NCBI GenBank assembly: GCA_041305945.1
Contig: JBGLND010000001.1
Coordinates: 3,216,218-3,280,217, forward strand
Direction of reading: 5' to 3'
From: Promethearchaeota archaeon
GTDB lineage: Archaea > Asgardarchaeota > Lokiarchaeia > Sigyniarchaeales > Sigyniarchaeaceae
DNA length: 64,000 nucleotides
Under the pieces are notes generated by a model. That model was not told the DNA's origin. It did no database searches and saw nothing but the letters and a program-made list of their open reading frames with translations. Of this stretch, positions 1 through 64,000 are shown piece by piece; within the stretch, counting starts at the first letter, position 1; each line of letters begins with the position of its first letter. A program made the translations under genes and the position numbers.

Positions 1-694
1 CGTGCTGGATCGCAAATGGGTTTTCCATCCTTTCCTCCTATCGAGTTTGCGTAGGATTGCACTTCAACGAACGGCATCGGTTGTTTCCCGCCGCCCATGG
101 CTAGTTGCGCGGGGCCAATGGAATGGCCGTACATCAACGGGTCGAAGAGCGAGTACCACGAATCCACCCTGGGGACGTCCGGCCCGCCCTTGCCACCTTG
201 TCGCCAACGGTAGGTCACGTCGTGGAGATACTCGCACTCGCAATAGACCACGGGGCCAAGTTTCCCCTCGGATACCAGCCTTCCTGCATACAAGATTTCC
301 GAGATGAACGCGTAGTTCTCGCCAAATTGGTATTTTGCCCGCGGGTTTGCTTCCTCCGCGCGAATTATGCGTTCAACGTCTTCCTTGTTCAAGGCCATTG
401 GTACCTCGCTGAACACGTGCAACCCGGATTCCAATGCTGCTATTACTTGGTTCGCGTGGTGTTGTGGTGGGCTCGAAACCATGACCGCCTCCAACCCTGG
501 CGTGGACAGCAAGTCCTCAAGCGAATCTGCCACCTTGAGATTCTTGCCCTTTATCTTTTCAGCCCGGGACGGGTCGGGATCGTAGCCCGCGATCACCTTC
601 ATCCGGTGTTTCAAGCCGGGATGGGCACCGTTCTCGAGCACGTGAGCCCAGCCGTTCAAGCCATACCCGATCATTCCATATTGAACTTGTTTCA
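1..694 (-). CDS. Gfo/Idh/MocA family NAD(P)-dependent oxidoreductase, partial (C-terminus beyond the window start)
   Basis: Hand translation of the reverse strand gives MKQVQYGMIGYGLNGWAHVLENGAHPGLKHRMKVIAGYDPDP...LHVFSEVPMALNKEDVERII, with the ATG at 694. It has an N-terminal Rossmann GxGxxG and the EKP-type motif of this family. The frame stays open to position 1. The + ORF 105..764 is antisense and spurious. Confidence 0.75.
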
Positions 695-784
695 TCCGGT
701 CATCACCACCAAAGGATATTTTCATCTCAAAACTGGTTTAAATCACCTGGTTGCAAGGACTTAACTGATATGCGAAACATAAAC

Positions 785-2122
785 TCATCGATTGTTTCGT
801 GCACGACTTTTATCGGTACCACGATGGTTTCCATGATTTTTTTCATCCTCGGCAGTGCGCACCGGATCCTTCCAGTAGCCTCTCATCACTTGCGGGCCCT
901 TGATAATTATCTCGCCAGACTCCCCAACCGGCATGATTTTCGTGTCATCATCAATATCAACGATTTTTACATCCGTGTTGGGAATTGGAAAGCCGACTGA
1001 CCCTACCTTGCGTTTCTGGATGTTCACGGGATTGGAATGTGTTACCGGGGACGCTTCCGTTAGCCCGTAGCCTTCCAGGATGATGGCACCGGTGCGTTCC
1101 TCGAATTCCTTTAGCACCTCAGGAGGCATCGCGGCGGCGCCCGTGTTGCAGACCTTGATGGCACGGAGGTCCTTGGCATAATCCTCTATGTCATCACGTT
1201 CTAGCAAACGGATGTAGATGGTGGGTACCCCGGGGAACATGGCCGGCCTGATATCCCGTATCAACTCGAACAAGGACTTGTGGTCCCTAGGATCGGGGTT
1301 TAAACCGATAGTTGCTGCCATGTGGACGGGCACGTTCATGCACACGGTCTGGCCGTATATATGGAACAAGGGGAGATTGGTAAGTGCAGCATCTTTCCCG
1401 CGTTTGATTACCGGAGATATTAGTTTTCCAACGGCAATTGAGTTCGAAACGATGTTGTAATGCGAAAGCATTGCACCTTTGGGCAACCCCGTGGTTCCAC
1501 CCGTGTATTGGAGAACCGCGATATCTTCCTTTGGGTTCCACAAGACCTTGGGGGGTACTCCCTTGGTATTCTCGATGAGGTTGAGGAATTGGACGGTCCC
1601 GGCAATCTCTGGCGGGGACTTGTTGCCCATTTGCATGTAATCGAAAACGCTCGTGATGATCACGTGCCGCAATGCGGTCCGGTCCTTTATATTATTCACC
1701 TTCTCGAGCTGCTGGTCCCATGTAATGATGATTTCCGCACCGCTATCGTTCAACTGGAATTCCAGCTCGTGTTCCATCAGCAACACGCTGCATGCGGTCA
1801 CGATTCCCCCGGCCTGGAGGACACCGTAATAGCTGAAGAGGAACTGGGGAAAGCTGGGGATCAAGATGGCCACCACGTGGCCTTTTTTCAGCCCCATGTT
1901 GGCGAGGGCAACGGCAAGCCGGTCGGTGATCTTGGCGAATTCACCGTATGATATCTTGTTCTTTTGAAAATAAATCGCCGTCCGTCCCTTGAAATCCCGA
2001 GCGGCTTCATCCAAGAACGCGTGGATGGGCACCTCGGGAAAATCGAGATTTGCGGGGATGTTCGCATCGTAATTTTTTGTCCATGGACGGCTCTCGTAGG
2101 GGTTAATTGCGTTCATGTTCAA
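785..2122 (-). pseudogene. AMP-dependent acyl-CoA synthetase/ligase (FadD-like), C-terminally truncated
   Basis: It has the AMP-binding motif YTGGTTGLPKGAMLSH and the GYGLTE and GEIIIKGPQVMRGYW motifs. After WKDPVRTAE the sequence is low-complexity junk to the stop. The C-terminal ~100 aa of the family, including the TGD and catalytic-Lys region, is absent. Confidence 0.75.
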
Positions 2123-2134
2123 GTCACTTCTCCT

Positions 2135-3475
2135 TCAACTTTCCAACTTGTCTAGTGATTCCAATGCAGCGCTCGCCACGAAATCCTCACGGTCATGTAT
2201 TAATTTTTTCAACTCGTCGACGGCACCAGCCATGCCCAGCTTCCCGAGTGCCTCCGCGGAGCGCCATCTTACTTCAGGGACCTTGTCCCCCAATCCAAGC
2301 ACGAGGATACCTTGAACGGCAGGGTCATTGGTCCCTAGTTTTCCCAGCGTGTTGGTTGCTTCTATGCGCAAGGCCTTTGGTTGTGAACCTTGAATGAGGT
2401 TGACGAGCGCGGGTATGGCAGCATCGATGTTGTGGGTGAGATTCCCGATCGACCTAGTAGCTTCAATCTTCGCCTTCACGTTTCCTGTTCGAAGTGATGC
2501 CACGAGGACCGGGATGGTCTCGGGATGATGATAATCCATCTTGCCAAGAGCCCAGATGCCCAGCACGTCACTAGGATTCTCTTTTACATGTTTCAATAAA
2601 ACAGGGATAGCGGGCTCTCCAATGGTGCGCAAGGCATCCGAAACCTTGCCTCGTAGCACTTGATTCTTGGACGATAGCAAATCGTCCAAAATGCGGAGCA
2701 CGTCTTCCGAGCTTGCATGCATCTCGCCCAAGGCTTCTATTGCACATTTCTTGGCCACGAATGACCCCCTCGCCACCATATTCAATAAAAGGGGAATGCT
2801 TTTTAATCCTATATGGATCAGGGTCTGCACGACCCTGGACCGCACTCTCCAGTCGTCGTCCTCAAGCGCAGCCACGAGCACGGGGATCGCATTCTCGGCA
2901 TCATCACCGATGCCTGCAAGGGCACGGGCCGCGGCTTGTCGCACGCCCCAGCTCGGGTCCTTTAACGAAACCATCAAGGCTTCTAGCGCGGGTATTGCGT
3001 CCTTTCCAATCTTACCGAGTGCGTGGATGGCATTTTCCCGCACGGATTCATTTTCATCCTTGGAACTACCAACAAGACCATTAATTATCCCCGGATTACC
3101 ATTCTGGAGATTCCCGAGGGAAACGGTTGTTGCTTCACGAATTGAAACCTCCGCATCATTCAAGAATGGGAGCAAGGAGTCCGCATGGTGTCCCGCTGCG
3201 CCGCCAAACTTTCCCAAGGCACGAATGGTTTCACGCCGGATGCTCCAATCGGGATCGCCGAGGTTGTTAACTAATTTTGGTAAGCCGTCCTTTGCAAGGC
3301 TTGAAACTTCCCCTAGCACGAAAATAGCGTTGAATCTTACCGTGCGGACGGGATCGTTGAGGAGAGCGATCACTTCACCGAGCACCGACATCTCGGTTTC
3401 AATCCGCTTGATGACGATCTGTGCTTTTGCATCTTGGAGCAATTTTTTCACGGTTGCCTTCTCTCGCTGGCTCAT
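2135..3475 (-). CDS. HEAT-repeat (PBS-lyase type) protein
   Basis: It has repeated ~31-aa units with DxxxxVRxxAxxALGxIG signatures, for example DPDWSIRRETIRALGKFG, SWGVRQAAARALAGIG and DDDWRVRSRVVQTLIHIG. Confidence 0.7.
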   Translation of the reverse strand: MSQREKATVKKLLQDAKAQIVIKRIETEMSVLGEVIALLNDPVRTVRFNAIFVLGEVSSLAKDGLPKLVNNLGDPDWSIRRETIRALGKFGGAAGHHADSLLPFLNDAEVSIREATTVSLGNLQNGNPGIINGLVGSSKDENESVRENAIHALGKIGKDAIPALEALMVSLKDPSWGVRQAAARALAGIGDDAENAIPVLVAALEDDDWRVRSRVVQTLIHIGLKSIPLLLNMVARGSFVAKKCAIEALGEMHASSEDVLRILDDLLSSKNQVLRGKVSDALRTIGEPAIPVLLKHVKENPSDVLGIWALGKMDYHHPETIPVLVASLRTGNVKAKIEATRSIGNLTHNIDAAIPALVNLIQGSQPKALRIEATNTLGKLGTNDPAVQGILVLGLGDKVPEVRWRSAEALGKLGMAGAVDELKKLIHDREDFVASAALESLDKLES

Positions 3476-3490
3476 AGCATGGTCACCCGT

Positions 3491-3955
3491 TCATTTTATA
3501 CCGAGATACACTTCCTTTATGCGTGGTTCCCGCACGAGCTCGGCTCGCGTCCCTCGCATCTCTATCTTTCCTTCTTCAAGCACGTGAATGTAATCTGCAA
3601 CATCCATTGCAATGGTCGCGTCTTGTTCCACCAGGAGTATGGTCTTTCCTTCCTTCTTGATCTGGATGATCGCGTTGAATATTTCCTTTTTTATCCTCGG
3701 TGCCAAGCCCATGGAAGGCTCATCGAGCAATAACAAGTCAGGATCAGCAACCAACGCGCGTGCAATGGCAAGCATTTGTTGTTCGCCACCACTTAGGGTT
3801 CCAGACCGCTGCTTCACCCGTTCCTTGAGCCGGGGGAAGAGCTGGAACGTCATATCGCGCAATTCAACGTACCTTTCACGTTTTTCCACGCGATAACCAC
3901 CAAGATCGAGATTTTCCATCACGGTCATATCTGCAAACGGTCGTGTTTGTGCCAC
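3491..3955 (-). pseudogene. LivF-type branched-chain amino acid ABC transporter ATPase, C-terminal fragment (Walker A region missing)
   Basis: It has the ABC signature LSGGEQQMLAIARAL, the Walker B LLLLDEPSMGLAP and the H-loop region ILLVEQ. Its first residues (RPFADMTVMENL) align to about residue 80 of LivF. An in-frame TGA lies 4 codons upstream of the first possible start, so no N-terminal Walker A can be encoded here. Confidence 0.7.
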
Positions 3956-6900
3956 TCGCCGGGTTCACGGCACCCGCATCGAACAGCAACGGGCAATGAT
4001 TCACCGATGGTCCCGTGTACGCACCCGAAGAAGGCGTCCTGTTCATGTTAATGCCGTCAGATGCTTGGAAATAATGCTCGTGATCACCCTCGTCCAGCCA
4101 CGTTGTGTAAATATACAAGCAACCGTCCGTGTAAACATTGTCGCCATCGTCTTGCTTTGTCATGTTAAAGGGGGTACCATCAATCACCACTTGAACTGGA
4201 TTCGGGCTCGGTGCTTCGTTATCGGCATCGAAGTACCGAACGGAATACGTGAAATGGTTTGAATTCACTTGCGTGTATCCATCACCAGTAACATCGAAGT
4301 AGGGAACCCGGTTATGCCTGTACACGGCGATTGAAAAGCTAGCTGCACCGCTACTTGCTGATGCCTTATATACCACGATCACGTACGTGGCCCCCGAAAC
4401 TTCGGGACTGAAATCAATGATATGTTCATCACTCGAACCGCCCGAGATGCTTTGCCTGAATTCCAGCTGGGAACCACCAGCATCAATGCCCGATAAACGG
4501 CACGACCCACCTGCGAGCCGGAAAATCTCCACGTTGAGGTCATCGGCCGACGAGATATCAAGAATAATGTTATATAATTTGCCTTCCTCCATCGTCGAAA
4601 TCTCGTACACGGCAGCAAACTTGTTTGAAGAAAGCGATGAAGAGACTGGAATGTTCAATGCGAGTGTCGTGGCGCTTTGCGATTCCACGTATACTGTCCC
4701 GGTACTCCCTATCGTGTTCACCCGTGGATAGATCGGGGATGATCCCGAAGAAGGCTTGTATACCAACCATTCCACGTTCGACCCGGTATCGAGGGGATCA
4801 CCCAGGAGGACCGAATACTGGTTGGACGAGAACACCTTCATGTCAAAGGTCACGGTTGGTGACCACGCCGAAACGAGATGATACTGGCTCGATGACATGC
4901 CGTGCGTCTCGTAATAATATGGCATGTCCGGGTTTGACATGAGGGCTGCGAGGGGGATACCGTCGGTAAGCGTCTCGGGGATTTCCTCGATCTCCAAAGC
5001 AGCATTATTTCCGGGTTCCAGCAGGCAATCAACGAGGACCACGGCATACGTGTTGGAGAATAGAGGTTTGAATTGTAGCGTTAGATCCGATCCGATGCTT
5101 GAACCATTAACGTGATAGTCTTGCCAGCTCGATGTGGATGCACCGGGAGCCAAGTAGAAGACGTGCATGTGAAACTTCCCGTTCCATGGTACATCGAGGT
5201 GGAACCGGTAATTTTTCGATGATGATAACGATACCGTGTAAATCGCGTGCTTGTTCGTGTAGGCTGGGGCCAGGCTTCCCCCGAAAGGCAAACTACTTCC
5301 TTGAAAAAGACCGAAATAAGCCATCGAGCTATCAGACAAGGAATGAATGAATGGGTACCTGATCTGGGCGGTGCTTTCCCTGAAAACATTCCACCTCGTC
5401 AAATTCGAGATTTGGGTTGTATCGAGAATGGTTTTATCCGTGCTTGATTGTACCCCCATTTCAAGATTCGCAATTTGGGGAGTCGAAGTGGACCATTCGC
5501 CGAAGGTAAAATAATAGTTGCTTTCTACCGTGGGAACGGACATCTTCCGGTACCAAAAATACGGGGAACTGATGCCAGAATTTGTTACCGTGTCGAACGG
5601 TAGCCCGCTTGATAGCACGCGTGCTACCCGGAGAGTGGCAGTGGCTGTTCCCGAAACGCTGCGAACGAGGATACCATACAGCGTACTCGCAGCAGGTGTG
5701 AAATCGACGCATTCATTCACCGAGGTGCCCGAATGACTGGAGTGTGGATCGGTCCACGTGCACGTGTTTGGAGTCACCCTGAATACATCCAGCTCGTAAT
5801 TGCACCCGGTAGGGACGCCCAGCCATACCTTGATGTCATATCCCGATGCGGGTGACGTGAATTGATATAATTCCATCGCGTCGGTGCTCGAAAACGAGAG
5901 AGAAATTTCAGTATCCAAGGTGATGGGCGTTGCTTGCTCCCATTCGATGCCGAAAATGCCGGAACCAGACGGAGCGCTCACGACCGGGTTAAGCGTGCCG
6001 GTTGATGTTCCGGATGGATTGTACACGAGGAACTCGAACGAACTCGATGGTTGGGCCGACACTCCAACTTGAACTCCCTTCCGGTACAAGGCAAGATTGA
6101 AATCTTGGCTTGGTGGATTCGATTCACCAATGTACACGAGTTGGAGGCGATCGACATTGATATTTTCGTCAGAGCTATAATTCATTATTTTCCCGGTGGA
6201 GATACTGTCCGTAACACCAACATCATCGCTAAGAAACCTGTGAGGAACAAATCGCATTGTCGTGCTTGTTCTCGTGGTGCCGTATCTCGCGATGACGATG
6301 ACGTATTCCGCCCCGGGGTCATCGATGCAAAGTACCTCGTTCACGCCTGTTGATCCTGATGCACTCGAGTAATCCGGGGCATCCCCGCGCACGCATGCAG
6401 ATGATGCAACCTTGTAGGCGTGGAGATCGTACTGGCAGCCCACCGGAACGTCCAAGTAGATGTATCCCGGCACCGATGAAGGCATCGTGCAATGGACCAG
6501 CTCGATGAAATCATCTTGGTTGTAAAACGAAATGGTCGTTGAACCACTCAGGCTAAGCGAGGTCGATTGCTCCCATTCCACCCAGCCAGTCCCTGTCGCA
6601 CCCGTGGTATTCACGCGCGGACGTAGACTGTAACCAATAGGAATCATGCTTGGATGGTGAAAGACCATCCACTTGAGATTTGCCGTGCTTCCGATGAATG
6701 TCCCTCGCAATGTAGATGTGTGAGGCAACACATGCGTGTAAAACGCCATGTCGACGTCGATTTGACTGCTGTACACGGTGAACGCACTGTAGGCAGAGGC
6801 AACGATCGAACTGTTGCTGCGATAATAAAACTCGTCGACCGCGGGCGTGAAAGATTCGCCGTCATTTATTCCGTCGTTCAGAAGTTGTGGATTCGCGATA

Positions 6901-7064
6901 TCATTTGATAGGGACCCGACAGGAATTCCCAAATTCGCAATACTCGTGCCAGAACTCGTCCCTTGAGATGCCAAGAAATAACAAGCATAAAAGCAGCAAG
7001 ATACCGTGATGGCTAACGCCAATCCGATCCGTATCTTGTCTTGATGCCAGAAACGATGTTGCAC
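3876..7064 (-). CDS. Large secreted/surface protein with N-terminal signal/anchor and repeated PPC-like (pre-peptidase C-terminal-like) beta-sandwich modules
   Basis: The 1062-aa ORF has a hydrophobic N-terminus (LALAITVSCCFYACYFLA). It contains at least 3 internal ~100-aa repeats with G(Y)DIKVWLGVPTGCNYELDVF, YIYLDVPVGCQYDLHAY and LYNIILDISSADDLNVEIFRL motifs, and it is Ser/Thr/Gly-rich. Its 3-prime end overlaps the truncated LivF fragment by ~80 nt. Confidence 0.65.
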   Translation of the reverse strand: MQHRFWHQDKIRIGLALAITVSCCFYACYFLASQGTSSGTSIANLGIPVGSLSNDIANPQLLNDGINDGESFTPAVDEFYYRSNSSIVASAYSAFTVYSSQIDVDMAFYTHVLPHTSTLRGTFIGSTANLKWMVFHHPSMIPIGYSLRPRVNTTGATGTGWVEWEQSTSLSLSGSTTISFYNQDDFIELVHCTMPSSVPGYIYLDVPVGCQYDLHAYKVASSACVRGDAPDYSSASGSTGVNEVLCIDDPGAEYVIVIARYGTTRTSTTMRFVPHRFLSDDVGVTDSISTGKIMNYSSDENINVDRLQLVYIGESNPPSQDFNLALYRKGVQVGVSAQPSSSFEFLVYNPSGTSTGTLNPVVSAPSGSGIFGIEWEQATPITLDTEISLSFSSTDAMELYQFTSPASGYDIKVWLGVPTGCNYELDVFRVTPNTCTWTDPHSSHSGTSVNECVDFTPAASTLYGILVRSVSGTATATLRVARVLSSGLPFDTVTNSGISSPYFWYRKMSVPTVESNYYFTFGEWSTSTPQIANLEMGVQSSTDKTILDTTQISNLTRWNVFRESTAQIRYPFIHSLSDSSMAYFGLFQGSSLPFGGSLAPAYTNKHAIYTVSLSSSKNYRFHLDVPWNGKFHMHVFYLAPGASTSSWQDYHVNGSSIGSDLTLQFKPLFSNTYAVVLVDCLLEPGNNAALEIEEIPETLTDGIPLAALMSNPDMPYYYETHGMSSSQYHLVSAWSPTVTFDMKVFSSNQYSVLLGDPLDTGSNVEWLVYKPSSGSSPIYPRVNTIGSTGTVYVESQSATTLALNIPVSSSLSSNKFAAVYEISTMEEGKLYNIILDISSADDLNVEIFRLAGGSCRLSGIDAGGSQLEFRQSISGGSSDEHIIDFSPEVSGATYVIVVYKASASSGAASFSIAVYRHNRVPYFDVTGDGYTQVNSNHFTYSVRYFDADNEAPSPNPVQVVIDGTPFNMTKQDDGDNVYTDGCLYIYTTWLDEGDHEHYFQASDGINMNRTPSSGAYTGPSVNHCPLLFDAGAVNPASGTNTTVCRYDRDGKSRSWWLSRGKT

Positions 7065-7705
7065 AGCTTGTCGATATCATACCCGGGTTTCGTGATCAAG
7101 TGACCCCCGCCGAGATTTATCCATTTTAGCCCGTGCAGTAACGACCCGAATTTCGCCTCGACAGCGGCGAACACACGTTCCAGCGCGTCCGCGCCTTGCT
7201 CGCACAAGCAATGGAAGTGGATTCCTTCTATCCCGCCCGGGATGCCGTGTAGCTCGCTGGCAACGATGCCGAGGCGTGAACCGGGGTTACAAGGGTCGTA
7301 AAGCGGGGTTTTGACCTCCGAGTACTCGGGGTTCACGCGCAAGCCGCAGCTCACCGGTTTCCGGGCTGACCGGACTGCATCCTTGCTTCGTTCCCACTGG
7401 GCCACCGAGTTGAACACGACATGGTCCGCGACCTTCAGGATCGCATCCAAGTCCCTGCCGGGGTACGCGGGGGCGTAGACGTGCACCTCCTTCCCAAATT
7501 TTTCCTTTCCCAGCCGCGCTTCGTGCAATCCAGACGCGCACACGCCATTAAGATATTGTCGCATGAGCGGGAAGGTGGCATGCATGGCAAATGCTTTCAG
7601 CGCGAGCAATATCTTCACGCCCGTGCGGTCATGAATCGACTTGAGGCAAGCCAAATTTTTCTCCAGCAACCGCTCGTCCACCACGTAAGATGGGGAATGC
7701 ATCAT
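7013..7705 (-). CDS. nspC: Carboxynorspermidine/carboxyspermidine decarboxylase (NspC/CANSDC-like, PLP fold type III)
   Basis: YVVDERLLEKNLACLKSIHDRTGVKILLALKAF and a C-terminal CEQGADALE region match CANSDC. The ORF can extend to 7822, but the likely start is MMHSPSYVVDE at 7705. The gene is paired with the adjacent saccharopine-DH family gene. Confidence 0.65.
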   Translation of the reverse strand: MMHSPSYVVDERLLEKNLACLKSIHDRTGVKILLALKAFAMHATFPLMRQYLNGVCASGLHEARLGKEKFGKEVHVYAPAYPGRDLDAILKVADHVVFNSVAQWERSKDAVRSARKPVSCGLRVNPEYSEVKTPLYDPCNPGSRLGIVASELHGIPGGIEGIHFHCLCEQGADALERVFAAVEAKFGSLLHGLKWINLGGGHLITKPGYDIDKLCNIVSGIKTRYGSDWR

Positions 7706-7707
7706 CG

Positions 7708-9006
7708 CTAGGAGATTCTTGTCGATTCCACCAGGTGCCATGGCAAGCCACTCTTCCCCATCGATTCGAGGAACGGTTCCGGGTCCAGCTGCTCGACGTT
7801 GAATACGCCCTTGCCTTTCCACTTGCCGTCAAGCACGAGCCCCGCGCCGCAAGCCGCGGGGACCCCGGCAGTATACGCCACAGCGTTTTCCCCGACTTCC
7901 TTGAAGGCAAGCTCGTGATCGCAAGTGTTATAGATGAACATCGTTTTTTCCTTTCCATCCTTTAAGCCCGTTAGCAAGCACCCGATGACCGTTTTCCCTT
8001 GATAGTTATCGGCCAGCGAGTGCGGGTCGGGGAGCAAGGCCTTGAGGAATTGCAACGGAACCACCGGTTGGCCGTTGTACACGACGGGATCGATGCGGGT
8101 CATCCCGACGTTCTCGAGCACCCGCAAGTGCGTTAGATAGGCCTCGGAGAAGGTCATCCAGAACCGGCACCGTCGCACCCCGTCGAAGTGCTTCGCGATG
8201 GATTCCAGCTCCTCGTGATAGAGCAAGTACACCTCTTTTGGACCTACAACCGGAAAATCAAAGGTCATGTGCACGCTGCCTGGCGAGATGATGGGTGGGG
8301 TCTCGACCCACCGGCCGCCATCGAAATGCCGCACGACCTGGGTGACCTCGCGGATGTTGATCTCCGGGTTGAAGTTCGTGGCGAATGCTTGGTGGTGGTT
8401 ACCAGCATTGCAATCTAGAATGTCGATCGTCTCGACTTGGTCGAGGAAGTGCTTCGAAACGTGCCGACAATATGCATTGGTTGCGCCAGGGTCGAACCCG
8501 CAGCCAAGGACTCCCATGATGCCCTGCGCCTAGTATCGGTCGTTGAAATCCCACTGCGGCTTGTATTCGAAGTGGGCAACTCCCGGCGACTCGAAATTGG
8601 CCGTGTCGAGGTAATGCGCGCCCGTGGAGACGCATGCCTCCATGATGGCCAAGTCGTGGTACGGCAGGGCGACGTTGATGACGATGTCTGGCTCGAACCG
8701 TTTCATCAATGCTTGGAGTTCCCGCGGCTCGTTTGCATCGACCTTGGCAACTTCAACGTTCCGGTCAATACGTGCCCGTATCCGTTCACATTTAGAAAGT
8801 GTACGGCTCGCCACGCAGATTTCCCCGAACGTGTTAGCGTCTTTCGCGCATTTTTGCGATACGACAGACCCCACGCTCCCCGCCCCGATGATGAGGACGC
8901 GCCCGAGCCGAGTTTTTCCCATTCCGTGGTTTCCTCGCGATGGCCTTGATCGTGGTTTTCCGAGATCCGGCAATGCATAATGGTTGAAAAAAAAAATCAT
9001 GGCCAT
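7708..9006 (-). pseudogene. Carboxynorspermidine dehydrogenase (saccharopine dehydrogenase family) interrupted by an in-frame TAG
   Basis: The N-terminal 158 aa (GRVLIIGAGSVGSVV Rossmann) and the C-terminal 269 aa (GVLGCGFDPGATNAY...) are in the same frame. A single TAG at 8530-8532 separates them: ...FNDRY*AQGIMGVLGCGFDPG, checked base by base. Confidence 0.7.
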
Positions 9007-9292
9007 CCCGCTGGCGTGTGTGGCTTTGTTTGTCCCTTCCCGACCCGGCAGAGCAGTGTCGCGGTGCTCGGCCGTGTTGGTTCGTGCCCCGGCATGGTTA
9101 AGACCGGCGTGGTGGGTCTAAATCCAAGGAAGATACATTTCATTCAACATCAAGGTAACATCAACCCCTCCTGCTTCCCGCGCGTTCCGGGCACTTGCGA
9201 TTTGCTCGTGCCCATCTCGTCACGTGATTATTCATTCCCGGACCCGCGGGACGGCAGCTAATTCTCCCGTTGCGCGCTCCGGGCACCTTGCT

Positions 9293-9308
9293 GAAAAATA
9301 TAATATGT
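9293..9308 (+). promoter_or_regulatory. Putative archaeal TATA box (AAAAATATAATA) ~25-35 nt upstream of the ATG at 9331
   Basis: This is an AT-rich box in an otherwise GC-rich intergenic spacer. Its spacing is consistent with a leaderless or short-leader archaeal transcript. Confidence 0.35.
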
Positions 9309-9330
9309 CCCACTGGAACTTCCTCTCGCG

Positions 9331-10335
9331 ATGTCTGATCTTGACACGGTAACAAGGATCGAACTCACGCCCGTGAACGTGCCGTTCAAGGCGATCGTTC
9401 GCCAAGCGATGCTCGCCGGGGCAGGTGGCTTGGGGATGGCGATACCAAGCGACGAGCCGTGGCTCGGCGGCGACTTCGTGATATGCCGGTTAGAAACCGG
9501 GAATGGCACGACGGGACTCGGCGAGGCATACATCTGGCTCCCCGAAACGGGCCAAACAACCGGCCAGATCATTGATGTCATCAAGGTCGCGCTCCACCGG
9601 TACGTCATCGGGGAAAATCCCGGGAACTTCAAGAAAATAAAGGCCCGTATGGACGTAAACGTCGCGAGAAATGAGGTTGCAAAGGGCTTGCTGGATATCG
9701 CCCTCTATGACCTCGTCGGGAAGCTAACGAACAAACCCGTTCACGAGATCATCGGCGGGAAGAGATGCGAGACGCTCCCCCTCGCGGCATTGGTTCCTCT
9801 CGGCAAGCTGGAAAGCATGGTGGAATACGCGCTGGTTTTCAAGGAGATGGGCTACAAGACGCTCAGGGTCAAGCTAGGCACCAGCATTCAAGATGATGCC
9901 ACGATCATGGCCGCCATCCGTGACGCTGTTGGACCCAAGATACGACTACGGGTGGATTACAACCAAGCGTACGCCGTCCCAGACGCGATCACGGCGATCC
10001 AGGCCATCGAGCCATTCGACATCGACGTCGCGGAGCAACCGGTTGCCATGGACGACTATCTGGGCATGAAAACCGTCCAAGAGCGTGTAAAGACCCCCTT
10101 GATGGCGCACGAGGGGTGCTTGGTCCTCGCTGCAACGAACGAGGGGCTCGGAACATGCTGGGTCGGCTACTTCGACGAGGAGAAGGTCAAGTCCGTATTG
10201 AACGTCCCCGCGAGATCCCGGATCGTTGCCATCACGCCCCTTGGTTACCCCGACGAGGAACCGAAGCCAACGTCACGCAAGGCCATCGACGAGATCGCGT
10301 TCCTGAACGAGTATGGTGCGAAGTATGTCTCTTGA
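9331..10335 (+). CDS. Chimeric ORF: enolase-superfamily (mandelate racemase/muconate lactonizing enzyme) N-terminal ~255 aa fused in frame to a nitroreductase C-terminal ~75 aa
   Basis: The MR/MLE part has ligand-region motifs (RVDYNQAY, DVAEQP, PLMAHEG). The sequence then switches to a nitroreductase tail, CLVLAATNEGLGTCWVGYFDEEKVKSVLNVPARSRIVAITPLGYPDEEP. This tail closely resembles the C-termini of the ferredoxin-nitroreductases at 15271 and 20718. Confidence 0.55.
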   Translation: MSDLDTVTRIELTPVNVPFKAIVRQAMLAGAGGLGMAIPSDEPWLGGDFVICRLETGNGTTGLGEAYIWLPETGQTTGQIIDVIKVALHRYVIGENPGNFKKIKARMDVNVARNEVAKGLLDIALYDLVGKLTNKPVHEIIGGKRCETLPLAALVPLGKLESMVEYALVFKEMGYKTLRVKLGTSIQDDATIMAAIRDAVGPKIRLRVDYNQAYAVPDAITAIQAIEPFDIDVAEQPVAMDDYLGMKTVQERVKTPLMAHEGCLVLAATNEGLGTCWVGYFDEEKVKSVLNVPARSRIVAITPLGYPDEEPKPTSRKAIDEIAFLNEYGAKYVS

Positions 10336-10349
10336 TGCGGGTGGATGCG

Positions 10350-10370
10350 TGCCATTTCCATTTTATTTCC
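10350..10370 (+). terminator. Oligo-T tract downstream of the 9331..10335 ORF
   Basis: The sequence is ttccattttatttcc. Archaeal terminators are T-rich runs. Confidence 0.25.
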
Positions 10371-10438
10371 TATGGAACAGGATGTTTCGGTTTCCCCCAA
10401 CCAACCATGCTCTGGTTTCCCCATGGTGGCAACCCGTG

Positions 10439-10642
10439 TTAATTGCTGTTTTTCATCGAGTCACGCTTGACCTTCAAGATATCCAGTTTTTCTCCCAAGA
10501 ACAAGCATTTCTTTTCGGACACGCGTTCCAAGTGCTCGATTAATTCTTCAACCTTCTCTACGTGTCCCATCTTCACGATGATGTTTTCGAACTGCTCGAC
10601 ATCTTCCATCTCGCAGACTTTCTTCAAGAAGACGGGATCCAT
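10439..10642 (-). CDS. Small hypothetical protein (67 aa, helical, acidic)
   Basis: The ORF has AT-rich codon usage that differs from the antisense frame. No family was recognised. Confidence 0.3.
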   Translation of the reverse strand: MDPVFLKKVCEMEDVEQFENIIVKMGHVEKVEELIEHLERVSEKKCLFLGEKLDILKVKRDSMKNSN

Positions 10643-10704
10643 TTTCGTTCATCGATCTATTCCTCGCCCTCCATCTTTTTTAGGTTTTATTCAGATACCG
10701 GGAG

Positions 10705-11712
10705 CTACATGAAAATGGATAGCAGCGTGCCAAGCACCAGCATGACAACGAGGAATGGCAAGATGAGCTTGGTGTTTTTACCGGTAAGCAAAGCTATGCC
10801 CACCCAGTCAAGCCAGAGCCACTTGCGGATGAAAGCCTGCTTTTTTGGATTCAAGCGCAGCATTCCTTTCTCCGGGCGTGGTCCTTCGCTTACAAGATGG
10901 ATCCTTGTTTTTCCCGTTTTCAAGGCGGTAATGATCCCCGGGATGGAACGGTCATCCGTCAAGATTTCGGTGTATGCGCGTTTATGTTTCGCGGGGTCGT
11001 GCACGTCGGTGCCTGCGCTAGCATACATGACCCGCCGTGCCTTGTTGTCCTCGATGAAATCCAAGGCTTCCGTGTCCACGAACCCGAAGCCGTTGTAGAC
11101 CTCCCAGCCATCGATGCCTTGCTCCATCCACCAGCCCCGGGGGAGGTGCTTCAAGATGTCGTAGGGATACCAAGCCTTGTGGTTGAACTGCACGACACCG
11201 CCCTCGGCGTGGGCGTGATCGATGGCAGCCTTGATGGTGCTCTTCCTTGTCCAGAGCATGCCTGGCTTCCGTGGCGGTGTCTTGATGCCGATGAGGTTCA
11301 TGTGGGCGCGCATGGACGTGAACTCGACGCCCGTGATGACGACAAACTGCGGGTCGATGCTTGCCGCCGCTTCCTTGACGGCTTCGACGTTATCCATGGT
11401 GTTATGGTCAGAAACGCACACCCCGTTGTACCCGTTGGATATCGCCCAGAGCACGAGCTGCCGGGGCGAGAGCACGCCGTCCGATGCCGTCGTGTGGCAA
11501 TGCAAGTCGACCAGGAACGCGCCTTCCGGGACGCCTGGCGGCCGGGTGCCCTTGTACACCAGCGCCTCGTCATCATAATAGTCGTGGTACCAGAACGTTG
11601 ACAGGGCAGCGAACGCGTACGATACGAAGATGTATGCAAAGACACCAGTGCCGAAAGCGAGCAGTATCCAGAAGTTCATGCCGAGAGTCCCCGGTTCACG
11701 TTTTGATGCCAT
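10705..11712 (-). CDS. PHP-domain metal-dependent phosphoesterase with N- and C-terminal transmembrane segments
   Basis: It has the PHP motif DLHCHTTASDG and further His/Asp clusters (SDHN, HAHAEGG, GTDVHD). Hydrophobic helices sit at both ends. Confidence 0.7.
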   Translation of the reverse strand: MASKREPGTLGMNFWILLAFGTGVFAYIFVSYAFAALSTFWYHDYYDDEALVYKGTRPPGVPEGAFLVDLHCHTTASDGVLSPRQLVLWAISNGYNGVCVSDHNTMDNVEAVKEAAASIDPQFVVITGVEFTSMRAHMNLIGIKTPPRKPGMLWTRKSTIKAAIDHAHAEGGVVQFNHKAWYPYDILKHLPRGWWMEQGIDGWEVYNGFGFVDTEALDFIEDNKARRVMYASAGTDVHDPAKHKRAYTEILTDDRSIPGIITALKTGKTRIHLVSEGPRPEKGMLRLNPKKQAFIRKWLWLDWVGIALLTGKNTKLILPFLVVMLVLGTLLSIFM

Positions 11713-12598
11713 TCATGGACGCGAGGACCTTGTAAAGCCCTTGCGTGCCGAGGTTTTCCAGCCCCTGAGCCATTGCCGAGACGTAGAACTGGTTCGCGAG
11801 CGCGAGTCCTGGTAGCGATAAATTCATCCGTCTCGCCTCGTCCAAGGCAATGCCCATGTCCTTGACGAAATGCTTGATGAAAAAACCGGGATTGAAATCT
11901 CCCTTGATGATGCGCGGCCCGTAATTGGTCAACGACCAGCACCCCGCGGCCCCCTTCCCGATGATGTTGATCATCCCCGATTGATCGAGCCCCGCCTTCT
12001 GGGCGTAGAGCATGGACTCCACGACGCCTATCATGGTGGACGCGATCAATATCTGGTTGCTCATCTTCACGTGCTGGCCCGCACCCGCGGGCCCGAAGTA
12101 TCCTATCTTTTCCTTGTCGCCCATGAGCTGGAAGACCGGGAGCAACGCGTCGAACGCTTCCTTATCCCCGCCGGCCATGATGGCGAGCGCGGCGTTTTTC
12201 GCACCGACATCGCCTCCCGACACGGGGGCATCTAGCACCAAGATGCCCTTTCCCGCGGCATGTGCCTGCCCGTGGATGCGTTTTGCCAGGCTCGGTTCCG
12301 ACGTGGTCATGTCGACGAGGATGGCCCCCGCCCTCGCCCCGGCCACGATCCCGTCCTTTCCAAGGTATATCTCCTCGACATCCTTCGGGAACCCGACGAT
12401 GGTGAACACCACGTCGCTTCGTTCGGCAACCTCCCTTGGTGAATCGCACCACGTGGCACCCAGATCGACAAGCCTTGCTGCCTTGTCCTTGCTACGGTTG
12501 TGCACGAACGCCTTGAAGTTGCCCTTGCTCATGACATGCTTGCACATGCTGCTGCCCATCACGCCCGTCCCGATCCAGCCAATCGATTTGGTATTCAC
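11696..12598 (-). CDS. 3-hydroxyisobutyrate dehydrogenase/tartronate-semialdehyde reductase family NAD(P)-dependent oxidoreductase
   Basis: It has the GWIGTGVMGSSM dinucleotide-binding motif and 6-phosphogluconate-DH-like NAD-binding and C-terminal domains (AGDKEAFD, KDMGIALD). Confidence 0.8.
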   Translation of the reverse strand: MNTKSIGWIGTGVMGSSMCKHVMSKGNFKAFVHNRSKDKAARLVDLGATWCDSPREVAERSDVVFTIVGFPKDVEEIYLGKDGIVAGARAGAILVDMTTSEPSLAKRIHGQAHAAGKGILVLDAPVSGGDVGAKNAALAIMAGGDKEAFDALLPVFQLMGDKEKIGYFGPAGAGQHVKMSNQILIASTMIGVVESMLYAQKAGLDQSGMINIIGKGAAGCWSLTNYGPRIIKGDFNPGFFIKHFVKDMGIALDEARRMNLSLPGLALANQFYVSAMAQGLENLGTQGLYKVLASMNGIKT

Positions 12599-12666
12599 TT
12601 TCTCGTTACCTCGCCGAATGTATAGAAATAGTGGAATGAATGTATTAGAAGTAATGGATTAAAACG

Positions 12667-13203
12667 GTGCAAAGACCAGAACATGCCCATTCGAGCTGGA
12701 TGATTATGGAAAAACGAATACTCTCGGTATTATCCTTCACTGTCGTGATGCTTGCCACGTGCGTGCTCGCGACTGTCCAAACCTCGCGGTTTCACGTTCC
12801 GCAACAGGTCGAGCTTGGTGCTGCCCCCGGTTGCGTTCCAGTTGTATCAAGCTTGATACCCGTGGCGCCATTCATCATAGACGAGCTTGGCGGCGGGAAT
12901 TACACGTGGACAAGTCTCCGCGCCACGGAAGCAAGTTGGATAAGCGGGTCTGGAATAACAAGCGACCCGTATATTATTGACGGCATTATCATCGACGTGA
13001 ACCAGACAATCAAGTATGCTCTCGTCGTGAACAATTCTCGCGTGCATTTCATCATTCGTAATACAAGCATCACCGATGTTCTCGGCGTGATGTCGGGAGA
13101 TGGTGCCATGACCCTTTCAAACACGAGCAACGGGCGCGTGACTGGATGCACGTTCTCGGACTGGGGATACGCGGCCATCTACATCGCGCGGGGAAGCACG
13201 TGA
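12667..13203 (+). CDS. Secreted right-handed parallel beta-helix (pectin-lyase fold) repeat protein, short N-terminal-type piece
   Basis: A signal-peptide-like stretch (MEKRILSVLSFTVVMLATCVLA) is followed by beta-helix rungs resembling the 31135 ORF. It is only 178 aa and therefore probably truncated. Confidence 0.45.
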   Translation: MQRPEHAHSSWMIMEKRILSVLSFTVVMLATCVLATVQTSRFHVPQQVELGAAPGCVPVVSSLIPVAPFIIDELGGGNYTWTSLRATEASWISGSGITSDPYIIDGIIIDVNQTIKYALVVNNSRVHFIIRNTSITDVLGVMSGDGAMTLSNTSNGRVTGCTFSDWGYAAIYIARGST

Positions 13204-13298
13204 TGGGGTTCTCGATCACCTTCTTGGGTTGAGGGAATGGATTGCCACCCGTGCGGATACCAAGATGTCGCGGATCGTGGTGTCTCCATGCTCTTCCC

Positions 13299-14714
13299 TT
13301 ACACGGCGGGGAGTTCGCACGTCATCACGACGGGATCGTGGTCGCTGAGCCAGCGCGGCCCTGCGTTCGCCCCGGTGCATGTTTCGATCGACGCCACGTG
13401 CACGTCGGGCGTCACGAAGATGAAATCGATGGTCATGGGGGGCACGAACCCGCCCGCCAGTCGAGCGGCGTTGTAGACCGGCTTGGAACCGAATCCTTCC
13501 AGGAACGAGTAGAACGGGAAGATGGGCGGCATGTTGAAGTCGCCGGTCACTATCACGGGCAGGGTTCCCGTGCGGCGCGCGATGTCGCCGTTCAACATGG
13601 CCGATGCCTTCACGTGGAACTCTGGATAGAAGCCATAATGCGTGTTGTAGAAGAAAAACTCCGTGCCGGAATCCTTGTCTTGGAGGTGGACCCACTGGTA
13701 GGTCCGCTTGATGGCCTCGGTGAGCCACGTCCGGCTCGAGACGGTTGGCGTGTCCGAGAACCACAGGGTACCGTTATCGATGAGGGTGAACTTGTCCATG
13801 TCGAAGAAGATGGCATCGTGCTCCCCGGTAAAGTTCCCGCTCGGTGTCTCCCGGCCGATGCCGACCCACGTGTAATTGCGGTTCGAGAGCGTGGCGTTGA
13901 GATAATCGCCTTGTATCCTGAACACCTCCTGGAGCCCGAACACGTCCAGGTCCAGGGATTCGATGTAGCCGGAAAGGGGCTCGCGGCGGTCCATCCATTC
14001 CATGAGCGAGCCATCCTCGCCCGCGTAGAGGATGTTGAAGGTCATGGTCTTGATGACCAGTCCGTCCTGGATGCTTGGACGGTTCGCGGGGCTGGCCACG
14101 AGCACGAGGGCGGACACGCATGCAACGGCCACGACCATGCCGATGGCTTCCCTCCGCAATGCACGCGTGCCCGGATTCCCTTGGTGCAAGTCGTACCCGT
14201 TGTAGAACGGCACGCCGTGCTTCGCCGACACGCACGCCACGATCCCCGTCCCGGCGCAAAACGCCACGATGTACGCCGCATCGCCACCGGAAAAGCGCCC
14301 GGCAACCACCACGCCATGAAACACGGCTAACGCGCCCGCAAGCGTTGCGATGAAAAACCGGAAAATGCCCGCGCGAATCTTCTGGCCGGTTTTCAATGAT
14401 TTCCCAAGCGGGGATGTCAAGTTGCTCCCCCTCAACATCACGTGCCCGAAGATGCGCAAGACGATGGTGGTGAAGAACATGACTGTTATGATGGATATCC
14501 AAGGGCCCACTAGCACGATCAGGCCCATTTCAGCGAGGATGTGCACCCACTTTCTCCGGTCTTGTTGCGTGTAATGGCGGTAGTAATATACGCTCAAGGG
14601 ATAGGCAATCCATGTTGCCAAGACGAGGAGGATCGCGTTGAATTCGAGCAACAGCATCGTGGCGGCCTCAGCCGGGTCCTCGGGACGCGCGAGAGGAGTG
14701 GTCCTCAATTTCAC
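13299..14714 (-). CDS. Membrane-anchored endonuclease/exonuclease/phosphatase (EEP) family hydrolase
   Basis: The N-terminal ~200 aa has 4-5 hydrophobic helices. The C-terminal EEP domain has TFNILYAGE, a central GTEFFFYNTH motif and SDHDPVV. The + ORF 13242..14330 is antisense and spurious. Confidence 0.65.
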   Translation of the reverse strand: MKLRTTPLARPEDPAEAATMLLLEFNAILLVLATWIAYPLSVYYYRHYTQQDRRKWVHILAEMGLIVLVGPWISIITVMFFTTIVLRIFGHVMLRGSNLTSPLGKSLKTGQKIRAGIFRFFIATLAGALAVFHGVVVAGRFSGGDAAYIVAFCAGTGIVACVSAKHGVPFYNGYDLHQGNPGTRALRREAIGMVVAVACVSALVLVASPANRPSIQDGLVIKTMTFNILYAGEDGSLMEWMDRREPLSGYIESLDLDVFGLQEVFRIQGDYLNATLSNRNYTWVGIGRETPSGNFTGEHDAIFFDMDKFTLIDNGTLWFSDTPTVSSRTWLTEAIKRTYQWVHLQDKDSGTEFFFYNTHYGFYPEFHVKASAMLNGDIARRTGTLPVIVTGDFNMPPIFPFYSFLEGFGSKPVYNAARLAGGFVPPMTIDFIFVTPDVHVASIETCTGANAGPRWLSDHDPVVMTCELPAV

Positions 14715-14749
14715 GGCAATCCTTATATTGTCTTGCGTTGGTATAGAAC

Positions 14750-15172
14750 GTGAAAATCATCGTGGCGGTAGATGGCATGGAAAGAAACGAGAAAGCTCTT
14801 GCCCCGCGGGTCTTCAAGGCCGCGTTGTTCTTGTGCCGTGGTTCCGTGGCCGGGTGGGCCGGATTTTACTTGCTCGTCGTCATCTTGCTTTTTTTTGCTG
14901 AAGATGGGCATCTCGCGCACCAGCTCGTCCATCCCGTTGCATGCGGGTACCTGTTCACCGGCATTCTCGGTTCCTGGTTCATGAAAAAGAAAGGCCGGGA
15001 CGTGCTCGGCAGCAGCATCCTGTTCTTGGGCTACATCATCACGACATGCATTGTCGTGGTACTCGCGTTCCCGCTCTTCATCCCTGCTGCCACGGGGTTC
15101 AAGTGGTACGTCTACGTGATGCTGGCGTGTCTCTTCGCGGGTATAATCGGCGCCAGCCTTGCCATCAGGTGA
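14750..15172 (+). CDS. Small hypothetical membrane protein (3-4 TM)
   Basis: The ORF has hydrophobic segments. No family was recognised. Confidence 0.35.
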   Translation: MKIIVAVDGMERNEKALAPRVFKAALFLCRGSVAGWAGFYLLVVILLFFAEDGHLAHQLVHPVACGYLFTGILGSWFMKKKGRDVLGSSILFLGYIITTCIVVVLAFPLFIPAATGFKWYVYVMLACLFAGIIGASLAIR

Positions 15173-15270
15173 ACGCGATGCGGGGCACGGGAGAAGCATT
15201 GAAAAACCGACCCGAGATATACTCCACTGGCTCATGAACTCGCCAGGCCACGACACGAGGCATCAACCAC

Positions 15271-16077
15271 ATGAAGATACGCGGTATAAACGAGGACCGG
15301 TGCATCGCATGCAAGGCGTGCGTCGAACGCTGTCGCCGCTTCACGTTTGACGAGCACCAGCAGAAGGTCACCTTCTCGGATCCGGATTTTTCTTGCATAG
15401 ACTGCGGGCATTGCCTGGTCCTTTGCCCGGTGGACGCGATCGAGCACGTGGATCTCGGGGACGTCATGGTGGAGACCAGCAGCATCCCGGCCAGCCAGCG
15501 TGCAGTGCCGTACGAAAACTTGTTTAACATGATGCGCGTGCACCGGTCGATCCGCCGGTACAAGCCGGACCCCGTGCCACGGGACGTGCTCGCCAAGGTC
15601 ATCGACGCGATGCGGTACGCGCCGACGGGCATGAACATGCGGAGCGAGAAATTCGTCGTGATATCCAGCACGGATGTCATCCGGCAGCTGTCCGGGGCAG
15701 TGATCGAGGCGCTCATGGCGAACCCGGGGGCAAAAGCAGCCTACGAGAAGACGTTCGCGTGGCTGGCTTCCAAGTTCAAGGCACCGGCATACTTCGACGC
15801 GCCGCACGTCATCATCGGGTACTCGCAGATGGACATGGATATCGAGGATACCAATCTCGGGATCGTCATGACGTACGGGCGCCTGGCCGCCGAGGCACTG
15901 GGCTTGGGCACCTGCTGGAATGGCTGGACGCAAATGGCCATCAAGGGGAACAAGGACATGCAGAAACTATCGGGCGCCAAGGGCGTGCGGTTCGCGGCCA
16001 TGACCCTCGGGTATCCTGCAGTCCAGTACCCGCGCAGCGCGCCGCGCCCCCCGCCCAAGGTAAAGTGGGTCGATTGA
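15271..16077 (+). CDS. 2x[4Fe-4S] ferredoxin-domain/nitroreductase-family fusion protein
   Basis: CIACKACVERC and CIDCGHCLVLCP are ferredoxin motifs. They are followed by a nitroreductase fold (RRSIRRYK, GLGTCWNG). Confidence 0.8.
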   Translation: MKIRGINEDRCIACKACVERCRRFTFDEHQQKVTFSDPDFSCIDCGHCLVLCPVDAIEHVDLGDVMVETSSIPASQRAVPYENLFNMMRVHRSIRRYKPDPVPRDVLAKVIDAMRYAPTGMNMRSEKFVVISSTDVIRQLSGAVIEALMANPGAKAAYEKTFAWLASKFKAPAYFDAPHVIIGYSQMDMDIEDTNLGIVMTYGRLAAEALGLGTCWNGWTQMAIKGNKDMQKLSGAKGVRFAAMTLGYPAVQYPRSAPRPPPKVKWVD

Positions 16078-16206
16078 TGGTAAAGGCTCGCCTCTATAAC
16101 GTGCTATGCAGCACGCGGTTGCAATCGGCGCCAGCCTTGCCATCCATTGAATCACGGTCTAATTCGTGCTTCGTCCATCAATACCCATCCCCAGATAGGT
16201 CATGAA

Positions 16207-19200
16207 ATGCGGTTCGAACAAGTTATATTCTTGAATCGTTTCCTTGAAAATATCAAACACGGTTTGAAAATCCTTCACGCGTTCAACGAGTCGTATCTCG
16301 TCAAGAAGAAGGATGAGAAGGCCATCGCGTCCATCGCGCGGCATCTCTCCACCTTCAAGGTATTCCCGCTCGAAGGCAGCGGCAAGAAGGAGCCGCTCGC
16401 CAGCTTGGACGACCCCCGTCTCTTTCCTCGGAAGCTCGCGTTGCCCTCGTTCCTCGCTTCGGGATTGAAAGGAACGAACGACATGCGGTACCTCGACCAG
16501 GACATCGATGCATTGATCGAACGGATCAACATAGAATTCCCCCACAAGACAAAACTCGAGAACATCAAGCTGGACGTCTTGCTCAAGATGCCCAAGCTAT
16601 GGACCCCGACGTTGAAAGAAAAGGATGACCATCTAGCATTCATCAACTACATCACGGTCATCGCGAGGGTGCGTTATTACCGGGAAAATGACCCCGTGCA
16701 ATGGAATCGATTGCTCGGTCAATTGCAGCTCAAGGTGGAGGGTTCCAACGATTTCAAGCCGTTGAATCTGCTGGTGCCTGTTTTTATTCGGAACAACTTC
16801 AAGGCGTGGTGGAACCGGCTCACGGGCTCGTTTGCACAGCAGGAAGATTTCACGTTTGGCCACCACGACGAGGCCTTTTACGGCAAGGTTACCTCGACCC
16901 AAATCGATGGGATGATGGAAGGCAACGAATCGGCGTGCCAAGTGTTCGATAACAATTATTTCATGACCTTGATGATCAGTTACTTGAAATCAAAGGAATC
17001 CACGTGGCAAGGCGAGGATGTTATCAAGCATTTTGCTAAAAACTTGTATAACGTGCTTCAAGAAAATGAGCGTGGTAAAAAACCCGACCGAACCGTTCAG
17101 CGCGATCATGTAAGCACGTTGCTTGACCTGCTCGTTTCGAGAACACGTGACCACAATCCTGCGCTGTTCCAGAAATACTACTTGAACGCAAGAACAAATT
17201 TCTTCCGATATATCTTGGATACCAATGAATACATCGACCAAGATAACGATTTTATCATTTCCATCCGGCATCTCATGAAAAATGCAGTTTTATCCGAGCC
17301 ATTTAATGACGAGTTGATCGACGCGTTCATATCCAGCAAGTTCAAGCAAGTGAATGATCTCTTCACGATCGAACGTGTGGCAGAGAAATTCAAGAACGTG
17401 CAAATTAACAAGAGCACGCTGGTTGAAATGAGCGCGTTCTTGGAAGAATTTAACGCGTACCTGACGAGCTTGGGACTCCAAGACGGTCTCGCGTTGTTGA
17501 AAGGGCACGCGCCTGGCGGCGGGAAACCAGCAGCGGGCCAGCTTTCGGGCTTCGAGGCCTTGAAGCGGGACATGCAAGTGGTCCTCAAGGTTTCCGACGA
17601 CGATGCAAGGAACTCCCCGTTCTCCTTCCAGCAAGTCTTTTCAAAGAAAGGACAAAAGGACCCGAGGCTGTCGGGGATCGAGGAAATTCACGAGTTCGTG
17701 CCAGGTTTCATTTACTGGGAGACCCTTCTTTCAAAATTCGGCCTCCAAGAGAAACAAGTTGAACCATTCAAGGCATTCTTCGAGATCACGCCGTTGGCCG
17801 TGGACGACCTCTTGCATTACCTCCGCCAAACGAGCGGGAACGCTGCGCGGAAAAACCAGGAACAGCTGTTCGTCCTGGCCAAGTTCTTGATCGAGCGTTT
17901 CTTCGAGGCTTGGTCATCATCATCGCTCGATGTTGCCATGTTTCCGGTCTTGAAATTGAGCGAGAGTGGCATGGTCCAGAAGCAATTCTTGTCGTGGAAT
18001 GGATTGATCGATAACAACGTGTTTTGCACGTGCAATCAAGAGGTCATCGAGGAGCTCGGTTCGAAATTGCAGAAGAAGGGAAAACCCGTGTATCTCCTGT
18101 TCGACAAGCAGCACACCGACGAGTTCGAGAAGTGGTACGGGCTGGTCAACACGATCCTGGAAACGATGAAAGGGGCGAAAATATTTTACTTGGAAACCAT
18201 CCAGAGCAAGATCGCGAACATCAACGATGCTATCACGCAATCATCGCGTGACCAACTCGTTACCTTGGAACGCAAGAATCCTTTCTTCAACGAAACGATT
18301 TTCATCCGGTACTTGTTGCCGATCCTGCAAAAATGCAGTTTCCCTCACACCTTCAAGGATATAAACATCCTTGACGTGGATGCTGCCTTCTTGAACAATT
18401 CATTCGTGTTTGATTACCTGTCCGAGACCGATGCGGACATGACCGTCGAAAAATTTGACGGGGTTGTCATTGACATCAAGAAAGAGAAAATCACCACGTT
18501 TTTCGAGCCGCAAGTCCACCCGCACAAGCAAGCCGTCATCATCTACGTCTCGAAAACATTCAAGAAAAGCGACCAGAAGAACGAGTATTACAAGTTCTTG
18601 TTCCGGCGGTTGTTTCCGAAGCAAAAAATGGAAAAAGGCGCGTATTCACAATTCCTCGAGTTTTTTAACTGGATGGACGATTTCGACAGGACGTTCTTCG
18701 AGGACACGGCTGATCCCGGTGCCATCGAGGCTGGGATACTGGACTACGTGTACCAGCGCAACACTTTACAGCTGAAGGCCAGCAAGTCATACGAGATCGG
18801 CAAGGAATTGCGAGCGTTCTGCGACGCGTGCCAAGAAACGTGGCTGGAACTGCGCCCATCGTGGAGCGCATCAACGGGTGCAAGAGAGCTGCCCGCGGGA
18901 ACCGTTGACGCGTGGACGCGTTGGTTCGACCTGATCGCGAGCCACCTTGCCCTCGACGAGGTGGGTAAAACGAAGAAAGTCGAGCTCCGGCTCGACGGGG
19001 ATGGCAAGCACGTGTCCGTCGAGATACGGTACTCGCTCGGTTCCAAGGATGCACCTTTCCCGAAAACTGCAACGGGGAAACAGGATTACATCAAGGCCAT
19101 GATCACCGCCATCACGCAACATTTTCTTGACCCCGGCAATGGCATGCGCGGCTCGATCGAAAGCGTGTTCCCCGGGGCCGGCCTACTCGACGTGAAAGGC

Positions 19201-19404
19201 ATTGCCAAGGTCTTCAAGGTACTCGGGAGCCGGCCGGTTCGTGAACCGCCGGTAACGGGTCCCGTGCCCGCGCGACCCTCGTCTCCCGACCTTGAAATGC
19301 CCGCGGTTGCCTCGTCACGCCCGCCAGGCCCCGCTTTCCCCTCGCCGATTACAGGTCAAAATAACAGAAATAATCCATCGAAGCAAAGGATACAAGTGGC
19401 TTGA
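16207..19404 (+). CDS. Large (1066 aa) uncharacterised cytoplasmic protein, predicted all-alpha, with a Pro-rich disordered C-terminal tail
   Basis: The ORF is long and uninterrupted, with no TM segment and no recognisable catalytic or nucleotide-binding motif. It is rich in K/E/F/N/Y and its codons are visibly more A/T-rich than neighbouring genes. The tail is PVREPPVTGPVPARPSSPDLEMPAVASSRPPGPAFPSP. The track ORF begins at 16147, and the first ATG in frame is at 16207. Confidence 0.65.
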   Translation: MRFEQVIFLNRFLENIKHGLKILHAFNESYLVKKKDEKAIASIARHLSTFKVFPLEGSGKKEPLASLDDPRLFPRKLALPSFLASGLKGTNDMRYLDQDIDALIERINIEFPHKTKLENIKLDVLLKMPKLWTPTLKEKDDHLAFINYITVIARVRYYRENDPVQWNRLLGQLQLKVEGSNDFKPLNLLVPVFIRNNFKAWWNRLTGSFAQQEDFTFGHHDEAFYGKVTSTQIDGMMEGNESACQVFDNNYFMTLMISYLKSKESTWQGEDVIKHFAKNLYNVLQENERGKKPDRTVQRDHVSTLLDLLVSRTRDHNPALFQKYYLNARTNFFRYILDTNEYIDQDNDFIISIRHLMKNAVLSEPFNDELIDAFISSKFKQVNDLFTIERVAEKFKNVQINKSTLVEMSAFLEEFNAYLTSLGLQDGLALLKGHAPGGGKPAAGQLSGFEALKRDMQVVLKVSDDDARNSPFSFQQVFSKKGQKDPRLSGIEEIHEFVPGFIYWETLLSKFGLQEKQVEPFKAFFEITPLAVDDLLHYLRQTSGNAARKNQEQLFVLAKFLIERFFEAWSSSSLDVAMFPVLKLSESGMVQKQFLSWNGLIDNNVFCTCNQEVIEELGSKLQKKGKPVYLLFDKQHTDEFEKWYGLVNTILETMKGAKIFYLETIQSKIANINDAITQSSRDQLVTLERKNPFFNETIFIRYLLPILQKCSFPHTFKDINILDVDAAFLNNSFVFDYLSETDADMTVEKFDGVVIDIKKEKITTFFEPQVHPHKQAVIIYVSKTFKKSDQKNEYYKFLFRRLFPKQKMEKGAYSQFLEFFNWMDDFDRTFFEDTADPGAIEAGILDYVYQRNTLQLKASKSYEIGKELRAFCDACQETWLELRPSWSASTGARELPAGTVDAWTRWFDLIASHLALDEVGKTKKVELRLDGDGKHVSVEIRYSLGSKDAPFPKTATGKQDYIKAMITAITQHFLDPGNGMRGSIESVFPGAGLLDVKGIAKVFKVLGSRPVREPPVTGPVPARPSSPDLEMPAVASSRPPGPAFPSPITGQNNRNNPSKQRIQVA

Positions 19405-19471
19405 ATAGGCCCGTTCAGCCTTCCTGGTGGATAGAATCGCAGTTCTCGTTGAAAGAAAAAATAAGGTGCAT

Positions 19472-20605
19472 TCAGATATCATCGAGATCGAGGGGCTTGT
19501 CACGGCTCAGGTTATGGAGGGTCGGGTATGCAATCGTGTCCTTGACCGGGAAATACACGGCACGTTCTTGCTGGACGGAGTTCAATATCGCCCTCAACAC
19601 TTCAACGCTCTTGCGCCCTTCTTCCCCGGGCACCATGGGATCGACGTCGTTGGTGATCGAGTCCAGGAAGTTCTCGAGCAGGTTGTGGCGCTTGGGCACC
19701 ATGAAGGGCACTTCCCAGTCTTCCTCGCTCTTGTACCGCGTGTCGGTGGTGATGGACATGCCGTACGCCCCGTCCGCGGCCACGTAACCTTTCTCCCCTT
19801 GCACGACAATGGTATCCTTGGGGGCCTTCTTGTTGGACGTCGCGAACATCATCGTCCCGATCGCCCCGCTCTGCGTCGTGAACGAGGCCATGACCGTGTC
19901 CTCCACCTCGATGAGGGCATGTTCCTTGGCGATGGTCGCCGCGTGCGCGGACAGGCTCTTGAACGGGCCAACGATCCACTGGAAAATGTCGATGTCGTGC
20001 ACGGCTTGGTTGATCAAGATGCCACCGCCTTCGGTCTCCCAGCGCCCCTTCCACGGGCCAGAGGCAACGCCCGTCGCGGGGTCCACCGGGGTCGACCCGA
20101 GGTAGTACATGTCACCACGGTAATGCCTCGCCGACATCGAGAAATCCGTGATGCGGCCGAGGTCTCCAAGCTCGCCCTTCGCCCCGCGAGCGGCATCGTA
20201 GAGGTACTTGAAATGCGGCTTGAACCGGAACTGGAACCCGATGCCCAGCTTGATAGCGTTCTTCCTCGCGGCGATGATCATCTGGTCGGCCTGCTGGAGG
20301 TTGATAGCCATCGGTTTTTCCGATAGCACGTTCACGTCGTTTTCAGCGCATATGATGGTGTACGGCGCGTGCAAGTAGTGCGGCGTCGCGATGACGACGA
20401 AATCAAGCGATTCGCTTTTCAGCATATCATGCACGCTGCGGTACACGTTAGGCTTTCCAGCCCGTTCCGATATCGCCCTCGCGCGTTTTTCATCGATGTC
20501 GCACAGCGCGACCAGCTCCACTTCCTTGTGCGCGTGCAGGTCTCTAGCCCAACCGCTACCCCTGCCACCCGTGCCGATGACGGCACCCTTGTAAGTTTTT
20601 CCCAT
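19472..20605 (-). CDS. Gfo/Idh/MocA family oxidoreductase
   Basis: It has MGKTYKGAVIGTGGRGSGWARD (Rossmann), the EKP motif and a C-terminal alpha/beta domain. The track ORF extends to 20683. Confidence 0.8.
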   Translation of the reverse strand: MGKTYKGAVIGTGGRGSGWARDLHAHKEVELVALCDIDEKRARAISERAGKPNVYRSVHDMLKSESLDFVVIATPHYLHAPYTIICAENDVNVLSEKPMAINLQQADQMIIAARKNAIKLGIGFQFRFKPHFKYLYDAARGAKGELGDLGRITDFSMSARHYRGDMYYLGSTPVDPATGVASGPWKGRWETEGGGILINQAVHDIDIFQWIVGPFKSLSAHAATIAKEHALIEVEDTVMASFTTQSGAIGTMMFATSNKKAPKDTIVVQGEKGYVAADGAYGMSITTDTRYKSEEDWEVPFMVPKRHNLLENFLDSITNDVDPMVPGEEGRKSVEVLRAILNSVQQERAVYFPVKDTIAYPTLHNLSRDKPLDLDDI

Positions 20606-20717
20606 AGTAGAATCAACATGGCTTGCTATTCGTGATGAACTATCGCGCGGCCGGGATAAAAAAAAATGCACACCCACATCCAACGGGTTTTTTACCGCGC
20701 GGAGTAACCCGTATCAC

Positions 20718-21542
20718 ATGAATATTATTGTCGATCGCACGGCATGCACGAAATGCGGGCTATGCATGAAGATGTGCAAGTGGCTCGCGCCGGACGGGGA
20801 CGGATTTCCGTATAATACAAGCGAACGGGGGTGCATCGATTGTGGCCACTGCGTGGCTTTGTGCCCGACTGCTGCCATCACGAACACGAGAATGGATGCA
20901 TCGGGATTTGTTGACGTGATCGAACCTAACATCACGATCGACGCTTTCACGAACTTGACACGCAACAGGCGCAGCATCCGGCGGTACAAGGCAGATGCCT
21001 TGAAAAAGGAACACCTCGACAAGCTCTTGAATTGCGTCCGGTACATCCCGACAGGCTCGAATAAGCAAGGCTTGGAATACCACGTCATCACGGATCCCCG
21101 CACGTTGCAAGACATCAAGACCTTCATGAGCAGGAAATTCAAGACAACGGCTAAACTCGCGAACATGTTCAGTGCATTCGTCGCGAAAGAGGACCGGATT
21201 CGCTTGCAACAGCAAGTGGACATCTGGAATTCCGGCGAGGACGTGTTCTTGCGTGACGCGCCGTGCCTTCTCGTCATCCATTCCCCGGAAAATTATTTTG
21301 GCATCACGAGCTGGGACGCGGGCATCGCCAGCCACAACATTGACCTCGCGGCGCAAACGCTGGGCGTCGCGACAATGCTGAACGGCTTCTACGTGACGGT
21401 ATGCCGGGTCTTCAAGAAACTCAAGGCGATTTCAGGATTGCCGAAAAAAACCAACGTGCTCGCGGCCATGCTGCTGGGATACCCCGATATCAAGTACAAG
21501 CGCGCGGTGTACCGGAAGCCGCTTAATATCACGTATTTATAG
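20718..21542 (+). CDS. 2x[4Fe-4S] ferredoxin-domain/nitroreductase-family fusion protein (paralog of 15271..16077)
   Basis: It has CTKCGLCMKMC and CIDCGHCVALCP, then RRSIRRYK and a nitroreductase core. Confidence 0.8.
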   Translation: MNIIVDRTACTKCGLCMKMCKWLAPDGDGFPYNTSERGCIDCGHCVALCPTAAITNTRMDASGFVDVIEPNITIDAFTNLTRNRRSIRRYKADALKKEHLDKLLNCVRYIPTGSNKQGLEYHVITDPRTLQDIKTFMSRKFKTTAKLANMFSAFVAKEDRIRLQQQVDIWNSGEDVFLRDAPCLLVIHSPENYFGITSWDAGIASHNIDLAAQTLGVATMLNGFYVTVCRVFKKLKAISGLPKKTNVLAAMLLGYPDIKYKRAVYRKPLNITYL

Positions 21543-21555
21543 CGTCTCCGGGCCT

Positions 21556-22380
21556 TCACATGAACCGGAACATGCGGTACTCGAGAAACGTGGCGAGAAT
21601 GACGACAAGAATGGCAATGACAAGCGTGCGACTCCGCGTGCCGGCAGCAATCAAGCTTCCAATGAAATAGACGGTTGCCATCAAGGCCGGGATGCCTATC
21701 AAGACAAGATAATTAATGGACACTGGAATGCCAGGGTACATGATCACCGGGACGAAAACAAGCACGAGACCCACGCTGGCGAGCCGCCATGCAAGGATGA
21801 TGCCGGAATTCTTGCAGAGGCTGGAAAACGGGTGGCTGGTGGCCCCGCGTGATTCCGGGAACGCCGGCACGAGGCTCCTGAACACGAGGTCGGCGGCGAA
21901 GTTCATGAAGAAGACCACCGTGTAGGACAGGAACGTCGCGTTGAAAACGGTCATGCCCGGGTGCTTGATTACACTGGCACAAGCCATGTAGCCGATGGAG
22001 AAGAATGCCGTTGATGCAGCAATCGATACCATCCCGGCAGCCCAGTTGCGTGCACCGGTTCCTTCCAACCACGTGTTGATGGCCGGGAGGCAGCCCTGCC
22101 GGCGGGCGTGGATGGCATGCATCGCCGCGAGGGCAGCAAGCACGGCAGCCGGGAAGAGCAGCAAGTATCCCCACATCACCGACGTGATATTCCAAAGGAC
22201 CAATAACCCTATAACGAACGCTATCGCAAGCGTGCTTCCCAGCACCACGAGCATGTATCGCCGGTCAGGCGTGGGTGGAGGGGTAGACACGATCGGGGAA
22301 GAAGCCCCGCGAAGCAACGTGAAGAGCAGCAAGAACAGCACGACGGCCGCCGCCACGAGCCACCATCCCGCGCCGTCCAT
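21556..22380 (-). CDS. Hypothetical polytopic membrane protein
   Basis: It has about 7 hydrophobic helices. The start is uncertain because the ORF can extend to 22554. Confidence 0.45.
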   Translation of the reverse strand: MDGAGWWLVAAAVVLFLLLFTLLRGASSPIVSTPPPTPDRRYMLVVLGSTLAIAFVIGLLVLWNITSVMWGYLLLFPAAVLAALAAMHAIHARRQGCLPAINTWLEGTGARNWAAGMVSIAASTAFFSIGYMACASVIKHPGMTVFNATFLSYTVVFFMNFAADLVFRSLVPAFPESRGATSHPFSSLCKNSGIILAWRLASVGLVLVFVPVIMYPGIPVSINYLVLIGIPALMATVYFIGSLIAAGTRSRTLVIAILVVILATFLEYRMFRFM

Positions 22381-22499
22381 TGAACCGGATGGAGCGTCGT
22401 GGATGGTGATTGCGGCGGCTCGTGCCCTTGAAACCATGGAACGCATCATCCGGGTCGCGGAAGCCCAAATACCACCCCGGAACCCTGACGACTTCGATT

Positions 22500-22933
22500 C
22501 CAGCGAGGAGAGCATCGCGGAGATCATCGGCCACCTCACGCACTCGGCGAGCAAGGAGTTCTACGACTTCGACACCAAGAAGGAAGAGATCACGAACGTG
22601 AAAATCCTCGTGCTCACGCGGAGCGGGCTATCCGCGCGCATGGTGTCGAAATACAGGCCGTTACTCCCGATCATCGCGGTGACGTCCCAAGAAACAACCG
22701 CGCGGGAAATGCGCTTGATCTGGGGCGTTGAACCGCTCATGATCCAGGGCATCGATGATGAGTGGAACACGTTCGTGAAGATACAAAAAAGCGTCCGCGT
22801 CGCGGTCGATCGCAACATGCTAGAACCCACGGACAAAATCATCACGGTGGGCAACATGAATTACCTCCCCGCGAGGACGAACATGATCTCCATCTTCAAG
22901 GTAAGCGATATCATCGCTTCCGAAGGTAAATGA
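22500..22933 (+). pseudogene. Pyruvate kinase C-terminal alpha/beta domain fragment
   Basis: VKILVLTRSGLSARMVSKYRPLLPIIAVTSQETTAREMRLIWGVEPL matches the PK C-terminal domain (compare ILVLTESGRSARLVSKYRP..PIIAVT). The upstream part of the track ORF 21995..22933 is antisense to the membrane protein. No TIM-barrel catalytic domain is present. Confidence 0.55.
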
Positions 22934-22939
22934 ATTGGA

Positions 22940-23980
22940 GTGGCAACCACCGTGTTTTCCCGAGAGGATGCAGAGATATTACCGTGGGTCGAGAAGTACC
23001 GGCCCCGATCCGTTTTTTCCGAGGATTTCATCAACCAAGAGCTGATCATCAATAACCTCCAGTTCTACGCGTCGAATCCCGCGAGCAACATGCCCCACCT
23101 CATTTTTTCTGGTCCACCGGGGACAGGAAAAACCACCGCTGCTCTCGCCCTCGCCCGCGACATCTTGAAGGAGAATTTCAGGCTGGACACGGTGCTGGAA
23201 TTGAACGCGAGCGACGAGCGCGGGATCGACGTCATCCGGGGGAAGGTGAAGGATTTTTCCACGACCATGGAAATATCCGCGGTGCAGTTCAAGATCGTCA
23301 TACTGGACGAGGCGGATAGCATCACGAGGGATGCACAAGCTGCGCTTCGCAGGACGATGGAAACCACGAGCAACAAAGTTCGCTTCATCCTCATGTGCAA
23401 TTATGCGGACGAGATCATAGACCCGATCAAGTCCCGTTGCGCGATCATGCGGTTCAAGCCGTTGCCCCCGTCCCACGTCAAGCATTACATCCACCGCATC
23501 ATGGAACGTGAGAAGATTACGATATCCGAGCCGTGCGTGGACGCCGTTATCATGGCAGGGATGGGCGACATGCGGAAGACCATCAACGTGCTCCAGATGG
23601 CCTTGTCCGTGGTGGAATCGAGCGATGACCTCATGCCCGGCATCGTCTTCGATCTCGAAGGCTTCGCCCCGCCCGAGAAGATATCGGAGTTTTACAACTT
23701 GGTAACTGCTAAAGATGTCAAGGCAAGGGAAAACGCGGGCACGCTAGGAAAGGTGATGCGCTTGCTTGAAAGCTTCAAAGGCGTCTCGAGCAAGAACGTG
23801 ATCCTTCAAATGTACACCAAGTTCATGGAACATAAAGCGAGCATGAACCAAGCCTTGCTTGCACGCGTGATCGATATTCTTGCCACGATCGACCACCGGA
23901 TCACGAATAAAGCTACCGATTCGATTCAATACTCAACGCTGGGAGCGGAGGTCTGGCAAGCATTCAAGGACCTGGCGTGA
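22940..23980 (+). CDS. rfcS: Replication factor C small subunit
   Basis: It has LPWVEKYRP, Walker A GPPGTGKTT, Walker B ILDEADS, the SRC motif (KSRCAIMRF) and sensor 2. Confidence 0.9.
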   Translation: MATTVFSREDAEILPWVEKYRPRSVFSEDFINQELIINNLQFYASNPASNMPHLIFSGPPGTGKTTAALALARDILKENFRLDTVLELNASDERGIDVIRGKVKDFSTTMEISAVQFKIVILDEADSITRDAQAALRRTMETTSNKVRFILMCNYADEIIDPIKSRCAIMRFKPLPPSHVKHYIHRIMEREKITISEPCVDAVIMAGMGDMRKTINVLQMALSVVESSDDLMPGIVFDLEGFAPPEKISEFYNLVTAKDVKARENAGTLGKVMRLLESFKGVSSKNVILQMYTKFMEHKASMNQALLARVIDILATIDHRITNKATDSIQYSTLGAEVWQAFKDLA

Positions 23981-23999
23981 CCAAGGAGCGACATGCAAG

Positions 24000-25073
24000 A
24001 TGATGACCAGCGAACGTAAAACCGGGCCATTGAACGAACTTTTCTCGGTCAAGTACACGCCGCACCACCTTTCAGAGATCACCGGCCACGAGGACATCGT
24101 CCAACGGCTGACGAGCATGGTTTCGACCAAGAAGGTGAGCCACGTCCTCATCGCGGGGCCGGATGGTTGCGGGAAATTGACGCTTGCAAAGTGCATGGCC
24201 CGCGACTTGTTCGAGGCGGACTACGCGGCGAGCGTGAACATCGTGCACGTTGCCAACCCCTTGACGCAAGAGGAACGCAAGCTAGCGGACAGCGAATCGA
24301 GAATCAGCTCCACCCGGATCGGGAGCATCGCGGGCCAGACGCTCATCATGCCGAAATTCATCCAAGCACGGATCAAGCCCGTTGTGGAGTTACGCGCGAT
24401 GAACGAGCTGGGCTTCAAGCTGATCATCGTGACGGATTTCGAGATGCTGAACCAAGACCAGCAAGGGTTCAGGAGGTTGATGGAAACCTATGGCACGAAT
24501 TGCAGGTTCGTCTTGACCACGACGCAGATATCGAGCGTCATCGACCCGATAGCATCACGGTGCCAAGTGTTGCTCGTGAGCCCCGTCACGCGGGGGCAAT
24601 TCTTCACGGAGGTCTCCAAGGTCGGCAAGCTCGAGGGGACCAAGGTCACCTACACGTTCGCCAACTCGCTGTATTACGTCACGAAGGGGAACATCGGGAA
24701 GGCACTCAACATCATACAAGTCCTCGCACTGAGGGGACTGGAACTCACCGAGGATAACTTGTTCGAGATCATCCGGGACCTTGAAAGCAAGGAACTGTTG
24801 AGGTTTCTCGAGTCGTGCATCAACGCGAATTTCATGCAAGCTCGCGAGCTCTATTACACGATCAAGAACAAGAACGCGTTCAACTTTTCTCAATTCCTCG
24901 AATCATTCAGGAAGGCAGTGCTCCACGCGCCGGTCTCGCAAGTCATGAAGGCTTGCGTGCTGGACTCCATCGGCGAGGTCGACGCGCGGGCAACTACGCA
25001 GGCCAGCGATGACGTGCACGTGGCAAGCTTGATCTTTAAAATATCGACCAGCATCGCGGAAAACTCGACGTGA
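24000..25073 (+). CDS. RFC small-subunit paralog with degenerate ATPase motifs (RfcS2-like)
   Basis: It has the RFC box LFSVKYTPHHLSEITGHED. Walker A is degenerate (GPDGCGKLT), Walker B is DFEM instead of DEAD, and an SRC-like ASRCQVL is present. The track ORF starts at 23880 and the first ATG pair is at 24000. Confidence 0.7.
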   Translation: MMTSERKTGPLNELFSVKYTPHHLSEITGHEDIVQRLTSMVSTKKVSHVLIAGPDGCGKLTLAKCMARDLFEADYAASVNIVHVANPLTQEERKLADSESRISSTRIGSIAGQTLIMPKFIQARIKPVVELRAMNELGFKLIIVTDFEMLNQDQQGFRRLMETYGTNCRFVLTTTQISSVIDPIASRCQVLLVSPVTRGQFFTEVSKVGKLEGTKVTYTFANSLYYVTKGNIGKALNIIQVLALRGLELTEDNLFEIIRDLESKELLRFLESCINANFMQARELYYTIKNKNAFNFSQFLESFRKAVLHAPVSQVMKACVLDSIGEVDARATTQASDDVHVASLIFKISTSIAENST

Positions 25074-25507
25074 AGACCATGGACGCTGAAAAAAAGGGAC
25101 AGAATAAGGGAAAACGGGAGCTACCGTGGGTGGAAAAATACCGGCCAAAACACATGAACGAGATGGTCGGTGTTGACTCGAAGCGAAAGGAGCTTACCGA
25201 GTTCCTGGACGCGTTCCCGAAGACCCGCGCGGCCGTCTTGATCGGGCCGCCCGGCGTTGGGAAGACGACCATGGTTTACGCTGTTGCCGCGGACAAGAAT
25301 CGCGATATCATAGAGATGAACGCGTCCGATGCCAGGAACTCCGACCAGATCAAGAAGAAAGTCCAAGAGTCCACGAGGACACGGTCGATCACGGACTTCA
25401 TGGGCATAACGAAGGGAAAGGTCATCCTCATCGACGAGGTCGATGGCATCAGCGGGAACGAGGACAAGGGCGGGATACAAACCCTCGTGGACATCATCGT
25501 TCCGTAA
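25070..25507 (+). pseudogene. rfcL: Replication factor C large subunit, N-terminal 145 aa only
   Basis: LPWVEKYRPKHMNEMVG, Walker A GPPGVGKTT, Walker B ILIDEVDGISGNED and GGIQTL are followed immediately by a stop. The expected C-terminal ~300 aa are absent. Confidence 0.7.
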
Positions 25508-27233
25508 AGCGATCGGGCGCGATGTGCTTGGTAATAAACCCGCCTCTGGAACCGAAATTCTTGTCGAGCTTGGCATGGGGTGCATCAACCCGAAGAAACC
25601 CAACATCCTCATGATCGGGCACAATGCTGCCCCCGGCGTGGAGATGGTCGATTATGTCCGTGAGCACGGGCTGGACGACGCGGTCGATATCTCCGCGATC
25701 TGCTGCACCGCCATCGATCTCACGAGGTACTGGGACCGCGTGAAGGTCGTCGGTTCGATGTCCAGGCAGATGCGCTTCATCCGGTCGGGTATTCCTGACG
25801 TCGTGATGGTTGATGAGCAATGCGTGCGATGCGACAACATCTGGGAAGCCAAGAAAATAAAGGCTGCGTTCATCGCGACGAACGAGAAGAACATGATGGG
25901 ATTGCCAGACCGTACGCACGATGACGAGAACAAGATCATTGACGACCTGGTGAATTTGAAGGTGGATGGTGTCTTGATTCTCGATCCCGCAAAGGCCGGA
26001 CGAATTGCCGTCAAGGTAGCGATGGCGATCCATCCAAAACGTGCGGATGTCAACATCATTCCGAAGGCCGATGATATTATCGAAATGGCAAGCAGGTGCA
26101 CGTTCTGCGAGAATTGCTCCCGTGCATGCCCTAACGACCTCCCTCTAGCCGAAGCCGTGCAAGCAGCAGCAAAAGGAGACTTCTCTATGCTTAGAGCCTT
26201 GGAACCCGAATGTCTCAACTGTGGCCGTTGTGAAAAAGAATGTGCAAAGAACGTCAGTCCGGTCTTGCTTATACAATCGGCAACAATGGATAGGCTCGTG
26301 GAGGAGAAATACAAGATGCGCGCGGGCCGGGGTCCTGTCACGGACGTTGAGATCCGGAACATCGGTGCCCCCGTCGTGCTCGGGGAAATACCCGGCGTCA
26401 TAGCAATCGTCGGGTGCGCGAACTACCCATCAGATATCAACGAGGTCGCTTACGTCGCCGATGAATTTTGCAGGCGCGGGTACATCGTGCTCACGACCGG
26501 GTGCGAGGCCATGGATATCGCGCTTTATAGGGATCCCGAAACCGGCCAGACGCTATATGAGAAGTACAGCGGGGTCGTCGAGCGCGGCTGCTTGGTCAAC
26601 ATCGGTTCTTGCGTCTCGAACGGCCACATCACCGGGTGCGCAGCGAAGGTGGCTAACATCTTCGCGCGGAGACCGCTGCGCGGGAACTTCGAGGAGATCG
26701 CGGACTATATCTTGCACCGAGTTGGTGCGGTCGGCCTCTCGTGGGGTGCCATGAGCCAGAAGGCAGCATCCATTGCCACGGGTGTCAACGTCATCGGCAT
26801 CCCCGTCGTGGTCGGCCCGCACGGTGCCGAGTACCGGCGGCAATATCTCGGCAGGACCGACGACCCGTCCAGGTGGAAGGTCTGGAACATGCGCGACGGC
26901 ACGGAGCACGTTGCAGATCCATGCCCCGAGCACTTGATCTTCGCTGCGGAATCCAAGGAAGAGGCCATCGTAGCCATGGCGAAGCTTTGCCTGCGCCCGG
27001 CAGACTCGACGAAGGGTCGCAGCATCAAGATTTCGAACTGGGTCGATCTCCACAAAAAATACATCGGTGGGCTTCCCCATGACCTCACGACCTATATCCG
27101 GGTCGAGGCAGATATCCCAATCACCATCAAGGACGAGGTCATGGGAATGCTCAAAGCAGAAAACTGGCAACCCAAGGAAATCATCGACCCGACCATGGTC
27201 GAGCGACTCGGCATTGCCCGGGCGAAGAAATAA
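25443..27233 (+). pseudogene. cdhA: Ni-CODH catalytic subunit, archaeal CdhA type (CODH/ACS alpha), lacking the N-terminal ~250-300 aa
   Basis: It has C-cluster region motifs (ILMIGHNAAPGVEMVDYV, ICCTAID) and an inserted 2x[4Fe-4S] ferredoxin domain typical of archaeal CdhA (FCENCSRACP, CLNCGRCEKEC). It lacks the N-terminal B/D-cluster cysteine region. It starts out of frame inside the 3-prime end of the rfcL fragment. Confidence 0.6.
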
Positions 27234-27275
27234 AAAAATATCCGTTCAATCCCTTTTTCTTCTTTTTGCATCATT
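27234..27275 (+). terminator. T-rich tract after the cdhA-like ORF
   Basis: The sequence is taaaaaaatatccgttcaatccctttttcttctttttgc. Oligo-T runs follow the stop. Confidence 0.3.
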
Positions 27276-27522
27276 CTCGTGTTTCACCACTGGAGGTCAT
27301 GTGCACGTGGCATGAAAGATTTTAAAAAAAGCAAGTGAAAGGAAAAAAGAGAGGCGGTGCGAGAACGCAAGCTCGCATTTGGGAAGTTATTAGATGGTGT
27401 CTGGATTCCGTTCATTTTCTTGCGGTTCCTTTTCAAATACTTCACAAAATCTAAGCAAGCTATTAATGCCGATCGAGGTCACTAGTGATTAGCTTAGCAC
27501 TATCATCATTCGATCATGGTTA

Positions 27523-28650
27523 GTGAACAAAATGGAAAAGGATCACGTCACGATCATTAACTTCCTGATAGACTCGGCTCGCAAGCATGCTGAAATCGAT
27601 TGCATGCGGTACTTGAAGCGGGGCGAGTACGTCGGCATCACCTGGAGCGAGGTCATGGAGATCACGCGCCTGCTTGCCTTGGGTTTCCAAGCATTGGGAT
27701 TGCCCCACCAAGGCAGGATCGCGTTGATGGCCAAAACCCGGTACGAGTGGCGCTTGGTCGATTACGGCATCATGTTCGCCGGGTGCACCACCGTCACGAT
27801 CTACCCATCCCTCACCGCGGCCCAGGTCGAGTACATCATCAACGACTCGGATTGCACCGTCTTGGTGGTGGACACGCCGTCCAACTTGAAAAAAGCAATC
27901 AAGGCAAAACCAAACTGCCCGAAATTACAGCACGTCATTTCTATCGAGCCCGTGCCAGATGATCTCAAGAGCAAAGAAAACATCATGACCCTTGACGACC
28001 TCATCGGGAAGGGAGAGGGCATCAAGCCGGTGTCGGGCCTTGCACCCGGCGACATCGCGGGGAAACTCGACCGGAAAGAGAAACAACTCAAGAAAGCGTA
28101 CCACAAGGACAGAATCGATGCGCTCCTTGCCGAGTGCCGGGCGCTCGACGCAGAGCTCGTGAAAGCCACGAAGAACCCGTTCATAGAGCGATACATGCAG
28201 GTCAAGGCGGATGACGTTGCGACGATCGTCTACACCTCGGGTACCACGGGCGTGCCAAAGGGTGCCGTGCTCACGCATTACAACATGGCCATCAACGCCG
28301 TGCAAACCGCGCAGGTCATCCCGATAGAGCAACATGACCTCGTCCTGTCGTTCTTGCCCCTCTCGCACGTGCTCGAGCGCCAGGTCGGCCAGTTCCTCGC
28401 GACGTACATCGGATTCACTGTCGCGTTTGCACGGGATACCGATTCGTTGATAGAGAACCTCGACCAGATCAAGCCGACGTTCATCACGAGCGTGCCCCGT
28501 GTCTACGAGAAACTGTACGACCGCATCATTGCCGATGTCGTGGACGAGGAGAAGAAGAAAAAGATATTTGGGGGCTTTGGAACCGGTGCGGTCTTGACGT
28601 CATCCCTTTTCATCGAGTCACGTTGGGTCCTTTCCAATTGTTCCTTGTAG
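27523..28650 (+). pseudogene. Long-chain acyl-CoA synthetase (AMP-binding), N-terminal ~350 aa only
   Basis: It has the AMP-binding motif YTSGTTGVPKGAVLTH. The sequence decays after PRVYEKLYDRII...KKKKIF into a junk tail antisense to the next gene. The C-terminal half is missing. Confidence 0.65.
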
Positions 28651-29720
28651 GATGCCGCTTTATCCTCGAGCGCCTTTAACTTGTTTTCATATTCTGCGAC
28701 GGTGGATTCGAGCTTCTTCTTGCTCTCCACTCTGGCATCGATGCTGGCGATTTTTTCCTTCTCGAGGTCCTCCTTCAATTTCTTGATCTCTTCCCCCGAT
28801 CCGGCACCCTTGCTTGCTGCTTCCAATCGCGATTTCAGTATCGTGATCTCGGACTGCAACTCGGAGATCGTGCCCTTCAATTCCTTGTTGTTCTTTTCCA
28901 AGCCTTCGCTCAAGCTTAGCAATTCATCGTGCTTGGTTTGTATTTCCTTGAAATTGTCGAGTTCTCGCTGGAGCTCTTCCATCTTCTTTTGGATTCCAGC
29001 ATCCGATTGTGGCTTGTCCTTCATCCCGTCGACATCCTTTTTTAACGAGTCGACCATTCCTTGCAAGGCGACTTTTTCCCCTCGCAGTTGCTTGCACTCC
29101 ATCTCGGCGTTCTTCTTCACGTCGTTAATGGCGTTCTTGGCACTTTCAAGCTCGTCCGAGAGGCGCTTGATCTCGGCATCGAGTTCTGCTTTTTGCGCGT
29201 CCATCTCTTCCTTCATTTTCGCCACGCGATGGGACGCCTTCTTCCTCTCGTTTTCCAGTTCAGCCTCCAGGTCATTGAGCTGGTATGCCGGGGTGATTTT
29301 CTTTTCCGGTGGTGCTTCAACCTCTCGCTGGGCGATCAAGACGTGCTCGACCGGTCGTGGTGCCGGCGCCGGTGTGGATACCTGGGTTGCAATGGGCACA
29401 TGGGATGATTTTTCCTTCTCGGAAAGTGCAGACCCTTGGCCTCCGAGTAACTTCGCGATTTCTTCCTTCAAAGCGCCTGTCTCCTCGCCTTGGTTTATCG
29501 TCTGGGTCCGGAATCCATAAAATTGATACTGGCTCTTGATTTTCGTTGCGAGGGTGCCGCCCTTGTACTTCTTCACGATGGAGGTGTTTTGACCTATCCA
29601 AACATATATTACTTTGTCCGATTCTCCCACGACAAACGCGATCTCGTCATCCGATATCTTGTTAGACCAATCGAACATTTCTTTCTCGTAATTTTTCACG
29701 ACCAGTGTTTTAAACGTCAA
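28503..29720 (-). CDS. Gelsolin/cofilin-like N-terminal domain (tentative) followed by a ~280-aa coiled coil
   Basis: N-terminal DDEIAFVVGESDKVIYVWIGQNTSIVKKYKGGTLATKI fits the gelsolin-repeat pattern (D.FILD...IYVWvGk.as..Ek). The rest is heptad-rich E/K/L coiled coil. The last ~20 aa are junk antisense to the ACS fragment, so the C-terminus is probably truncated. Confidence 0.5.
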   Translation of the reverse strand: MTFKTLVVKNYEKEMFDWSNKISDDEIAFVVGESDKVIYVWIGQNTSIVKKYKGGTLATKIKSQYQFYGFRTQTINQGEETGALKEEIAKLLGGQGSALSEKEKSSHVPIATQVSTPAPAPRPVEHVLIAQREVEAPPEKKITPAYQLNDLEAELENERKKASHRVAKMKEEMDAQKAELDAEIKRLSDELESAKNAINDVKKNAEMECKQLRGEKVALQGMVDSLKKDVDGMKDKPQSDAGIQKKMEELQRELDNFKEIQTKHDELLSLSEGLEKNNKELKGTISELQSEITILKSRLEAASKGAGSGEEIKKLKEDLEKEKIASIDARVESKKKLESTVAEYENKLKALEDKAASYKEQLERTQRDSMKRDDVKTAPVPKPPNIFFFFSSSTTSAMMRSYSFS

Positions 29721-29849
29721 TCTGCTTTCACCTTCGACTAATCTGTGTGAGCTTTGTAGATCGAATTTGTTTGTAAGTTATAAAAAGGTACTCACGTGAA
29801 TTTCTTATCTCGACCCGCCTTGAATTATAGCCGTGCTCGTGCAATCGCA

Positions 29850-30146
29850 TCATGCTTGCACGTGATCGTCATCGATCCTTATGACTTTCGTCGAGGACGT
29901 GGCGCCCCGCGTGATGGACACCTTCGAGACCGGCACGTTGAAATGTCTCGAAATAACCTTGATAATTGCCTTGTTTGCCTTTCCCTTGTCCGGTGGTTCC
30001 CTCACGTGAATGACATACGTCCCGTCCTCATCTCGCTGTATGTCCTCTATTCTTGCCTTCGGCCGGGCATGAACGGTTATCTCCATGGTAGTGACATGAC
30101 CCGCGGGCGGGAAATAAGCTTTTATACGGTTTTTCCATTCGATCAA
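29850..30146 (-). CDS. DUF167 (YggU-like) family protein
   Basis: EITVHARPKARIEDIQ...DGTYVIHVREPPDKGKANKAIIKVISRHFNVPVSKVSITRGATSSTKVIRI matches the YggU pattern (vkvvPrA...GkANkali.fla.). Confidence 0.65.
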   Translation of the reverse strand: MIEWKNRIKAYFPPAGHVTTMEITVHARPKARIEDIQRDEDGTYVIHVREPPDKGKANKAIIKVISRHFNVPVSKVSITRGATSSTKVIRIDDDHVQA

Positions 30147-30176
30147 GATGGTTCACACGCGATTTGGTGCCCTACA

Positions 30177-30800
30177 ATGAGCTCCACGGAAGAAACCCAC
30201 AAGCAAAAGTTCCGGTTCAACTGCACCCAATGCGGTGCTTGCTGCGACACGCGTGATCCGGTTCCGTTGGCACTTCAAGACCTCGAACGGTGGGCAAGCA
30301 AGAAGATGATCCAGAACGTGCTACCTTATTTGAAGGCCATCGTGAAAAACGAGGTGATGGGCCTGTTCATGGACGTCATCAATGTCGAAAAGAAGCAAGG
30401 TGCCACCGGCGCCGATGTCCCTTCCCCCGAGAAGGGCAAGTGCCCCATGTACAACACGGAATCGAAACGTTGCTTGATCTATCCCGACCGGCCCTTGGCG
30501 TGTCGTGCATTCCCGCTCGGCTATGATGCAAATAGTTTTTTCATCATGATGGATGATTGCCCCGGTATCAATGCCGTGGATGAGATGGACAAGGATTTGC
30601 TCAAGCAAATGCGGGAAGATGCCAAGAACGGGTTCGAAGCGCGCCGGACCATGGGTATCACGCTTCCCATTCTTCAAGCAATTCTCATGCGCATGTTGCA
30701 AGAGGAAAACATGAAGGTCATGAGCAAGCTCAGCCCCGAGGACATGGAAAAGCTGGGCTCCATCATGCAAAAAATGGGCGGGGACGAGAAGGCAGAATAG
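30177..30800 (+). CDS. YkgJ-family (CxxCxxCC putative Fe-S/zinc-chelating) protein
   Basis: It has CTQCGACCD and later CPMY...C motifs. The start ATG at 30177 was verified. The track ORF 29796..30800 has an antisense N-terminal extension. Confidence 0.65.
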   Translation: MSSTEETHKQKFRFNCTQCGACCDTRDPVPLALQDLERWASKKMIQNVLPYLKAIVKNEVMGLFMDVINVEKKQGATGADVPSPEKGKCPMYNTESKRCLIYPDRPLACRAFPLGYDANSFFIMMDDCPGINAVDEMDKDLLKQMREDAKNGFEARRTMGITLPILQAILMRMLQEENMKVMSKLSPEDMEKLGSIMQKMGGDEKAE

Positions 30801-31134
30801 CAGCCTGCATCCAATGGCCCAGTAACACGCAATGAATCCATATAGATGGCAAGTTCTTCCCCGTCCTCTTTTTTTTATCAGAGCGTGTGGATCAATAGGA
30901 TTACACCCGCGATCACGCCGGGAAAAATCATGCAACTCCCCGGGAAGATTGTCGTGATTCACGTGACGGGTATGAAACTGGAACCAAGAATTTGAATGGC
31001 GATGGTCGGGTCGCGCCGCCAACCCGGGACGAAGGTAGTCAAGGGGTTGTAAACAGTCCGTTTTTTGCGCGGTTTGAAATAACGGTGGCAAAAGCACGAA
31101 TCCTTTTCTATCTTTTATCACGTGTATTCAAGGT

Positions 31135-31650
31135 GTGATTCCAATGCTTGGCCATCCTCCAAACCATCACCGCGTCAGCTGGCGTTCGGTTGTGCTTGTC
31201 ATGCTTCCGATTGTCGCTTTAAGCTTGCTTGGGCAACCGGTCGTGACCCGCCAGCTCGCGCCCAACACGACCTCGGGAACGCATTCAATCGGCGTTTCTT
31301 ACACGGTACACGCTCCCATCACGATTTCCAATGCATCCGAACTCGAAACGTTTGCTGGCATAACCGGAAACGGGACAGTGGGTGCTCCTTTCGTCATCGA
31401 GGGGTTGATGATCGACGGCACGTCGACCGCTTGCATCAGCGTTTCTAACACGCATGTTCCCCTCGTGATCAAGCGCTGCTTGTTGTATTCACCTTCCATG
31501 GGAACCACCGGCGTGATGCTCTCGAACTGCTCGAACGTGTCGATCGCGGACAACAGTATCTCATCGCTGACGCAAGGCATCGTTGCCACGTCATCCTCGT
31601 GGAACAACATCCGGAACAATTCCATCACCGTCATTTCATGTCATCGGATT
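31135..31650 (+). pseudogene. Secreted parallel beta-helix repeat protein, N-terminal fragment
   Basis: A signal or anchor is followed by beta-helix rungs (NASELETFAGITGNGTVGAPFVIEGLMIDGT..., SNCSNVSIADNSIS). Beyond ~31650 the frame runs antisense through the SPFH gene. Confidence 0.45.
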
Positions 31651-31700
31651 TTCATCACGGATTCACTTCGTCGATGCACGCAAAGCCTTGAACCCGGTTT

Positions 31701-32390
31701 TCACGTGATCCTGTCTCTTCGGGAGAGAAGCGCGTCGTGCCCGGTAACATGCCCGGCAAGGCCGCCTGTCGTCGTCACGGTGTCGATGGTGACCGACTCG
31801 ATACCGATGCCGTGTTTTTCCATCATCGTGGTGAGCTGGTTCGCGATGCTCGATGCAAGCCGCGCCTTGGTGTCCTCGCGGCTTTCCTCGATCTCTTTCC
31901 CCGTCGATGCAAGTGCTCTCGTCAAGAAATGGCTTGCATGCTTTTTTAAAATCGTTTCCACGAAATTGGCATCACTTGGTTGCCATGAAAAAGCATTGTA
32001 TGCAATGTCCGGTTGCATTACCTTCCACAAGATCGACATCGACGCGGAGATCATGTATCCGCCCTTGTTCTGCACACCCGTGGCCTCGATGGCCAAAGAT
32101 TGAACTGATGCGGGGAGGACCTTCACCTCGTCGATCAAGGGAAGCTTGTACAGCGTTCCACCGAGCCCTGCATACTTGATCCTTCCATGCCGCCAGTGAA
32201 TGACGTAGACGTTCGTGCTGAATTTACGGTACCTACCAACCAGAAACAACAAAAAAAATAACGAAAACAGGACCATCGCTACTAATGGCAAGATAAACAT
32301 CATATCCGAAAAACCTTGGAACAGCGTTTTCGTTCTCCTCCATTCCAGTTCAAGTATGGAATCCAATCGAGTACCTACTAAGATATACAA
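31701..32390 (-). CDS. SPFH/band-7 (stomatin/flotillin-like) domain membrane protein
   Basis: It has an N-terminal TM (MMFILPLVAMVLFSLFFLLFLV) and an SPFH core (VIHWRHGRIKYAGLGGTLYKLPLIDEVKVLPASVQSLAIEATGVQNKGGY). Confidence 0.65.
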   Translation of the reverse strand: MYILVGTRLDSILELEWRRTKTLFQGFSDMMFILPLVAMVLFSLFFLLFLVGRYRKFSTNVYVIHWRHGRIKYAGLGGTLYKLPLIDEVKVLPASVQSLAIEATGVQNKGGYMISASMSILWKVMQPDIAYNAFSWQPSDANFVETILKKHASHFLTRALASTGKEIEESREDTKARLASSIANQLTTMMEKHGIGIESVTIDTVTTTGGLAGHVTGHDALLSRRDRIT

Positions 32391-32400
32391 TATAACGTAT

Positions 32401-33426
32401 TTATCTTGTTCTGTGTTCCATCGCGTGCTTGTACAGCCCCTCGATGACCCGGAGCGCCCCGATGCATTGCTTCCCCGAAACCCGGGGCTCGTGGTCGTCC
32501 ATCGTTATCCCCTTGCAGAAATCCGCAAGCAACCTCACGTGTGACAGCATTTTCGTGTTTATACCCGCTTGTTTTGCCATCACGGTGCAATCGGTGGTTG
32601 TCGTGTTCCCGTTTTCATGAATTTTGAACGTGTCTGTTGAAACCGAGACAGCGCGCCCCGTGCCCGAGATGGTCACGTCCCAGAACGAGGGGTGCTTCGT
32701 TCCGATGGATGCCTTGATAGTCCCCATGACCCCGGCCATGCTCGCGTGGTTTCCTAGCGTGAATGCAGCCACCGCGGTGTCCTCGGTCTCGATGGGATGA
32801 ACCAGCGTTGCTATGAACCCGCGTGCGAGTACTTCCTCCCCGTTTGCATGTAACAGATACAAGAGCAAGTCGATCTGGTGAATGGCTTGGTTAAGCAACA
32901 CCCCGCCGCCTTCCATGTTGATCTTCCCGCGCCACCCGTCATTCGGAAAGTACTCGGGGTCGCGCTTGAAAAACGCGCTGGCGCTGGCTTGGAGCGGCCT
33001 CCCAAAGCTCCCGTCGCTGATGGCATCCATCGCCAGCGATGTCGACTCGTTGTACCGGTTCTGGAAGTACGCCCCGATCTTGACGCCTCCCCGGCCGGCA
33101 CGTGCGATGACGTCTTCAGCGTCCTTCACCGACGTTGCGAGGGGCTTCTCGACCAGCACGTGCTTCCCGGCCTCTATCGCCTCGATGGCAACGTCGTGGT
33201 GCAAGAAATGCGGGAGCGAGATGATGGCAAGGTCCACGTCCTTCCTTGCAAGCAAGTCCCGGTAATCGCCCGTCACCGCCGGGATGCCATGTTTATCCGC
33301 CAGCGCGCGGGCCTTATCGACATGATGGTTCGCGATGCCCGCGATCTCTATGGTCCTCGATTCGCGGGCAGCCGTCGCGATGGTGTTCGCCGACCATCCC
33401 GCCCCGATCAACACCGCACGAACCAT
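32401..33426 (-). CDS. Gfo/Idh/MocA family oxidoreductase
   Basis: It has VRAVLIGAGWSANTIA, the EKPLA motif and a GGGVLLNQAIHQIDL C-terminal domain. Confidence 0.85.
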   Translation of the reverse strand: MVRAVLIGAGWSANTIATAARESRTIEIAGIANHHVDKARALADKHGIPAVTGDYRDLLARKDVDLAIISLPHFLHHDVAIEAIEAGKHVLVEKPLATSVKDAEDVIARAGRGGVKIGAYFQNRYNESTSLAMDAISDGSFGRPLQASASAFFKRDPEYFPNDGWRGKINMEGGGVLLNQAIHQIDLLLYLLHANGEEVLARGFIATLVHPIETEDTAVAAFTLGNHASMAGVMGTIKASIGTKHPSFWDVTISGTGRAVSVSTDTFKIHENGNTTTTDCTVMAKQAGINTKMLSHVRLLADFCKGITMDDHEPRVSGKQCIGALRVIEGLYKHAMEHRTR

Positions 33427-33444
33427 GACGCGTCACCCCCGTGC

Positions 33445-34482
33445 TCACAAGGTCACGATCTTCTCGCCGTTGGACTCGTACACGGCACGCACGACCTTGA
33501 TGGACTTCAATCCTTCCTCGCCGTTGATTGCCGGCTCCCTGTCGTTGATGATGGCATCCACGAAATCGTTCATAAGGCGCGAGTGGGCCACGAGCGAGAA
33601 TTTCTTCGGGTCAGTGGCCGAACCGACCTGCCCCCCTTGTCGAGCGGCGTAATCGATGACGTCGGTCTTCCCGTCCCCGTGATGGATCGTGAGCACGTTC
33701 CCGTCGATTTCCAAGCCCCCGTCCGAGCCGAAGATGGTCAGCTTCGCGGGAAACGCGGCCTTGGTGGCGGTGCTCGTCTGTAAGGTGCCCAGCGCCCCGT
33801 TCTCGAAGACGAAGCACGCCGCGGTGTTATCATCCACCTCGATATCGTGCACCATGTGCCCCCAGAACCCGAATAACCTCGTCACTTTGCCGGCTAGGTA
33901 CACCATCTCGTCCACGGGGTGGATGGCCTGGTTGATCAGCGACCCGCCCCCTTCCAGCTTCCACGTGCCGCGCCAGCTGCTCTTCTTGTAATAGTCTGCC
34001 TCCCGGAACCACATCACGCTCACGTTCACCTGGAGGATACGGCCGATCTTCCCCGAATCGATGAGCCGCTTCGCTTCTTGCACGGCATCGAAGAACCGGC
34101 ACTGGAAGTGAACGCCAAGCTTGACCCCTCCTGCCCGGGCGGCCTTGATCATAGCCTCCGCGTCGCCAACAGTCGTCGCGAGGGGCTTCTCGACGAGCAC
34201 GTGCTTCCCCGCCCCGATGCAATCCAAGGCGATGTCCTTGTGCAACCCGTGCGGGACCGATATGATGGCGAAATCAAGCGGGTGCTTCAACAATTCCCGG
34301 TGATCGTCAAACACGAGATTGACGTTATGTTTCTTGGCCAGCATTTCCGCGGCAGGTTTGTGCACGTCGCTGACCGCGACGAGTTGCACGCCCGGTAACG
34401 TGGCGATGGTTTCGGCTATGTTGGTCGCGGACGAGCCGGCGCCTATCAAGCCCGCCCTCAAGATATTCTTCGTGTCATTCAT
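33445..34482 (-). CDS. Gfo/Idh/MocA family oxidoreductase (tandem paralog)
   Basis: It has LRAGLIGAGSSATNIA, EKPLATT and GGGSLINQAIHPVDEM. Confidence 0.85.
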   Translation of the reverse strand: MNDTKNILRAGLIGAGSSATNIAETIATLPGVQLVAVSDVHKPAAEMLAKKHNVNLVFDDHRELLKHPLDFAIISVPHGLHKDIALDCIGAGKHVLVEKPLATTVGDAEAMIKAARAGGVKLGVHFQCRFFDAVQEAKRLIDSGKIGRILQVNVSVMWFREADYYKKSSWRGTWKLEGGGSLINQAIHPVDEMVYLAGKVTRLFGFWGHMVHDIEVDDNTAACFVFENGALGTLQTSTATKAAFPAKLTIFGSDGGLEIDGNVLTIHHGDGKTDVIDYAARQGGQVGSATDPKKFSLVAHSRLMNDFVDAIINDREPAINGEEGLKSIKVVRAVYESNGEKIVTL

Positions 34483-34499
34483 AATCGTTCACCATGTCG

Positions 34500-35573
34500 T
34501 TACGTTGGTTCTAGTTTCAGATCGCGACGCTGCTGGTTCGTTCCCCGGCCCGCGTACCCCGCATAGTGACGATCGCCGCCGGGATCACGAACCCGAGAAT
34601 GGCAAAGAGCATGAGCCACTCGAACCCCGGCATGACGTTCACACCCGTTGCTTGCCAGATGTTCCACCCGAACAAGTTCAAGACCGACGACAGCCCCGAC
34701 CGCGAATTGCAGGATGTTGCCGATTTCGATGTCGGTGACTCCCTTCGCCACCGTCGGGACGAGCACGATCGAATCGAGGCCTGCATTGCGGCAAATTTCA
34801 AGTGCCCGAAGCTTGTACTCGACGAAGTTTGTCTGGGCGCGGGTCTTCTCGTAGGTCTCGTTGTGGATGCCGTCGAATGAGAAATAGAGCGTGTCGAGGC
34901 CGGCTTCCCAGCAGTCCTTGGCGAACTTTTCACCGATGCCATTCTTGCGCTGGAAACCGTAGCCGTTGGTGGCAACGAGAACCTCCTTGAAGCCTTCTTC
35001 CTTTGCCATGCGCACGATGTCGACGAAGTCCTTGCGGACCGTCGGCTCGCCGCCCGTGAACATGATGGCAACGGCGGGGATGGGCTTGCTGCGAAAGTGC
35101 CGCATGATCTTGCGAATTTCGTCCTGGGATGGTTCAACGAGCAGGCCCGTTTTTTCCACGTTTGCATAGCAGAAGTTGCACTTCAAGTTGCACCGGTTCG
35201 TCAGATCGATGAGGGCCAAACTTGCTGTTGATTTGTGCTGAGGGCATAACCCACAATTGTACGGGCAGCCCCGCGGGTCCAATGCCGGATTGTCGGGCGG
35301 ATTGGCAGCCCCGTCCTTCTCGAAGGAGAATGCATCCTCCGAATAATGCGTCCACTTGTAATAAAGCGCGTTGGTACTAATGACATCCTGGAAGTACCCG
35401 TGCTGGGGGCACGTCTTCTTCATGAGTATCTTGTTCTTCTCCGAATTCTCGCTCACGACTTCCTCGACAACTTCAGCGTCGATAGGTTGCAAGCATTCGG
35501 GGCAGATGCTCTTGGTTTTCTTGTACCACGGCTTTTTTCCGTATTCAGTGTCCCGGATGTGATACATAGTCAC
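34500..35573 (-). CDS. Radical SAM protein with N-terminal Cys4 zinc-ribbon; C-terminal ~50 aa look non-native
   Basis: CPECL...CPQHG is the ribbon and CNLKCNFCYA is the radical SAM CxxxCxxC. FTGGEPT is the SAM-binding motif. The tail is Arg/Gly junk (LASNGCERHAGVRVAHALCHSRVRDPGGDRHYAGYAGRG). Confidence 0.65.
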   Translation of the reverse strand: MTMYHIRDTEYGKKPWYKKTKSICPECLQPIDAEVVEEVVSENSEKNKILMKKTCPQHGYFQDVISTNALYYKWTHYSEDAFSFEKDGAANPPDNPALDPRGCPYNCGLCPQHKSTASLALIDLTNRCNLKCNFCYANVEKTGLLVEPSQDEIRKIMRHFRSKPIPAVAIMFTGGEPTVRKDFVDIVRMAKEEGFKEVLVATNGYGFQRKNGIGEKFAKDCWEAGLDTLYFSFDGIHNETYEKTRAQTNFVEYKLRALEICRNAGLDSIVLVPTVAKGVTDIEIGNILQFAVGAVVGLELVRVEHLASNGCERHAGVRVAHALCHSRVRDPGGDRHYAGYAGRGTNQQRRDLKLEPT

Positions 35574-35837
35574 AACCCATAAGGTTTTACTTGAAACGCG
35601 CCCGTTGCGCGTCTGTGATTACTTAACAAAATGCTTAACTGACACTACATCCGAACCCATTTGAATTTTACTTTAAAATTCGCTTCGTGACCCCCGGGAT
35701 TAATAATAGTGCTATCATACTTTTAATAAGTTTATTCAATCAAATGATTCACTCGAGGACTCGAGGGAAAAGAGAGAATGCACAAGGCATGCAGCTCACC
35801 TTTATGTGCAAGACCGACCTCTCGATGATCGAGAACC

Positions 35838-37061
35838 ATGTCGAAACGAAAACATGTCAAGGTTGCCATGGTCGGCACTGGCTTCGCCGCAAACCTCCAC
35901 GGCGAGGCTTACGAGCAAGTTCCTGGCCACGACATCGAGGTGGTCGCGATCGCCTCGAAGATGCCCGATCAAGCCAAGGAGTTCGCCAAGCGATTTCACG
36001 TGAACCCGAACAATATCTATGATGATGCAGATAGGATGATCAACGAGGTGGATGCGGACATCGTCGATCTTGTCGTCCCCACGTTTTTACACGTACCGTT
36101 TGCCATGAAAGCAGCGAAGGCCGGCAAGAGCGTCATTTGCGAGAAGCCGCTCACGGGATACTTCGGTGACCCGGCCGTTCCCATCGAGCAGCGCGCCAAC
36201 GTGGGTGCCACGGATAAGAGGACCATGCTTGCCGAGTGCCTCAAGGATTGCGAGCGGCTGGAGCAAGTCATAAAGGAAAAGGACGTGACATTTTGCTACG
36301 CGGAAAACTGGGTGTACGCGAGGCCCGTCTGGAAGGCAAAACGCCTCGTGCAAGCCGCAAAAGGCAAGATACTCGAAATAAGGTGCGGCGAGAGCCATTC
36401 GGGATCGCACAGCAAGTTTGCATCGGAGTGGAAGTACACGGGCGGCGGCGCCCTCATCAGGATGGGCGCGCATCCCATCTCCGCTGCCATCCACCTCAAG
36501 CTCTGGGAAGGCATGGTGCGCGACGGGAAGCCGATACATCCCTCGTCGGTCATTGCCACCACGGCCAGGCACAGGCCCTTCCTCGACAAGCTCCCGCGGG
36601 AGCAAGATTACGTCGTGTCCCGGCCGGTTGACGTGGAGGACTGGTCCACCACGATCGTCACGTTCGAAGATGGGACGAATGCCACGTGCATCGCATCGGA
36701 CGTCACGCTCGGGGGTATAGAGAATTGGCTCAACGTTTATGCCAGCAACTGCAGGATCGAAGGTCGCATATCCGACAACAATACCGTGATGGCATACGCA
36801 CCGACCGAGAAGCAATTCGCGAGCGAGTACACGATCGAGAAGACGGAGACCAAGGCAGGCTGGTCCCGGGCACAACCCAACGAGGACTGGATGACGGGCT
36901 ACCCGTTCGAGATGGAGGATTTCTGCAGCGCGGTCCTGGAAAAACGCGCCCCGCTATCCGACCTCGAGCTGGCCATCTGGTCGACGAAGGTGTTCTACTC
37001 GGCTTACTTGTCCGCGGAATCGGGACGACGGGTCGACATCCCGAAAAAGTACTCATTGTAG
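35838..37061 (+). CDS. Gfo/Idh/MocA family oxidoreductase
   Basis: It has VKVAMVGTGFAANLHGEAY, EKPL and a C-terminal alpha/beta domain. Confidence 0.85.
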   Translation: MSKRKHVKVAMVGTGFAANLHGEAYEQVPGHDIEVVAIASKMPDQAKEFAKRFHVNPNNIYDDADRMINEVDADIVDLVVPTFLHVPFAMKAAKAGKSVICEKPLTGYFGDPAVPIEQRANVGATDKRTMLAECLKDCERLEQVIKEKDVTFCYAENWVYARPVWKAKRLVQAAKGKILEIRCGESHSGSHSKFASEWKYTGGGALIRMGAHPISAAIHLKLWEGMVRDGKPIHPSSVIATTARHRPFLDKLPREQDYVVSRPVDVEDWSTTIVTFEDGTNATCIASDVTLGGIENWLNVYASNCRIEGRISDNNTVMAYAPTEKQFASEYTIEKTETKAGWSRAQPNEDWMTGYPFEMEDFCSAVLEKRAPLSDLELAIWSTKVFYSAYLSAESGRRVDIPKKYSL

Positions 37062-37145
37062 CCGTTCCACTTGCCTTTTTTTTCATTCCTGGACGGATAA
37101 AAGCGAGGTGCGGTGCCGGCTTGGACGGCCGGGCTCGCCGGGAGC

Positions 37146-37481
37146 CTACCACCACGCGAAGCCCACGTTCAGGATCAAGAGCACCGCTACCGTGATCATG
37201 CTCCCGAACCACGCCTTGAAGTACTTCACCTGGGCAAATTCATTCTCCCGCATCATGCGTCCCAAGGCATACGAGGTGCCGCACGCGACGAGGCAGAACA
37301 TCAAGGTGGCAAGCCATGACCTAGAGCTGTTCAAGTCGAACAAGTACCCAACCCCGAGCAATCCTAGCGAGCCGAACAAGGTCACGAACGCGATGATATC
37401 AAACAATCGCGGGAGATCCTTGTCCTTCTTCGTTAACTTCAATCGATCGACAAACTTGGCTTCCTTCCTTGCTTTTGACAT
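37146..37481 (-). CDS. Small hypothetical membrane protein
   Basis: It has 3 hydrophobic helices. The probable start is MSKARKEAKF. No family was recognised. Confidence 0.35.
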   Translation of the reverse strand: MSKARKEAKFVDRLKLTKKDKDLPRLFDIIAFVTLFGSLGLLGVGYLFDLNSSRSWLATLMFCLVACGTSYALGRMMRENEFAQVKYFKAWFGSMITVAVLLILNVGFAWW

Positions 37482-37674
37482 GGGACTTCGCCATCGCCGT
37501 GCCACCCGTGCCGGGGGCACTGGATACGGGTATGTAAAGCCTCCAGCTGTATTTGAACGTTGCAGTTCAAACAAACGAACCAGAACGCGGTCGCTGATGG
37601 TCGTTTTTCACCGTCACGTTTCGGTTCCCTTTCAATTGCCTTTAATCCGTGTTACTACGAATGATTTTATAAAA

Positions 37675-38262
37675 ATGGAAAATGAAATGGTAGTCGCGGA
37701 GGGGCTCGGACCCTCGATCTCCTGTTTTAACCTAACGGGCAGTTTTCCGCCGATTCTTCACCAATCCCCAACGGTAGCCGATGCATTCTATCTTCTCGGG
37801 TACTTGCCGCTCGCGATCGGCTTGATCATCCATGCCCGGTTGATCAAGTTGCCACTCACTGCTGGTAGCAAGGTCTTGGTCATTATCGTGGGGGTCCTCG
37901 TTGGCCTGTTCATCGCGGCCGCCGTCATCGTGTATCCGATATACATCTCGTGGCCAATCCCCGAGGAAGACGTGCTCGTGTGGTTGGTCGGTTCCATGTA
38001 TCCCGTCTTGGACATCGCCCTCGTCGGGGGCGTGCTCGTCGTTGCAGTGAAGCTCCGGAAAGGCGCTATCGACACGGCGTGGGTCTTGCTGCTTGCCGGG
38101 TTGCTCGTCACGGTTGGTGCAGACACGCTGTACAATTGGGTCTCGAACGTCGGGGGAGAAGAGATGCTTTTCGAGTATTACGACCTGCTATTCATTGCCA
38201 GTTACACGCTGATATTCGCATCAACGTTGAAGATCATCAACATAATCCGGAAAACATTCTGA
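37675..38262 (+). CDS. Hypothetical polytopic membrane protein (~195 aa)
   Basis: The ATG at 37675 was verified. It has 5-6 hydrophobic helices. The track ORF 37108..38262 has an antisense N-terminal extension. Confidence 0.5.
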   Translation: MENEMVVAEGLGPSISCFNLTGSFPPILHQSPTVADAFYLLGYLPLAIGLIIHARLIKLPLTAGSKVLVIIVGVLVGLFIAAAVIVYPIYISWPIPEEDVLVWLVGSMYPVLDIALVGGVLVVAVKLRKGAIDTAWVLLLAGLLVTVGADTLYNWVSNVGGEEMLFEYYDLLFIASYTLIFASTLKIINIIRKTF

Positions 38263-38278
38263 ATGGAGCGTGAACACG

Positions 38279-38941
38279 ATGGGATTCAAGGGCATGCTGG
38301 TGATGGACAGGTCGAGTGCTCCCATCTATTCCAAGTTTCTCGACCCGAACTTCAACATGGACCCGGCAATGATGGCGGGCTTGATGAGCGCCATCCAGAT
38401 GTTCGCGTCCGAGATCTCGACCGGGTCCATAAAGGAATTTGCCATGCAGAACATGAAGATCCTGTACCGGCAGATAGAAGGCTTCACGTTCCTCGGCCTC
38501 GTGGACAACGATAACAAGATAAAACACATTGACCTCATCCTTGAATACATCATCTGGGTGTTCTTGGCCAAGTATAAAGGCCAGCTCGCCATCCCGAACG
38601 CGATCCACGACCTGGAAGCATTCCGGTCGTTCGACGAGGTGTTCCTCCAATTCCAATCCGCGAAGGAGAAAGAATTGCAACGGTGCGTGGAAAACACGTC
38701 GACCGGATTGCTGCAATGCATGCTCAACAAGCTGGCAAACTTGTTTCCCGTGACCGAGCTGATCGGCGTGAGCGATGTGCTGAAAATAATCGGTAAAAAG
38801 CTGGTGTGGGTTGACATCAACATACCCGGTTCTGAAGAAGCGCGTATCATGACCCTGTTGAAGCAAAAAACCGATATGGTCTATGGCCCTGGCATGTTCG
38901 ATAGCATCAAGCAAGAAATCATCAAGAACGCCAAGAAATGA
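38279..38941 (+). CDS. Longin/roadblock-fold (sigma-adaptin/SNARE-like) domain protein with C-terminal extension
   Basis: N-terminal GMLVMDRSSAPIYSKF...MKILYRQIEGFTFLGLVDNDN...DLILEYIIWVFLAKYKG...IHDLEAFRSFDEVF follows the longin/AP-sigma pattern (Gk...kivYr.y..lyF....d.nel..le.ih.yve.LD.yf..vcELD.if.f). Confidence 0.5.
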   Translation: MGFKGMLVMDRSSAPIYSKFLDPNFNMDPAMMAGLMSAIQMFASEISTGSIKEFAMQNMKILYRQIEGFTFLGLVDNDNKIKHIDLILEYIIWVFLAKYKGQLAIPNAIHDLEAFRSFDEVFLQFQSAKEKELQRCVENTSTGLLQCMLNKLANLFPVTELIGVSDVLKIIGKKLVWVDINIPGSEEARIMTLLKQKTDMVYGPGMFDSIKQEIIKNAKK

Positions 38942-40635
38942 ACGGCAGGCCTGCCCCTTTGGCGCCTGCAATCATGGGGACAGGTCCCGGTCATCCTTCA
39001 GGACATTCCCGGTCGCCATCGTTGTGTTCGTTGAACCTTCGTTGAACCTCATTGGCAGAATTGCACCTTGGAACAAGGAGAATGAGTTGGAAAAAAGGGA
39101 AAAACGAGAAGGATTGGCAAGGCGGTTGCCGCTAAGCAACCACCAAGCCATTGCCCGTGCGCCGATGCATCATCCCCGTCGTGCAAGACCCGCCGTGCCA
39201 GGTTTCTGGACCGCTCGTGGCGCGGTACTGCCGGTTTTTTGCCGGCAGCCGGTGCTCCCGTAGCACCGGGGGGGACTCCGAACGCGCTGGCATGGTATCG
39301 GTCCAATGCAGGCGTTTCTGTCCCGCCGCGGGGTTTTTCACCCGCGGTTTCTTGCATATCGGGGTGGGGTTCGTGCATTGCTTGCTTTTCCCGCCACGCC
39401 CAAGAAACCACCGAAGATGCTTGCCGAATGTAGCATCCTGGATGCCGTGTTTTTGCGGCTGGTCACCCTTTTGAGGGGGCTTCCGTTTGCCATGGTTTCG
39501 GCCGGTTCTCCTTTTGAGGGGATTGCCGTTTCCCGTTCGACAGCATGTCGCCCTTTTTACGGGGTTTCTTGCCATTTCCTGGTTGGTTGCCCTTTTGAGG
39601 GGGTTTCCGTTTGCCGATTTCCACGGCCGGTTTCCCTTTTCAGGGAGTTCCCGGTTGCCGCGTTGCACGGCTGGTCGCCCTTTTGAGGGGGTTCCCGGTC
39701 AAGCCTTGGCGACTCCTGCCAGGTCCAGCGAGGCATTCATCACCGGCTTGTTCAACGCGTTGGCACGCGTGTTCTTGGGTGTGAGAGGGACGACCTGCTT
39801 TCCCGGTCCACCGCGAAAGATTTCCTCGCCACCAAGCCCGTGAATCTTGGCGATGATGCCACCTTTTTGAGGGGCGGCCACCCAGAGCCCCTTTCAGGGA
39901 TGGATGGAATGGACACCGGACTCCGCCGCGTTTCGGCGCGGCTTCGTTTCACGTCCAAGCCGGTCGTTGCCAACCGGCATCTTTCCTATTGGGAAGGGAA
40001 TACACGTTTCACGTTCACCACCAGCGAGCAGAACCGACACGCACGAGCACCGAAATGCTCGCCGTGCGCCGCGATTTCTCGCGGCCAAGCCCGTCCCGGG
40101 GGGCGGGCAGGCAGGGTCGCCAGCCATGCACCCGTCTCGGCGGGTGCCGGTTTCAACCCCGGTCGCGTGCACGCGACCTCCGCTCGTATTGGTGAAGGAA
40201 ACGCCACGTTTCTCATGCCCGTCGCGGAAGTTCCACCAGCAGCCGTTTTCCGGATGGTCCGGCTGCCGGCGCACCTGTTCGGTGCCATGCCACCATCGGG
40301 ATGGTGGCCGGGAGGGACTGCGAACAGCAACCGTTGCTAACGGCGTGTTTCCGTCCCGATCGCTTTTTGGCGATTACTCCTTATCGAGCCAGAGAGCCCG
40401 TCGAAACCCCAGACGCTGAGGACTTGGGGCATCGATGCTTGCCACCAGGGCAAGTTCTTCCCCCGCGATGTCTCGCGAGGTGCGGTCGATGGCGTCCACG
40501 ATGCCCGGGAGCATCACGGCCACCACCAACGTGCCGGAGCACGGAACTCCTATCTCGTGCCCACGCGGAGTGAGCATTCTATATTTCAACCCGACAATAT
40601 TTAAACCGGCATATTAACCCCCTAACATGGCAAGG
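38942..40635. other. GC-rich apparently non-coding tract built from short GC-stem/T-rich-loop hairpins
   Basis: No frame has protein-like composition, and short ORFs overlap on all six frames. Perfect hairpins include ctgccgg-tttttt-gccggcag, ccggtgct-cccg-tagcaccgg and ccgcggg-gttttt-cacccgcgg. The unit CCCTTTTGAGGGG recurs. Confidence 0.5.
39465..39720. repeat. Degenerate tandem repeat, ~6 copies of a ~43-bp unit (consensus about CCTTTTGAGGGGGTTTCCGTTTGCC + ~18 nt)
   Basis: Unit starts are near 39465, 39509, 39549, 39589, 39635 and 39678. Each unit begins with a CCC-TTTTGA-GGG mini-hairpin. The units diverge throughout and there are no unique spacers. Confidence 0.55.
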
Positions 40636-40962
40636 TTATGCCCCGAGCAGCTGGGCCAACGTGCGCCCCGTGAAGGGTCTGACGCCCGGCGTGCGCATCA
40701 CGAAGAAGCTGACATTCGGCACTTTAACAATCCCCATCGTCGAGGAAACGTGGCGCCAGACGCCCGTGTTCCACCCGACCTTCCACGAGTGGGTCCACGA
40801 CACGTTCAGCGGGCTGCCGGGGTACGATTTCTCCCCGCGCACGATGTCCATCTCGATCTCGTCGGTCTCAACCACGCCAAACATGATCCCAACGGACTCC
40901 TTGTACTTCTTCTCGAAAAAATCGAAAATTTTTTTCAAATCGTTTCCATCATCGAAGCTCAT
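40636..40962 (-). CDS. Small hypothetical protein (~108 aa)
   Basis: Starting at MSFDDGNDLKKIFDFFEKKYKE, the ORF has A/T-rich gene-like codon usage. There is no family call, and + ORF 40661..41209 covers the same region on the opposite strand. Confidence 0.3.
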   Translation of the reverse strand: MSFDDGNDLKKIFDFFEKKYKESVGIMFGVVETDEIEMDIVRGEKSYPGSPLNVSWTHSWKVGWNTGVWRHVSSTMGIVKVPNVSFFVMRTPGVRPFTGRTLAQLLGA

Positions 40963-41036
40963 GGAACATATGAACGAACTGGGAGTTAATCTACTTTGCG
41001 ACCCCCCGGGAACCTTCTTATGCATTCGCGTGGCAT

Positions 41037-42488
41037 ATGGAAATAATGAATTTCATCACCATCATTTCCGACACCCTACGGCGGGACTTCTTGAAACCGT
41101 ATGGCAACGATCGCGTGGATACGAGGAACATCCAGCGATTCGCGGAGAAATCAGTCGTCTTCGACAACGCGTATTCGGCAAGCTTCCCGACGGTTCCCAA
41201 CCGGCGTGATGTCTTCACGGGATGCTACACTGCGACGTACACGCCCTGGGCACCAATGACGATGTTCGAACCTGTCCTGCAGGTCATGCTCGGGCAGCAC
41301 GGCTACACGTCCATGATGATTACCGATCAACCCCACATCGTTGAAAATGGCTATTTCTTCGACCGGGGATTTGATGGCTGGGAATGGATACGCGGCCAAG
41401 AGCACGACCGGTGGAAGACTGCCCCCCGCGCCCCGCCCTTCAAGGAGGACCCCGCGCTGTATCGCAACCCGCCCGGCCTTCAAAAGATGCATATGCGCGT
41501 CCGGGCGCAGCGGAAGTACGAGAAGGACACGTTTCCCGGCCGCACGGCGACGTGCGCATGCGAGTGGCTCGAAGACAATTACAAGGAAAGTAAACCATTT
41601 TACCTTTACGTGGATTTCTTCGATCCGCACGAGCCGTGGGACCCGCCACAATACTTCGTTGACAAGTACGACCCGGGCTATGATGGCCGCTCGGTCGATT
41701 ACCCGCTCTATAACAAGACCGCCGGGTACCTCACCGAGCGAGAAGTCCAGCATTGCCGCGCTCTCTACGCGGGTGAGGTGACCCTCGTTGACAGGTGGGT
41801 AGGCCGCATCTTCGAGAAGGTGGAAGACCTGGGCTTGCTGGAGGATACCATGATCATCTTCACGACCGACCACGGGTTCTTGCTGGGGGAGCACGGGTTT
41901 ATCGGCAAGAGCTTCACGAATTACCAAGGGGAAGGAAAGACCGTCCTGAAGTACATCCCCTTGTTCGAGGAAATCAACCACATACCGCTGATCGTGTATC
42001 ATCCCGACGTGAAGCCAGGTCGCAGGAAGGCGGTCGTGCAGCCACCAGATTTCTTCCCGACGATCTTGGATGTTGCTGATAAATTCGTGATTCCTTCCCA
42101 CGGGACTTCATTCAAGGACGTGTTGCTCGGAAAAAAACCCGATCACCATCGTGATTTCGCGTTGAGCTTCCCGTTCTTGAAGATGAGCGGCATCCCGGTT
42201 TCGTTCGTGAAAGGGGATTGGTCTGCCGTGTTCATCTCGAAATCCATCGGCAAGGAACAAGCAGGAAAGCAAGTCATCGACAAGGCGGTCGACGGCCTCG
42301 AGAAAACGCTGGAACCGTGGGAAGAAGCGCGGGACATGCTGTTCAATCTCAAGGATGACCCGCGCCAGCTCAATGACGTCTCGAAAGACCGCCCCGATTT
42401 GATGGCCACGTTCAAGAAGGAAATGGTCGAATACCTGGATGAATTGGAAGCCGACCAGGATGTCTTGAACGGGTGGCGTGATGGGTGA
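41037..42488 (+). CDS. Sulfatase-like (alkaline-phosphatase superfamily) hydrolase with non-canonical active-site motif
   Basis: It has the sulfatase N-terminal domain (IISDTLRRDF, TDHGFLLGEHG). The formylglycine motif position reads FPTVPNRR, with Thr instead of Cys/Ser. Confidence 0.75.
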   Translation: MEIMNFITIISDTLRRDFLKPYGNDRVDTRNIQRFAEKSVVFDNAYSASFPTVPNRRDVFTGCYTATYTPWAPMTMFEPVLQVMLGQHGYTSMMITDQPHIVENGYFFDRGFDGWEWIRGQEHDRWKTAPRAPPFKEDPALYRNPPGLQKMHMRVRAQRKYEKDTFPGRTATCACEWLEDNYKESKPFYLYVDFFDPHEPWDPPQYFVDKYDPGYDGRSVDYPLYNKTAGYLTEREVQHCRALYAGEVTLVDRWVGRIFEKVEDLGLLEDTMIIFTTDHGFLLGEHGFIGKSFTNYQGEGKTVLKYIPLFEEINHIPLIVYHPDVKPGRRKAVVQPPDFFPTILDVADKFVIPSHGTSFKDVLLGKKPDHHRDFALSFPFLKMSGIPVSFVKGDWSAVFISKSIGKEQAGKQVIDKAVDGLEKTLEPWEEARDMLFNLKDDPRQLNDVSKDRPDLMATFKKEMVEYLDELEADQDVLNGWRDG

Positions 42489-42494
42489 AGTATC

Positions 42495-43913
42495 ATGACC
42501 ACGAGACCTAATATCCTCTTCTTATTTCCCGATCAACACCGGGGAGACTGGATGCCGTACCCGCCCGACGTGCTGGCCAAGTTTGGCATGGGCGAGCTAC
42601 CGCTACGCATGCCCGTGATCGAGGCGTTGATGGCGCGTGGCGTGACGTTTCACAATTGCGTGACCCCGGCGCCCTTGTGCGCGCCCGCGCGGTCATCGCT
42701 TGCCTCGGGATTGCGATATGAAAAAACCGGCGTCAAGGGCAACAATTTCAACCATCCCCTCGAGCTCAAGACCTTCTATTCGGTCTTGAAGGAGAATGGC
42801 TATACGGTCGGCGGGTGCGGGAAGTTCGACCTGCGAAAGCCGGAGCATGATTTCGCCGGGACCGGTTGGGTCCCGAAGCTCGCGCAGCTTGGCCTCACCG
42901 AGGGGTACACGATCGATAACGGCGGCAAGCACGATGCCATTCGCTGTGGCACGACATACGTCGATCCCGTCGACGGGAAAAGAAAACACCACCTGGATCC
43001 CGAGAAGCACCCGCCCGTGTGCCCGTACATGAAATATTTGAACGATAACGGGCTCATGATGATGCATATAAAGGACTTCGCGAAGCGGGGCAAGGTCTTC
43101 GGGATGCAGCTTAATAGCAGCCCCACCCCGTTGCCTGAAGAAGCGTATTGCGATAACTGGGTGACGCGAAACGCGGTGGACGTCGTAAAGCGTTTGCCCG
43201 CGGGGAAGCCATGGTTCTTGCAAGTCAACTTCGTGTGCCCGCATGAACCGTTCGATATAACGAGACGCATGAAGGATGCATGGAAAAACGTGAAATTTCC
43301 CGGGCCCAACCGCGGTTCAATGCTCACGGCGGCTGCCGAGAAAAAAGTCCGGCAAAATTACGCGGCCATGATCGAGAACATCGACCGGAACGCGGGGCTC
43401 ATCATCGACGAAATTTCCAAGCGGGGGGAACTAGAGAACACGATCATCGTGTATTCCAGCGACCACGGCGAGATGCTCGGCGATTTCAAGAAGTATGGCA
43501 AGTCCCGTCCAGAGCGCGCCTCCATCCGGGTGCCGCTCGTCATTGCCGGGCCCGGGATATCGAAAGGCGTCATCAGCGACGCGCTCGTCGAGTTGCAGGA
43601 CCTTGCTGCCACGTTCGTTGGCCTCGCCGGCCTGTCCATGCCGGAAGCCAAGGACTCGATATCGCTCGTGCCCGTCCTCGAAGGAAAAACGGACCGGCAC
43701 CGGGATCACGTCGTCTCGGCGCTGGCCAACATGGGATCTGCACTGGGCAATAAGAAGGTCGGCTGGCAAGTGGTGCTTGATGGCAAGTACAAGCTGGTTT
43801 CAACCACTTCTGGCGCGGAGCTCTTGTTCGACCTTGAAGCTGACCCGTGGGAAAACGAAGATATATCTGCAAACCACCCCGATATTGTTGGTGCGGCGAA
43901 AGATACACGCTAA
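42495..43913 (+). CDS. Sulfatase (arylsulfatase/choline-sulfatase type) with canonical CxPxR motif
   Basis: It has ILFLFPDQHRGD, CAPARSSLASG (C-x-P-x-R formylglycine motif) and SDHGEMLGD. Confidence 0.85.
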   Translation: MTTRPNILFLFPDQHRGDWMPYPPDVLAKFGMGELPLRMPVIEALMARGVTFHNCVTPAPLCAPARSSLASGLRYEKTGVKGNNFNHPLELKTFYSVLKENGYTVGGCGKFDLRKPEHDFAGTGWVPKLAQLGLTEGYTIDNGGKHDAIRCGTTYVDPVDGKRKHHLDPEKHPPVCPYMKYLNDNGLMMMHIKDFAKRGKVFGMQLNSSPTPLPEEAYCDNWVTRNAVDVVKRLPAGKPWFLQVNFVCPHEPFDITRRMKDAWKNVKFPGPNRGSMLTAAAEKKVRQNYAAMIENIDRNAGLIIDEISKRGELENTIIVYSSDHGEMLGDFKKYGKSRPERASIRVPLVIAGPGISKGVISDALVELQDLAATFVGLAGLSMPEAKDSISLVPVLEGKTDRHRDHVVSALANMGSALGNKKVGWQVVLDGKYKLVSTTSGAELLFDLEADPWENEDISANHPDIVGAAKDTR

Positions 43914-44152
43914 TTATTCAATGATATATGCCCTTGAAGGAATCATCACGTTGAGCTCGGGAAGCCGTGCCTACACGACAATGCCGCACGACAACGACGA
44001 GATCATTAACAACGTGCTCGTTGGCTTCGATAATTTCTGCAAGAGGCTCAAGGACAAGTAATTGGTTTTTTAGCGGAATGCTGCTTGGCAGCAATTTTTC
44101 TTGTTTTTTTCCAATTTTGTCGAGCTTTCCCCACGCCGGGAAAGAAATAAAT

Positions 44153-46069
44153 ATGCGAGAAAGCAACATCCTTCCTAATGACGTGATCATGACGAGCACC
44201 ACCGTGATTTTCGATACAAATTTCTTCGTGGGAATAATCGACAACGCGAGGAGCAACGACGCGATCTTTGATTTCGTTCGCATGCTCCGTGCATCGTTCG
44301 ATGAGAATGACATCGAAGCCATCATCCCGTTCCGCGTGGTGCACGAAATCGAGCAATTCCACAAGCCTCTTTCATCCTTCATCGAGGGAAAATTTCGCGT
44401 GTACAAGCCGATCGATATCAACAAGGATCAATTTTACTTGAACGTAAAATGGATGAATTTGGAACGACATCCCGATAACCGGTGGTTCAACGCGAGCGAG
44501 ATCACGGACTTGGAAATCATCACCGTTGCCAAGCACGTTACCGAGGAGCAGAAAGGACATTCTACCGGCATTAATGGCGATGCAGCATGGGTGGTGACCA
44601 ACGACGAAGGCATCCAGAAAGCAGCCAAGCACTTGCTCAAGAACGCTGTCAAGATCATCGAACCAGCGGCATTCCTCGGTTACATGACAGGGGTGACAAA
44701 CGATACCAACATCCGGACCGAATTCGAGCACATGTCGAAGCTAATATTCAAGCATTTCACCCGGTATCGTGAACGGTTTGGCCGGCCCCCCGTGAGCCAA
44801 CTGGACCAGTTCTTTTCGGGGATGTTGACGTCGATCAAGATGGCCAGGGAAGATGCCAAGGGATTCTTTGACGAGGAAGCAATCATCGCCTTGGACAAGC
44901 ACTTGATGCTCGGCTGCGAAATGGAGAGCCCGGAGATGACCATGTACAAGCCAGCCATGGTGATCATGCGCGAGATCATGAACGAGGATGACGGCAAGAT
45001 TGCCAATACGTTGCAAGAACACGTGAATCGGTTATCACTGGCCTTGGTCGAATTGAACGCGCGGTTAAAGGAACTAACGAATTACACGCGATTCTACAAT
45101 TACATCAGCCCCTACCTGGCAAGAGCATACATCATCTCGTTCAAGACGGCGTTCATGAACCACGACCTTGACAGGGCATTCACCATGATCGGCATCGCAA
45201 AGACCCTCGTCCAGCCACTCATCAACCGCCCGAGCATCAGCAGGCTGTATTTCAGCATCTTCATCTCGGAATGTGCAGCCCGGCTCGTGTCGGGGTATGA
45301 CGGGGGCATGTTAAGCCAGGGCGCGCTACAATTCTTGAAGCAAACCCTTGAAGAGAATATCATGCCGGCGCTTGTACCAGAAGAGCACGTTCGGCTGCTC
45401 TTGCTGGTGGACGCGTGCGCGAGAAATGACATCGAAGCAAGCGGCCAAGATGCCCCCCCGTTACCTTTTAGTGATGATGTTTTTTCGAAACTATCCATCT
45501 TGGCGGAGGATTTCGCCGACGAGATCACGCGGTTCGGCAACCTGACGCTTGCGTTGCGAATCTACGCCATGCTGCACGACAAGGCGGATGCAACCCCGGA
45601 GAAGGACCAGAAAATCCGTATTGAAGGAAAATTTTTTCTCACGTGCATGCTCCTGCAGGGTGATTCTTGCACGGGCTCGATGAGCCGGTTTCCCGGCGAT
45701 TGGGAACGCACGATGGATGCACTCGATGCATGTCACGTACACGGATCGTGGACCAGCATCGAGCACGTGCACGACGACTTCCAGCACAAGATAAAGATAT
45801 TGAATTATGATCGGGCCAGGAACGCGTTCACTTGCTGGGTGTACCCCCTTCGCTCAAGATTTCTCATCGACATCCCCGCGCCGTTGATAGGGGATAACAA
45901 GATCAACTTGAAAGAAATAAAGGTAAGGGCGGGCAGCATCAAGGTAACCGGGTTCGAGGAGGGCGACCGCAAGGTGTACCGTGCACGGGGAAAGATCGCG
46001 ATAGACAAGGATTGCGAGGTCGATGTATACACGTACCAAGCACGGTTTTTCACGTTGAACGTGTTGTAG
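44153..46069 (+). CDS. PIN-domain nuclease (N-terminal ~180 aa) fused to a ~450-aa alpha-helical domain of unknown function
   Basis: The four PIN acidic positions are VIFDTNFFVG, VVHEIEQF, ASEITDLEII and the diagnostic VVTNDEGIQ. The remainder is helical with no known motif. The ATG at 44153 was verified and the stop is TAG. Confidence 0.65.
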   Translation: MRESNILPNDVIMTSTTVIFDTNFFVGIIDNARSNDAIFDFVRMLRASFDENDIEAIIPFRVVHEIEQFHKPLSSFIEGKFRVYKPIDINKDQFYLNVKWMNLERHPDNRWFNASEITDLEIITVAKHVTEEQKGHSTGINGDAAWVVTNDEGIQKAAKHLLKNAVKIIEPAAFLGYMTGVTNDTNIRTEFEHMSKLIFKHFTRYRERFGRPPVSQLDQFFSGMLTSIKMAREDAKGFFDEEAIIALDKHLMLGCEMESPEMTMYKPAMVIMREIMNEDDGKIANTLQEHVNRLSLALVELNARLKELTNYTRFYNYISPYLARAYIISFKTAFMNHDLDRAFTMIGIAKTLVQPLINRPSISRLYFSIFISECAARLVSGYDGGMLSQGALQFLKQTLEENIMPALVPEEHVRLLLLVDACARNDIEASGQDAPPLPFSDDVFSKLSILAEDFADEITRFGNLTLALRIYAMLHDKADATPEKDQKIRIEGKFFLTCMLLQGDSCTGSMSRFPGDWERTMDALDACHVHGSWTSIEHVHDDFQHKIKILNYDRARNAFTCWVYPLRSRFLIDIPAPLIGDNKINLKEIKVRAGSIKVTGFEEGDRKVYRARGKIAIDKDCEVDVYTYQARFFTLNVL

Positions 46070-46096
46070 GTAAAGTAACGGGATGGATACAACATC

Positions 46097-46885
46097 ATGG
46101 AACAGTACAAGAGTGCCATGGCAAGCATCATCGCCACGATCTTGCGGGAATTGAAGGAGTCGCCCAAAGGACCTAACGAGGTTCCTGTCGACACTTTGCG
46201 GGAGGTATACACGCCCGACGAAGGCGAAAACGATCCATCCTTGGAGGAATTGCTGGAATACGTGAGTACCGGGACATCGGACAGCATCACGATGGTGAAA
46301 TCGGGAGGAAAGCACGTCGTCAAGGTCATGGACAAGGTATCGTTGTACCTCGCGTTGTACTCCCTCGATTACAGCATGGCGACCGCGGAATTGTTGCACT
46401 GGTCAGACTTCGAACGGCTGATAGCCCACGCGATGCAAGAGAACGGGCTGGTAACGAGGAACAACACGCGGTTCAAGGACGTCAAAGGTTCTAGGCACGA
46501 AATCGATGTCATTGCGGTTGACAAGCTCTCCAAGGAACACATCATCTTCCTGATCGATGCCAAGCACTGGGACTTTCGCACCGGCGGAAGCGTTGCGAGG
46601 GTCCTCGAAGCCGCAAACGAGCAATTCAACCGCGCGGTCATGCTCGGGGAGAGTCTCGATGCGCTCTCGGCCTTGCTCTTCCAGATGAAACTGGAATGGA
46701 CCAGGTGCGTGCTCGTGCCCATGGTCGTGACCTTGCACGCCCCGCCGGTGCAAGATTTTTTCATCCCGATCGTGAGCATCATGGAATTCAACAACTTCAT
46801 CCAGGAGTTCGCTGAAAACATGGACTTCTACAAGAAAAAGTACGTCGATAACATCCCCGTGCAAAAACGCGTTGATTCCCCGTGA
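46097..46885 (+). CDS. PD-(D/E)xK restriction-endonuclease-fold protein (Mrr-cat/Hjc-like core) with N-terminal extension
   Basis: FERLIAHAMQENGLVTRN...GSRHEIDVIAVDK...HIIFLIDAKHWD matches the E-x-D ... (I/L)D-x-K nuclease core. It is 28 bp downstream of the PIN gene on the same strand. Confidence 0.6.
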   Translation: MEQYKSAMASIIATILRELKESPKGPNEVPVDTLREVYTPDEGENDPSLEELLEYVSTGTSDSITMVKSGGKHVVKVMDKVSLYLALYSLDYSMATAELLHWSDFERLIAHAMQENGLVTRNNTRFKDVKGSRHEIDVIAVDKLSKEHIIFLIDAKHWDFRTGGSVARVLEAANEQFNRAVMLGESLDALSALLFQMKLEWTRCVLVPMVVTLHAPPVQDFFIPIVSIMEFNNFIQEFAENMDFYKKKYVDNIPVQKRVDSP

Positions 46886-46903
46886 GCAGCCGGCCATCGT
46901 TGG

Positions 46904-47227
46904 CTAAATGCTCCAATCAATGGGTGCCAAGCCCTTGGCCTCCAAGTTGATGCCGAACCTTGCCGCGTCATCGCCCTCGAGTGCATCGAGAACGCGATCT
47001 ATCGAAACCGTGAGCAATTGCTCGGGAGTCCCGTCCCCGAAGATTGCGGAGTACTTGAAATGCCCGATGCCCGGCATCTCGAACGAGCCCATGCCCACGG
47101 TGGAGATCAAGCCCAGCCCGCCTGCCCGTGCGACCGCGGCCGCGAGTTTCGTTGTATCGTACGGGCCCATGCCCGCCTGGATGATAGGGTACCGAGTTTT
47201 GAACATGTCGTTGAACAAGGTTCGCAT
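46904..47227 (-). pseudogene. Nitronate monooxygenase/enoyl-ACP-reductase-II family (NMO/FabK-like), N-terminal 107 aa only
   Basis: YPIIQAGMGPYDTTKLAAAVARAGGLGLIS is the family N-terminal signature. The ORF stops after 107 aa, and the TIM-barrel remainder is absent. Confidence 0.55.
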
Positions 47228-47247
47228 GGAAGATGTAAGGGATACAA

Positions 47248-47262
47248 ATTAAAAAAACAAGA
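47248..47262 (-). terminator. Oligo-T terminator for corA on the minus strand
   Basis: The reverse strand downstream of the corA stop reads ggccctcgccactcttgttttttt. A T7 run follows a GC-rich segment. Confidence 0.35.
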
Positions 47263-47284
47263 GTGGCGAGGGCCAAGACGAGGT

Positions 47285-48364
47285 TCAGAGCCACTTTCTT
47301 TTCTTGAAGATGGCTAACAAGACTATGCTGAGGACGACCATCGCGGCGATCACGATGGGATACCCGAAGGGCGTGTCCAGCTCGGGCATGAAGTCGAAGT
47401 TCATGCCGTATAAACTCGTGATGAACGTGAGCGGGATGAATATCGTTGATATTATCGTCAGCGTCTTCATTACCATGCTTAATTTATTGCTGGTACTGGA
47501 CAAGTAGATGTCCATCATGTTCGACAGCAATTCTCGCTGGTTCTCGATGATATCGATCACCTGGATCATGTGCTCGTACAAATCGCGTATGTAAATGCGA
47601 AGGGATTTAGGCACGAGCTTGATGTCCCGGGTTTCGAGTTTCGAGACGATTTCCCGCATCGGCCAGGTGGCCTTGCGGAGATCCATCTGGACTTTCTTGT
47701 ACTTCTGGATCTGGAAGAGCACGTTCCTGTCCGGCAGAGAGATCAGGTCATCCTCCAGCATGTCTATTTTAGTTTCCAGCATTTCCAAGACATTGTAGTA
47801 CGTGTCGACCGCGTAATCGATGAGCGCGTAAGCGAGATATTCGGATCCCATCTTCCGGATTATTCCCTTGCTTGCCTTCAACCGTTCCTTGATGGGCTTG
47901 AAAAAGTCACCGTTCCACTCTTGGAACGTTATGACGTGGGTAGACGTGAGAATGAGGGTAACTTGCTGCGAGCTTGGCTCTTCATCCTCTTCTTTCCAAG
48001 CAAACACGTTGAACTCGACGAATAAATAATCATCAAGGTCGTCAAATTTCAGACGCTGGAAAGGATCAGCGATATCCTCCAAGATGAGGGGATGGATGTT
48101 GAAGCTCGTGCCGATGGCTTGGATCAGCGCGCTAACTTGAACGCTAGGAATGTCAATCCAACTTACCCTTTTCTGGGGCTTCACGTGTTGCAAGATGTCC
48201 TCGCCGGGCGATTGGAACTCGGTCAGGTCTTTATCATCGTAATTCATGAACGAGACGGTGGTTCGGATCGTCCTTCCAGTTGGCTCCTCGATAAGCGTGC
48301 CCGGTGGTAGACCGGTGGTCTTAGAGAAGCGCTTGAACTTTGTCCTCTTGGACTTGTTTGCCAT
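47285..48364 (-). CDS. corA: CorA-family magnesium/cobalt transporter
   Basis: It has YGMNFDFMPEL (GMN motif) and two C-terminal TM helices. The likely start is MANKSKRTKF, and the track ORF extends to 48502. Confidence 0.85.
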   Translation of the reverse strand: MANKSKRTKFKRFSKTTGLPPGTLIEEPTGRTIRTTVSFMNYDDKDLTEFQSPGEDILQHVKPQKRVSWIDIPSVQVSALIQAIGTSFNIHPLILEDIADPFQRLKFDDLDDYLFVEFNVFAWKEEDEEPSSQQVTLILTSTHVITFQEWNGDFFKPIKERLKASKGIIRKMGSEYLAYALIDYAVDTYYNVLEMLETKIDMLEDDLISLPDRNVLFQIQKYKKVQMDLRKATWPMREIVSKLETRDIKLVPKSLRIYIRDLYEHMIQVIDIIENQRELLSNMMDIYLSSTSNKLSMVMKTLTIISTIFIPLTFITSLYGMNFDFMPELDTPFGYPIVIAAMVVLSIVLLAIFKKRKWL

Positions 48365-48514
48365 GCAAGTCACCAGCCGAGTGATGGACGGGACAGCAGC
48401 GGCTAGGTCACCAGTTGTGTTTAGGTGACCGCCCGTTGCGGGGGTGTACGGTAGAAGGAGGACGGGAAGGTTATAAATAAATGGTAAAAGGAAAGAAAAC
48501 ATGTCTTTTTACAT

Positions 48515-49936
48515 TCAATGATTGGCCAAGATGACCTTCTTGCCGAACAAGATGGTCTTCGCGGTCTCGTACGCGGCGCTGTAGTTGAACACCTTGGCAC
48601 CGGACGTGTTGGCCGCCTCCTTGAGCATGTTGCTCTCCGTGACGTACTTCAAGCCACCCAAGGCCAGCGAGCCGGTCCCGAAGATACCCGGGTAGACATC
48701 CTTGTCCTCGTGCTTTGCCTTCAGGCCCTCGATGCCGGCAGGCGGGACCGCGTTGATGTCGACGACGAGCTTGAGCCCCTTCAGTTTTTCCATCGACGTC
48801 TTACCGAGCACTTGCACGCCCGCGGTTGCCACGGCCCAGATGATGTCGGTACCTTGGGCGATCTCCTCGCGAGAGGCTTCCGTCGGCGCGAAGGCCGCCA
48901 CGATTGGGGTTGCATCCTGGCCAGCTTCGTCGTTGAGAAGCTTGACGAGGGCTCCAATGCTCTCCTGGCTTGCCTTGTCCCATGTCTCGACCATGGTCAC
49001 GTGCGCGTGTTCCTTCGCCGCGATGATCGCCGCGATCTGTCCCACGGGACCGGCACCGTACACGGCGACGTGCTTTCCCGCGAGGCCATCCCACCCGTGG
49101 TTGATGGCCATCTGCAAGGTTTTCGCAACCACTGCCGACGCTGTCGTGTGCGAGCCGCGCGGGTCGACGACCACGGGATGCTCGAAGGGGGGCACGAGGG
49201 CCTTGACCACTTTTTCGGCGATCTTGTCGCATTCCTTCACGTTAGAGCCACCCACGAAGAAGCAGGTGGGTGCCGTGGGTTTCCTGGAAAACATCGCATC
49301 TTGCACGAGCCTGGTGACCTTTTCCGCGGTGACGTTCGAGAATGGTATCACGGCGGTGAACCCGGCGTCGTAAGCCATGTTGATGTCGAACGGCGAGGCA
49401 AACGAGTCCGTGTCGAACATGTACAATATCTTCTCGGCGTCGGCTTTCTTTTCCTTGACTTTGACGGGTGCGATGTCGAGCACGGTGCTTTTCAAGAACT
49501 CGTCGATCTTGGCAGCATCCGGCAGGTTCTTGACGCTCTTCTTCATGGCAACCTTCAGCACGCCGACGCCAAGCTGGTCTGCGAGCCCCGCCATGCCATC
49601 GAAGTGGCGTTTGTCGCAGATCAATAACGCGGTCATCTTGATGGCATCGATGCCCTCGGCACGCTTCAAGATGCCGGACATCATCCACGCTTGGCGGATA
49701 TCGTACCGGACCTTGTCGACCTGGCTCTCGATCTCGGATTTCAAGTATTCTGCCGTCAGCAGCACTTGCTGCAAGTAGGTCCTCTTGGTCGTGTCCTTGC
49801 TCGCCTTTATGGAATCGGCAGACGAAACCAGCCCCGCGTGGAGGGTGATGGCAGGATCCAGCGAGGCGTTGATATATCCCAGGGCGTTCTCGTCGATGTC
49901 CACCCAGCCGTGATCGATGCCACGTTTCTTGAACAC
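48515..49936 (-). CDS. AlaDH/PNT-type NAD(P)-binding dehydrogenase (LOR/SDH-like), product unassigned
   Basis: The C-terminal half has VAVYGAGPVGQIAAIIAAKEHAHVTMVE (Rossmann, alanine DH/transhydrogenase type). The N-terminal substrate domain could not be assigned to a specific enzyme. The + ORF 48518..49627 is antisense and spurious. Confidence 0.5.
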   Translation of the reverse strand: MFKKRGIDHGWVDIDENALGYINASLDPAITLHAGLVSSADSIKASKDTTKRTYLQQVLLTAEYLKSEIESQVDKVRYDIRQAWMMSGILKRAEGIDAIKMTALLICDKRHFDGMAGLADQLGVGVLKVAMKKSVKNLPDAAKIDEFLKSTVLDIAPVKVKEKKADAEKILYMFDTDSFASPFDINMAYDAGFTAVIPFSNVTAEKVTRLVQDAMFSRKPTAPTCFFVGGSNVKECDKIAEKVVKALVPPFEHPVVVDPRGSHTTASAVVAKTLQMAINHGWDGLAGKHVAVYGAGPVGQIAAIIAAKEHAHVTMVETWDKASQESIGALVKLLNDEAGQDATPIVAAFAPTEASREEIAQGTDIIWAVATAGVQVLGKTSMEKLKGLKLVVDINAVPPAGIEGLKAKHEDKDVYPGIFGTGSLALGGLKYVTESNMLKEAANTSGAKVFNYSAAYETAKTILFGKKVILANH

Positions 49937-49962
49937 GTCGACCAGCGGGTTATCGTAGAGGA

Positions 49963-50643
49963 ATGCATCGAGGTTCCTGTTGCCGAGCTCTGAGCGGCAA
50001 TGAATTCACGATGCTACCCGAAACTATTGGTAACCTTTCCTCTCTCGAAGAATTATACCTTGTTTCGAATCGATCGGAGACGTTCTTTCTCCCGGACAGC
50101 ATCGTCCGGTTAACCGCCCTCAAGCGCCTTGACTTGGGACAGCTGGATGTATCCTCATTTCCCGAGGGGAAGAAGAATGCATTGCTGGCACTCCAGGCCA
50201 AGGGAATACTTGACATTGCTTCATTGCCGTTGAACGAGAAACGCGTGAACGTGAAAGTCATGATCAAACAATTGAATGAAAGGATCATCAAAGCACGGGA
50301 AGGCTTATCGCAGACGAGCTGGGACGAGGATAAGAAAAACGAGATCATGGCATTAATACAATCCGGCGAACCCAATATCCTGGACTCTCCACGAATCAGG
50401 GAGATAAAGTACCAGCTGGTACAAAGCGGGTTGGTTTTCAAGGAGATTAACGAGTGGCGAGTGCTAGACGAGACGAAACACGCGGACCTTGCATTGAAAA
50501 AAGGCATCGAGATCCATGAAAAGATGGTGAACGTGAAAGATATCTTGCACCCTGCCATCAAAGCATATTTTAAAGAAACTATCAAGGCAAAATCAGACGC
50601 GTTCAGGAAACGGATTCCATTCGACTACGAAGCCTTGGAATGA
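49963..50643 (+). CDS. Leucine-rich-repeat containing protein fragment with C-terminal helical domain
   Basis: It has LSGNEFTMLPETIGNLSSLEELYLVSNRSETFFLPDSIVRLTALKRLDLGQ, which is 2-3 LRR units. The ORF opens mid-repeat directly at the divergent gene boundary, so its N-terminus is probably truncated. Confidence 0.5.
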   Translation: MHRGSCCRALSGNEFTMLPETIGNLSSLEELYLVSNRSETFFLPDSIVRLTALKRLDLGQLDVSSFPEGKKNALLALQAKGILDIASLPLNEKRVNVKVMIKQLNERIIKAREGLSQTSWDEDKKNEIMALIQSGEPNILDSPRIREIKYQLVQSGLVFKEINEWRVLDETKHADLALKKGIEIHEKMVNVKDILHPAIKAYFKETIKAKSDAFRKRIPFDYEALE

Positions 50644-50845
50644 TCTTTCATTTCTGCGTTAGTCGTTGATGAACTACATTCTATTTTTCTTATAGCAACG
50701 GTAACGAAATCAACCTTTCTCGTCCCCCTATCAACTCTTGATTTGAAGCATCAATGGCCCGCCTATTACAAGACTTATGGATGGTTATGGAATATGCCCC
50801 GTAGAACCTGAACGAATATCTCGGCATGGCGGTAAGTGTTTCTAG

Positions 50846-51118
50846 GTGGATGGACACGTTTTTCCCATGAGACGGCCAGCGATTTCCAGCGGAACGGTGC
50901 ATGACTTGCCGGCGGATTTACGGGACGTGATAGTATCCTCCCCCGTGGCGCGGGCAGCGTGGGAGGACATCACGCCGCTGGCACGCAACGAGTTCATCTG
51001 CTGGGTGGAATCTGCCAAGAAAGCAGAGACGAGGAAGCGCCGGATCGAAAGGACGCGTGATGAACTCATGGAGGGAAAACGCAGGCCGTGTTGCTGGGCA
51101 GGTTGCATGCATCGTTGA
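50846..51118 (+). CDS. YdeI/OmpD-associated family (DUF1905-type) small protein
   Basis: ARNEFICWVESAKKAETRKRRIERTRDELMEGKRR matches the family pattern (WV..AK..ETR.RRI). Confidence 0.55.
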   Translation: MDGHVFPMRRPAISSGTVHDLPADLRDVIVSSPVARAAWEDITPLARNEFICWVESAKKAETRKRRIERTRDELMEGKRRPCCWAGCMHR

Positions 51119-51297
51119 ACGTGCCCCGCCGTCATGATCGTGAAACTATCCACTGCAACTCGTGGATAAAACGATTGATTGGCACGGTTGCCTTTGAACA
51201 GCGTCTTTTCTGATTCAATTTAGTAAGATATGCACGAAAAAAGGATGGTGGTGCATATCGACGATTTAAATCCCTCGAAACCAATTGTTCAAGTGGA

Positions 51298-52815
51298 GTG
51301 ATCAAGAAGCCCATGACCTATTCACGACGCAAGAAGGCAGCAATCCTCCTTCCCGTGGTAATCATGCTATCAGCAAGTTATTGCATGAACGTGCTGTTCA
51401 CGGTGCAACATGTATCCAACGTTCAAGCCGGTGTGAAATTCACCTCGTTCGAGCACGAGATCGATAGCAGCATCCCCTTCTTGACATGGAACGATGACAT
51501 CTCGATCTTGCTTGAAAACCCGGATAGAGGTTTTCGAATGGAATCGTACATGACCCTCGGCACGAACCTTTCCTACCCTTACCGGCTGGTCACCGGGGCA
51601 GACGAGGAGGCTGAGCCCTCGCTGGGAGGCGCGAATGCATCGCTGCAAGTGCAACTCCAGACGTATGCGCCGGATAGACCCAAGATCATCCAGCAGTACG
51701 TCTACCTGACCTTGTACACCAGCCGTACCGTGATACCCCAGAAGGCCCTTGACCAGCTCACCGCGTATTTCGAGTACATCCGGAGCTTGGACATCAAGAT
51801 GCTGTTGCGTTTTGCCTATGAAAACGAGAACAACTTGGCAGACCCGCCTCAAGATGTCATGCTTGCCCATGTCGCGGAACTGAAAACCTGGTTCCACAAT
51901 AATTCGCAGCTGGTGGCGGATACTGTCTATTGCCTGCAACTTGGCTTCCTTGGCTGGTGGGGGGAAGGGCATTCCTATCACGTGGAATATGATATCCCCC
52001 GTGTCATCGCCGCCGTATGCGAGATGGTGCCAAGCTGGATGTACGTGAACGTGCGCACGCCTTGGTATTATTACACTACCCCTTTGCAGTACCGGTCAAG
52101 GATGGGCATGCACGATGATTATCTCGTCGGTTACAATGTCTATGGCACTCCAATGCCGGACAATCCTGTGCAGCAACCTTATTACCGGGATCTGTTCCAG
52201 CACACGATCAACGATGGCGAGCTTCCGTGGGGTGGTGAACCGACGAATAACGAAACCTATATCGACGGGACGAACACGACTAGGTACCTGTATGATTACT
52301 CCCTGTCGACGTTGAGCATCGTGCACAATTACATCGAGAGCGGGCTAGGCCACCCGTACAACATGTACCGGTGGAAAACGGAATATCTCGATGCGGATGC
52401 ATTCAACGACCACGGCTGGAATTACAATCCCAACTTCTTGGACGACGAGGGCAAAATATCCATATTCAATTATTTGAAATATCACTTGGGTTACCAGCTG
52501 GTGCTTTCGAATCTCACGACTGATGGCAACAAACTGCACTTCATGATTAGCAATTACGGCTTCGCCGCACCATTTAACATGGATAGTCTTGTCGTGCAGG
52601 CGAGATACGCCAACGGAACGACACGACACGTGAACTTGGCATTCACGCCGCACGCGTTGTATACCTTCCGCCAGGCGGTGTATTCGGTGGCACTGGATCT
52701 TGGTAATATTGACCACGTGAGCGTGAAATTGTATAACAGCAGGAATGGCGACCACGTTCGTTTCGGGAACGACATCGAATCGGTCGACGGGTTTCACGAA
52801 TTGCTTTCACGCTAG
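51298..52815 (+). CDS. DUF4874/DUF4832-like predicted secreted glycoside hydrolase
   Basis: It has a signal-anchor N-terminus. LENPDRGFRME and the later GWWGEGH and aromatic-rich TIM-barrel-like core resemble the DUF4874+DUF4832 architecture. The stop is TAG. Confidence 0.5.
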   Translation: MIKKPMTYSRRKKAAILLPVVIMLSASYCMNVLFTVQHVSNVQAGVKFTSFEHEIDSSIPFLTWNDDISILLENPDRGFRMESYMTLGTNLSYPYRLVTGADEEAEPSLGGANASLQVQLQTYAPDRPKIIQQYVYLTLYTSRTVIPQKALDQLTAYFEYIRSLDIKMLLRFAYENENNLADPPQDVMLAHVAELKTWFHNNSQLVADTVYCLQLGFLGWWGEGHSYHVEYDIPRVIAAVCEMVPSWMYVNVRTPWYYYTTPLQYRSRMGMHDDYLVGYNVYGTPMPDNPVQQPYYRDLFQHTINDGELPWGGEPTNNETYIDGTNTTRYLYDYSLSTLSIVHNYIESGLGHPYNMYRWKTEYLDADAFNDHGWNYNPNFLDDEGKISIFNYLKYHLGYQLVLSNLTTDGNKLHFMISNYGFAAPFNMDSLVVQARYANGTTRHVNLAFTPHALYTFRQAVYSVALDLGNIDHVSVKLYNSRNGDHVRFGNDIESVDGFHELLSR

Positions 52816-53057
52816 CTGCCGCCCAAGCTCACGCTCGGATCATTTCCATGAATGCCTCGATCCGGGTCCTGTTCTGTTCCACGTTCTCGCCGACATTGTT
52901 GAAGCTGGTTTCCACGACTGGTATGCCCATTTGGCGAGCCTTTTCCTTGAAAATGTTGAGCACGGGTGCGAGATTCTTGCAAGCGAAGGTACTCTGGAAC
53001 AACACGCCGTCCACATCGATATCCTTCTCGGGAAAAAAGGGTTCGTAAACAGTTATC

Positions 53058-54893
53058 TCATGGATTAATTTTTTTCTTCCATTCCGCATACCGCTGCCGG
53101 ACGACGTCGAATGCCAATTTAGGAACCCTGAATTCGTCCACGAAGCCCTTGTTGTTATACGACCGGGGGCGCCCGTCCGGCCTCGTTGGAAGGTCGACAC
53201 GCGTGTCACAGAACATCCACGTCCACGTCCCGCCGATGAAATCGTCGTGTTCCATTGCTGTCTTGATGTAGTGTTCCAATAATGCAGCCTGGAAATCCTC
53301 GCTCCATTTGGCAGCATCCCACGACCTGTACCCCCGGATGGCACCCGCGCCGAACTCGGTGAGCACGATGGGCTTGGGCGGCCCGAGCTCGTGGTCCTCA
53401 TCGAGCAATATATCGTGGATCAAGTTCACGATGTTCATGAACCCTTCCTTGTCCCCGCCGTACCACCCGTCGTAGATATTGATGGTCACGAAATCCGACA
53501 AGTCGTAGCACCTTTCCATGGCACGCTTTTGCGAGACGTGTATGATGAAACGGTTTCCCTTCTCTATGGCGCGTGCGTGGGCATAAAGAGCCTCGTGGAA
53601 CGCCCTTCCTTCGATGGTATCGGATTGTGTCTCGTTGCTCATCGACCACGCGATGATGCACGGGTGATTTTTATCACGTGAATGCATTTCCTCGAAATAA
53701 CGCTTGGCCGTGGCCAGGACCGCGGGATTTGCCATGTGGCTTGCGTCCAACTGGTAAGCTGGTATCTCCTCTATGAAGAACAAGCCGAGCTCGTCGCAAA
53801 AATCGAGCGTTTCCTTGGCAACGGGATAATGGGATCCTCGGAAGCAGTTAATGTTTGCTTCCTTCATGATCTGGAGGTCCTTGAAGATCAAGGTATCGGG
53901 TATCGCCGCGCCGAACGACGGGTGGTCCTCGTGCCTGTTCGTCCCGAGCATGGTGAACGGCCGGTTGTTCACGAAGAAGCGCGTGCCCCTTGTCTCCACC
54001 TTCCGGAAGCCCCACCGGGCACGTTCCGCATCGATGACCTCCCCGTTCTTGTTTTCCAAGGAAAGCTCGACCGAATACAAGTTGGGCGCGTCCGGGTGCC
54101 AGAGTTCCACGAGTGACGGGTCGAGATTGAATCTTGCGAGAAAAACAGCATGGTTTTTCCCATCAACATTGACCATCACCTTTTTGCTTCCCAACACGTT
54201 CACATACCTTTTAACATCTCGTATCGTGACGAGAATGGCTCCCTCGAAACTGAGGTCGCTCTTGTTTTCCATGTTCGTGGAGACCTCGAAGGAAATGCTG
54301 CCCGGCTTGGTGCTTGCCTCGCTAGCAAACTCGATCTCATCCATGAAGGTGAAATCCTCGATGCGGGCGGGTGGCTTCACGATGATGCCGACGTGTCGAT
54401 GGATGCCACCGTAGTTGAACCAGTCCACCGTGCGCGTCCACGGCAGCCGTTCAGGGTGTCCCCACTCATTATTCACGTAGACGACCACCGTGTTATCGTC
54501 GGAATTCCCCGGGTGCACGTGTGCCGTTATGTCCAGGGAGAATGACGTGTACCCGTTCTCGTGTTCACCGGCGAATTTCCCGTTCACCCATGTCATGCAC
54601 TTGCTATTCACGCCGCCGAACGTGAGCTCGATAGTATCGTCCGGGCTTGTCCTTTGCACGGCAAAGCATTTCTTGAAAAGCACGGTTCCGAAAAACCTGA
54701 ACAATTTCTTTTGTTGCAGGTTCCATGTTGAAGGCACGAAACATGGCTTCCATTCGCAAGTGGTGACTATGTCCCCAATTTTCTTTTCAAGTTGGATGCC
54801 ATCGCCGGCCTTGACCGACCGCTTCTCGTCAATCCAGTATTGCCACGTTCCATCTAAAATCAGAGTATTCCTCATGATCATCAATCTGGTCAT
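53058..54893 (-). CDS. Glycoside hydrolase family 2 (beta-galactosidase/beta-glucuronidase-like)
   Basis: It has the GH2 sugar-binding, Ig-like and TIM-barrel order. The motifs NCFRGSHYP (acid/base region) and IIAWSMSNE (nucleophile region) are present. Confidence 0.8.
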   Translation of the reverse strand: MTRLMIMRNTLILDGTWQYWIDEKRSVKAGDGIQLEKKIGDIVTTCEWKPCFVPSTWNLQQKKLFRFFGTVLFKKCFAVQRTSPDDTIELTFGGVNSKCMTWVNGKFAGEHENGYTSFSLDITAHVHPGNSDDNTVVVYVNNEWGHPERLPWTRTVDWFNYGGIHRHVGIIVKPPARIEDFTFMDEIEFASEASTKPGSISFEVSTNMENKSDLSFEGAILVTIRDVKRYVNVLGSKKVMVNVDGKNHAVFLARFNLDPSLVELWHPDAPNLYSVELSLENKNGEVIDAERARWGFRKVETRGTRFFVNNRPFTMLGTNRHEDHPSFGAAIPDTLIFKDLQIMKEANINCFRGSHYPVAKETLDFCDELGLFFIEEIPAYQLDASHMANPAVLATAKRYFEEMHSRDKNHPCIIAWSMSNETQSDTIEGRAFHEALYAHARAIEKGNRFIIHVSQKRAMERCYDLSDFVTINIYDGWYGGDKEGFMNIVNLIHDILLDEDHELGPPKPIVLTEFGAGAIRGYRSWDAAKWSEDFQAALLEHYIKTAMEHDDFIGGTWTWMFCDTRVDLPTRPDGRPRSYNNKGFVDEFRVPKLAFDVVRQRYAEWKKKINP

Positions 54894-55006
54894 GCATCTA
54901 TTTAATGATCAAGATGCCAAGCGACAGGTTGGTCGCGCTTTGAGGAAATACCATGCATGCTGGCCGGATCACGTGCCCATTGCACACGCGGGTGAAAAGG
55001 AACGTG

Positions 55007-55570
55007 TTAGTTTGTTGAACTCGTGATGCCTACCGCGGGCTTGCTCGCGTTTTGCATCAAGAGCGTGTCGACCAACGTGGCTATGGCCTCGTGGATATTC
55101 TCGCCGGTTTTCGACGAGGTCATGACCAATCCTGAGAGGTCAAGTTCCTTCACGTAATCCCATGCTTCCTTGATGGTGTCTTCGATATCTTCCTGATCGA
55201 CGATGTCGATCTTCGTGCCAACGAGCAAGATGGGCGAGTTTGGCAAGGCGTTTTTCCTGATCAAGTCGACCCATTCACGTATCTCGAACAAGGTGAACGA
55301 TCTGGACGCATCAAAAAACACGAGAGATGCAACGGCTCCCTTGACATACGTGGGTTGGATGAATCGGAACCTGTCTTGCCCCCCGAGGTCCCACAGCACC
55401 AGTCCTATTTTCTTACCTTGTCGTTCTAGATTATGCGTGTGCAATTGCACGCCAACGGTCAAGGCAGTATTGGAAACGAATTTATCGGTGAGATATCGTA
55501 ACAAGAACGTGGTCTTACCGACACCACCTTGACCGCATGCAATTATTTTCCACAAGAAATCCGGGGTCAT
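55007..55570 (-). CDS. Ras-superfamily small GTPase, Rab-like
   Basis: G1 is GQGGVGKTTFLLRY, switch I is TVGV, G3 is WDLGGQDRFR, G4 is VGTKIDI and G5 is TSSKTG. The ATG start is at 55570, and the track ORF begins at a TTG at 55600. Confidence 0.85.
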   Translation of the reverse strand: MTPDFLWKIIACGQGGVGKTTFLLRYLTDKFVSNTALTVGVQLHTHNLERQGKKIGLVLWDLGGQDRFRFIQPTYVKGAVASLVFFDASRSFTLFEIREWVDLIRKNALPNSPILLVGTKIDIVDQEDIEDTIKEAWDYVKELDLSGLVMTSSKTGENIHEAIATLVDTLLMQNASKPAVGITSSTN

Positions 55571-55760
55571 GAATGTTCTACCTTTGATAGCCGTATTCAA
55601 TCATTACCCCCTTTTGTAATAAAGCAACCTCTTACTAACAATAACTTGAGAAGGAGGTGTGGCATTGCCACGAAATTGTACGCATGCCAAGCATTATTCC
55701 GTGCCTATCGTGCTTGAATATTTACCGGTTACCGCGTCCCGCGGTTGCAAGCAGTACAAT

Positions 55761-56363
55761 TCAAGAGTATCGCATCATGCCCTTCACGAGCTCGTCCGCT
55801 CCCCCGAATATATCCCCGCCGTTACACCGGATGAAGAATTCTACCTGCAAGTTCACTTGGACGCCAGGATTTTCCCCGGACGATCGAAAGTCAGTCCGCA
55901 AGCCAAAAATTTTCTTGCCAATGGCAGCGGCATATCCTATTTCTGCAGCAACGCCCGAATCGATGTCCATGCCCGAGCCATCGAGGACCGCCACCAAGAA
56001 ATCTGCACGGGCTATGGCATCCTTTCCCGGTACGGACGCGAAATACGCGGGGGCACCGATCACGATGGCATCTGCACTGGTCATGAGCGATTCCAGCCTT
56101 CCCATGTCGTCCGATTCGCTCAACGGGCATGAAAACGGTTTTCTAAGACATGCATCACACCCGGTGCAGTGTTGCACGCTATACTCCGATAAATTGATCG
56201 TTTCCACCTCTATCGTGGGGCGGTCACTACCGTTTGCTGTTAGCGTGCTTGGCAAGGGCTCGACGTTCAATGCCTTGATTTTAGAGGCGAAAATACCCGC
56301 CAAAGTTGCTGTCATGCCGTTTTTTCGAGGGGAACCGTTCACCACGAGGATTTTTTTGTTCAC
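55761..56363 (-). CDS. Iron-sulfur flavoprotein (Isf)/NADPH-dependent FMN reductase-like protein
   Basis: KILVVNGSPRKNGMTA is the flavodoxin-like P-loop and CTGCDAC the compact Cys motif of Isf. The C-terminal 60 aa (DSGVAAEIGYAAAIGKKIF) resemble the nucleoside 2-deoxyribosyltransferase motif, which may mean a second junction. Confidence 0.6.
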   Translation of the reverse strand: MNKKILVVNGSPRKNGMTATLAGIFASKIKALNVEPLPSTLTANGSDRPTIEVETINLSEYSVQHCTGCDACLRKPFSCPLSESDDMGRLESLMTSADAIVIGAPAYFASVPGKDAIARADFLVAVLDGSGMDIDSGVAAEIGYAAAIGKKIFGLRTDFRSSGENPGVQVNLQVEFFIRCNGGDIFGGADELVKGMMRYS

Positions 56364-56409
56364 GTGGTACTATTCCCCGTATCGAATTAAAACCATGACA
56401 AGGGCGGGA

Positions 56410-56973
56410 TCACGTTGAGAACGGCGTGAACAGGAAGATGCCGGATTCTTTTTCAGCTTCGGCATAGATGCCGGGAAATACCTTCCGCGCGTGGGACAGC
56501 TTCTCGAACAAGGACTTGTAATTGTGCTGGATGTCATCCAGCATTTCTCCTGACGACCTGTTGCACCCTTGCACCCGTTCCGCATCCCGCTCTTCTTGGT
56601 GGATGGCATCGCTAAGCTTGATGAGTTCCATCTCGTGATCGTGCAATTTCTTCATCAACTTCTCGAGTTTTTTCTCTTGCTTGCCGCCTTGCATCTCGTC
56701 ATTTAATAGCGCCTTGATCTCGAACTCGTCAACGTTGATCTCCTTTATGAGGTCAAGCTTCTTCTCATTATCCTTTATGACCCTTTCGGGAACGTCCTTC
56801 AAGGCATCGATGTCCTTGCAAGCATGTTTTATCTCCTGGATTGCCTTGGCATACCCGTCGAACTGGAGCAGGTATTGCTTGATCGATTCCTTGATCGTCT
56901 CGCTGGACGGTGCGTTGGTGGTCGCGGGACTCGCCTCGTGGGGGGGCCATACGTGCGGAATGTTCGACGGCAA
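56410..56973 (-). CDS. Coiled-coil protein, uncharacterised family (paralog A)
   Basis: It shares ESI(K/R)Q.L..FD.Y.K, DVP, (Q)(H/Q)NYK and the C-terminal E(K/R)E(S/T)GI(F/I)(L/F)F motifs with 57629..58132. Confidence 0.5.
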   Translation of the reverse strand: MPSNIPHVWPPHEASPATTNAPSSETIKESIKQYLLQFDGYAKAIQEIKHACKDIDALKDVPERVIKDNEKKLDLIKEINVDEFEIKALLNDEMQGGKQEKKLEKLMKKLHDHEMELIKLSDAIHQEERDAERVQGCNRSSGEMLDDIQHNYKSLFEKLSHARKVFPGIYAEAEKESGIFLFTPFST

Positions 56974-57088
56974 TTAGGCCAACGGGGATTAATCAAGATA
57001 TTCCTTATGAGGGAAACTACTTCCCCGATGCTTGCTTCTATCCATGTACGTCGCGGGATCGCGCACGAATTGAAAGGATTGCACTTGC

Positions 57089-57568
57089 ATGTACCCCGCG
57101 GAGGCGATTAAGCATATGATAGGAAAGAAAAACATGTTGGGAACGAACCTTGTCACCCAGATTGGCATCGTCGTCAAGGATATAGAACAAACATCGCAAG
57201 CCTATGCTGACTTGTTCGGCGTGAAAACACCGGGCTGGCGATGGACCGATCCACATGAAAAAACGCACGCTGAATACCGGGGGAAACCAACAAACGCGCG
57301 CGCCAAGCTCGCGTTCTTCAAGTTCAAGAACATCACGCTGGAGTTGATCGAGCCAGATGGTGAGCCAAGCACGTGGCGCGAGTTCCTGGAAACGAGGGGG
57401 GAAGGCGTCCATCACGTCGCGTTCAACGTCAAGGACGCGGCGGGAAAGGTGCAAGCCCTCGCCGCGCGGGACATGGGCGTCGCGCAGAAAGGAGATTTCA
57501 CGGGCGGGCATTATGCCTACATGGATTCCCAGGAGATGCTCAAGGTCATCTTGGAGCTGCTCTCGTGA
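57089..57568 (+). CDS. VOC/glyoxalase-family protein (methylmalonyl-CoA epimerase-like)
   Basis: It has IGIVVKDIEQT...HHVAFNVKD paired beta-alpha-beta-beta-beta modules. Confidence 0.75.
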   Translation: MYPAEAIKHMIGKKNMLGTNLVTQIGIVVKDIEQTSQAYADLFGVKTPGWRWTDPHEKTHAEYRGKPTNARAKLAFFKFKNITLELIEPDGEPSTWREFLETRGEGVHHVAFNVKDAAGKVQALAARDMGVAQKGDFTGGHYAYMDSQEMLKVILELLS

Positions 57569-57628
57569 ATGGATGTGCCACGCGGGGACGGGTCCCGGAA
57601 AGAATAGCGCGGCGTGAACCCGAATCTT

Positions 57629-58132
57629 TCACCTGCCGTTCAATTGCGGCATGCTGAAGAAGATGATTCCCGTCTCGCGCTCGATCTCGTCGTACAATTC
57701 CTGGTATAGTTGCCGCATGCGCATGAGGTTGGCCATGACCGCCTTGTAATTTTGTTTCAATGTATCCTTGTTCAGCGTTGCATGTCCGTTATTCTTGGCA
57801 ACATCGATCTTGGCCTTCACGGATTCGATCTCCGCGACGATTTGGTGGATCTGGGCTTGTATCGCGGACACCTTGGACGATTGTTTCTCGATCTTCTTGA
57901 GAGTTGCGCCCTCGTTGATCATGTTGTTGAGGGTGTATTCCTCGGCAACGAGTTCCGTCCGGAGTGCATCATACCTCCTTTCATGCGCGCCAAGCTCGGC
58001 TTCCCACTTCGGAACGTCCCTCGTGTTGGCCGTATCGTCTTGCATCTGCTTCAATTGCTTCCCATATTCATCGAACCGGATGAGTTGCTGCCGTATCGAT
58101 TCCCGAAGGAGTGGATTTGGGTTTTCCATCAT
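57629..58132 (-). CDS. Coiled-coil protein, uncharacterised family (paralog B)
   Basis: It is a clear paralog of 56410..56973, with the same motifs. Confidence 0.5.
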   Translation of the reverse strand: MMENPNPLLRESIRQQLIRFDEYGKQLKQMQDDTANTRDVPKWEAELGAHERRYDALRTELVAEEYTLNNMINEGATLKKIEKQSSKVSAIQAQIHQIVAEIESVKAKIDVAKNNGHATLNKDTLKQNYKAVMANLMRMRQLYQELYDEIERETGIIFFSMPQLNGR

Positions 58133-58402
58133 ACGTCTCCCGTTTCACTAGACGTGCCAGATTTTAAAAGTCTTTCGTTTCGTTGTATGCATTCGTGCTT
58201 ATATTCATGAACGGGACACCCCGCGGTATGTTGCATTGCCACGGAATCTCACACGGCTAAAATTCATCCCCCCGTCCCGGCGAGTTACCGTTTGAGATTC
58301 TTTCAATGTACCGGGCCGCATGGATGACGACCGAGCTGGGCATGGCATCGTGGCTCGCGCCCGAGCCACGAAGACACACGCTATCGATATATCTGTTTGC
58401 TA

Positions 58403-59851
58403 CTAAGGGCTTAGCTTGGTGCAGTTGCCGAAAACATCAACAAACTCGTCTATCGACCTGTTAATAATTTTCCATGCATCACCCTTCCCTTGCCATTCCC
58501 TTACCGATGCATACTTCGGTTCCTCGAGGTTCTTGTACGTCCGGAAGAATTCCTTGATTTCATCAAGCACGTGGCAAGGAATGTGTTCCAACTCTTGGTA
58601 CACGTTGAAGAATGGATCGTGAATGGCCACTGAAAGGATTTTTTCGTCTATTCCCTTCTCATCTTCCATGATGAGTACACCCACGGGTCTCGCTGGAATG
58701 ATCGTTCCCGGGTAAGTCGGGTTGCTGATCATGACCAGGATATCGAGTGCATCGCCATCCGGAGCATGAGTGCCCGGGATGAGGCCGTAATCTTGTGGAT
58801 ACATGACACTGGAGTGCAGGACTCTATCCAGCATCAACAAGCCCGTGGATTTAGACATTTCATATTTGTTCTGCGTTTTTTTCGGGCATTCAACGATTGC
58901 ATTCACGATCCTTGGTGGATCGGGGCCGTGTATGATATGTTTCCAAGGAAGCAGCGGTTCCATCGCAATCACGGGCACAATCCTATAATCTTGATATCTA
59001 TGCCGCGAAGCAATAAAAAGCGGATCCTCCATTCGTTCTGAAATTTTTTCTGGAAGGGGGTCAGGATTGAAGACACACTCGCCACCGAGCTTGTAAATGC
59101 GTTCCGAGATGAGATCGAGGTGCTTCATCTCCTCCATGAAGGTTTTTTTAAGCAGGTCAGAAATAACTTGTGCCTTGTTGGAATTTTTCAATACTTCCAA
59201 GGGCTCCTTCTTCACCCGGAGCGCCAGCTTTTTCGCCTTCTCGTGCTGGTTGGTGTATTGAACGATCGCAGAGATCTCGGCTGCGACGGCCTTGTTGAGC
59301 AGGTCAAAATACTCGCTCGTGTATACCTTGGTGTGCTTGGTCTCGATGTCCGCGGGACCATCCGGCTCGGAAAAATCGAGGCTCTTGTATGCTTCAAAGA
59401 ACCTTAAGTGCTCTTCCTCGTCCTTGTATATCTTCCTGAACATCTGGACCGTGGTCTGGTCGCCGCAAGACCGTGCTTCCCGGATGACCTTGTCGTAGAG
59501 GGCCAAGGCTTCTGATTCGGCTTTCTCGTTGTTGACCATGTATTCCTTGAGATTGGTGCCGATGTCTGGCTTATCGGCTTTCGTGGTCGCTTCCCCGCCA
59601 AGGCGGTAGATGCGTTCCATGATCTCTCCCGCATGCTTCATCTCTTCGATCGCGAACTTCTTGATCTGGTGTCCGAGCTGCTCGTAGGTCGTCGTTTCCA
59701 GGAGGATATTTTCAAGCCTAATCCTCTTGAGAATTTTCTCCATACGAGTGTACTGGAGAATGTATTGAACCACGACTTGCAATTCACGAGCAACCGACGC
59801 GTTGAGCAATTTAAAGAGTTCTGCTGATGGTTGTACGCTCATGTATCTCAC
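58403..59851 (-). CDS. Fusion of two ferritin-like (bacterioferritin/rubrerythrin-type diiron) domains and a family-I inorganic pyrophosphatase
   Basis: Two repeats carry ...VVQYILQYT...EEMKHAGEIMERI and ISAIVQYTNQH...EEMKHLDLISERI (ExxH diiron ligands). The PPase core follows (ECPKKTQNKYEM, DRVL, YPQDYGLIPGT, DGDALDILV). Confidence 0.7.
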   Translation of the reverse strand: MRYMSVQPSAELFKLLNASVARELQVVVQYILQYTRMEKILKRIRLENILLETTTYEQLGHQIKKFAIEEMKHAGEIMERIYRLGGEATTKADKPDIGTNLKEYMVNNEKAESEALALYDKVIREARSCGDQTTVQMFRKIYKDEEEHLRFFEAYKSLDFSEPDGPADIETKHTKVYTSEYFDLLNKAVAAEISAIVQYTNQHEKAKKLALRVKKEPLEVLKNSNKAQVISDLLKKTFMEEMKHLDLISERIYKLGGECVFNPDPLPEKISERMEDPLFIASRHRYQDYRIVPVIAMEPLLPWKHIIHGPDPPRIVNAIVECPKKTQNKYEMSKSTGLLMLDRVLHSSVMYPQDYGLIPGTHAPDGDALDILVMISNPTYPGTIIPARPVGVLIMEDEKGIDEKILSVAIHDPFFNVYQELEHIPCHVLDEIKEFFRTYKNLEEPKYASVREWQGKGDAWKIINRSIDEFVDVFGNCTKLSP

Positions 59852-60086
59852 GTTGAAATTGCGTGTTTGAACTTTCGATGAGTGCGCGATAATCGATGAA
59901 AAAATTCATATGCGCGCCACTCGTATAGATACTGGTTTCACACGTTCGTTAAAAAGATTATCGCTTACGGCTAAAAGAATCCTCGTTACTCGCGTGGCAC
60001 ATGATATCCCATTATCATCGATAGAACCGGGTAACAGCCCGATGATCGTCGTGACACGAGGCAATTACCATGCATAATCATGTCAA

Positions 60087-61391
60087 GTGACAAGCACGCG
60101 GGATATATCAATGATAGAAATAAATGAGGAAACGAGCAAGTACATGGATGCTATCGTGAACGATATCATCAAGGAAATCGGGCCTCGAATGCCATGCAGC
60201 CCCGCGGAGGCGAGGGCGGCAGACCGCATCAAAGGAGAAATGGAAAAAACTTGCGACGAGGTGACCGTTGAACCATTCACTTGCCATCCAAGGGCATTCC
60301 TCGGGTGGGTAAAAATCGATGTCCTGTGCGTGGTGGCATCCCTCTTGCTATTCCAAGGGGCGAGCGCCATGACCACGGATGGAACGTGGCTCGGGGTCGC
60401 GCTTGCCGTGTCTGTGTCCTTGGTGGGATTGGGATTGGCCATCACGATAAAGGAGTTTTTTAATTACGATGAGTTCATCGACCATCTTTACAAAGAATTG
60501 CCGTCACAGAACGTGACAGGCCGGATCATGGCGAAGACAGCACCAAGAAAGGTCTTGATGTTTTCCGGCCACCACGACAGTGCCTTGCAGTTTAACTTGA
60601 TCAACCACCTGGGGATTGTGGGTTACGGGGTGCTCATCTTCGTGGGATTTGGCATTTTCCTTTTTTGGGGACTGGTGGCAGGGATAGGGGTTATACTTTC
60701 GATTGCCGGGCTCCCGTTGAATACTATTCAAAGCGTGAGCTTGTGGATACTCGTTCCCGGCACCCCGGTGGTGGTTGCATTCTGGTTTTTCGTTTCATCC
60801 GGTGAGAAGGCAAACAAGGTCCCTGGGGCTGCGGATAACTTGAGCGCGGTCGCTGTCGTGTTGGCCATCGGAAAATACATCAAGGAACACCCGGGATTTC
60901 TCCCGGATGACGTGGAAGTCAGGTTGATCTCGTTTGGATGCGAAGAGGCTGGCTTGCGCGGTGCATACCGGTATGTTGAAGCCCACCGCGATGAGATACA
61001 ACGATCAGGAGCTGTGCTGTACAACATGGACGGCATCCAAGACCGCACGAAATTCATGGCCTTCACGTTCGAGCCGACCACGCGAACCAAGCACGATATG
61101 GAGACCACCAACAATCTCATCGAGGCAGCCCATTCCCACGGCATCTCGATGGCAGTATTCGGCAATTCCCTTGCGTCCCGGCTGGGGGGCTGGTTCTCCG
61201 GGGGAACCGACGCAGCGGCGTTCTCCAAGGCGGGATTGAAGGCATCGTCATTCGGGGCGATCAACATCCTTGAATACGCAAGACACTACCACACGGTTCG
61301 GGACACGCCCGACAAGATCACGCCTGGCACGCTTGAAGAATGCTTGAAAATTGTACTCGGGATAATCGAAAAGGAACGAAATAATGAATGA
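60087..61391 (+). CDS. M28-family zinc aminopeptidase with inserted transmembrane helices
   Basis: It has the M28 metal ligands FSGHHDS, GAADNLSAV, FGCEEAGLRG and HTVRDT. There are 3-4 hydrophobic helices between residues ~75-230. Confidence 0.7.
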   Translation: MTSTRDISMIEINEETSKYMDAIVNDIIKEIGPRMPCSPAEARAADRIKGEMEKTCDEVTVEPFTCHPRAFLGWVKIDVLCVVASLLLFQGASAMTTDGTWLGVALAVSVSLVGLGLAITIKEFFNYDEFIDHLYKELPSQNVTGRIMAKTAPRKVLMFSGHHDSALQFNLINHLGIVGYGVLIFVGFGIFLFWGLVAGIGVILSIAGLPLNTIQSVSLWILVPGTPVVVAFWFFVSSGEKANKVPGAADNLSAVAVVLAIGKYIKEHPGFLPDDVEVRLISFGCEEAGLRGAYRYVEAHRDEIQRSGAVLYNMDGIQDRTKFMAFTFEPTTRTKHDMETTNNLIEAAHSHGISMAVFGNSLASRLGGWFSGGTDAAAFSKAGLKASSFGAINILEYARHYHTVRDTPDKITPGTLEECLKIVLGIIEKERNNE

Positions 61392-61427
61392 GATTTACTT
61401 CCATATCAACAATATTTCTCTTCACCG

Positions 61428-62078
61428 TTACTTGATTCCGTTCGTCTTGAGAAACAACGGCGCATACATCACTTTTTTCAAGACAGGCAGGTGCTGGAAA
61501 AGAATCTCGCCCGCCTTGAAGTCGTAATCCGGGGCCCCGTCCGCGGCGTAATCCGCGTGGTAGCATTCCACGATGAGCTTGCGAAGGTCAGCACGGCTTG
61601 CCAAGGTGTCACAAAAGTGTGCCCACAGGTCCTCGTCTTGCTGGGCTTGCCAGAACAAATAGCTGTTTTTTCGTCCTGACCGCAAGAACTTGCTCACGAG
61701 CAAACGGCCGAGCAGGCGCTTGTACTCGGCGAGGTTCTCAGGGGTTGGCGGTAGCCCTTTCTCCCGCAAGCCGGCCATGACTTGAACGGCGAGCTTGGCC
61801 GAGAGCCCTGCTTCCCAGACGCCTTCGTAATAGAACTGGTGCGCGAGACCTGCCGCATCGCCCAATGCAAGCACGCGGTGGGAATACGGGGTTTTGACCG
61901 GGGCCGCGGGAATGAGGGCGGTCACGAATGCCGAATGCATCCCGTCCAGAACGCGTTCCCGCGTTCCTTGGAACAATGGCTTGATGCGGGGATCACGGGA
62001 GATGGTATCGAGAAATTTTTCCTTGGTTGTCTTGTAATCGATGATGCCCGCGTTGAAAGTATCTTTCCTCGGTCCCAC
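61428..62078 (-). pseudogene. Geranylgeranyl reductase family (FAD-dependent) C-terminal fragment
   Basis: RVLALGDAAGLAHQ matches the GGR substrate/FAD motif (GDAAG). The N-terminal FAD-binding GxGxxG domain of ~180 aa is absent. The ORF begins right where the divergent gene starts. Confidence 0.6.
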
Positions 62079-62095
62079 CTACCGATAGGGCTCGC

Positions 62096-63482
62096 GATGA
62101 TCGCAGCGGTTCTGCGGGACGCGGGGCACGACGTTTTCGTGATCGATGCAACCGTGCAGAAGCTGAACATCCACCGATTGGCGAAGAAAGTTGCCGAGCA
62201 GCAGCCCGGCGTCATCGGTATCACAGCGAACGTGGCATTTGGCTGGAAGGCGATGCTCACGGGGAAATGGCTAAAGCGCGCGCTACCCGCGAGCAAGGTG
62301 GTCTTTGGTGGGCCGTGGCCGTCGACGGAATATCGCATGCTGCTCGAACACGGGGCCGCAGACGCCGTCATTATCGGTGAAGGCGAGAATTCAACTCTTG
62401 CCTTGCTTGACGCGTGGCAAAAGGGAACATCCTTGGAATCCATAAAGGGTATCGCGTTTATCGGTAGCAGCGGCGTCGTGGCCACCGATCGCCCGCCACT
62501 GATCGAGGATCTCGACGCGCTCCCGTTCCCCGCGTGGGACCTGTTTCCGCGCCCCGCGAGGTACGTCATCAGCTCTAGGGGGAAACGCCACTACCCCATT
62601 ATGACATCTCGGGGCTGCCCGTTCGACTGCATCAACTGCACCAAGTTCGTCCACGGGTTCAAGCTCCGGAACAGGTCCATCGGGAACGTGATCGACGAGA
62701 TAAAGCACTTGCGTCGGCGTTTCTATGCCGACGAGATCGTTTTCATCGACGACGGGTTCAACTGCAACGTCGAGCGGGCGGAGCAGCTATGTGACGCGAT
62801 ACAAGCGCTCGATTTTAAGATCCACCTCCGCTGCCCGAGCATCCGGGCTGATCGGCTCACGCCACGTCTTGCATGGAAGCTCAAACAAGCCGGTGCCTAC
62901 GACGTGGCCGTCGGAATCGAATCTGGAAATCAGGCCATCGTGAACGCTATTGGCAAGAACCTGGATCTCCGTGCTGCGAAGCGCGCGATCAGGCTATTGA
63001 AGCGGTTACGAGTGATGACGATGGGCTTTTTCATGGTAGGCTTGCCTGGCGAGAACATCCACACGGTGCTGGACACCAAGCGTTTCATAATGGAATCGGG
63101 GCTTGACATCGTTGACATATTCAAGATCGTGCCGATCCCCGGCACCAAACTCGCGAGTATCATAGATAGAGAAGCCACTATGCTACTAGATCACGGGAAG
63201 CGCATGCAGTTTTATTCTTACGACACCCCGGTGTTCGAAATGGAAGGTATGCCATATGAGCTCGTGATGCTCGCCATCCAGGACATGTACCGGTCCTTCT
63301 ACCTGAACCCACGCAAGTTATCATGGTTTGTCAAGCAAGTAGCCGTCACGAACTGGCGTTGGTACATCAGCGCATTCTTACTAGTCTTGCGTCGCGTCCT
63401 CGGAAGGAATCGAAAAGGGGGCACGAAGGATACGAAATCGGTCATCCTGGAGAAGATGCGTGGTAGGAAAGCGGGTACGTAA
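62096..63482 (+). CDS. Cobalamin-binding radical SAM (class B) protein
   Basis: The B12-binding domain has IAAVLRDAGHDVFVIDA...VVFGGPW. The radical SAM cluster is SRGCPFDCINCTK. The first ATG in frame is at 62096, so it may lack ~15 N-terminal residues. The track ORF 61782..63482 has an antisense extension. Confidence 0.75.
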
Positions 63483-63551
63483 GGGAAGAAGAGTATCTTC
63501 AGCGTTTGTAACCTGCTGTCGATTATGGTGCTGTGTCCGATTACAAGAGGC

Positions 63552-64000
63552 CTAGAAGGGGATGCCCAGAAGGGCTAGGAATAGGATCATGAACGCGCCG
63601 ATCAGCAATGGGTTGAGGATGTTGTCCATGATGCGCTTCGAGAACACGTCGATGGCCGCGAATACCAGCGCGTTACCCGTCGCCAGCATGAGTACGTGCG
63701 ACCACGAGACCGTGTCCCACCACGGCGCCAGTGAGAAACCGAGCAGGGTCATGGCGAATGCCACGATACTCCCGGCGGCCAATCCCTCCCACGACTTGCG
63801 CGGACAGGCGGGGATCTTGTGCTTACCAAACCGTTTCCCGATGAGTGAGGCCATCGCATCGGCCAGGCTCTCGACGAGGGCGACCGTGACGAAGACCGTG
63901 AACGGGCCGAATAAGAATGGCATGAGGCAGAGCACGACGGGGATGGACGAGATCATGGCCTGCGACTCGCTCTCCTTCAAGCTGCTAGCGAACCACTTGT
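63552..64000 (-). CDS. CTP-transferase-1 family integral membrane protein (CdsA/CarS/dolichol-kinase-like), partial (N-terminus beyond the window end)
   Basis: KSWEG..AGS and ESLADAMASLIGKRFGKHKIP resemble the K(S/T)WEG motif of polyprenol/dolichol kinase and CDP-alcohol synthases. It has several TM helices. Confidence 0.5.
   Translation of the reverse strand, partial: KWFASSLKESESQAMISSIPVVLCLMPFLFGPFTVFVTVALVESLADAMASLIGKRFGKHKIPACPRKSWEGLAAGSIVAFAMTLLGFSLAPWWDTVSWSHVLMLATGNALVFAAIDVFSKRIMDNILNPLLIGAFMILFLALLGIPF

Follow-up and report, generated by a model that had tools for sequence, protein, structure and literature searches.

Does the Rab-like small GTPase encoded at positions 55007 to 55600 work with the two paralogous coiled-coil proteins encoded beside it, as the earlier note supposed? 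The window, that is, the whole 64,000-nucleotide stretch of DNA that was analysed, contains no tRNA genes, and it places the three genes on the same strand. Our answer has two parts, to which we give a joint probability of about 60%: the coiled-coil proteins, here called A and B, belong to a real Asgard family that is clustered with a Rab-like GTPase and a PHP enzyme in other genomes, while the neighbourhood seen in the window is secondary.

The GTPase gene lies on the minus strand and encodes 197 aa if read from a TTG codon, whereas the public gene calls (P0037) start at the ATG at position 55570 and give 187 aa. Its product matched the Pfam Ras model at 114 bits (cutoff, 21.6 bits; E = 5e-33), compared to 51 bits for Arf, and TIGR00231 at 74 bits. 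The nearest relatives in the PDB were Rab14, Ypt31/32, Rab43, Rab1, Sec4, and Rab8 (E values of 1e-27 to 1e-24), and the best 60 PDB sequence matches, the strongest at E = 2.6e-27, were all Rab/Ypt/Sec4 proteins except for one RAS and EF-hand domain protein. All five G boxes of the Ras superfamily could be read off the translation (G1, GQGGVGKT; G2, TVGV; G3, WDLGGQDRFR; G4, TKID; G5, SSK), with G3 being the canonical DxxGQ with its Asp. The C terminus, ...LLMQNASKPAVGITSSTN, has no Cys, and a C-terminal prenylation motif of the CC, CxC, or CAAX type is absent. The nearest named homologs are annotated as "Rab family GTPase" in Sigyn-, Loki-, and Hodarchaeota, and the same genome carries a paralog with 60% identity (P0049). 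Judged by its sequence, this protein is a Rab-like Asgard GTPase. The earlier description of a GTPase with five G boxes and Rab-type switch regions thus holds: the closest solved structures are Rabs and not Arf, Ras, Ran, or MglA, and no other group is matched nearly as well as Rab.

The two coiled-coil proteins were likewise found as described, with a VOC gene between them and motifs in common. The type-A protein (187 aa; positions 56410 to 56973, minus strand) and the type-B protein (167 aa; 57629 to 58132, minus strand; 166 aa in the public call, P0001) align end to end with 27% identity (BLASTP E = 3e-15), a similarity far beyond chance and beyond what coiled-coil composition alone would give. 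The motifs ESI[KR]Q.L..FD.Y.K, DVP, NYK, and E[KR]E[ST]GI..F are all visible in this alignment. A has two cysteines specific to its type (C52/C137) and, as its C-terminal motif, FPGIYAEAEKESGIFLFTPF; B has no Cys and ends in YDEIERETGIIFFSMP. AF2 models of both were confident, with a pLDDT of 92.1 for A, which is predicted to form a hairpin of two helices (H24-91 and H97-165), and of 90.8 for B, likewise modelled as an all-helical hairpin. The gene between them (57089 to 57568, plus strand) encodes a VOC/glyoxalase-family protein (Pfam Glyoxalase_4, 2.2e-19), and the B/VOC/A arrangement is identical in the sister MAGs (L001 to L003).

Relatives of A and B were recovered only by sensitive searching. 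In a word-index search, B alone retrieved nothing but itself and the family alignment retrieved five proteins; an exhaustive profile search of 1.84 billion representatives was needed, and it gave 36 matches, about 33 of them true members (clusters). A metagenome scan for the family yielded four loci. Pfam and NCBIfam hold no model for these proteins, which gave only scattered subthreshold matches to coiled-coil models. Members are 150 to 200 aa long and share a predicted fold, an antiparallel coiled-coil hairpin of about 100 Å in confident AF2 models. At the open end of the predicted hairpin, an N-terminal helix, IK.SIKQ.L.QFD.YSK.I, comes together with a C-terminal element, R..FP.IY.E.E.ETGI.FFTP, both of them conserved, and a conserved N..KKLEK sits just past the turn. 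Both window proteins match the family profile over their full lengths (172 bits each), including the N-terminal IK.SIK..L..FD and C-terminal P..Y.E.E.E.GI.FF motifs. An NJ tree together with C-terminal signatures divides the family into three clades, A, B, and C, which arose by ancient duplication; A and B of the window fall into the clades so named. The Cys columns of type A are conserved in 14 of 15 type-A members but in none of the 22 others. The profile searches indicate that the A/B/C hairpins constitute a real, apparently undescribed and unnamed family of Asgard archaea.

The genomic context of the family was compared across loci, the census being small (five A/B loci and about five type-C loci) and the trees NJ only. 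A and B adjoin in all five independent loci: the window together with L001 to L003, counted as one locus, and L009, L011, L012, and L024-31. Identities between loci are low (30 to 53% for A-A and 25 to 56% for B-B), so the adjacency of A and B has survived deep divergence. At L009, L011, and L024-31, the gene order is Rab-like GTPase, A, B, and PHP-like phosphoesterase, with the GTPase and A genes divergent across a common upstream region of 255 to 410 bp and a PHP_C domain present in all three. Since these loci are syntenic and have the PHP gene in common, they represent one ancestral arrangement that was retained rather than independent reinventions. L024 and the sister-MAG locus L003 also have a CCG/GATase_2/Glu_synthase flank in common, and L003 contains a PHP-like homolog (462 bits). 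On the other hand, no GTPase gene lies upstream of the A/B pair in L012 or in the native sister-MAG locus. Type-C members stand alone, with a DUF7531/CxxCxxCC protein rather than a GTPase as their constant neighbour; a glyoxalase gene is also found 5' of a type-C member in L016/L017. At L010, a 197-aa divergent neighbour of a family member was suspected of being a GTPase and was rejected, as it resembles a membrane protein. The idea that the paralog family is linked to GTPases was therefore partly right: it stands for three diverged Asgard loci with the GTPase-A-B-PHP order, and it fails for L012, the native sister-MAG locus, and type C.

The GTPases of these loci, hereafter the triad GTPases, were compared with that of the window in an NJ tree of Asgard homologs with 500 bootstraps. 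The branch dividing the triad GTPases from the 22-member clade of the window GTPase was recovered in 500 of 500 bootstraps. The window protein groups with P0049 and P0050, not with the GTPases of L009 and L011 and P0088, and it is 47 to 49% identical to the triad GTPases, compared to 60% for P0049. Sigyn- and Lokiarchaeota sequences occur in both clades. Moreover, the triad genes are divergent and directly upstream of the type-A gene, whereas the window gene shares the strand of A and lies 3' of it, with a chimeric ORF in between. By its position in the tree, the window GTPase is a paralog, not an ortholog, of the A/B-associated GTPase found elsewhere. P0155 groups weakly with the triad GTPases and has no A/B pair nearby.

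How much the GTPase matters to A and B is the point on which a second reading deserves weight, namely, that the hairpins (including C) have no connection with GTPases, being structural, scaffold- or chaperone-like, or partners of the PHP-like enzyme only, and that the GTPase at L009, L011, and L024 is a passenger by descent. Four loci extend far enough for a test; A, B, and the PHP-like gene occur together in each of them, and the GTPase in only three. Both its absence upstream in L012 and the solo type-C genes with their DUF7531/CxxCxxCC neighbour agree with a passenger. Asgard GTPases also generally lie outside operons with their regulators (Tran et al. 2024, PMC10933270). Yet the divergent GTPase-A layout with its upstream region has persisted while A diverged to 38 to 53% and the GTPases to 63% identity, and the branch that sets off the window clade leaves the GTPases adjoining A/B together on its other side, although their own monophyly is weakly supported. 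We consider a passenger GTPase possible but rather doubtful.

Comparison with the sister MAGs explains why the window looks different. A blastn search of L001 to L008 against the window revealed a mosaic region (53028 to 62071) of three blocks: 53028 to 56024 (2,997 bp), 56024 to 59049 (3,026 bp), and 59047 to 62071 (3,025 bp). Each block is 99.0 to 99.97% identical to a different sister-MAG contig, and the similarity ends at the block limits; in the sister MAGs, which are 99.9% identical, the three blocks lie on three separate contigs with their genes intact. The joins are blunt, with only 1 to 2 bp of shared sequence at the junctions. The junction at 56024, found only in the 3.7-Mb assembly, falls inside an ORF (55761 to 56363, minus strand) in which 113 N-terminal aa from an Isf-like FMN reductase run in frame into about 87 C-terminal aa of a nucleoside 2-deoxyribosyltransferase (NDT), with Pfam FMN_red at residues 4 to 113 and the C-terminal half of Nuc_deoxyrib_tr at residues 116 to 172. 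The FMN_red gene runs on intact in L003, and the 174-aa NDT is intact in L006; the breakpoint base is identical for both contigs, and the public collection contains no protein identical to the chimera. The "Isf-like flavoprotein" of the earlier note is thus present, but only as the FMN_red part of a chimera. At the other junction (59047 to 59049), an ORF (58403 to 59851, minus strand) joins a tandem ferritin-like protein, cut off after its first ~267 aa, to a complete inorganic pyrophosphatase, reading through 17 nt of 5' leader into the latter (Pfam, two Ferritin domains and Pyrophosphatase at 318 to 469). This 479-aa fusion (P0038) occurs only on the 3.7-Mb contig; the sister MAGs encode a separate 325-aa ferritin (P0039) and 209-aa pyrophosphatase (PPase; P0040).

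The native A/B locus of the species, as seen in the sister MAGs, reads CCG-protein, PPase, B, VOC, A, FMN-reductase, AP-endonuclease, and PHP-like, with no GTPase; its GATase_2 flank is on the 3.7-Mb contig, outside the window. The GTPase of 55007 to 55600 lies on a different sister-MAG contig, between an intact deoxyribosyltransferase gene and a GH2 gene. The window joins a 3.0-kb piece of the native A/B locus to a 3.0-kb piece with the paralogous GTPase and a 3.0-kb piece of the ferritin locus. A periodic 3,024-bp block shuffle of the whole window was also considered and rejected: Radical_SAM, GFO_IDH_MocA, and PK_C domains cross the extrapolated boundaries uninterrupted, and there are ORFs of 1,062 and 1,085 aa.

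The comparison with other MAG contigs makes a local assembly error in the 3.7-Mb contig the most likely origin of the mosaic, with a very recent rearrangement being less likely. Under the latter reading, the rearrangements are genuine in this strain, both in-frame fusions are real, expressed genes, and the adjacency of the GTPase and the paralogs is real but young. P0038 is in the public record of the contig, and the junctions have no repeats of the kind that usually cause assembler errors. Both junction ORFs also remain in frame, a coincidence of about 1 in 9 for random joins, which counts against misassembly. However, four breakpoints would have to fall within 9 kb, marking out blocks of 2,997, 3,026, and 3,025 bp, in genomes 99.9% identical within the blocks, and no biological cause is known for so regular a spacing. 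Intact genes for ferritin, FMN reductase, deoxyribosyltransferase, and a stand-alone PPase would also be lost from the genome. Each parental arrangement is backed by two to three independent MAGs. We therefore regard genuine rearrangement as unlikely. In this public Asgard contig, the region from 53 to 62 kb appears to be a patchwork, and the "ferritin-pyrophosphatase" and "flavoprotein-deoxyribosyltransferase" fusions, as well as inferences from its synteny, are untrustworthy until reads have been checked.

We hold it to be very unlikely that A and B are diverged representatives of an established helical family (ESCRT-III/Snf7/PspA, SNARE, prefoldin, or the BLOC-1/BORC small subunits). In line with the earlier failure to assign them to ESCRT-III, SNARE, prefoldin, or PspA, no profile of these families matched above threshold, and the same applied to roadblock. 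Specifically, A and B showed no Snf7 or PspA_IM30 match and no five-helix core; no Pfam SNARE or Syntaxin match, their C terminus being a short GI.FFTP tail with no transmembrane helix; no prefoldin match and no beta-hairpin(s) between the coiled-coil arms; and neither a Robl_LC7 or longin Pfam match nor an alpha/beta fold of the roadblock/LC7 or longin type, as the models are all helical. Only subthreshold signals were seen, for Snapin_Pallidin in 3 of 27 members (best, 1.1e-3) and for BLOC1_2 in 1 of 27 (8.4e-4), amid 120 other coiled-coil families at similar levels. The predicted structure itself gives no functional clue, because the hairpin fold is generic: prefoldin beta, the PI3K p85 iSH2, YscO, SMC/Rad50 arms, and ESCRT-III alpha1-alpha2 are, like A and B, two armed with about 65 to 70 residues per arm. 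A and B are nevertheless unrelated to these proteins in sequence and have none of their family-specific elements, and only the A/B/C family has the conserved "head" motifs at the N and C termini and the KKLEK tip.

Weakest of all is the reading from which we started, a native, operon-like minus-strand unit in which the GTPase of 55007 to 55600 works together with the two paralogs next to it: although the three genes share a strand within 3.1 kb and the GTPase is of the same broad Asgard Rab-like family as those adjoining A/B, the gene order and orientation are unlike the conserved triad, the protein belongs to a separate clade, an identical GTPase sits on another contig in two sister MAGs, and the join runs through the chimeric ORF at 56024, so that the adjacency in the window is no evidence for linkage and native linkage is already largely refuted.

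We return to the preferred reading, a family clustered elsewhere with a Rab-like GTPase and a PHP enzyme. Since the A and B genes are always neighbours, their products most likely form a heteromer, probably a four-helix rod. This rod would act as a coiled-coil adaptor or effector that binds the GTP form of a dedicated Rab-like GTPase through its conserved head and couples the GTPase to the PHP enzyme. We infer this role from gene order and by analogy with eukaryotic Rab effectors, which contact switch/interswitch regions with paired helices. More speculatively, and in our view improbably, A and B together could be the first identifiable cognate partner of one particular Asgard Rab-like clade, serving as its effector, tether-like adaptor, or GEF and encoded with its GTPase and a PHP output enzyme; the pair would then be a prototype, among prokaryotes, of the way in which Rabs and coiled-coil effectors work together in eukaryotic membrane traffic. 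On this reading, the two type-A cysteines, which face each other across the hairpin, might allow regulation by redox state or metal.

Rab-, Arf-, and Rag-like GTPases number in the dozens in Asgard archaea, and to our knowledge almost nothing has been established about what they bind or control. The conserved four-gene cluster, in which one Rab-like clade is joined by two unnamed coiled-coil proteins and an enzyme, offers a concrete and cheaply testable hypothesis. In eukaryotes, a dimeric helical rod is an established binding element of Rab effectors, and the coiled-coil Rab-binding proteins (the effectors Rabaptin-5, RILP, and Rab11-FIPs and the GEF Sec2/Rabin8) are, as proposed for A and B, small helical proteins working with one Rab-type GTPase; the GTPase considered here most resembles Rab14, Ypt31/32, Sec4, and Rab8. 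A and B have no sequence or specific fold similarity to these proteins, most of which form parallel homodimers; for A and B, antiparallel intramolecular hairpins that would pair as a heteromer are predicted instead. The MglA/MglB (and RomR/RomX) modules likewise encode a prokaryotic small Ras-like GTPase beside dedicated partners, but MglB is a roadblock/LC7 alpha/beta protein and A and B are modelled as all-helical hairpins; the window GTPase differs as well, in its canonical G3 box with Asp and its much stronger match to Rab. Among Asgard GTPases, Thor-Rab has no C-terminal prenylation cysteines (Tran et al. 2024, PMC10933270), and the window and triad GTPases are similarly single-domain, Ras/Rab-like proteins with complete G boxes and without such cysteines. 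In that study, genes for Asgard GTPases generally stood apart from those for regulators, and gene order was noted to be usually no guide to the partners; with its conserved divergent partner pair, the triad clade is an exception to this pattern.

The genes at 55 to 58 kb of the window comprise a Rab-like GTPase (55007-55600, minus strand; public gene calls begin at the ATG at 55570, giving 187 aa), a flavoprotein ORF (55761-56363, minus), the 187-aa coiled-coil paralog A (56410-56973, minus), a VOC (glyoxalase-family) gene (57089-57568, plus), and the 167-aa paralog B (57629-58132, minus). Our ORF reading of the window placed every ORF where the earlier note had put it, and all of the motifs quoted there for A and B were present. 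The two proteins are indeed paralogs, aligning over their whole length with 27% identity (E=3e-15). The five G boxes ascribed to the GTPase are readable in its sequence (GQGGVGKT, TVGV, WDLGGQ, TKID, and SSK). This protein matches Pfam Ras (5e-33) and lacks a C-terminal cysteine; its closest solved-structure relatives are Rab14, Ypt31/32, Rab43, Rab1, Sec4, and Rab8.

New here are an unnamed Asgard family, to which A and B belong, and a conserved four-gene cluster. For the family, our data demonstrated its existence, its fold class, and three clades. Neither A nor B falls in any Pfam or NCBIfam family. A profile of A and B searched against 1.84 billion representatives gave 36 matches, about 33 of which are full-length proteins of 150-200 aa carrying the same motifs. 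Against Pfam, 27 family members gave sub-threshold matches only, spread over 120 coiled-coil families without consensus, and the family profile retrieved nothing but generic coiled coils from PDB sequences. The earlier view that A and B are not assignable to ESCRT-III, SNARE, prefoldin, or PspA was upheld, and the same applies to roadblock and, with sub-threshold matches only, to BLOC-1.

AlphaFold2 modeled both proteins as a long antiparallel helical hairpin (pLDDT of 92.1 for A and 90.8 for B). In the model of A, a helix at residues 24-91 is followed by a turn (92-96), a single 69-residue helix (97-165), and then a short helix and tail; a conserved KKLEK lies directly past the turn. Given this hairpin, two conserved parts, the helix at the N terminus and the P..Y.E.E.ETGI.FFTP element at the C terminus, are predicted to meet at the open end. 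A cysteine pair (C52 and C137 in window A) is kept in 14 of 15 type-A members and in 0 of 22 type-B or type-C members. Because the turn is at about residue 94, the two cysteines should, according to the model, face each other across the hairpin arms, and they could possibly form a putative metal or redox site.

The three types are separated by both the tree and C-terminal signatures. Type A, which includes window A, ends in GIHFFTP[FL]; type B, which includes window B, ends in GI[FY]FLT[TS]PK; and type C carries TFEIIQGFRQTIPEIY...GIYFFTMPK. Members of this last type are invariably solo and have a DUF7531/CxxCxxCC protein as their constant neighbor. A different GTPase, itself highly conserved, is found 2-5 kb off amid housekeeping genes. 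Near the type-C genes, a Ras-family GTPase (L013, 15744-16319; L015, 2642-3211) is shared at 85-89% identity by two genomes that differ widely in GC content (0.50 and 0.34), whereas their type-C proteins are only 38% identical. It is unusually conserved for Asgard, and its block also includes aspartate-semialdehyde dehydrogenase and KH-protein genes. A VOC/glyoxalase gene was seen beside a family member between B and A in this species, and directly upstream of type C in an unrelated low-GC lineage (L016, 1024-1419; L017, 330-725). The resemblance may be due to chance or reflect a weak association that recurs.

Our data also demonstrated the A/B pairing and a GTPase-A-B-PHP cluster in three diverged loci. 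At each of the five independent loci (the window with its sister MAGs, L009, L011, L012, and L024-31), A adjoins B, and this adjacency is kept even though between-locus identity is 30-53% for A and 25-56% for B. Three of these loci, from a Promethearchaeota MAG (L009), a metagenome contig (L011), and a Lokiarchaeota MAG in eight assemblies (L024-31), have a common layout: a Rab-like GTPase divergent from A and sharing with it an upstream region of 255-410 bp, then A, B, and a PHP-family phosphoesterase of about 400 aa with an HxH...DGEG motif and a PHP_C domain. A search of the available literature found no description of this cluster. In the window's species, the native locus (L003) shows the cluster in rearranged form: a CCG/GATase_2/Glu_synthase flank is common to L003 and L024, the order of B and A is swapped with the VOC gene in between, and two genes off there is a strong PHP-like homolog (462 bits).

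We infer that A and B form a heteromer whose rod would act as an adaptor or effector, binding the GTP form of a dedicated Rab-like GTPase through its conserved head and coupling it to the PHP enzyme. The main rival holds that A and B work with the PHP enzyme alone and that the GTPase is a retained passenger. The PHP-family protein is the most constant A/B neighbor, occurring in each of the four loci whose length allows the comparison (L009, 10572-11768; L011, 7113-8348; L024, 2200-3378; L003, 8301-9515); the GTPase is absent from L003 and, upstream of the A/B pair, from the 2-kb contig L012, and it stands beside A in the three clustered loci.

As for which GTPase accompanies A and B, 564 homologs of the window GTPase were retrieved at E<=1e-20. 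In Sigyn-, Loki-, and Hodarchaeota, they carry the name "Rab family GTPase," and one of them is a 60% identical paralog in the same genome (P0049). The GTPases of the clustered loci are 63% identical to one another and 47-49% identical to both the window GTPase and P0049. In an NJ tree, they and the window GTPase fall in separate clades, each with Sigyn- and Lokiarchaeota sequences, and the branch dividing them from the window's 22-member clade was recovered in 500/500 bootstraps. The separate clades and this branch indicate that the window GTPase is a paralog of the partner GTPase and not its ortholog.

The mosaic nature of the window, which exact-sequence look-ups trace to a 3,705,313-bp NCBI contig, was likewise demonstrated by mapping on it near-identical contigs of several sister MAGs (GCA_041305845.1, GCA_041305905.1, and GCA_041306025.1). 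Sister-MAG contigs include JBFYKP010000419, JBFYKN010000595, and JBFYKP010000188, and a Logan contig from SRR28346263 is identical to 56368-57296. Block 1 (53028-56024, 2997 bp), with GH2, the GTPase, and a C-terminal fragment of a deoxyribosyltransferase, matches L005 and L006; block 2 (56024-59049, 3026 bp), with an N-terminal fragment of an FMN reductase, A, VOC, B, and a pyrophosphatase (PPase), matches L001, L002, and L003; and block 3 (59047-62071, 3025 bp), with 267 N-terminal residues of a ferritin-like protein, an M28 peptidase, and a portion of a 369-aa gene, matches L007 and L008. Identity is 99.0-99.97% within blocks, and the sister contigs have no similarity to the window past block ends. 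The boundaries form four blunt junctions (53028, 56024, 59048, and 62071) with only 1-2 bp common to both sides, and sister contigs (<=21.8 kb) run through every junction with genes intact: those for a complete FMN reductase, a deoxyribosyltransferase (174 aa), a ferritin-like protein (325 aa) with a RagA-like GTPase after it, and a separate pyrophosphatase (209 aa). In their place, the window has a chimeric ORF, FMN_red(4-113)+Nuc_deoxyrib_tr(116-172) by Pfam, and an apparent ferritin-like/inorganic pyrophosphatase fusion of 479-482 aa (58403-59851, minus), which is a junction product whose exact protein occurs only on the 3.7 Mb contig. ORF 61428-62078 (minus) is the C-terminal ~214 aa of the 369-aa gene, intact in L007 and L008 and severed at the 62071 junction. 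In L007, a Roadblock/LC7 gene (3558-3920) and a 313-aa Gtr1/RagA-like GTPase (8866-9807), which clusters with the Sigynarchaeota nr entry MDO8117468.1, flank the intact ferritin locus. This clustering hints that the window derives from an Asgard archaeon related to Sigynarchaeota.

Four blunt breakpoints spaced by about 3.0 kb among genomes 99.9% identical point to a probable local assembly artefact at 53028-62071, and the near-equal block sizes suggest that it arose in the assembly or pipeline of the public 3.7 Mb contig. Less probably, the mosaic is a very recent rearrangement. Over the remainder of the window, no such regular 3-kb spacing is seen. The paralog block's native flank, GATase_2, does occur on the 3.7 Mb contig, but outside the window. 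Artefact or rearrangement alike, the GTPase-paralog adjacency is neither native nor conserved in this species. Elsewhere in the window, a Prismane/CO-dehydrogenase-family ORF (25443-27233, plus) misses the first ~190 profile positions, and a 312-aa ORF (21995-22933, plus) has the PK_C domain of pyruvate kinase but no barrel; either may be a natural variant, or else another truncation or junction in the assembly. Two very long ORFs (16147-19404, plus, 1085 aa; 3876-7064, minus, 1062 aa) had no Pfam match at E<=1e-5.

Thus, the linkage between the coiled-coil proteins and GTPases proposed in the earlier note stands in other genomes, in the form of the three-locus cluster, but not for the window's own adjacency, which is secondary and probably artefactual. 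The analogy behind the adaptor or effector role suggested for A and B is that of helical Rab effectors. Asgard GTPases generally lie outside operons with regulators (Tran et al. 2024, PMC10933270), which makes the A/B-GTPase cluster useful as an exception, and we class it as a variant on the known GTPase-plus-partner theme.
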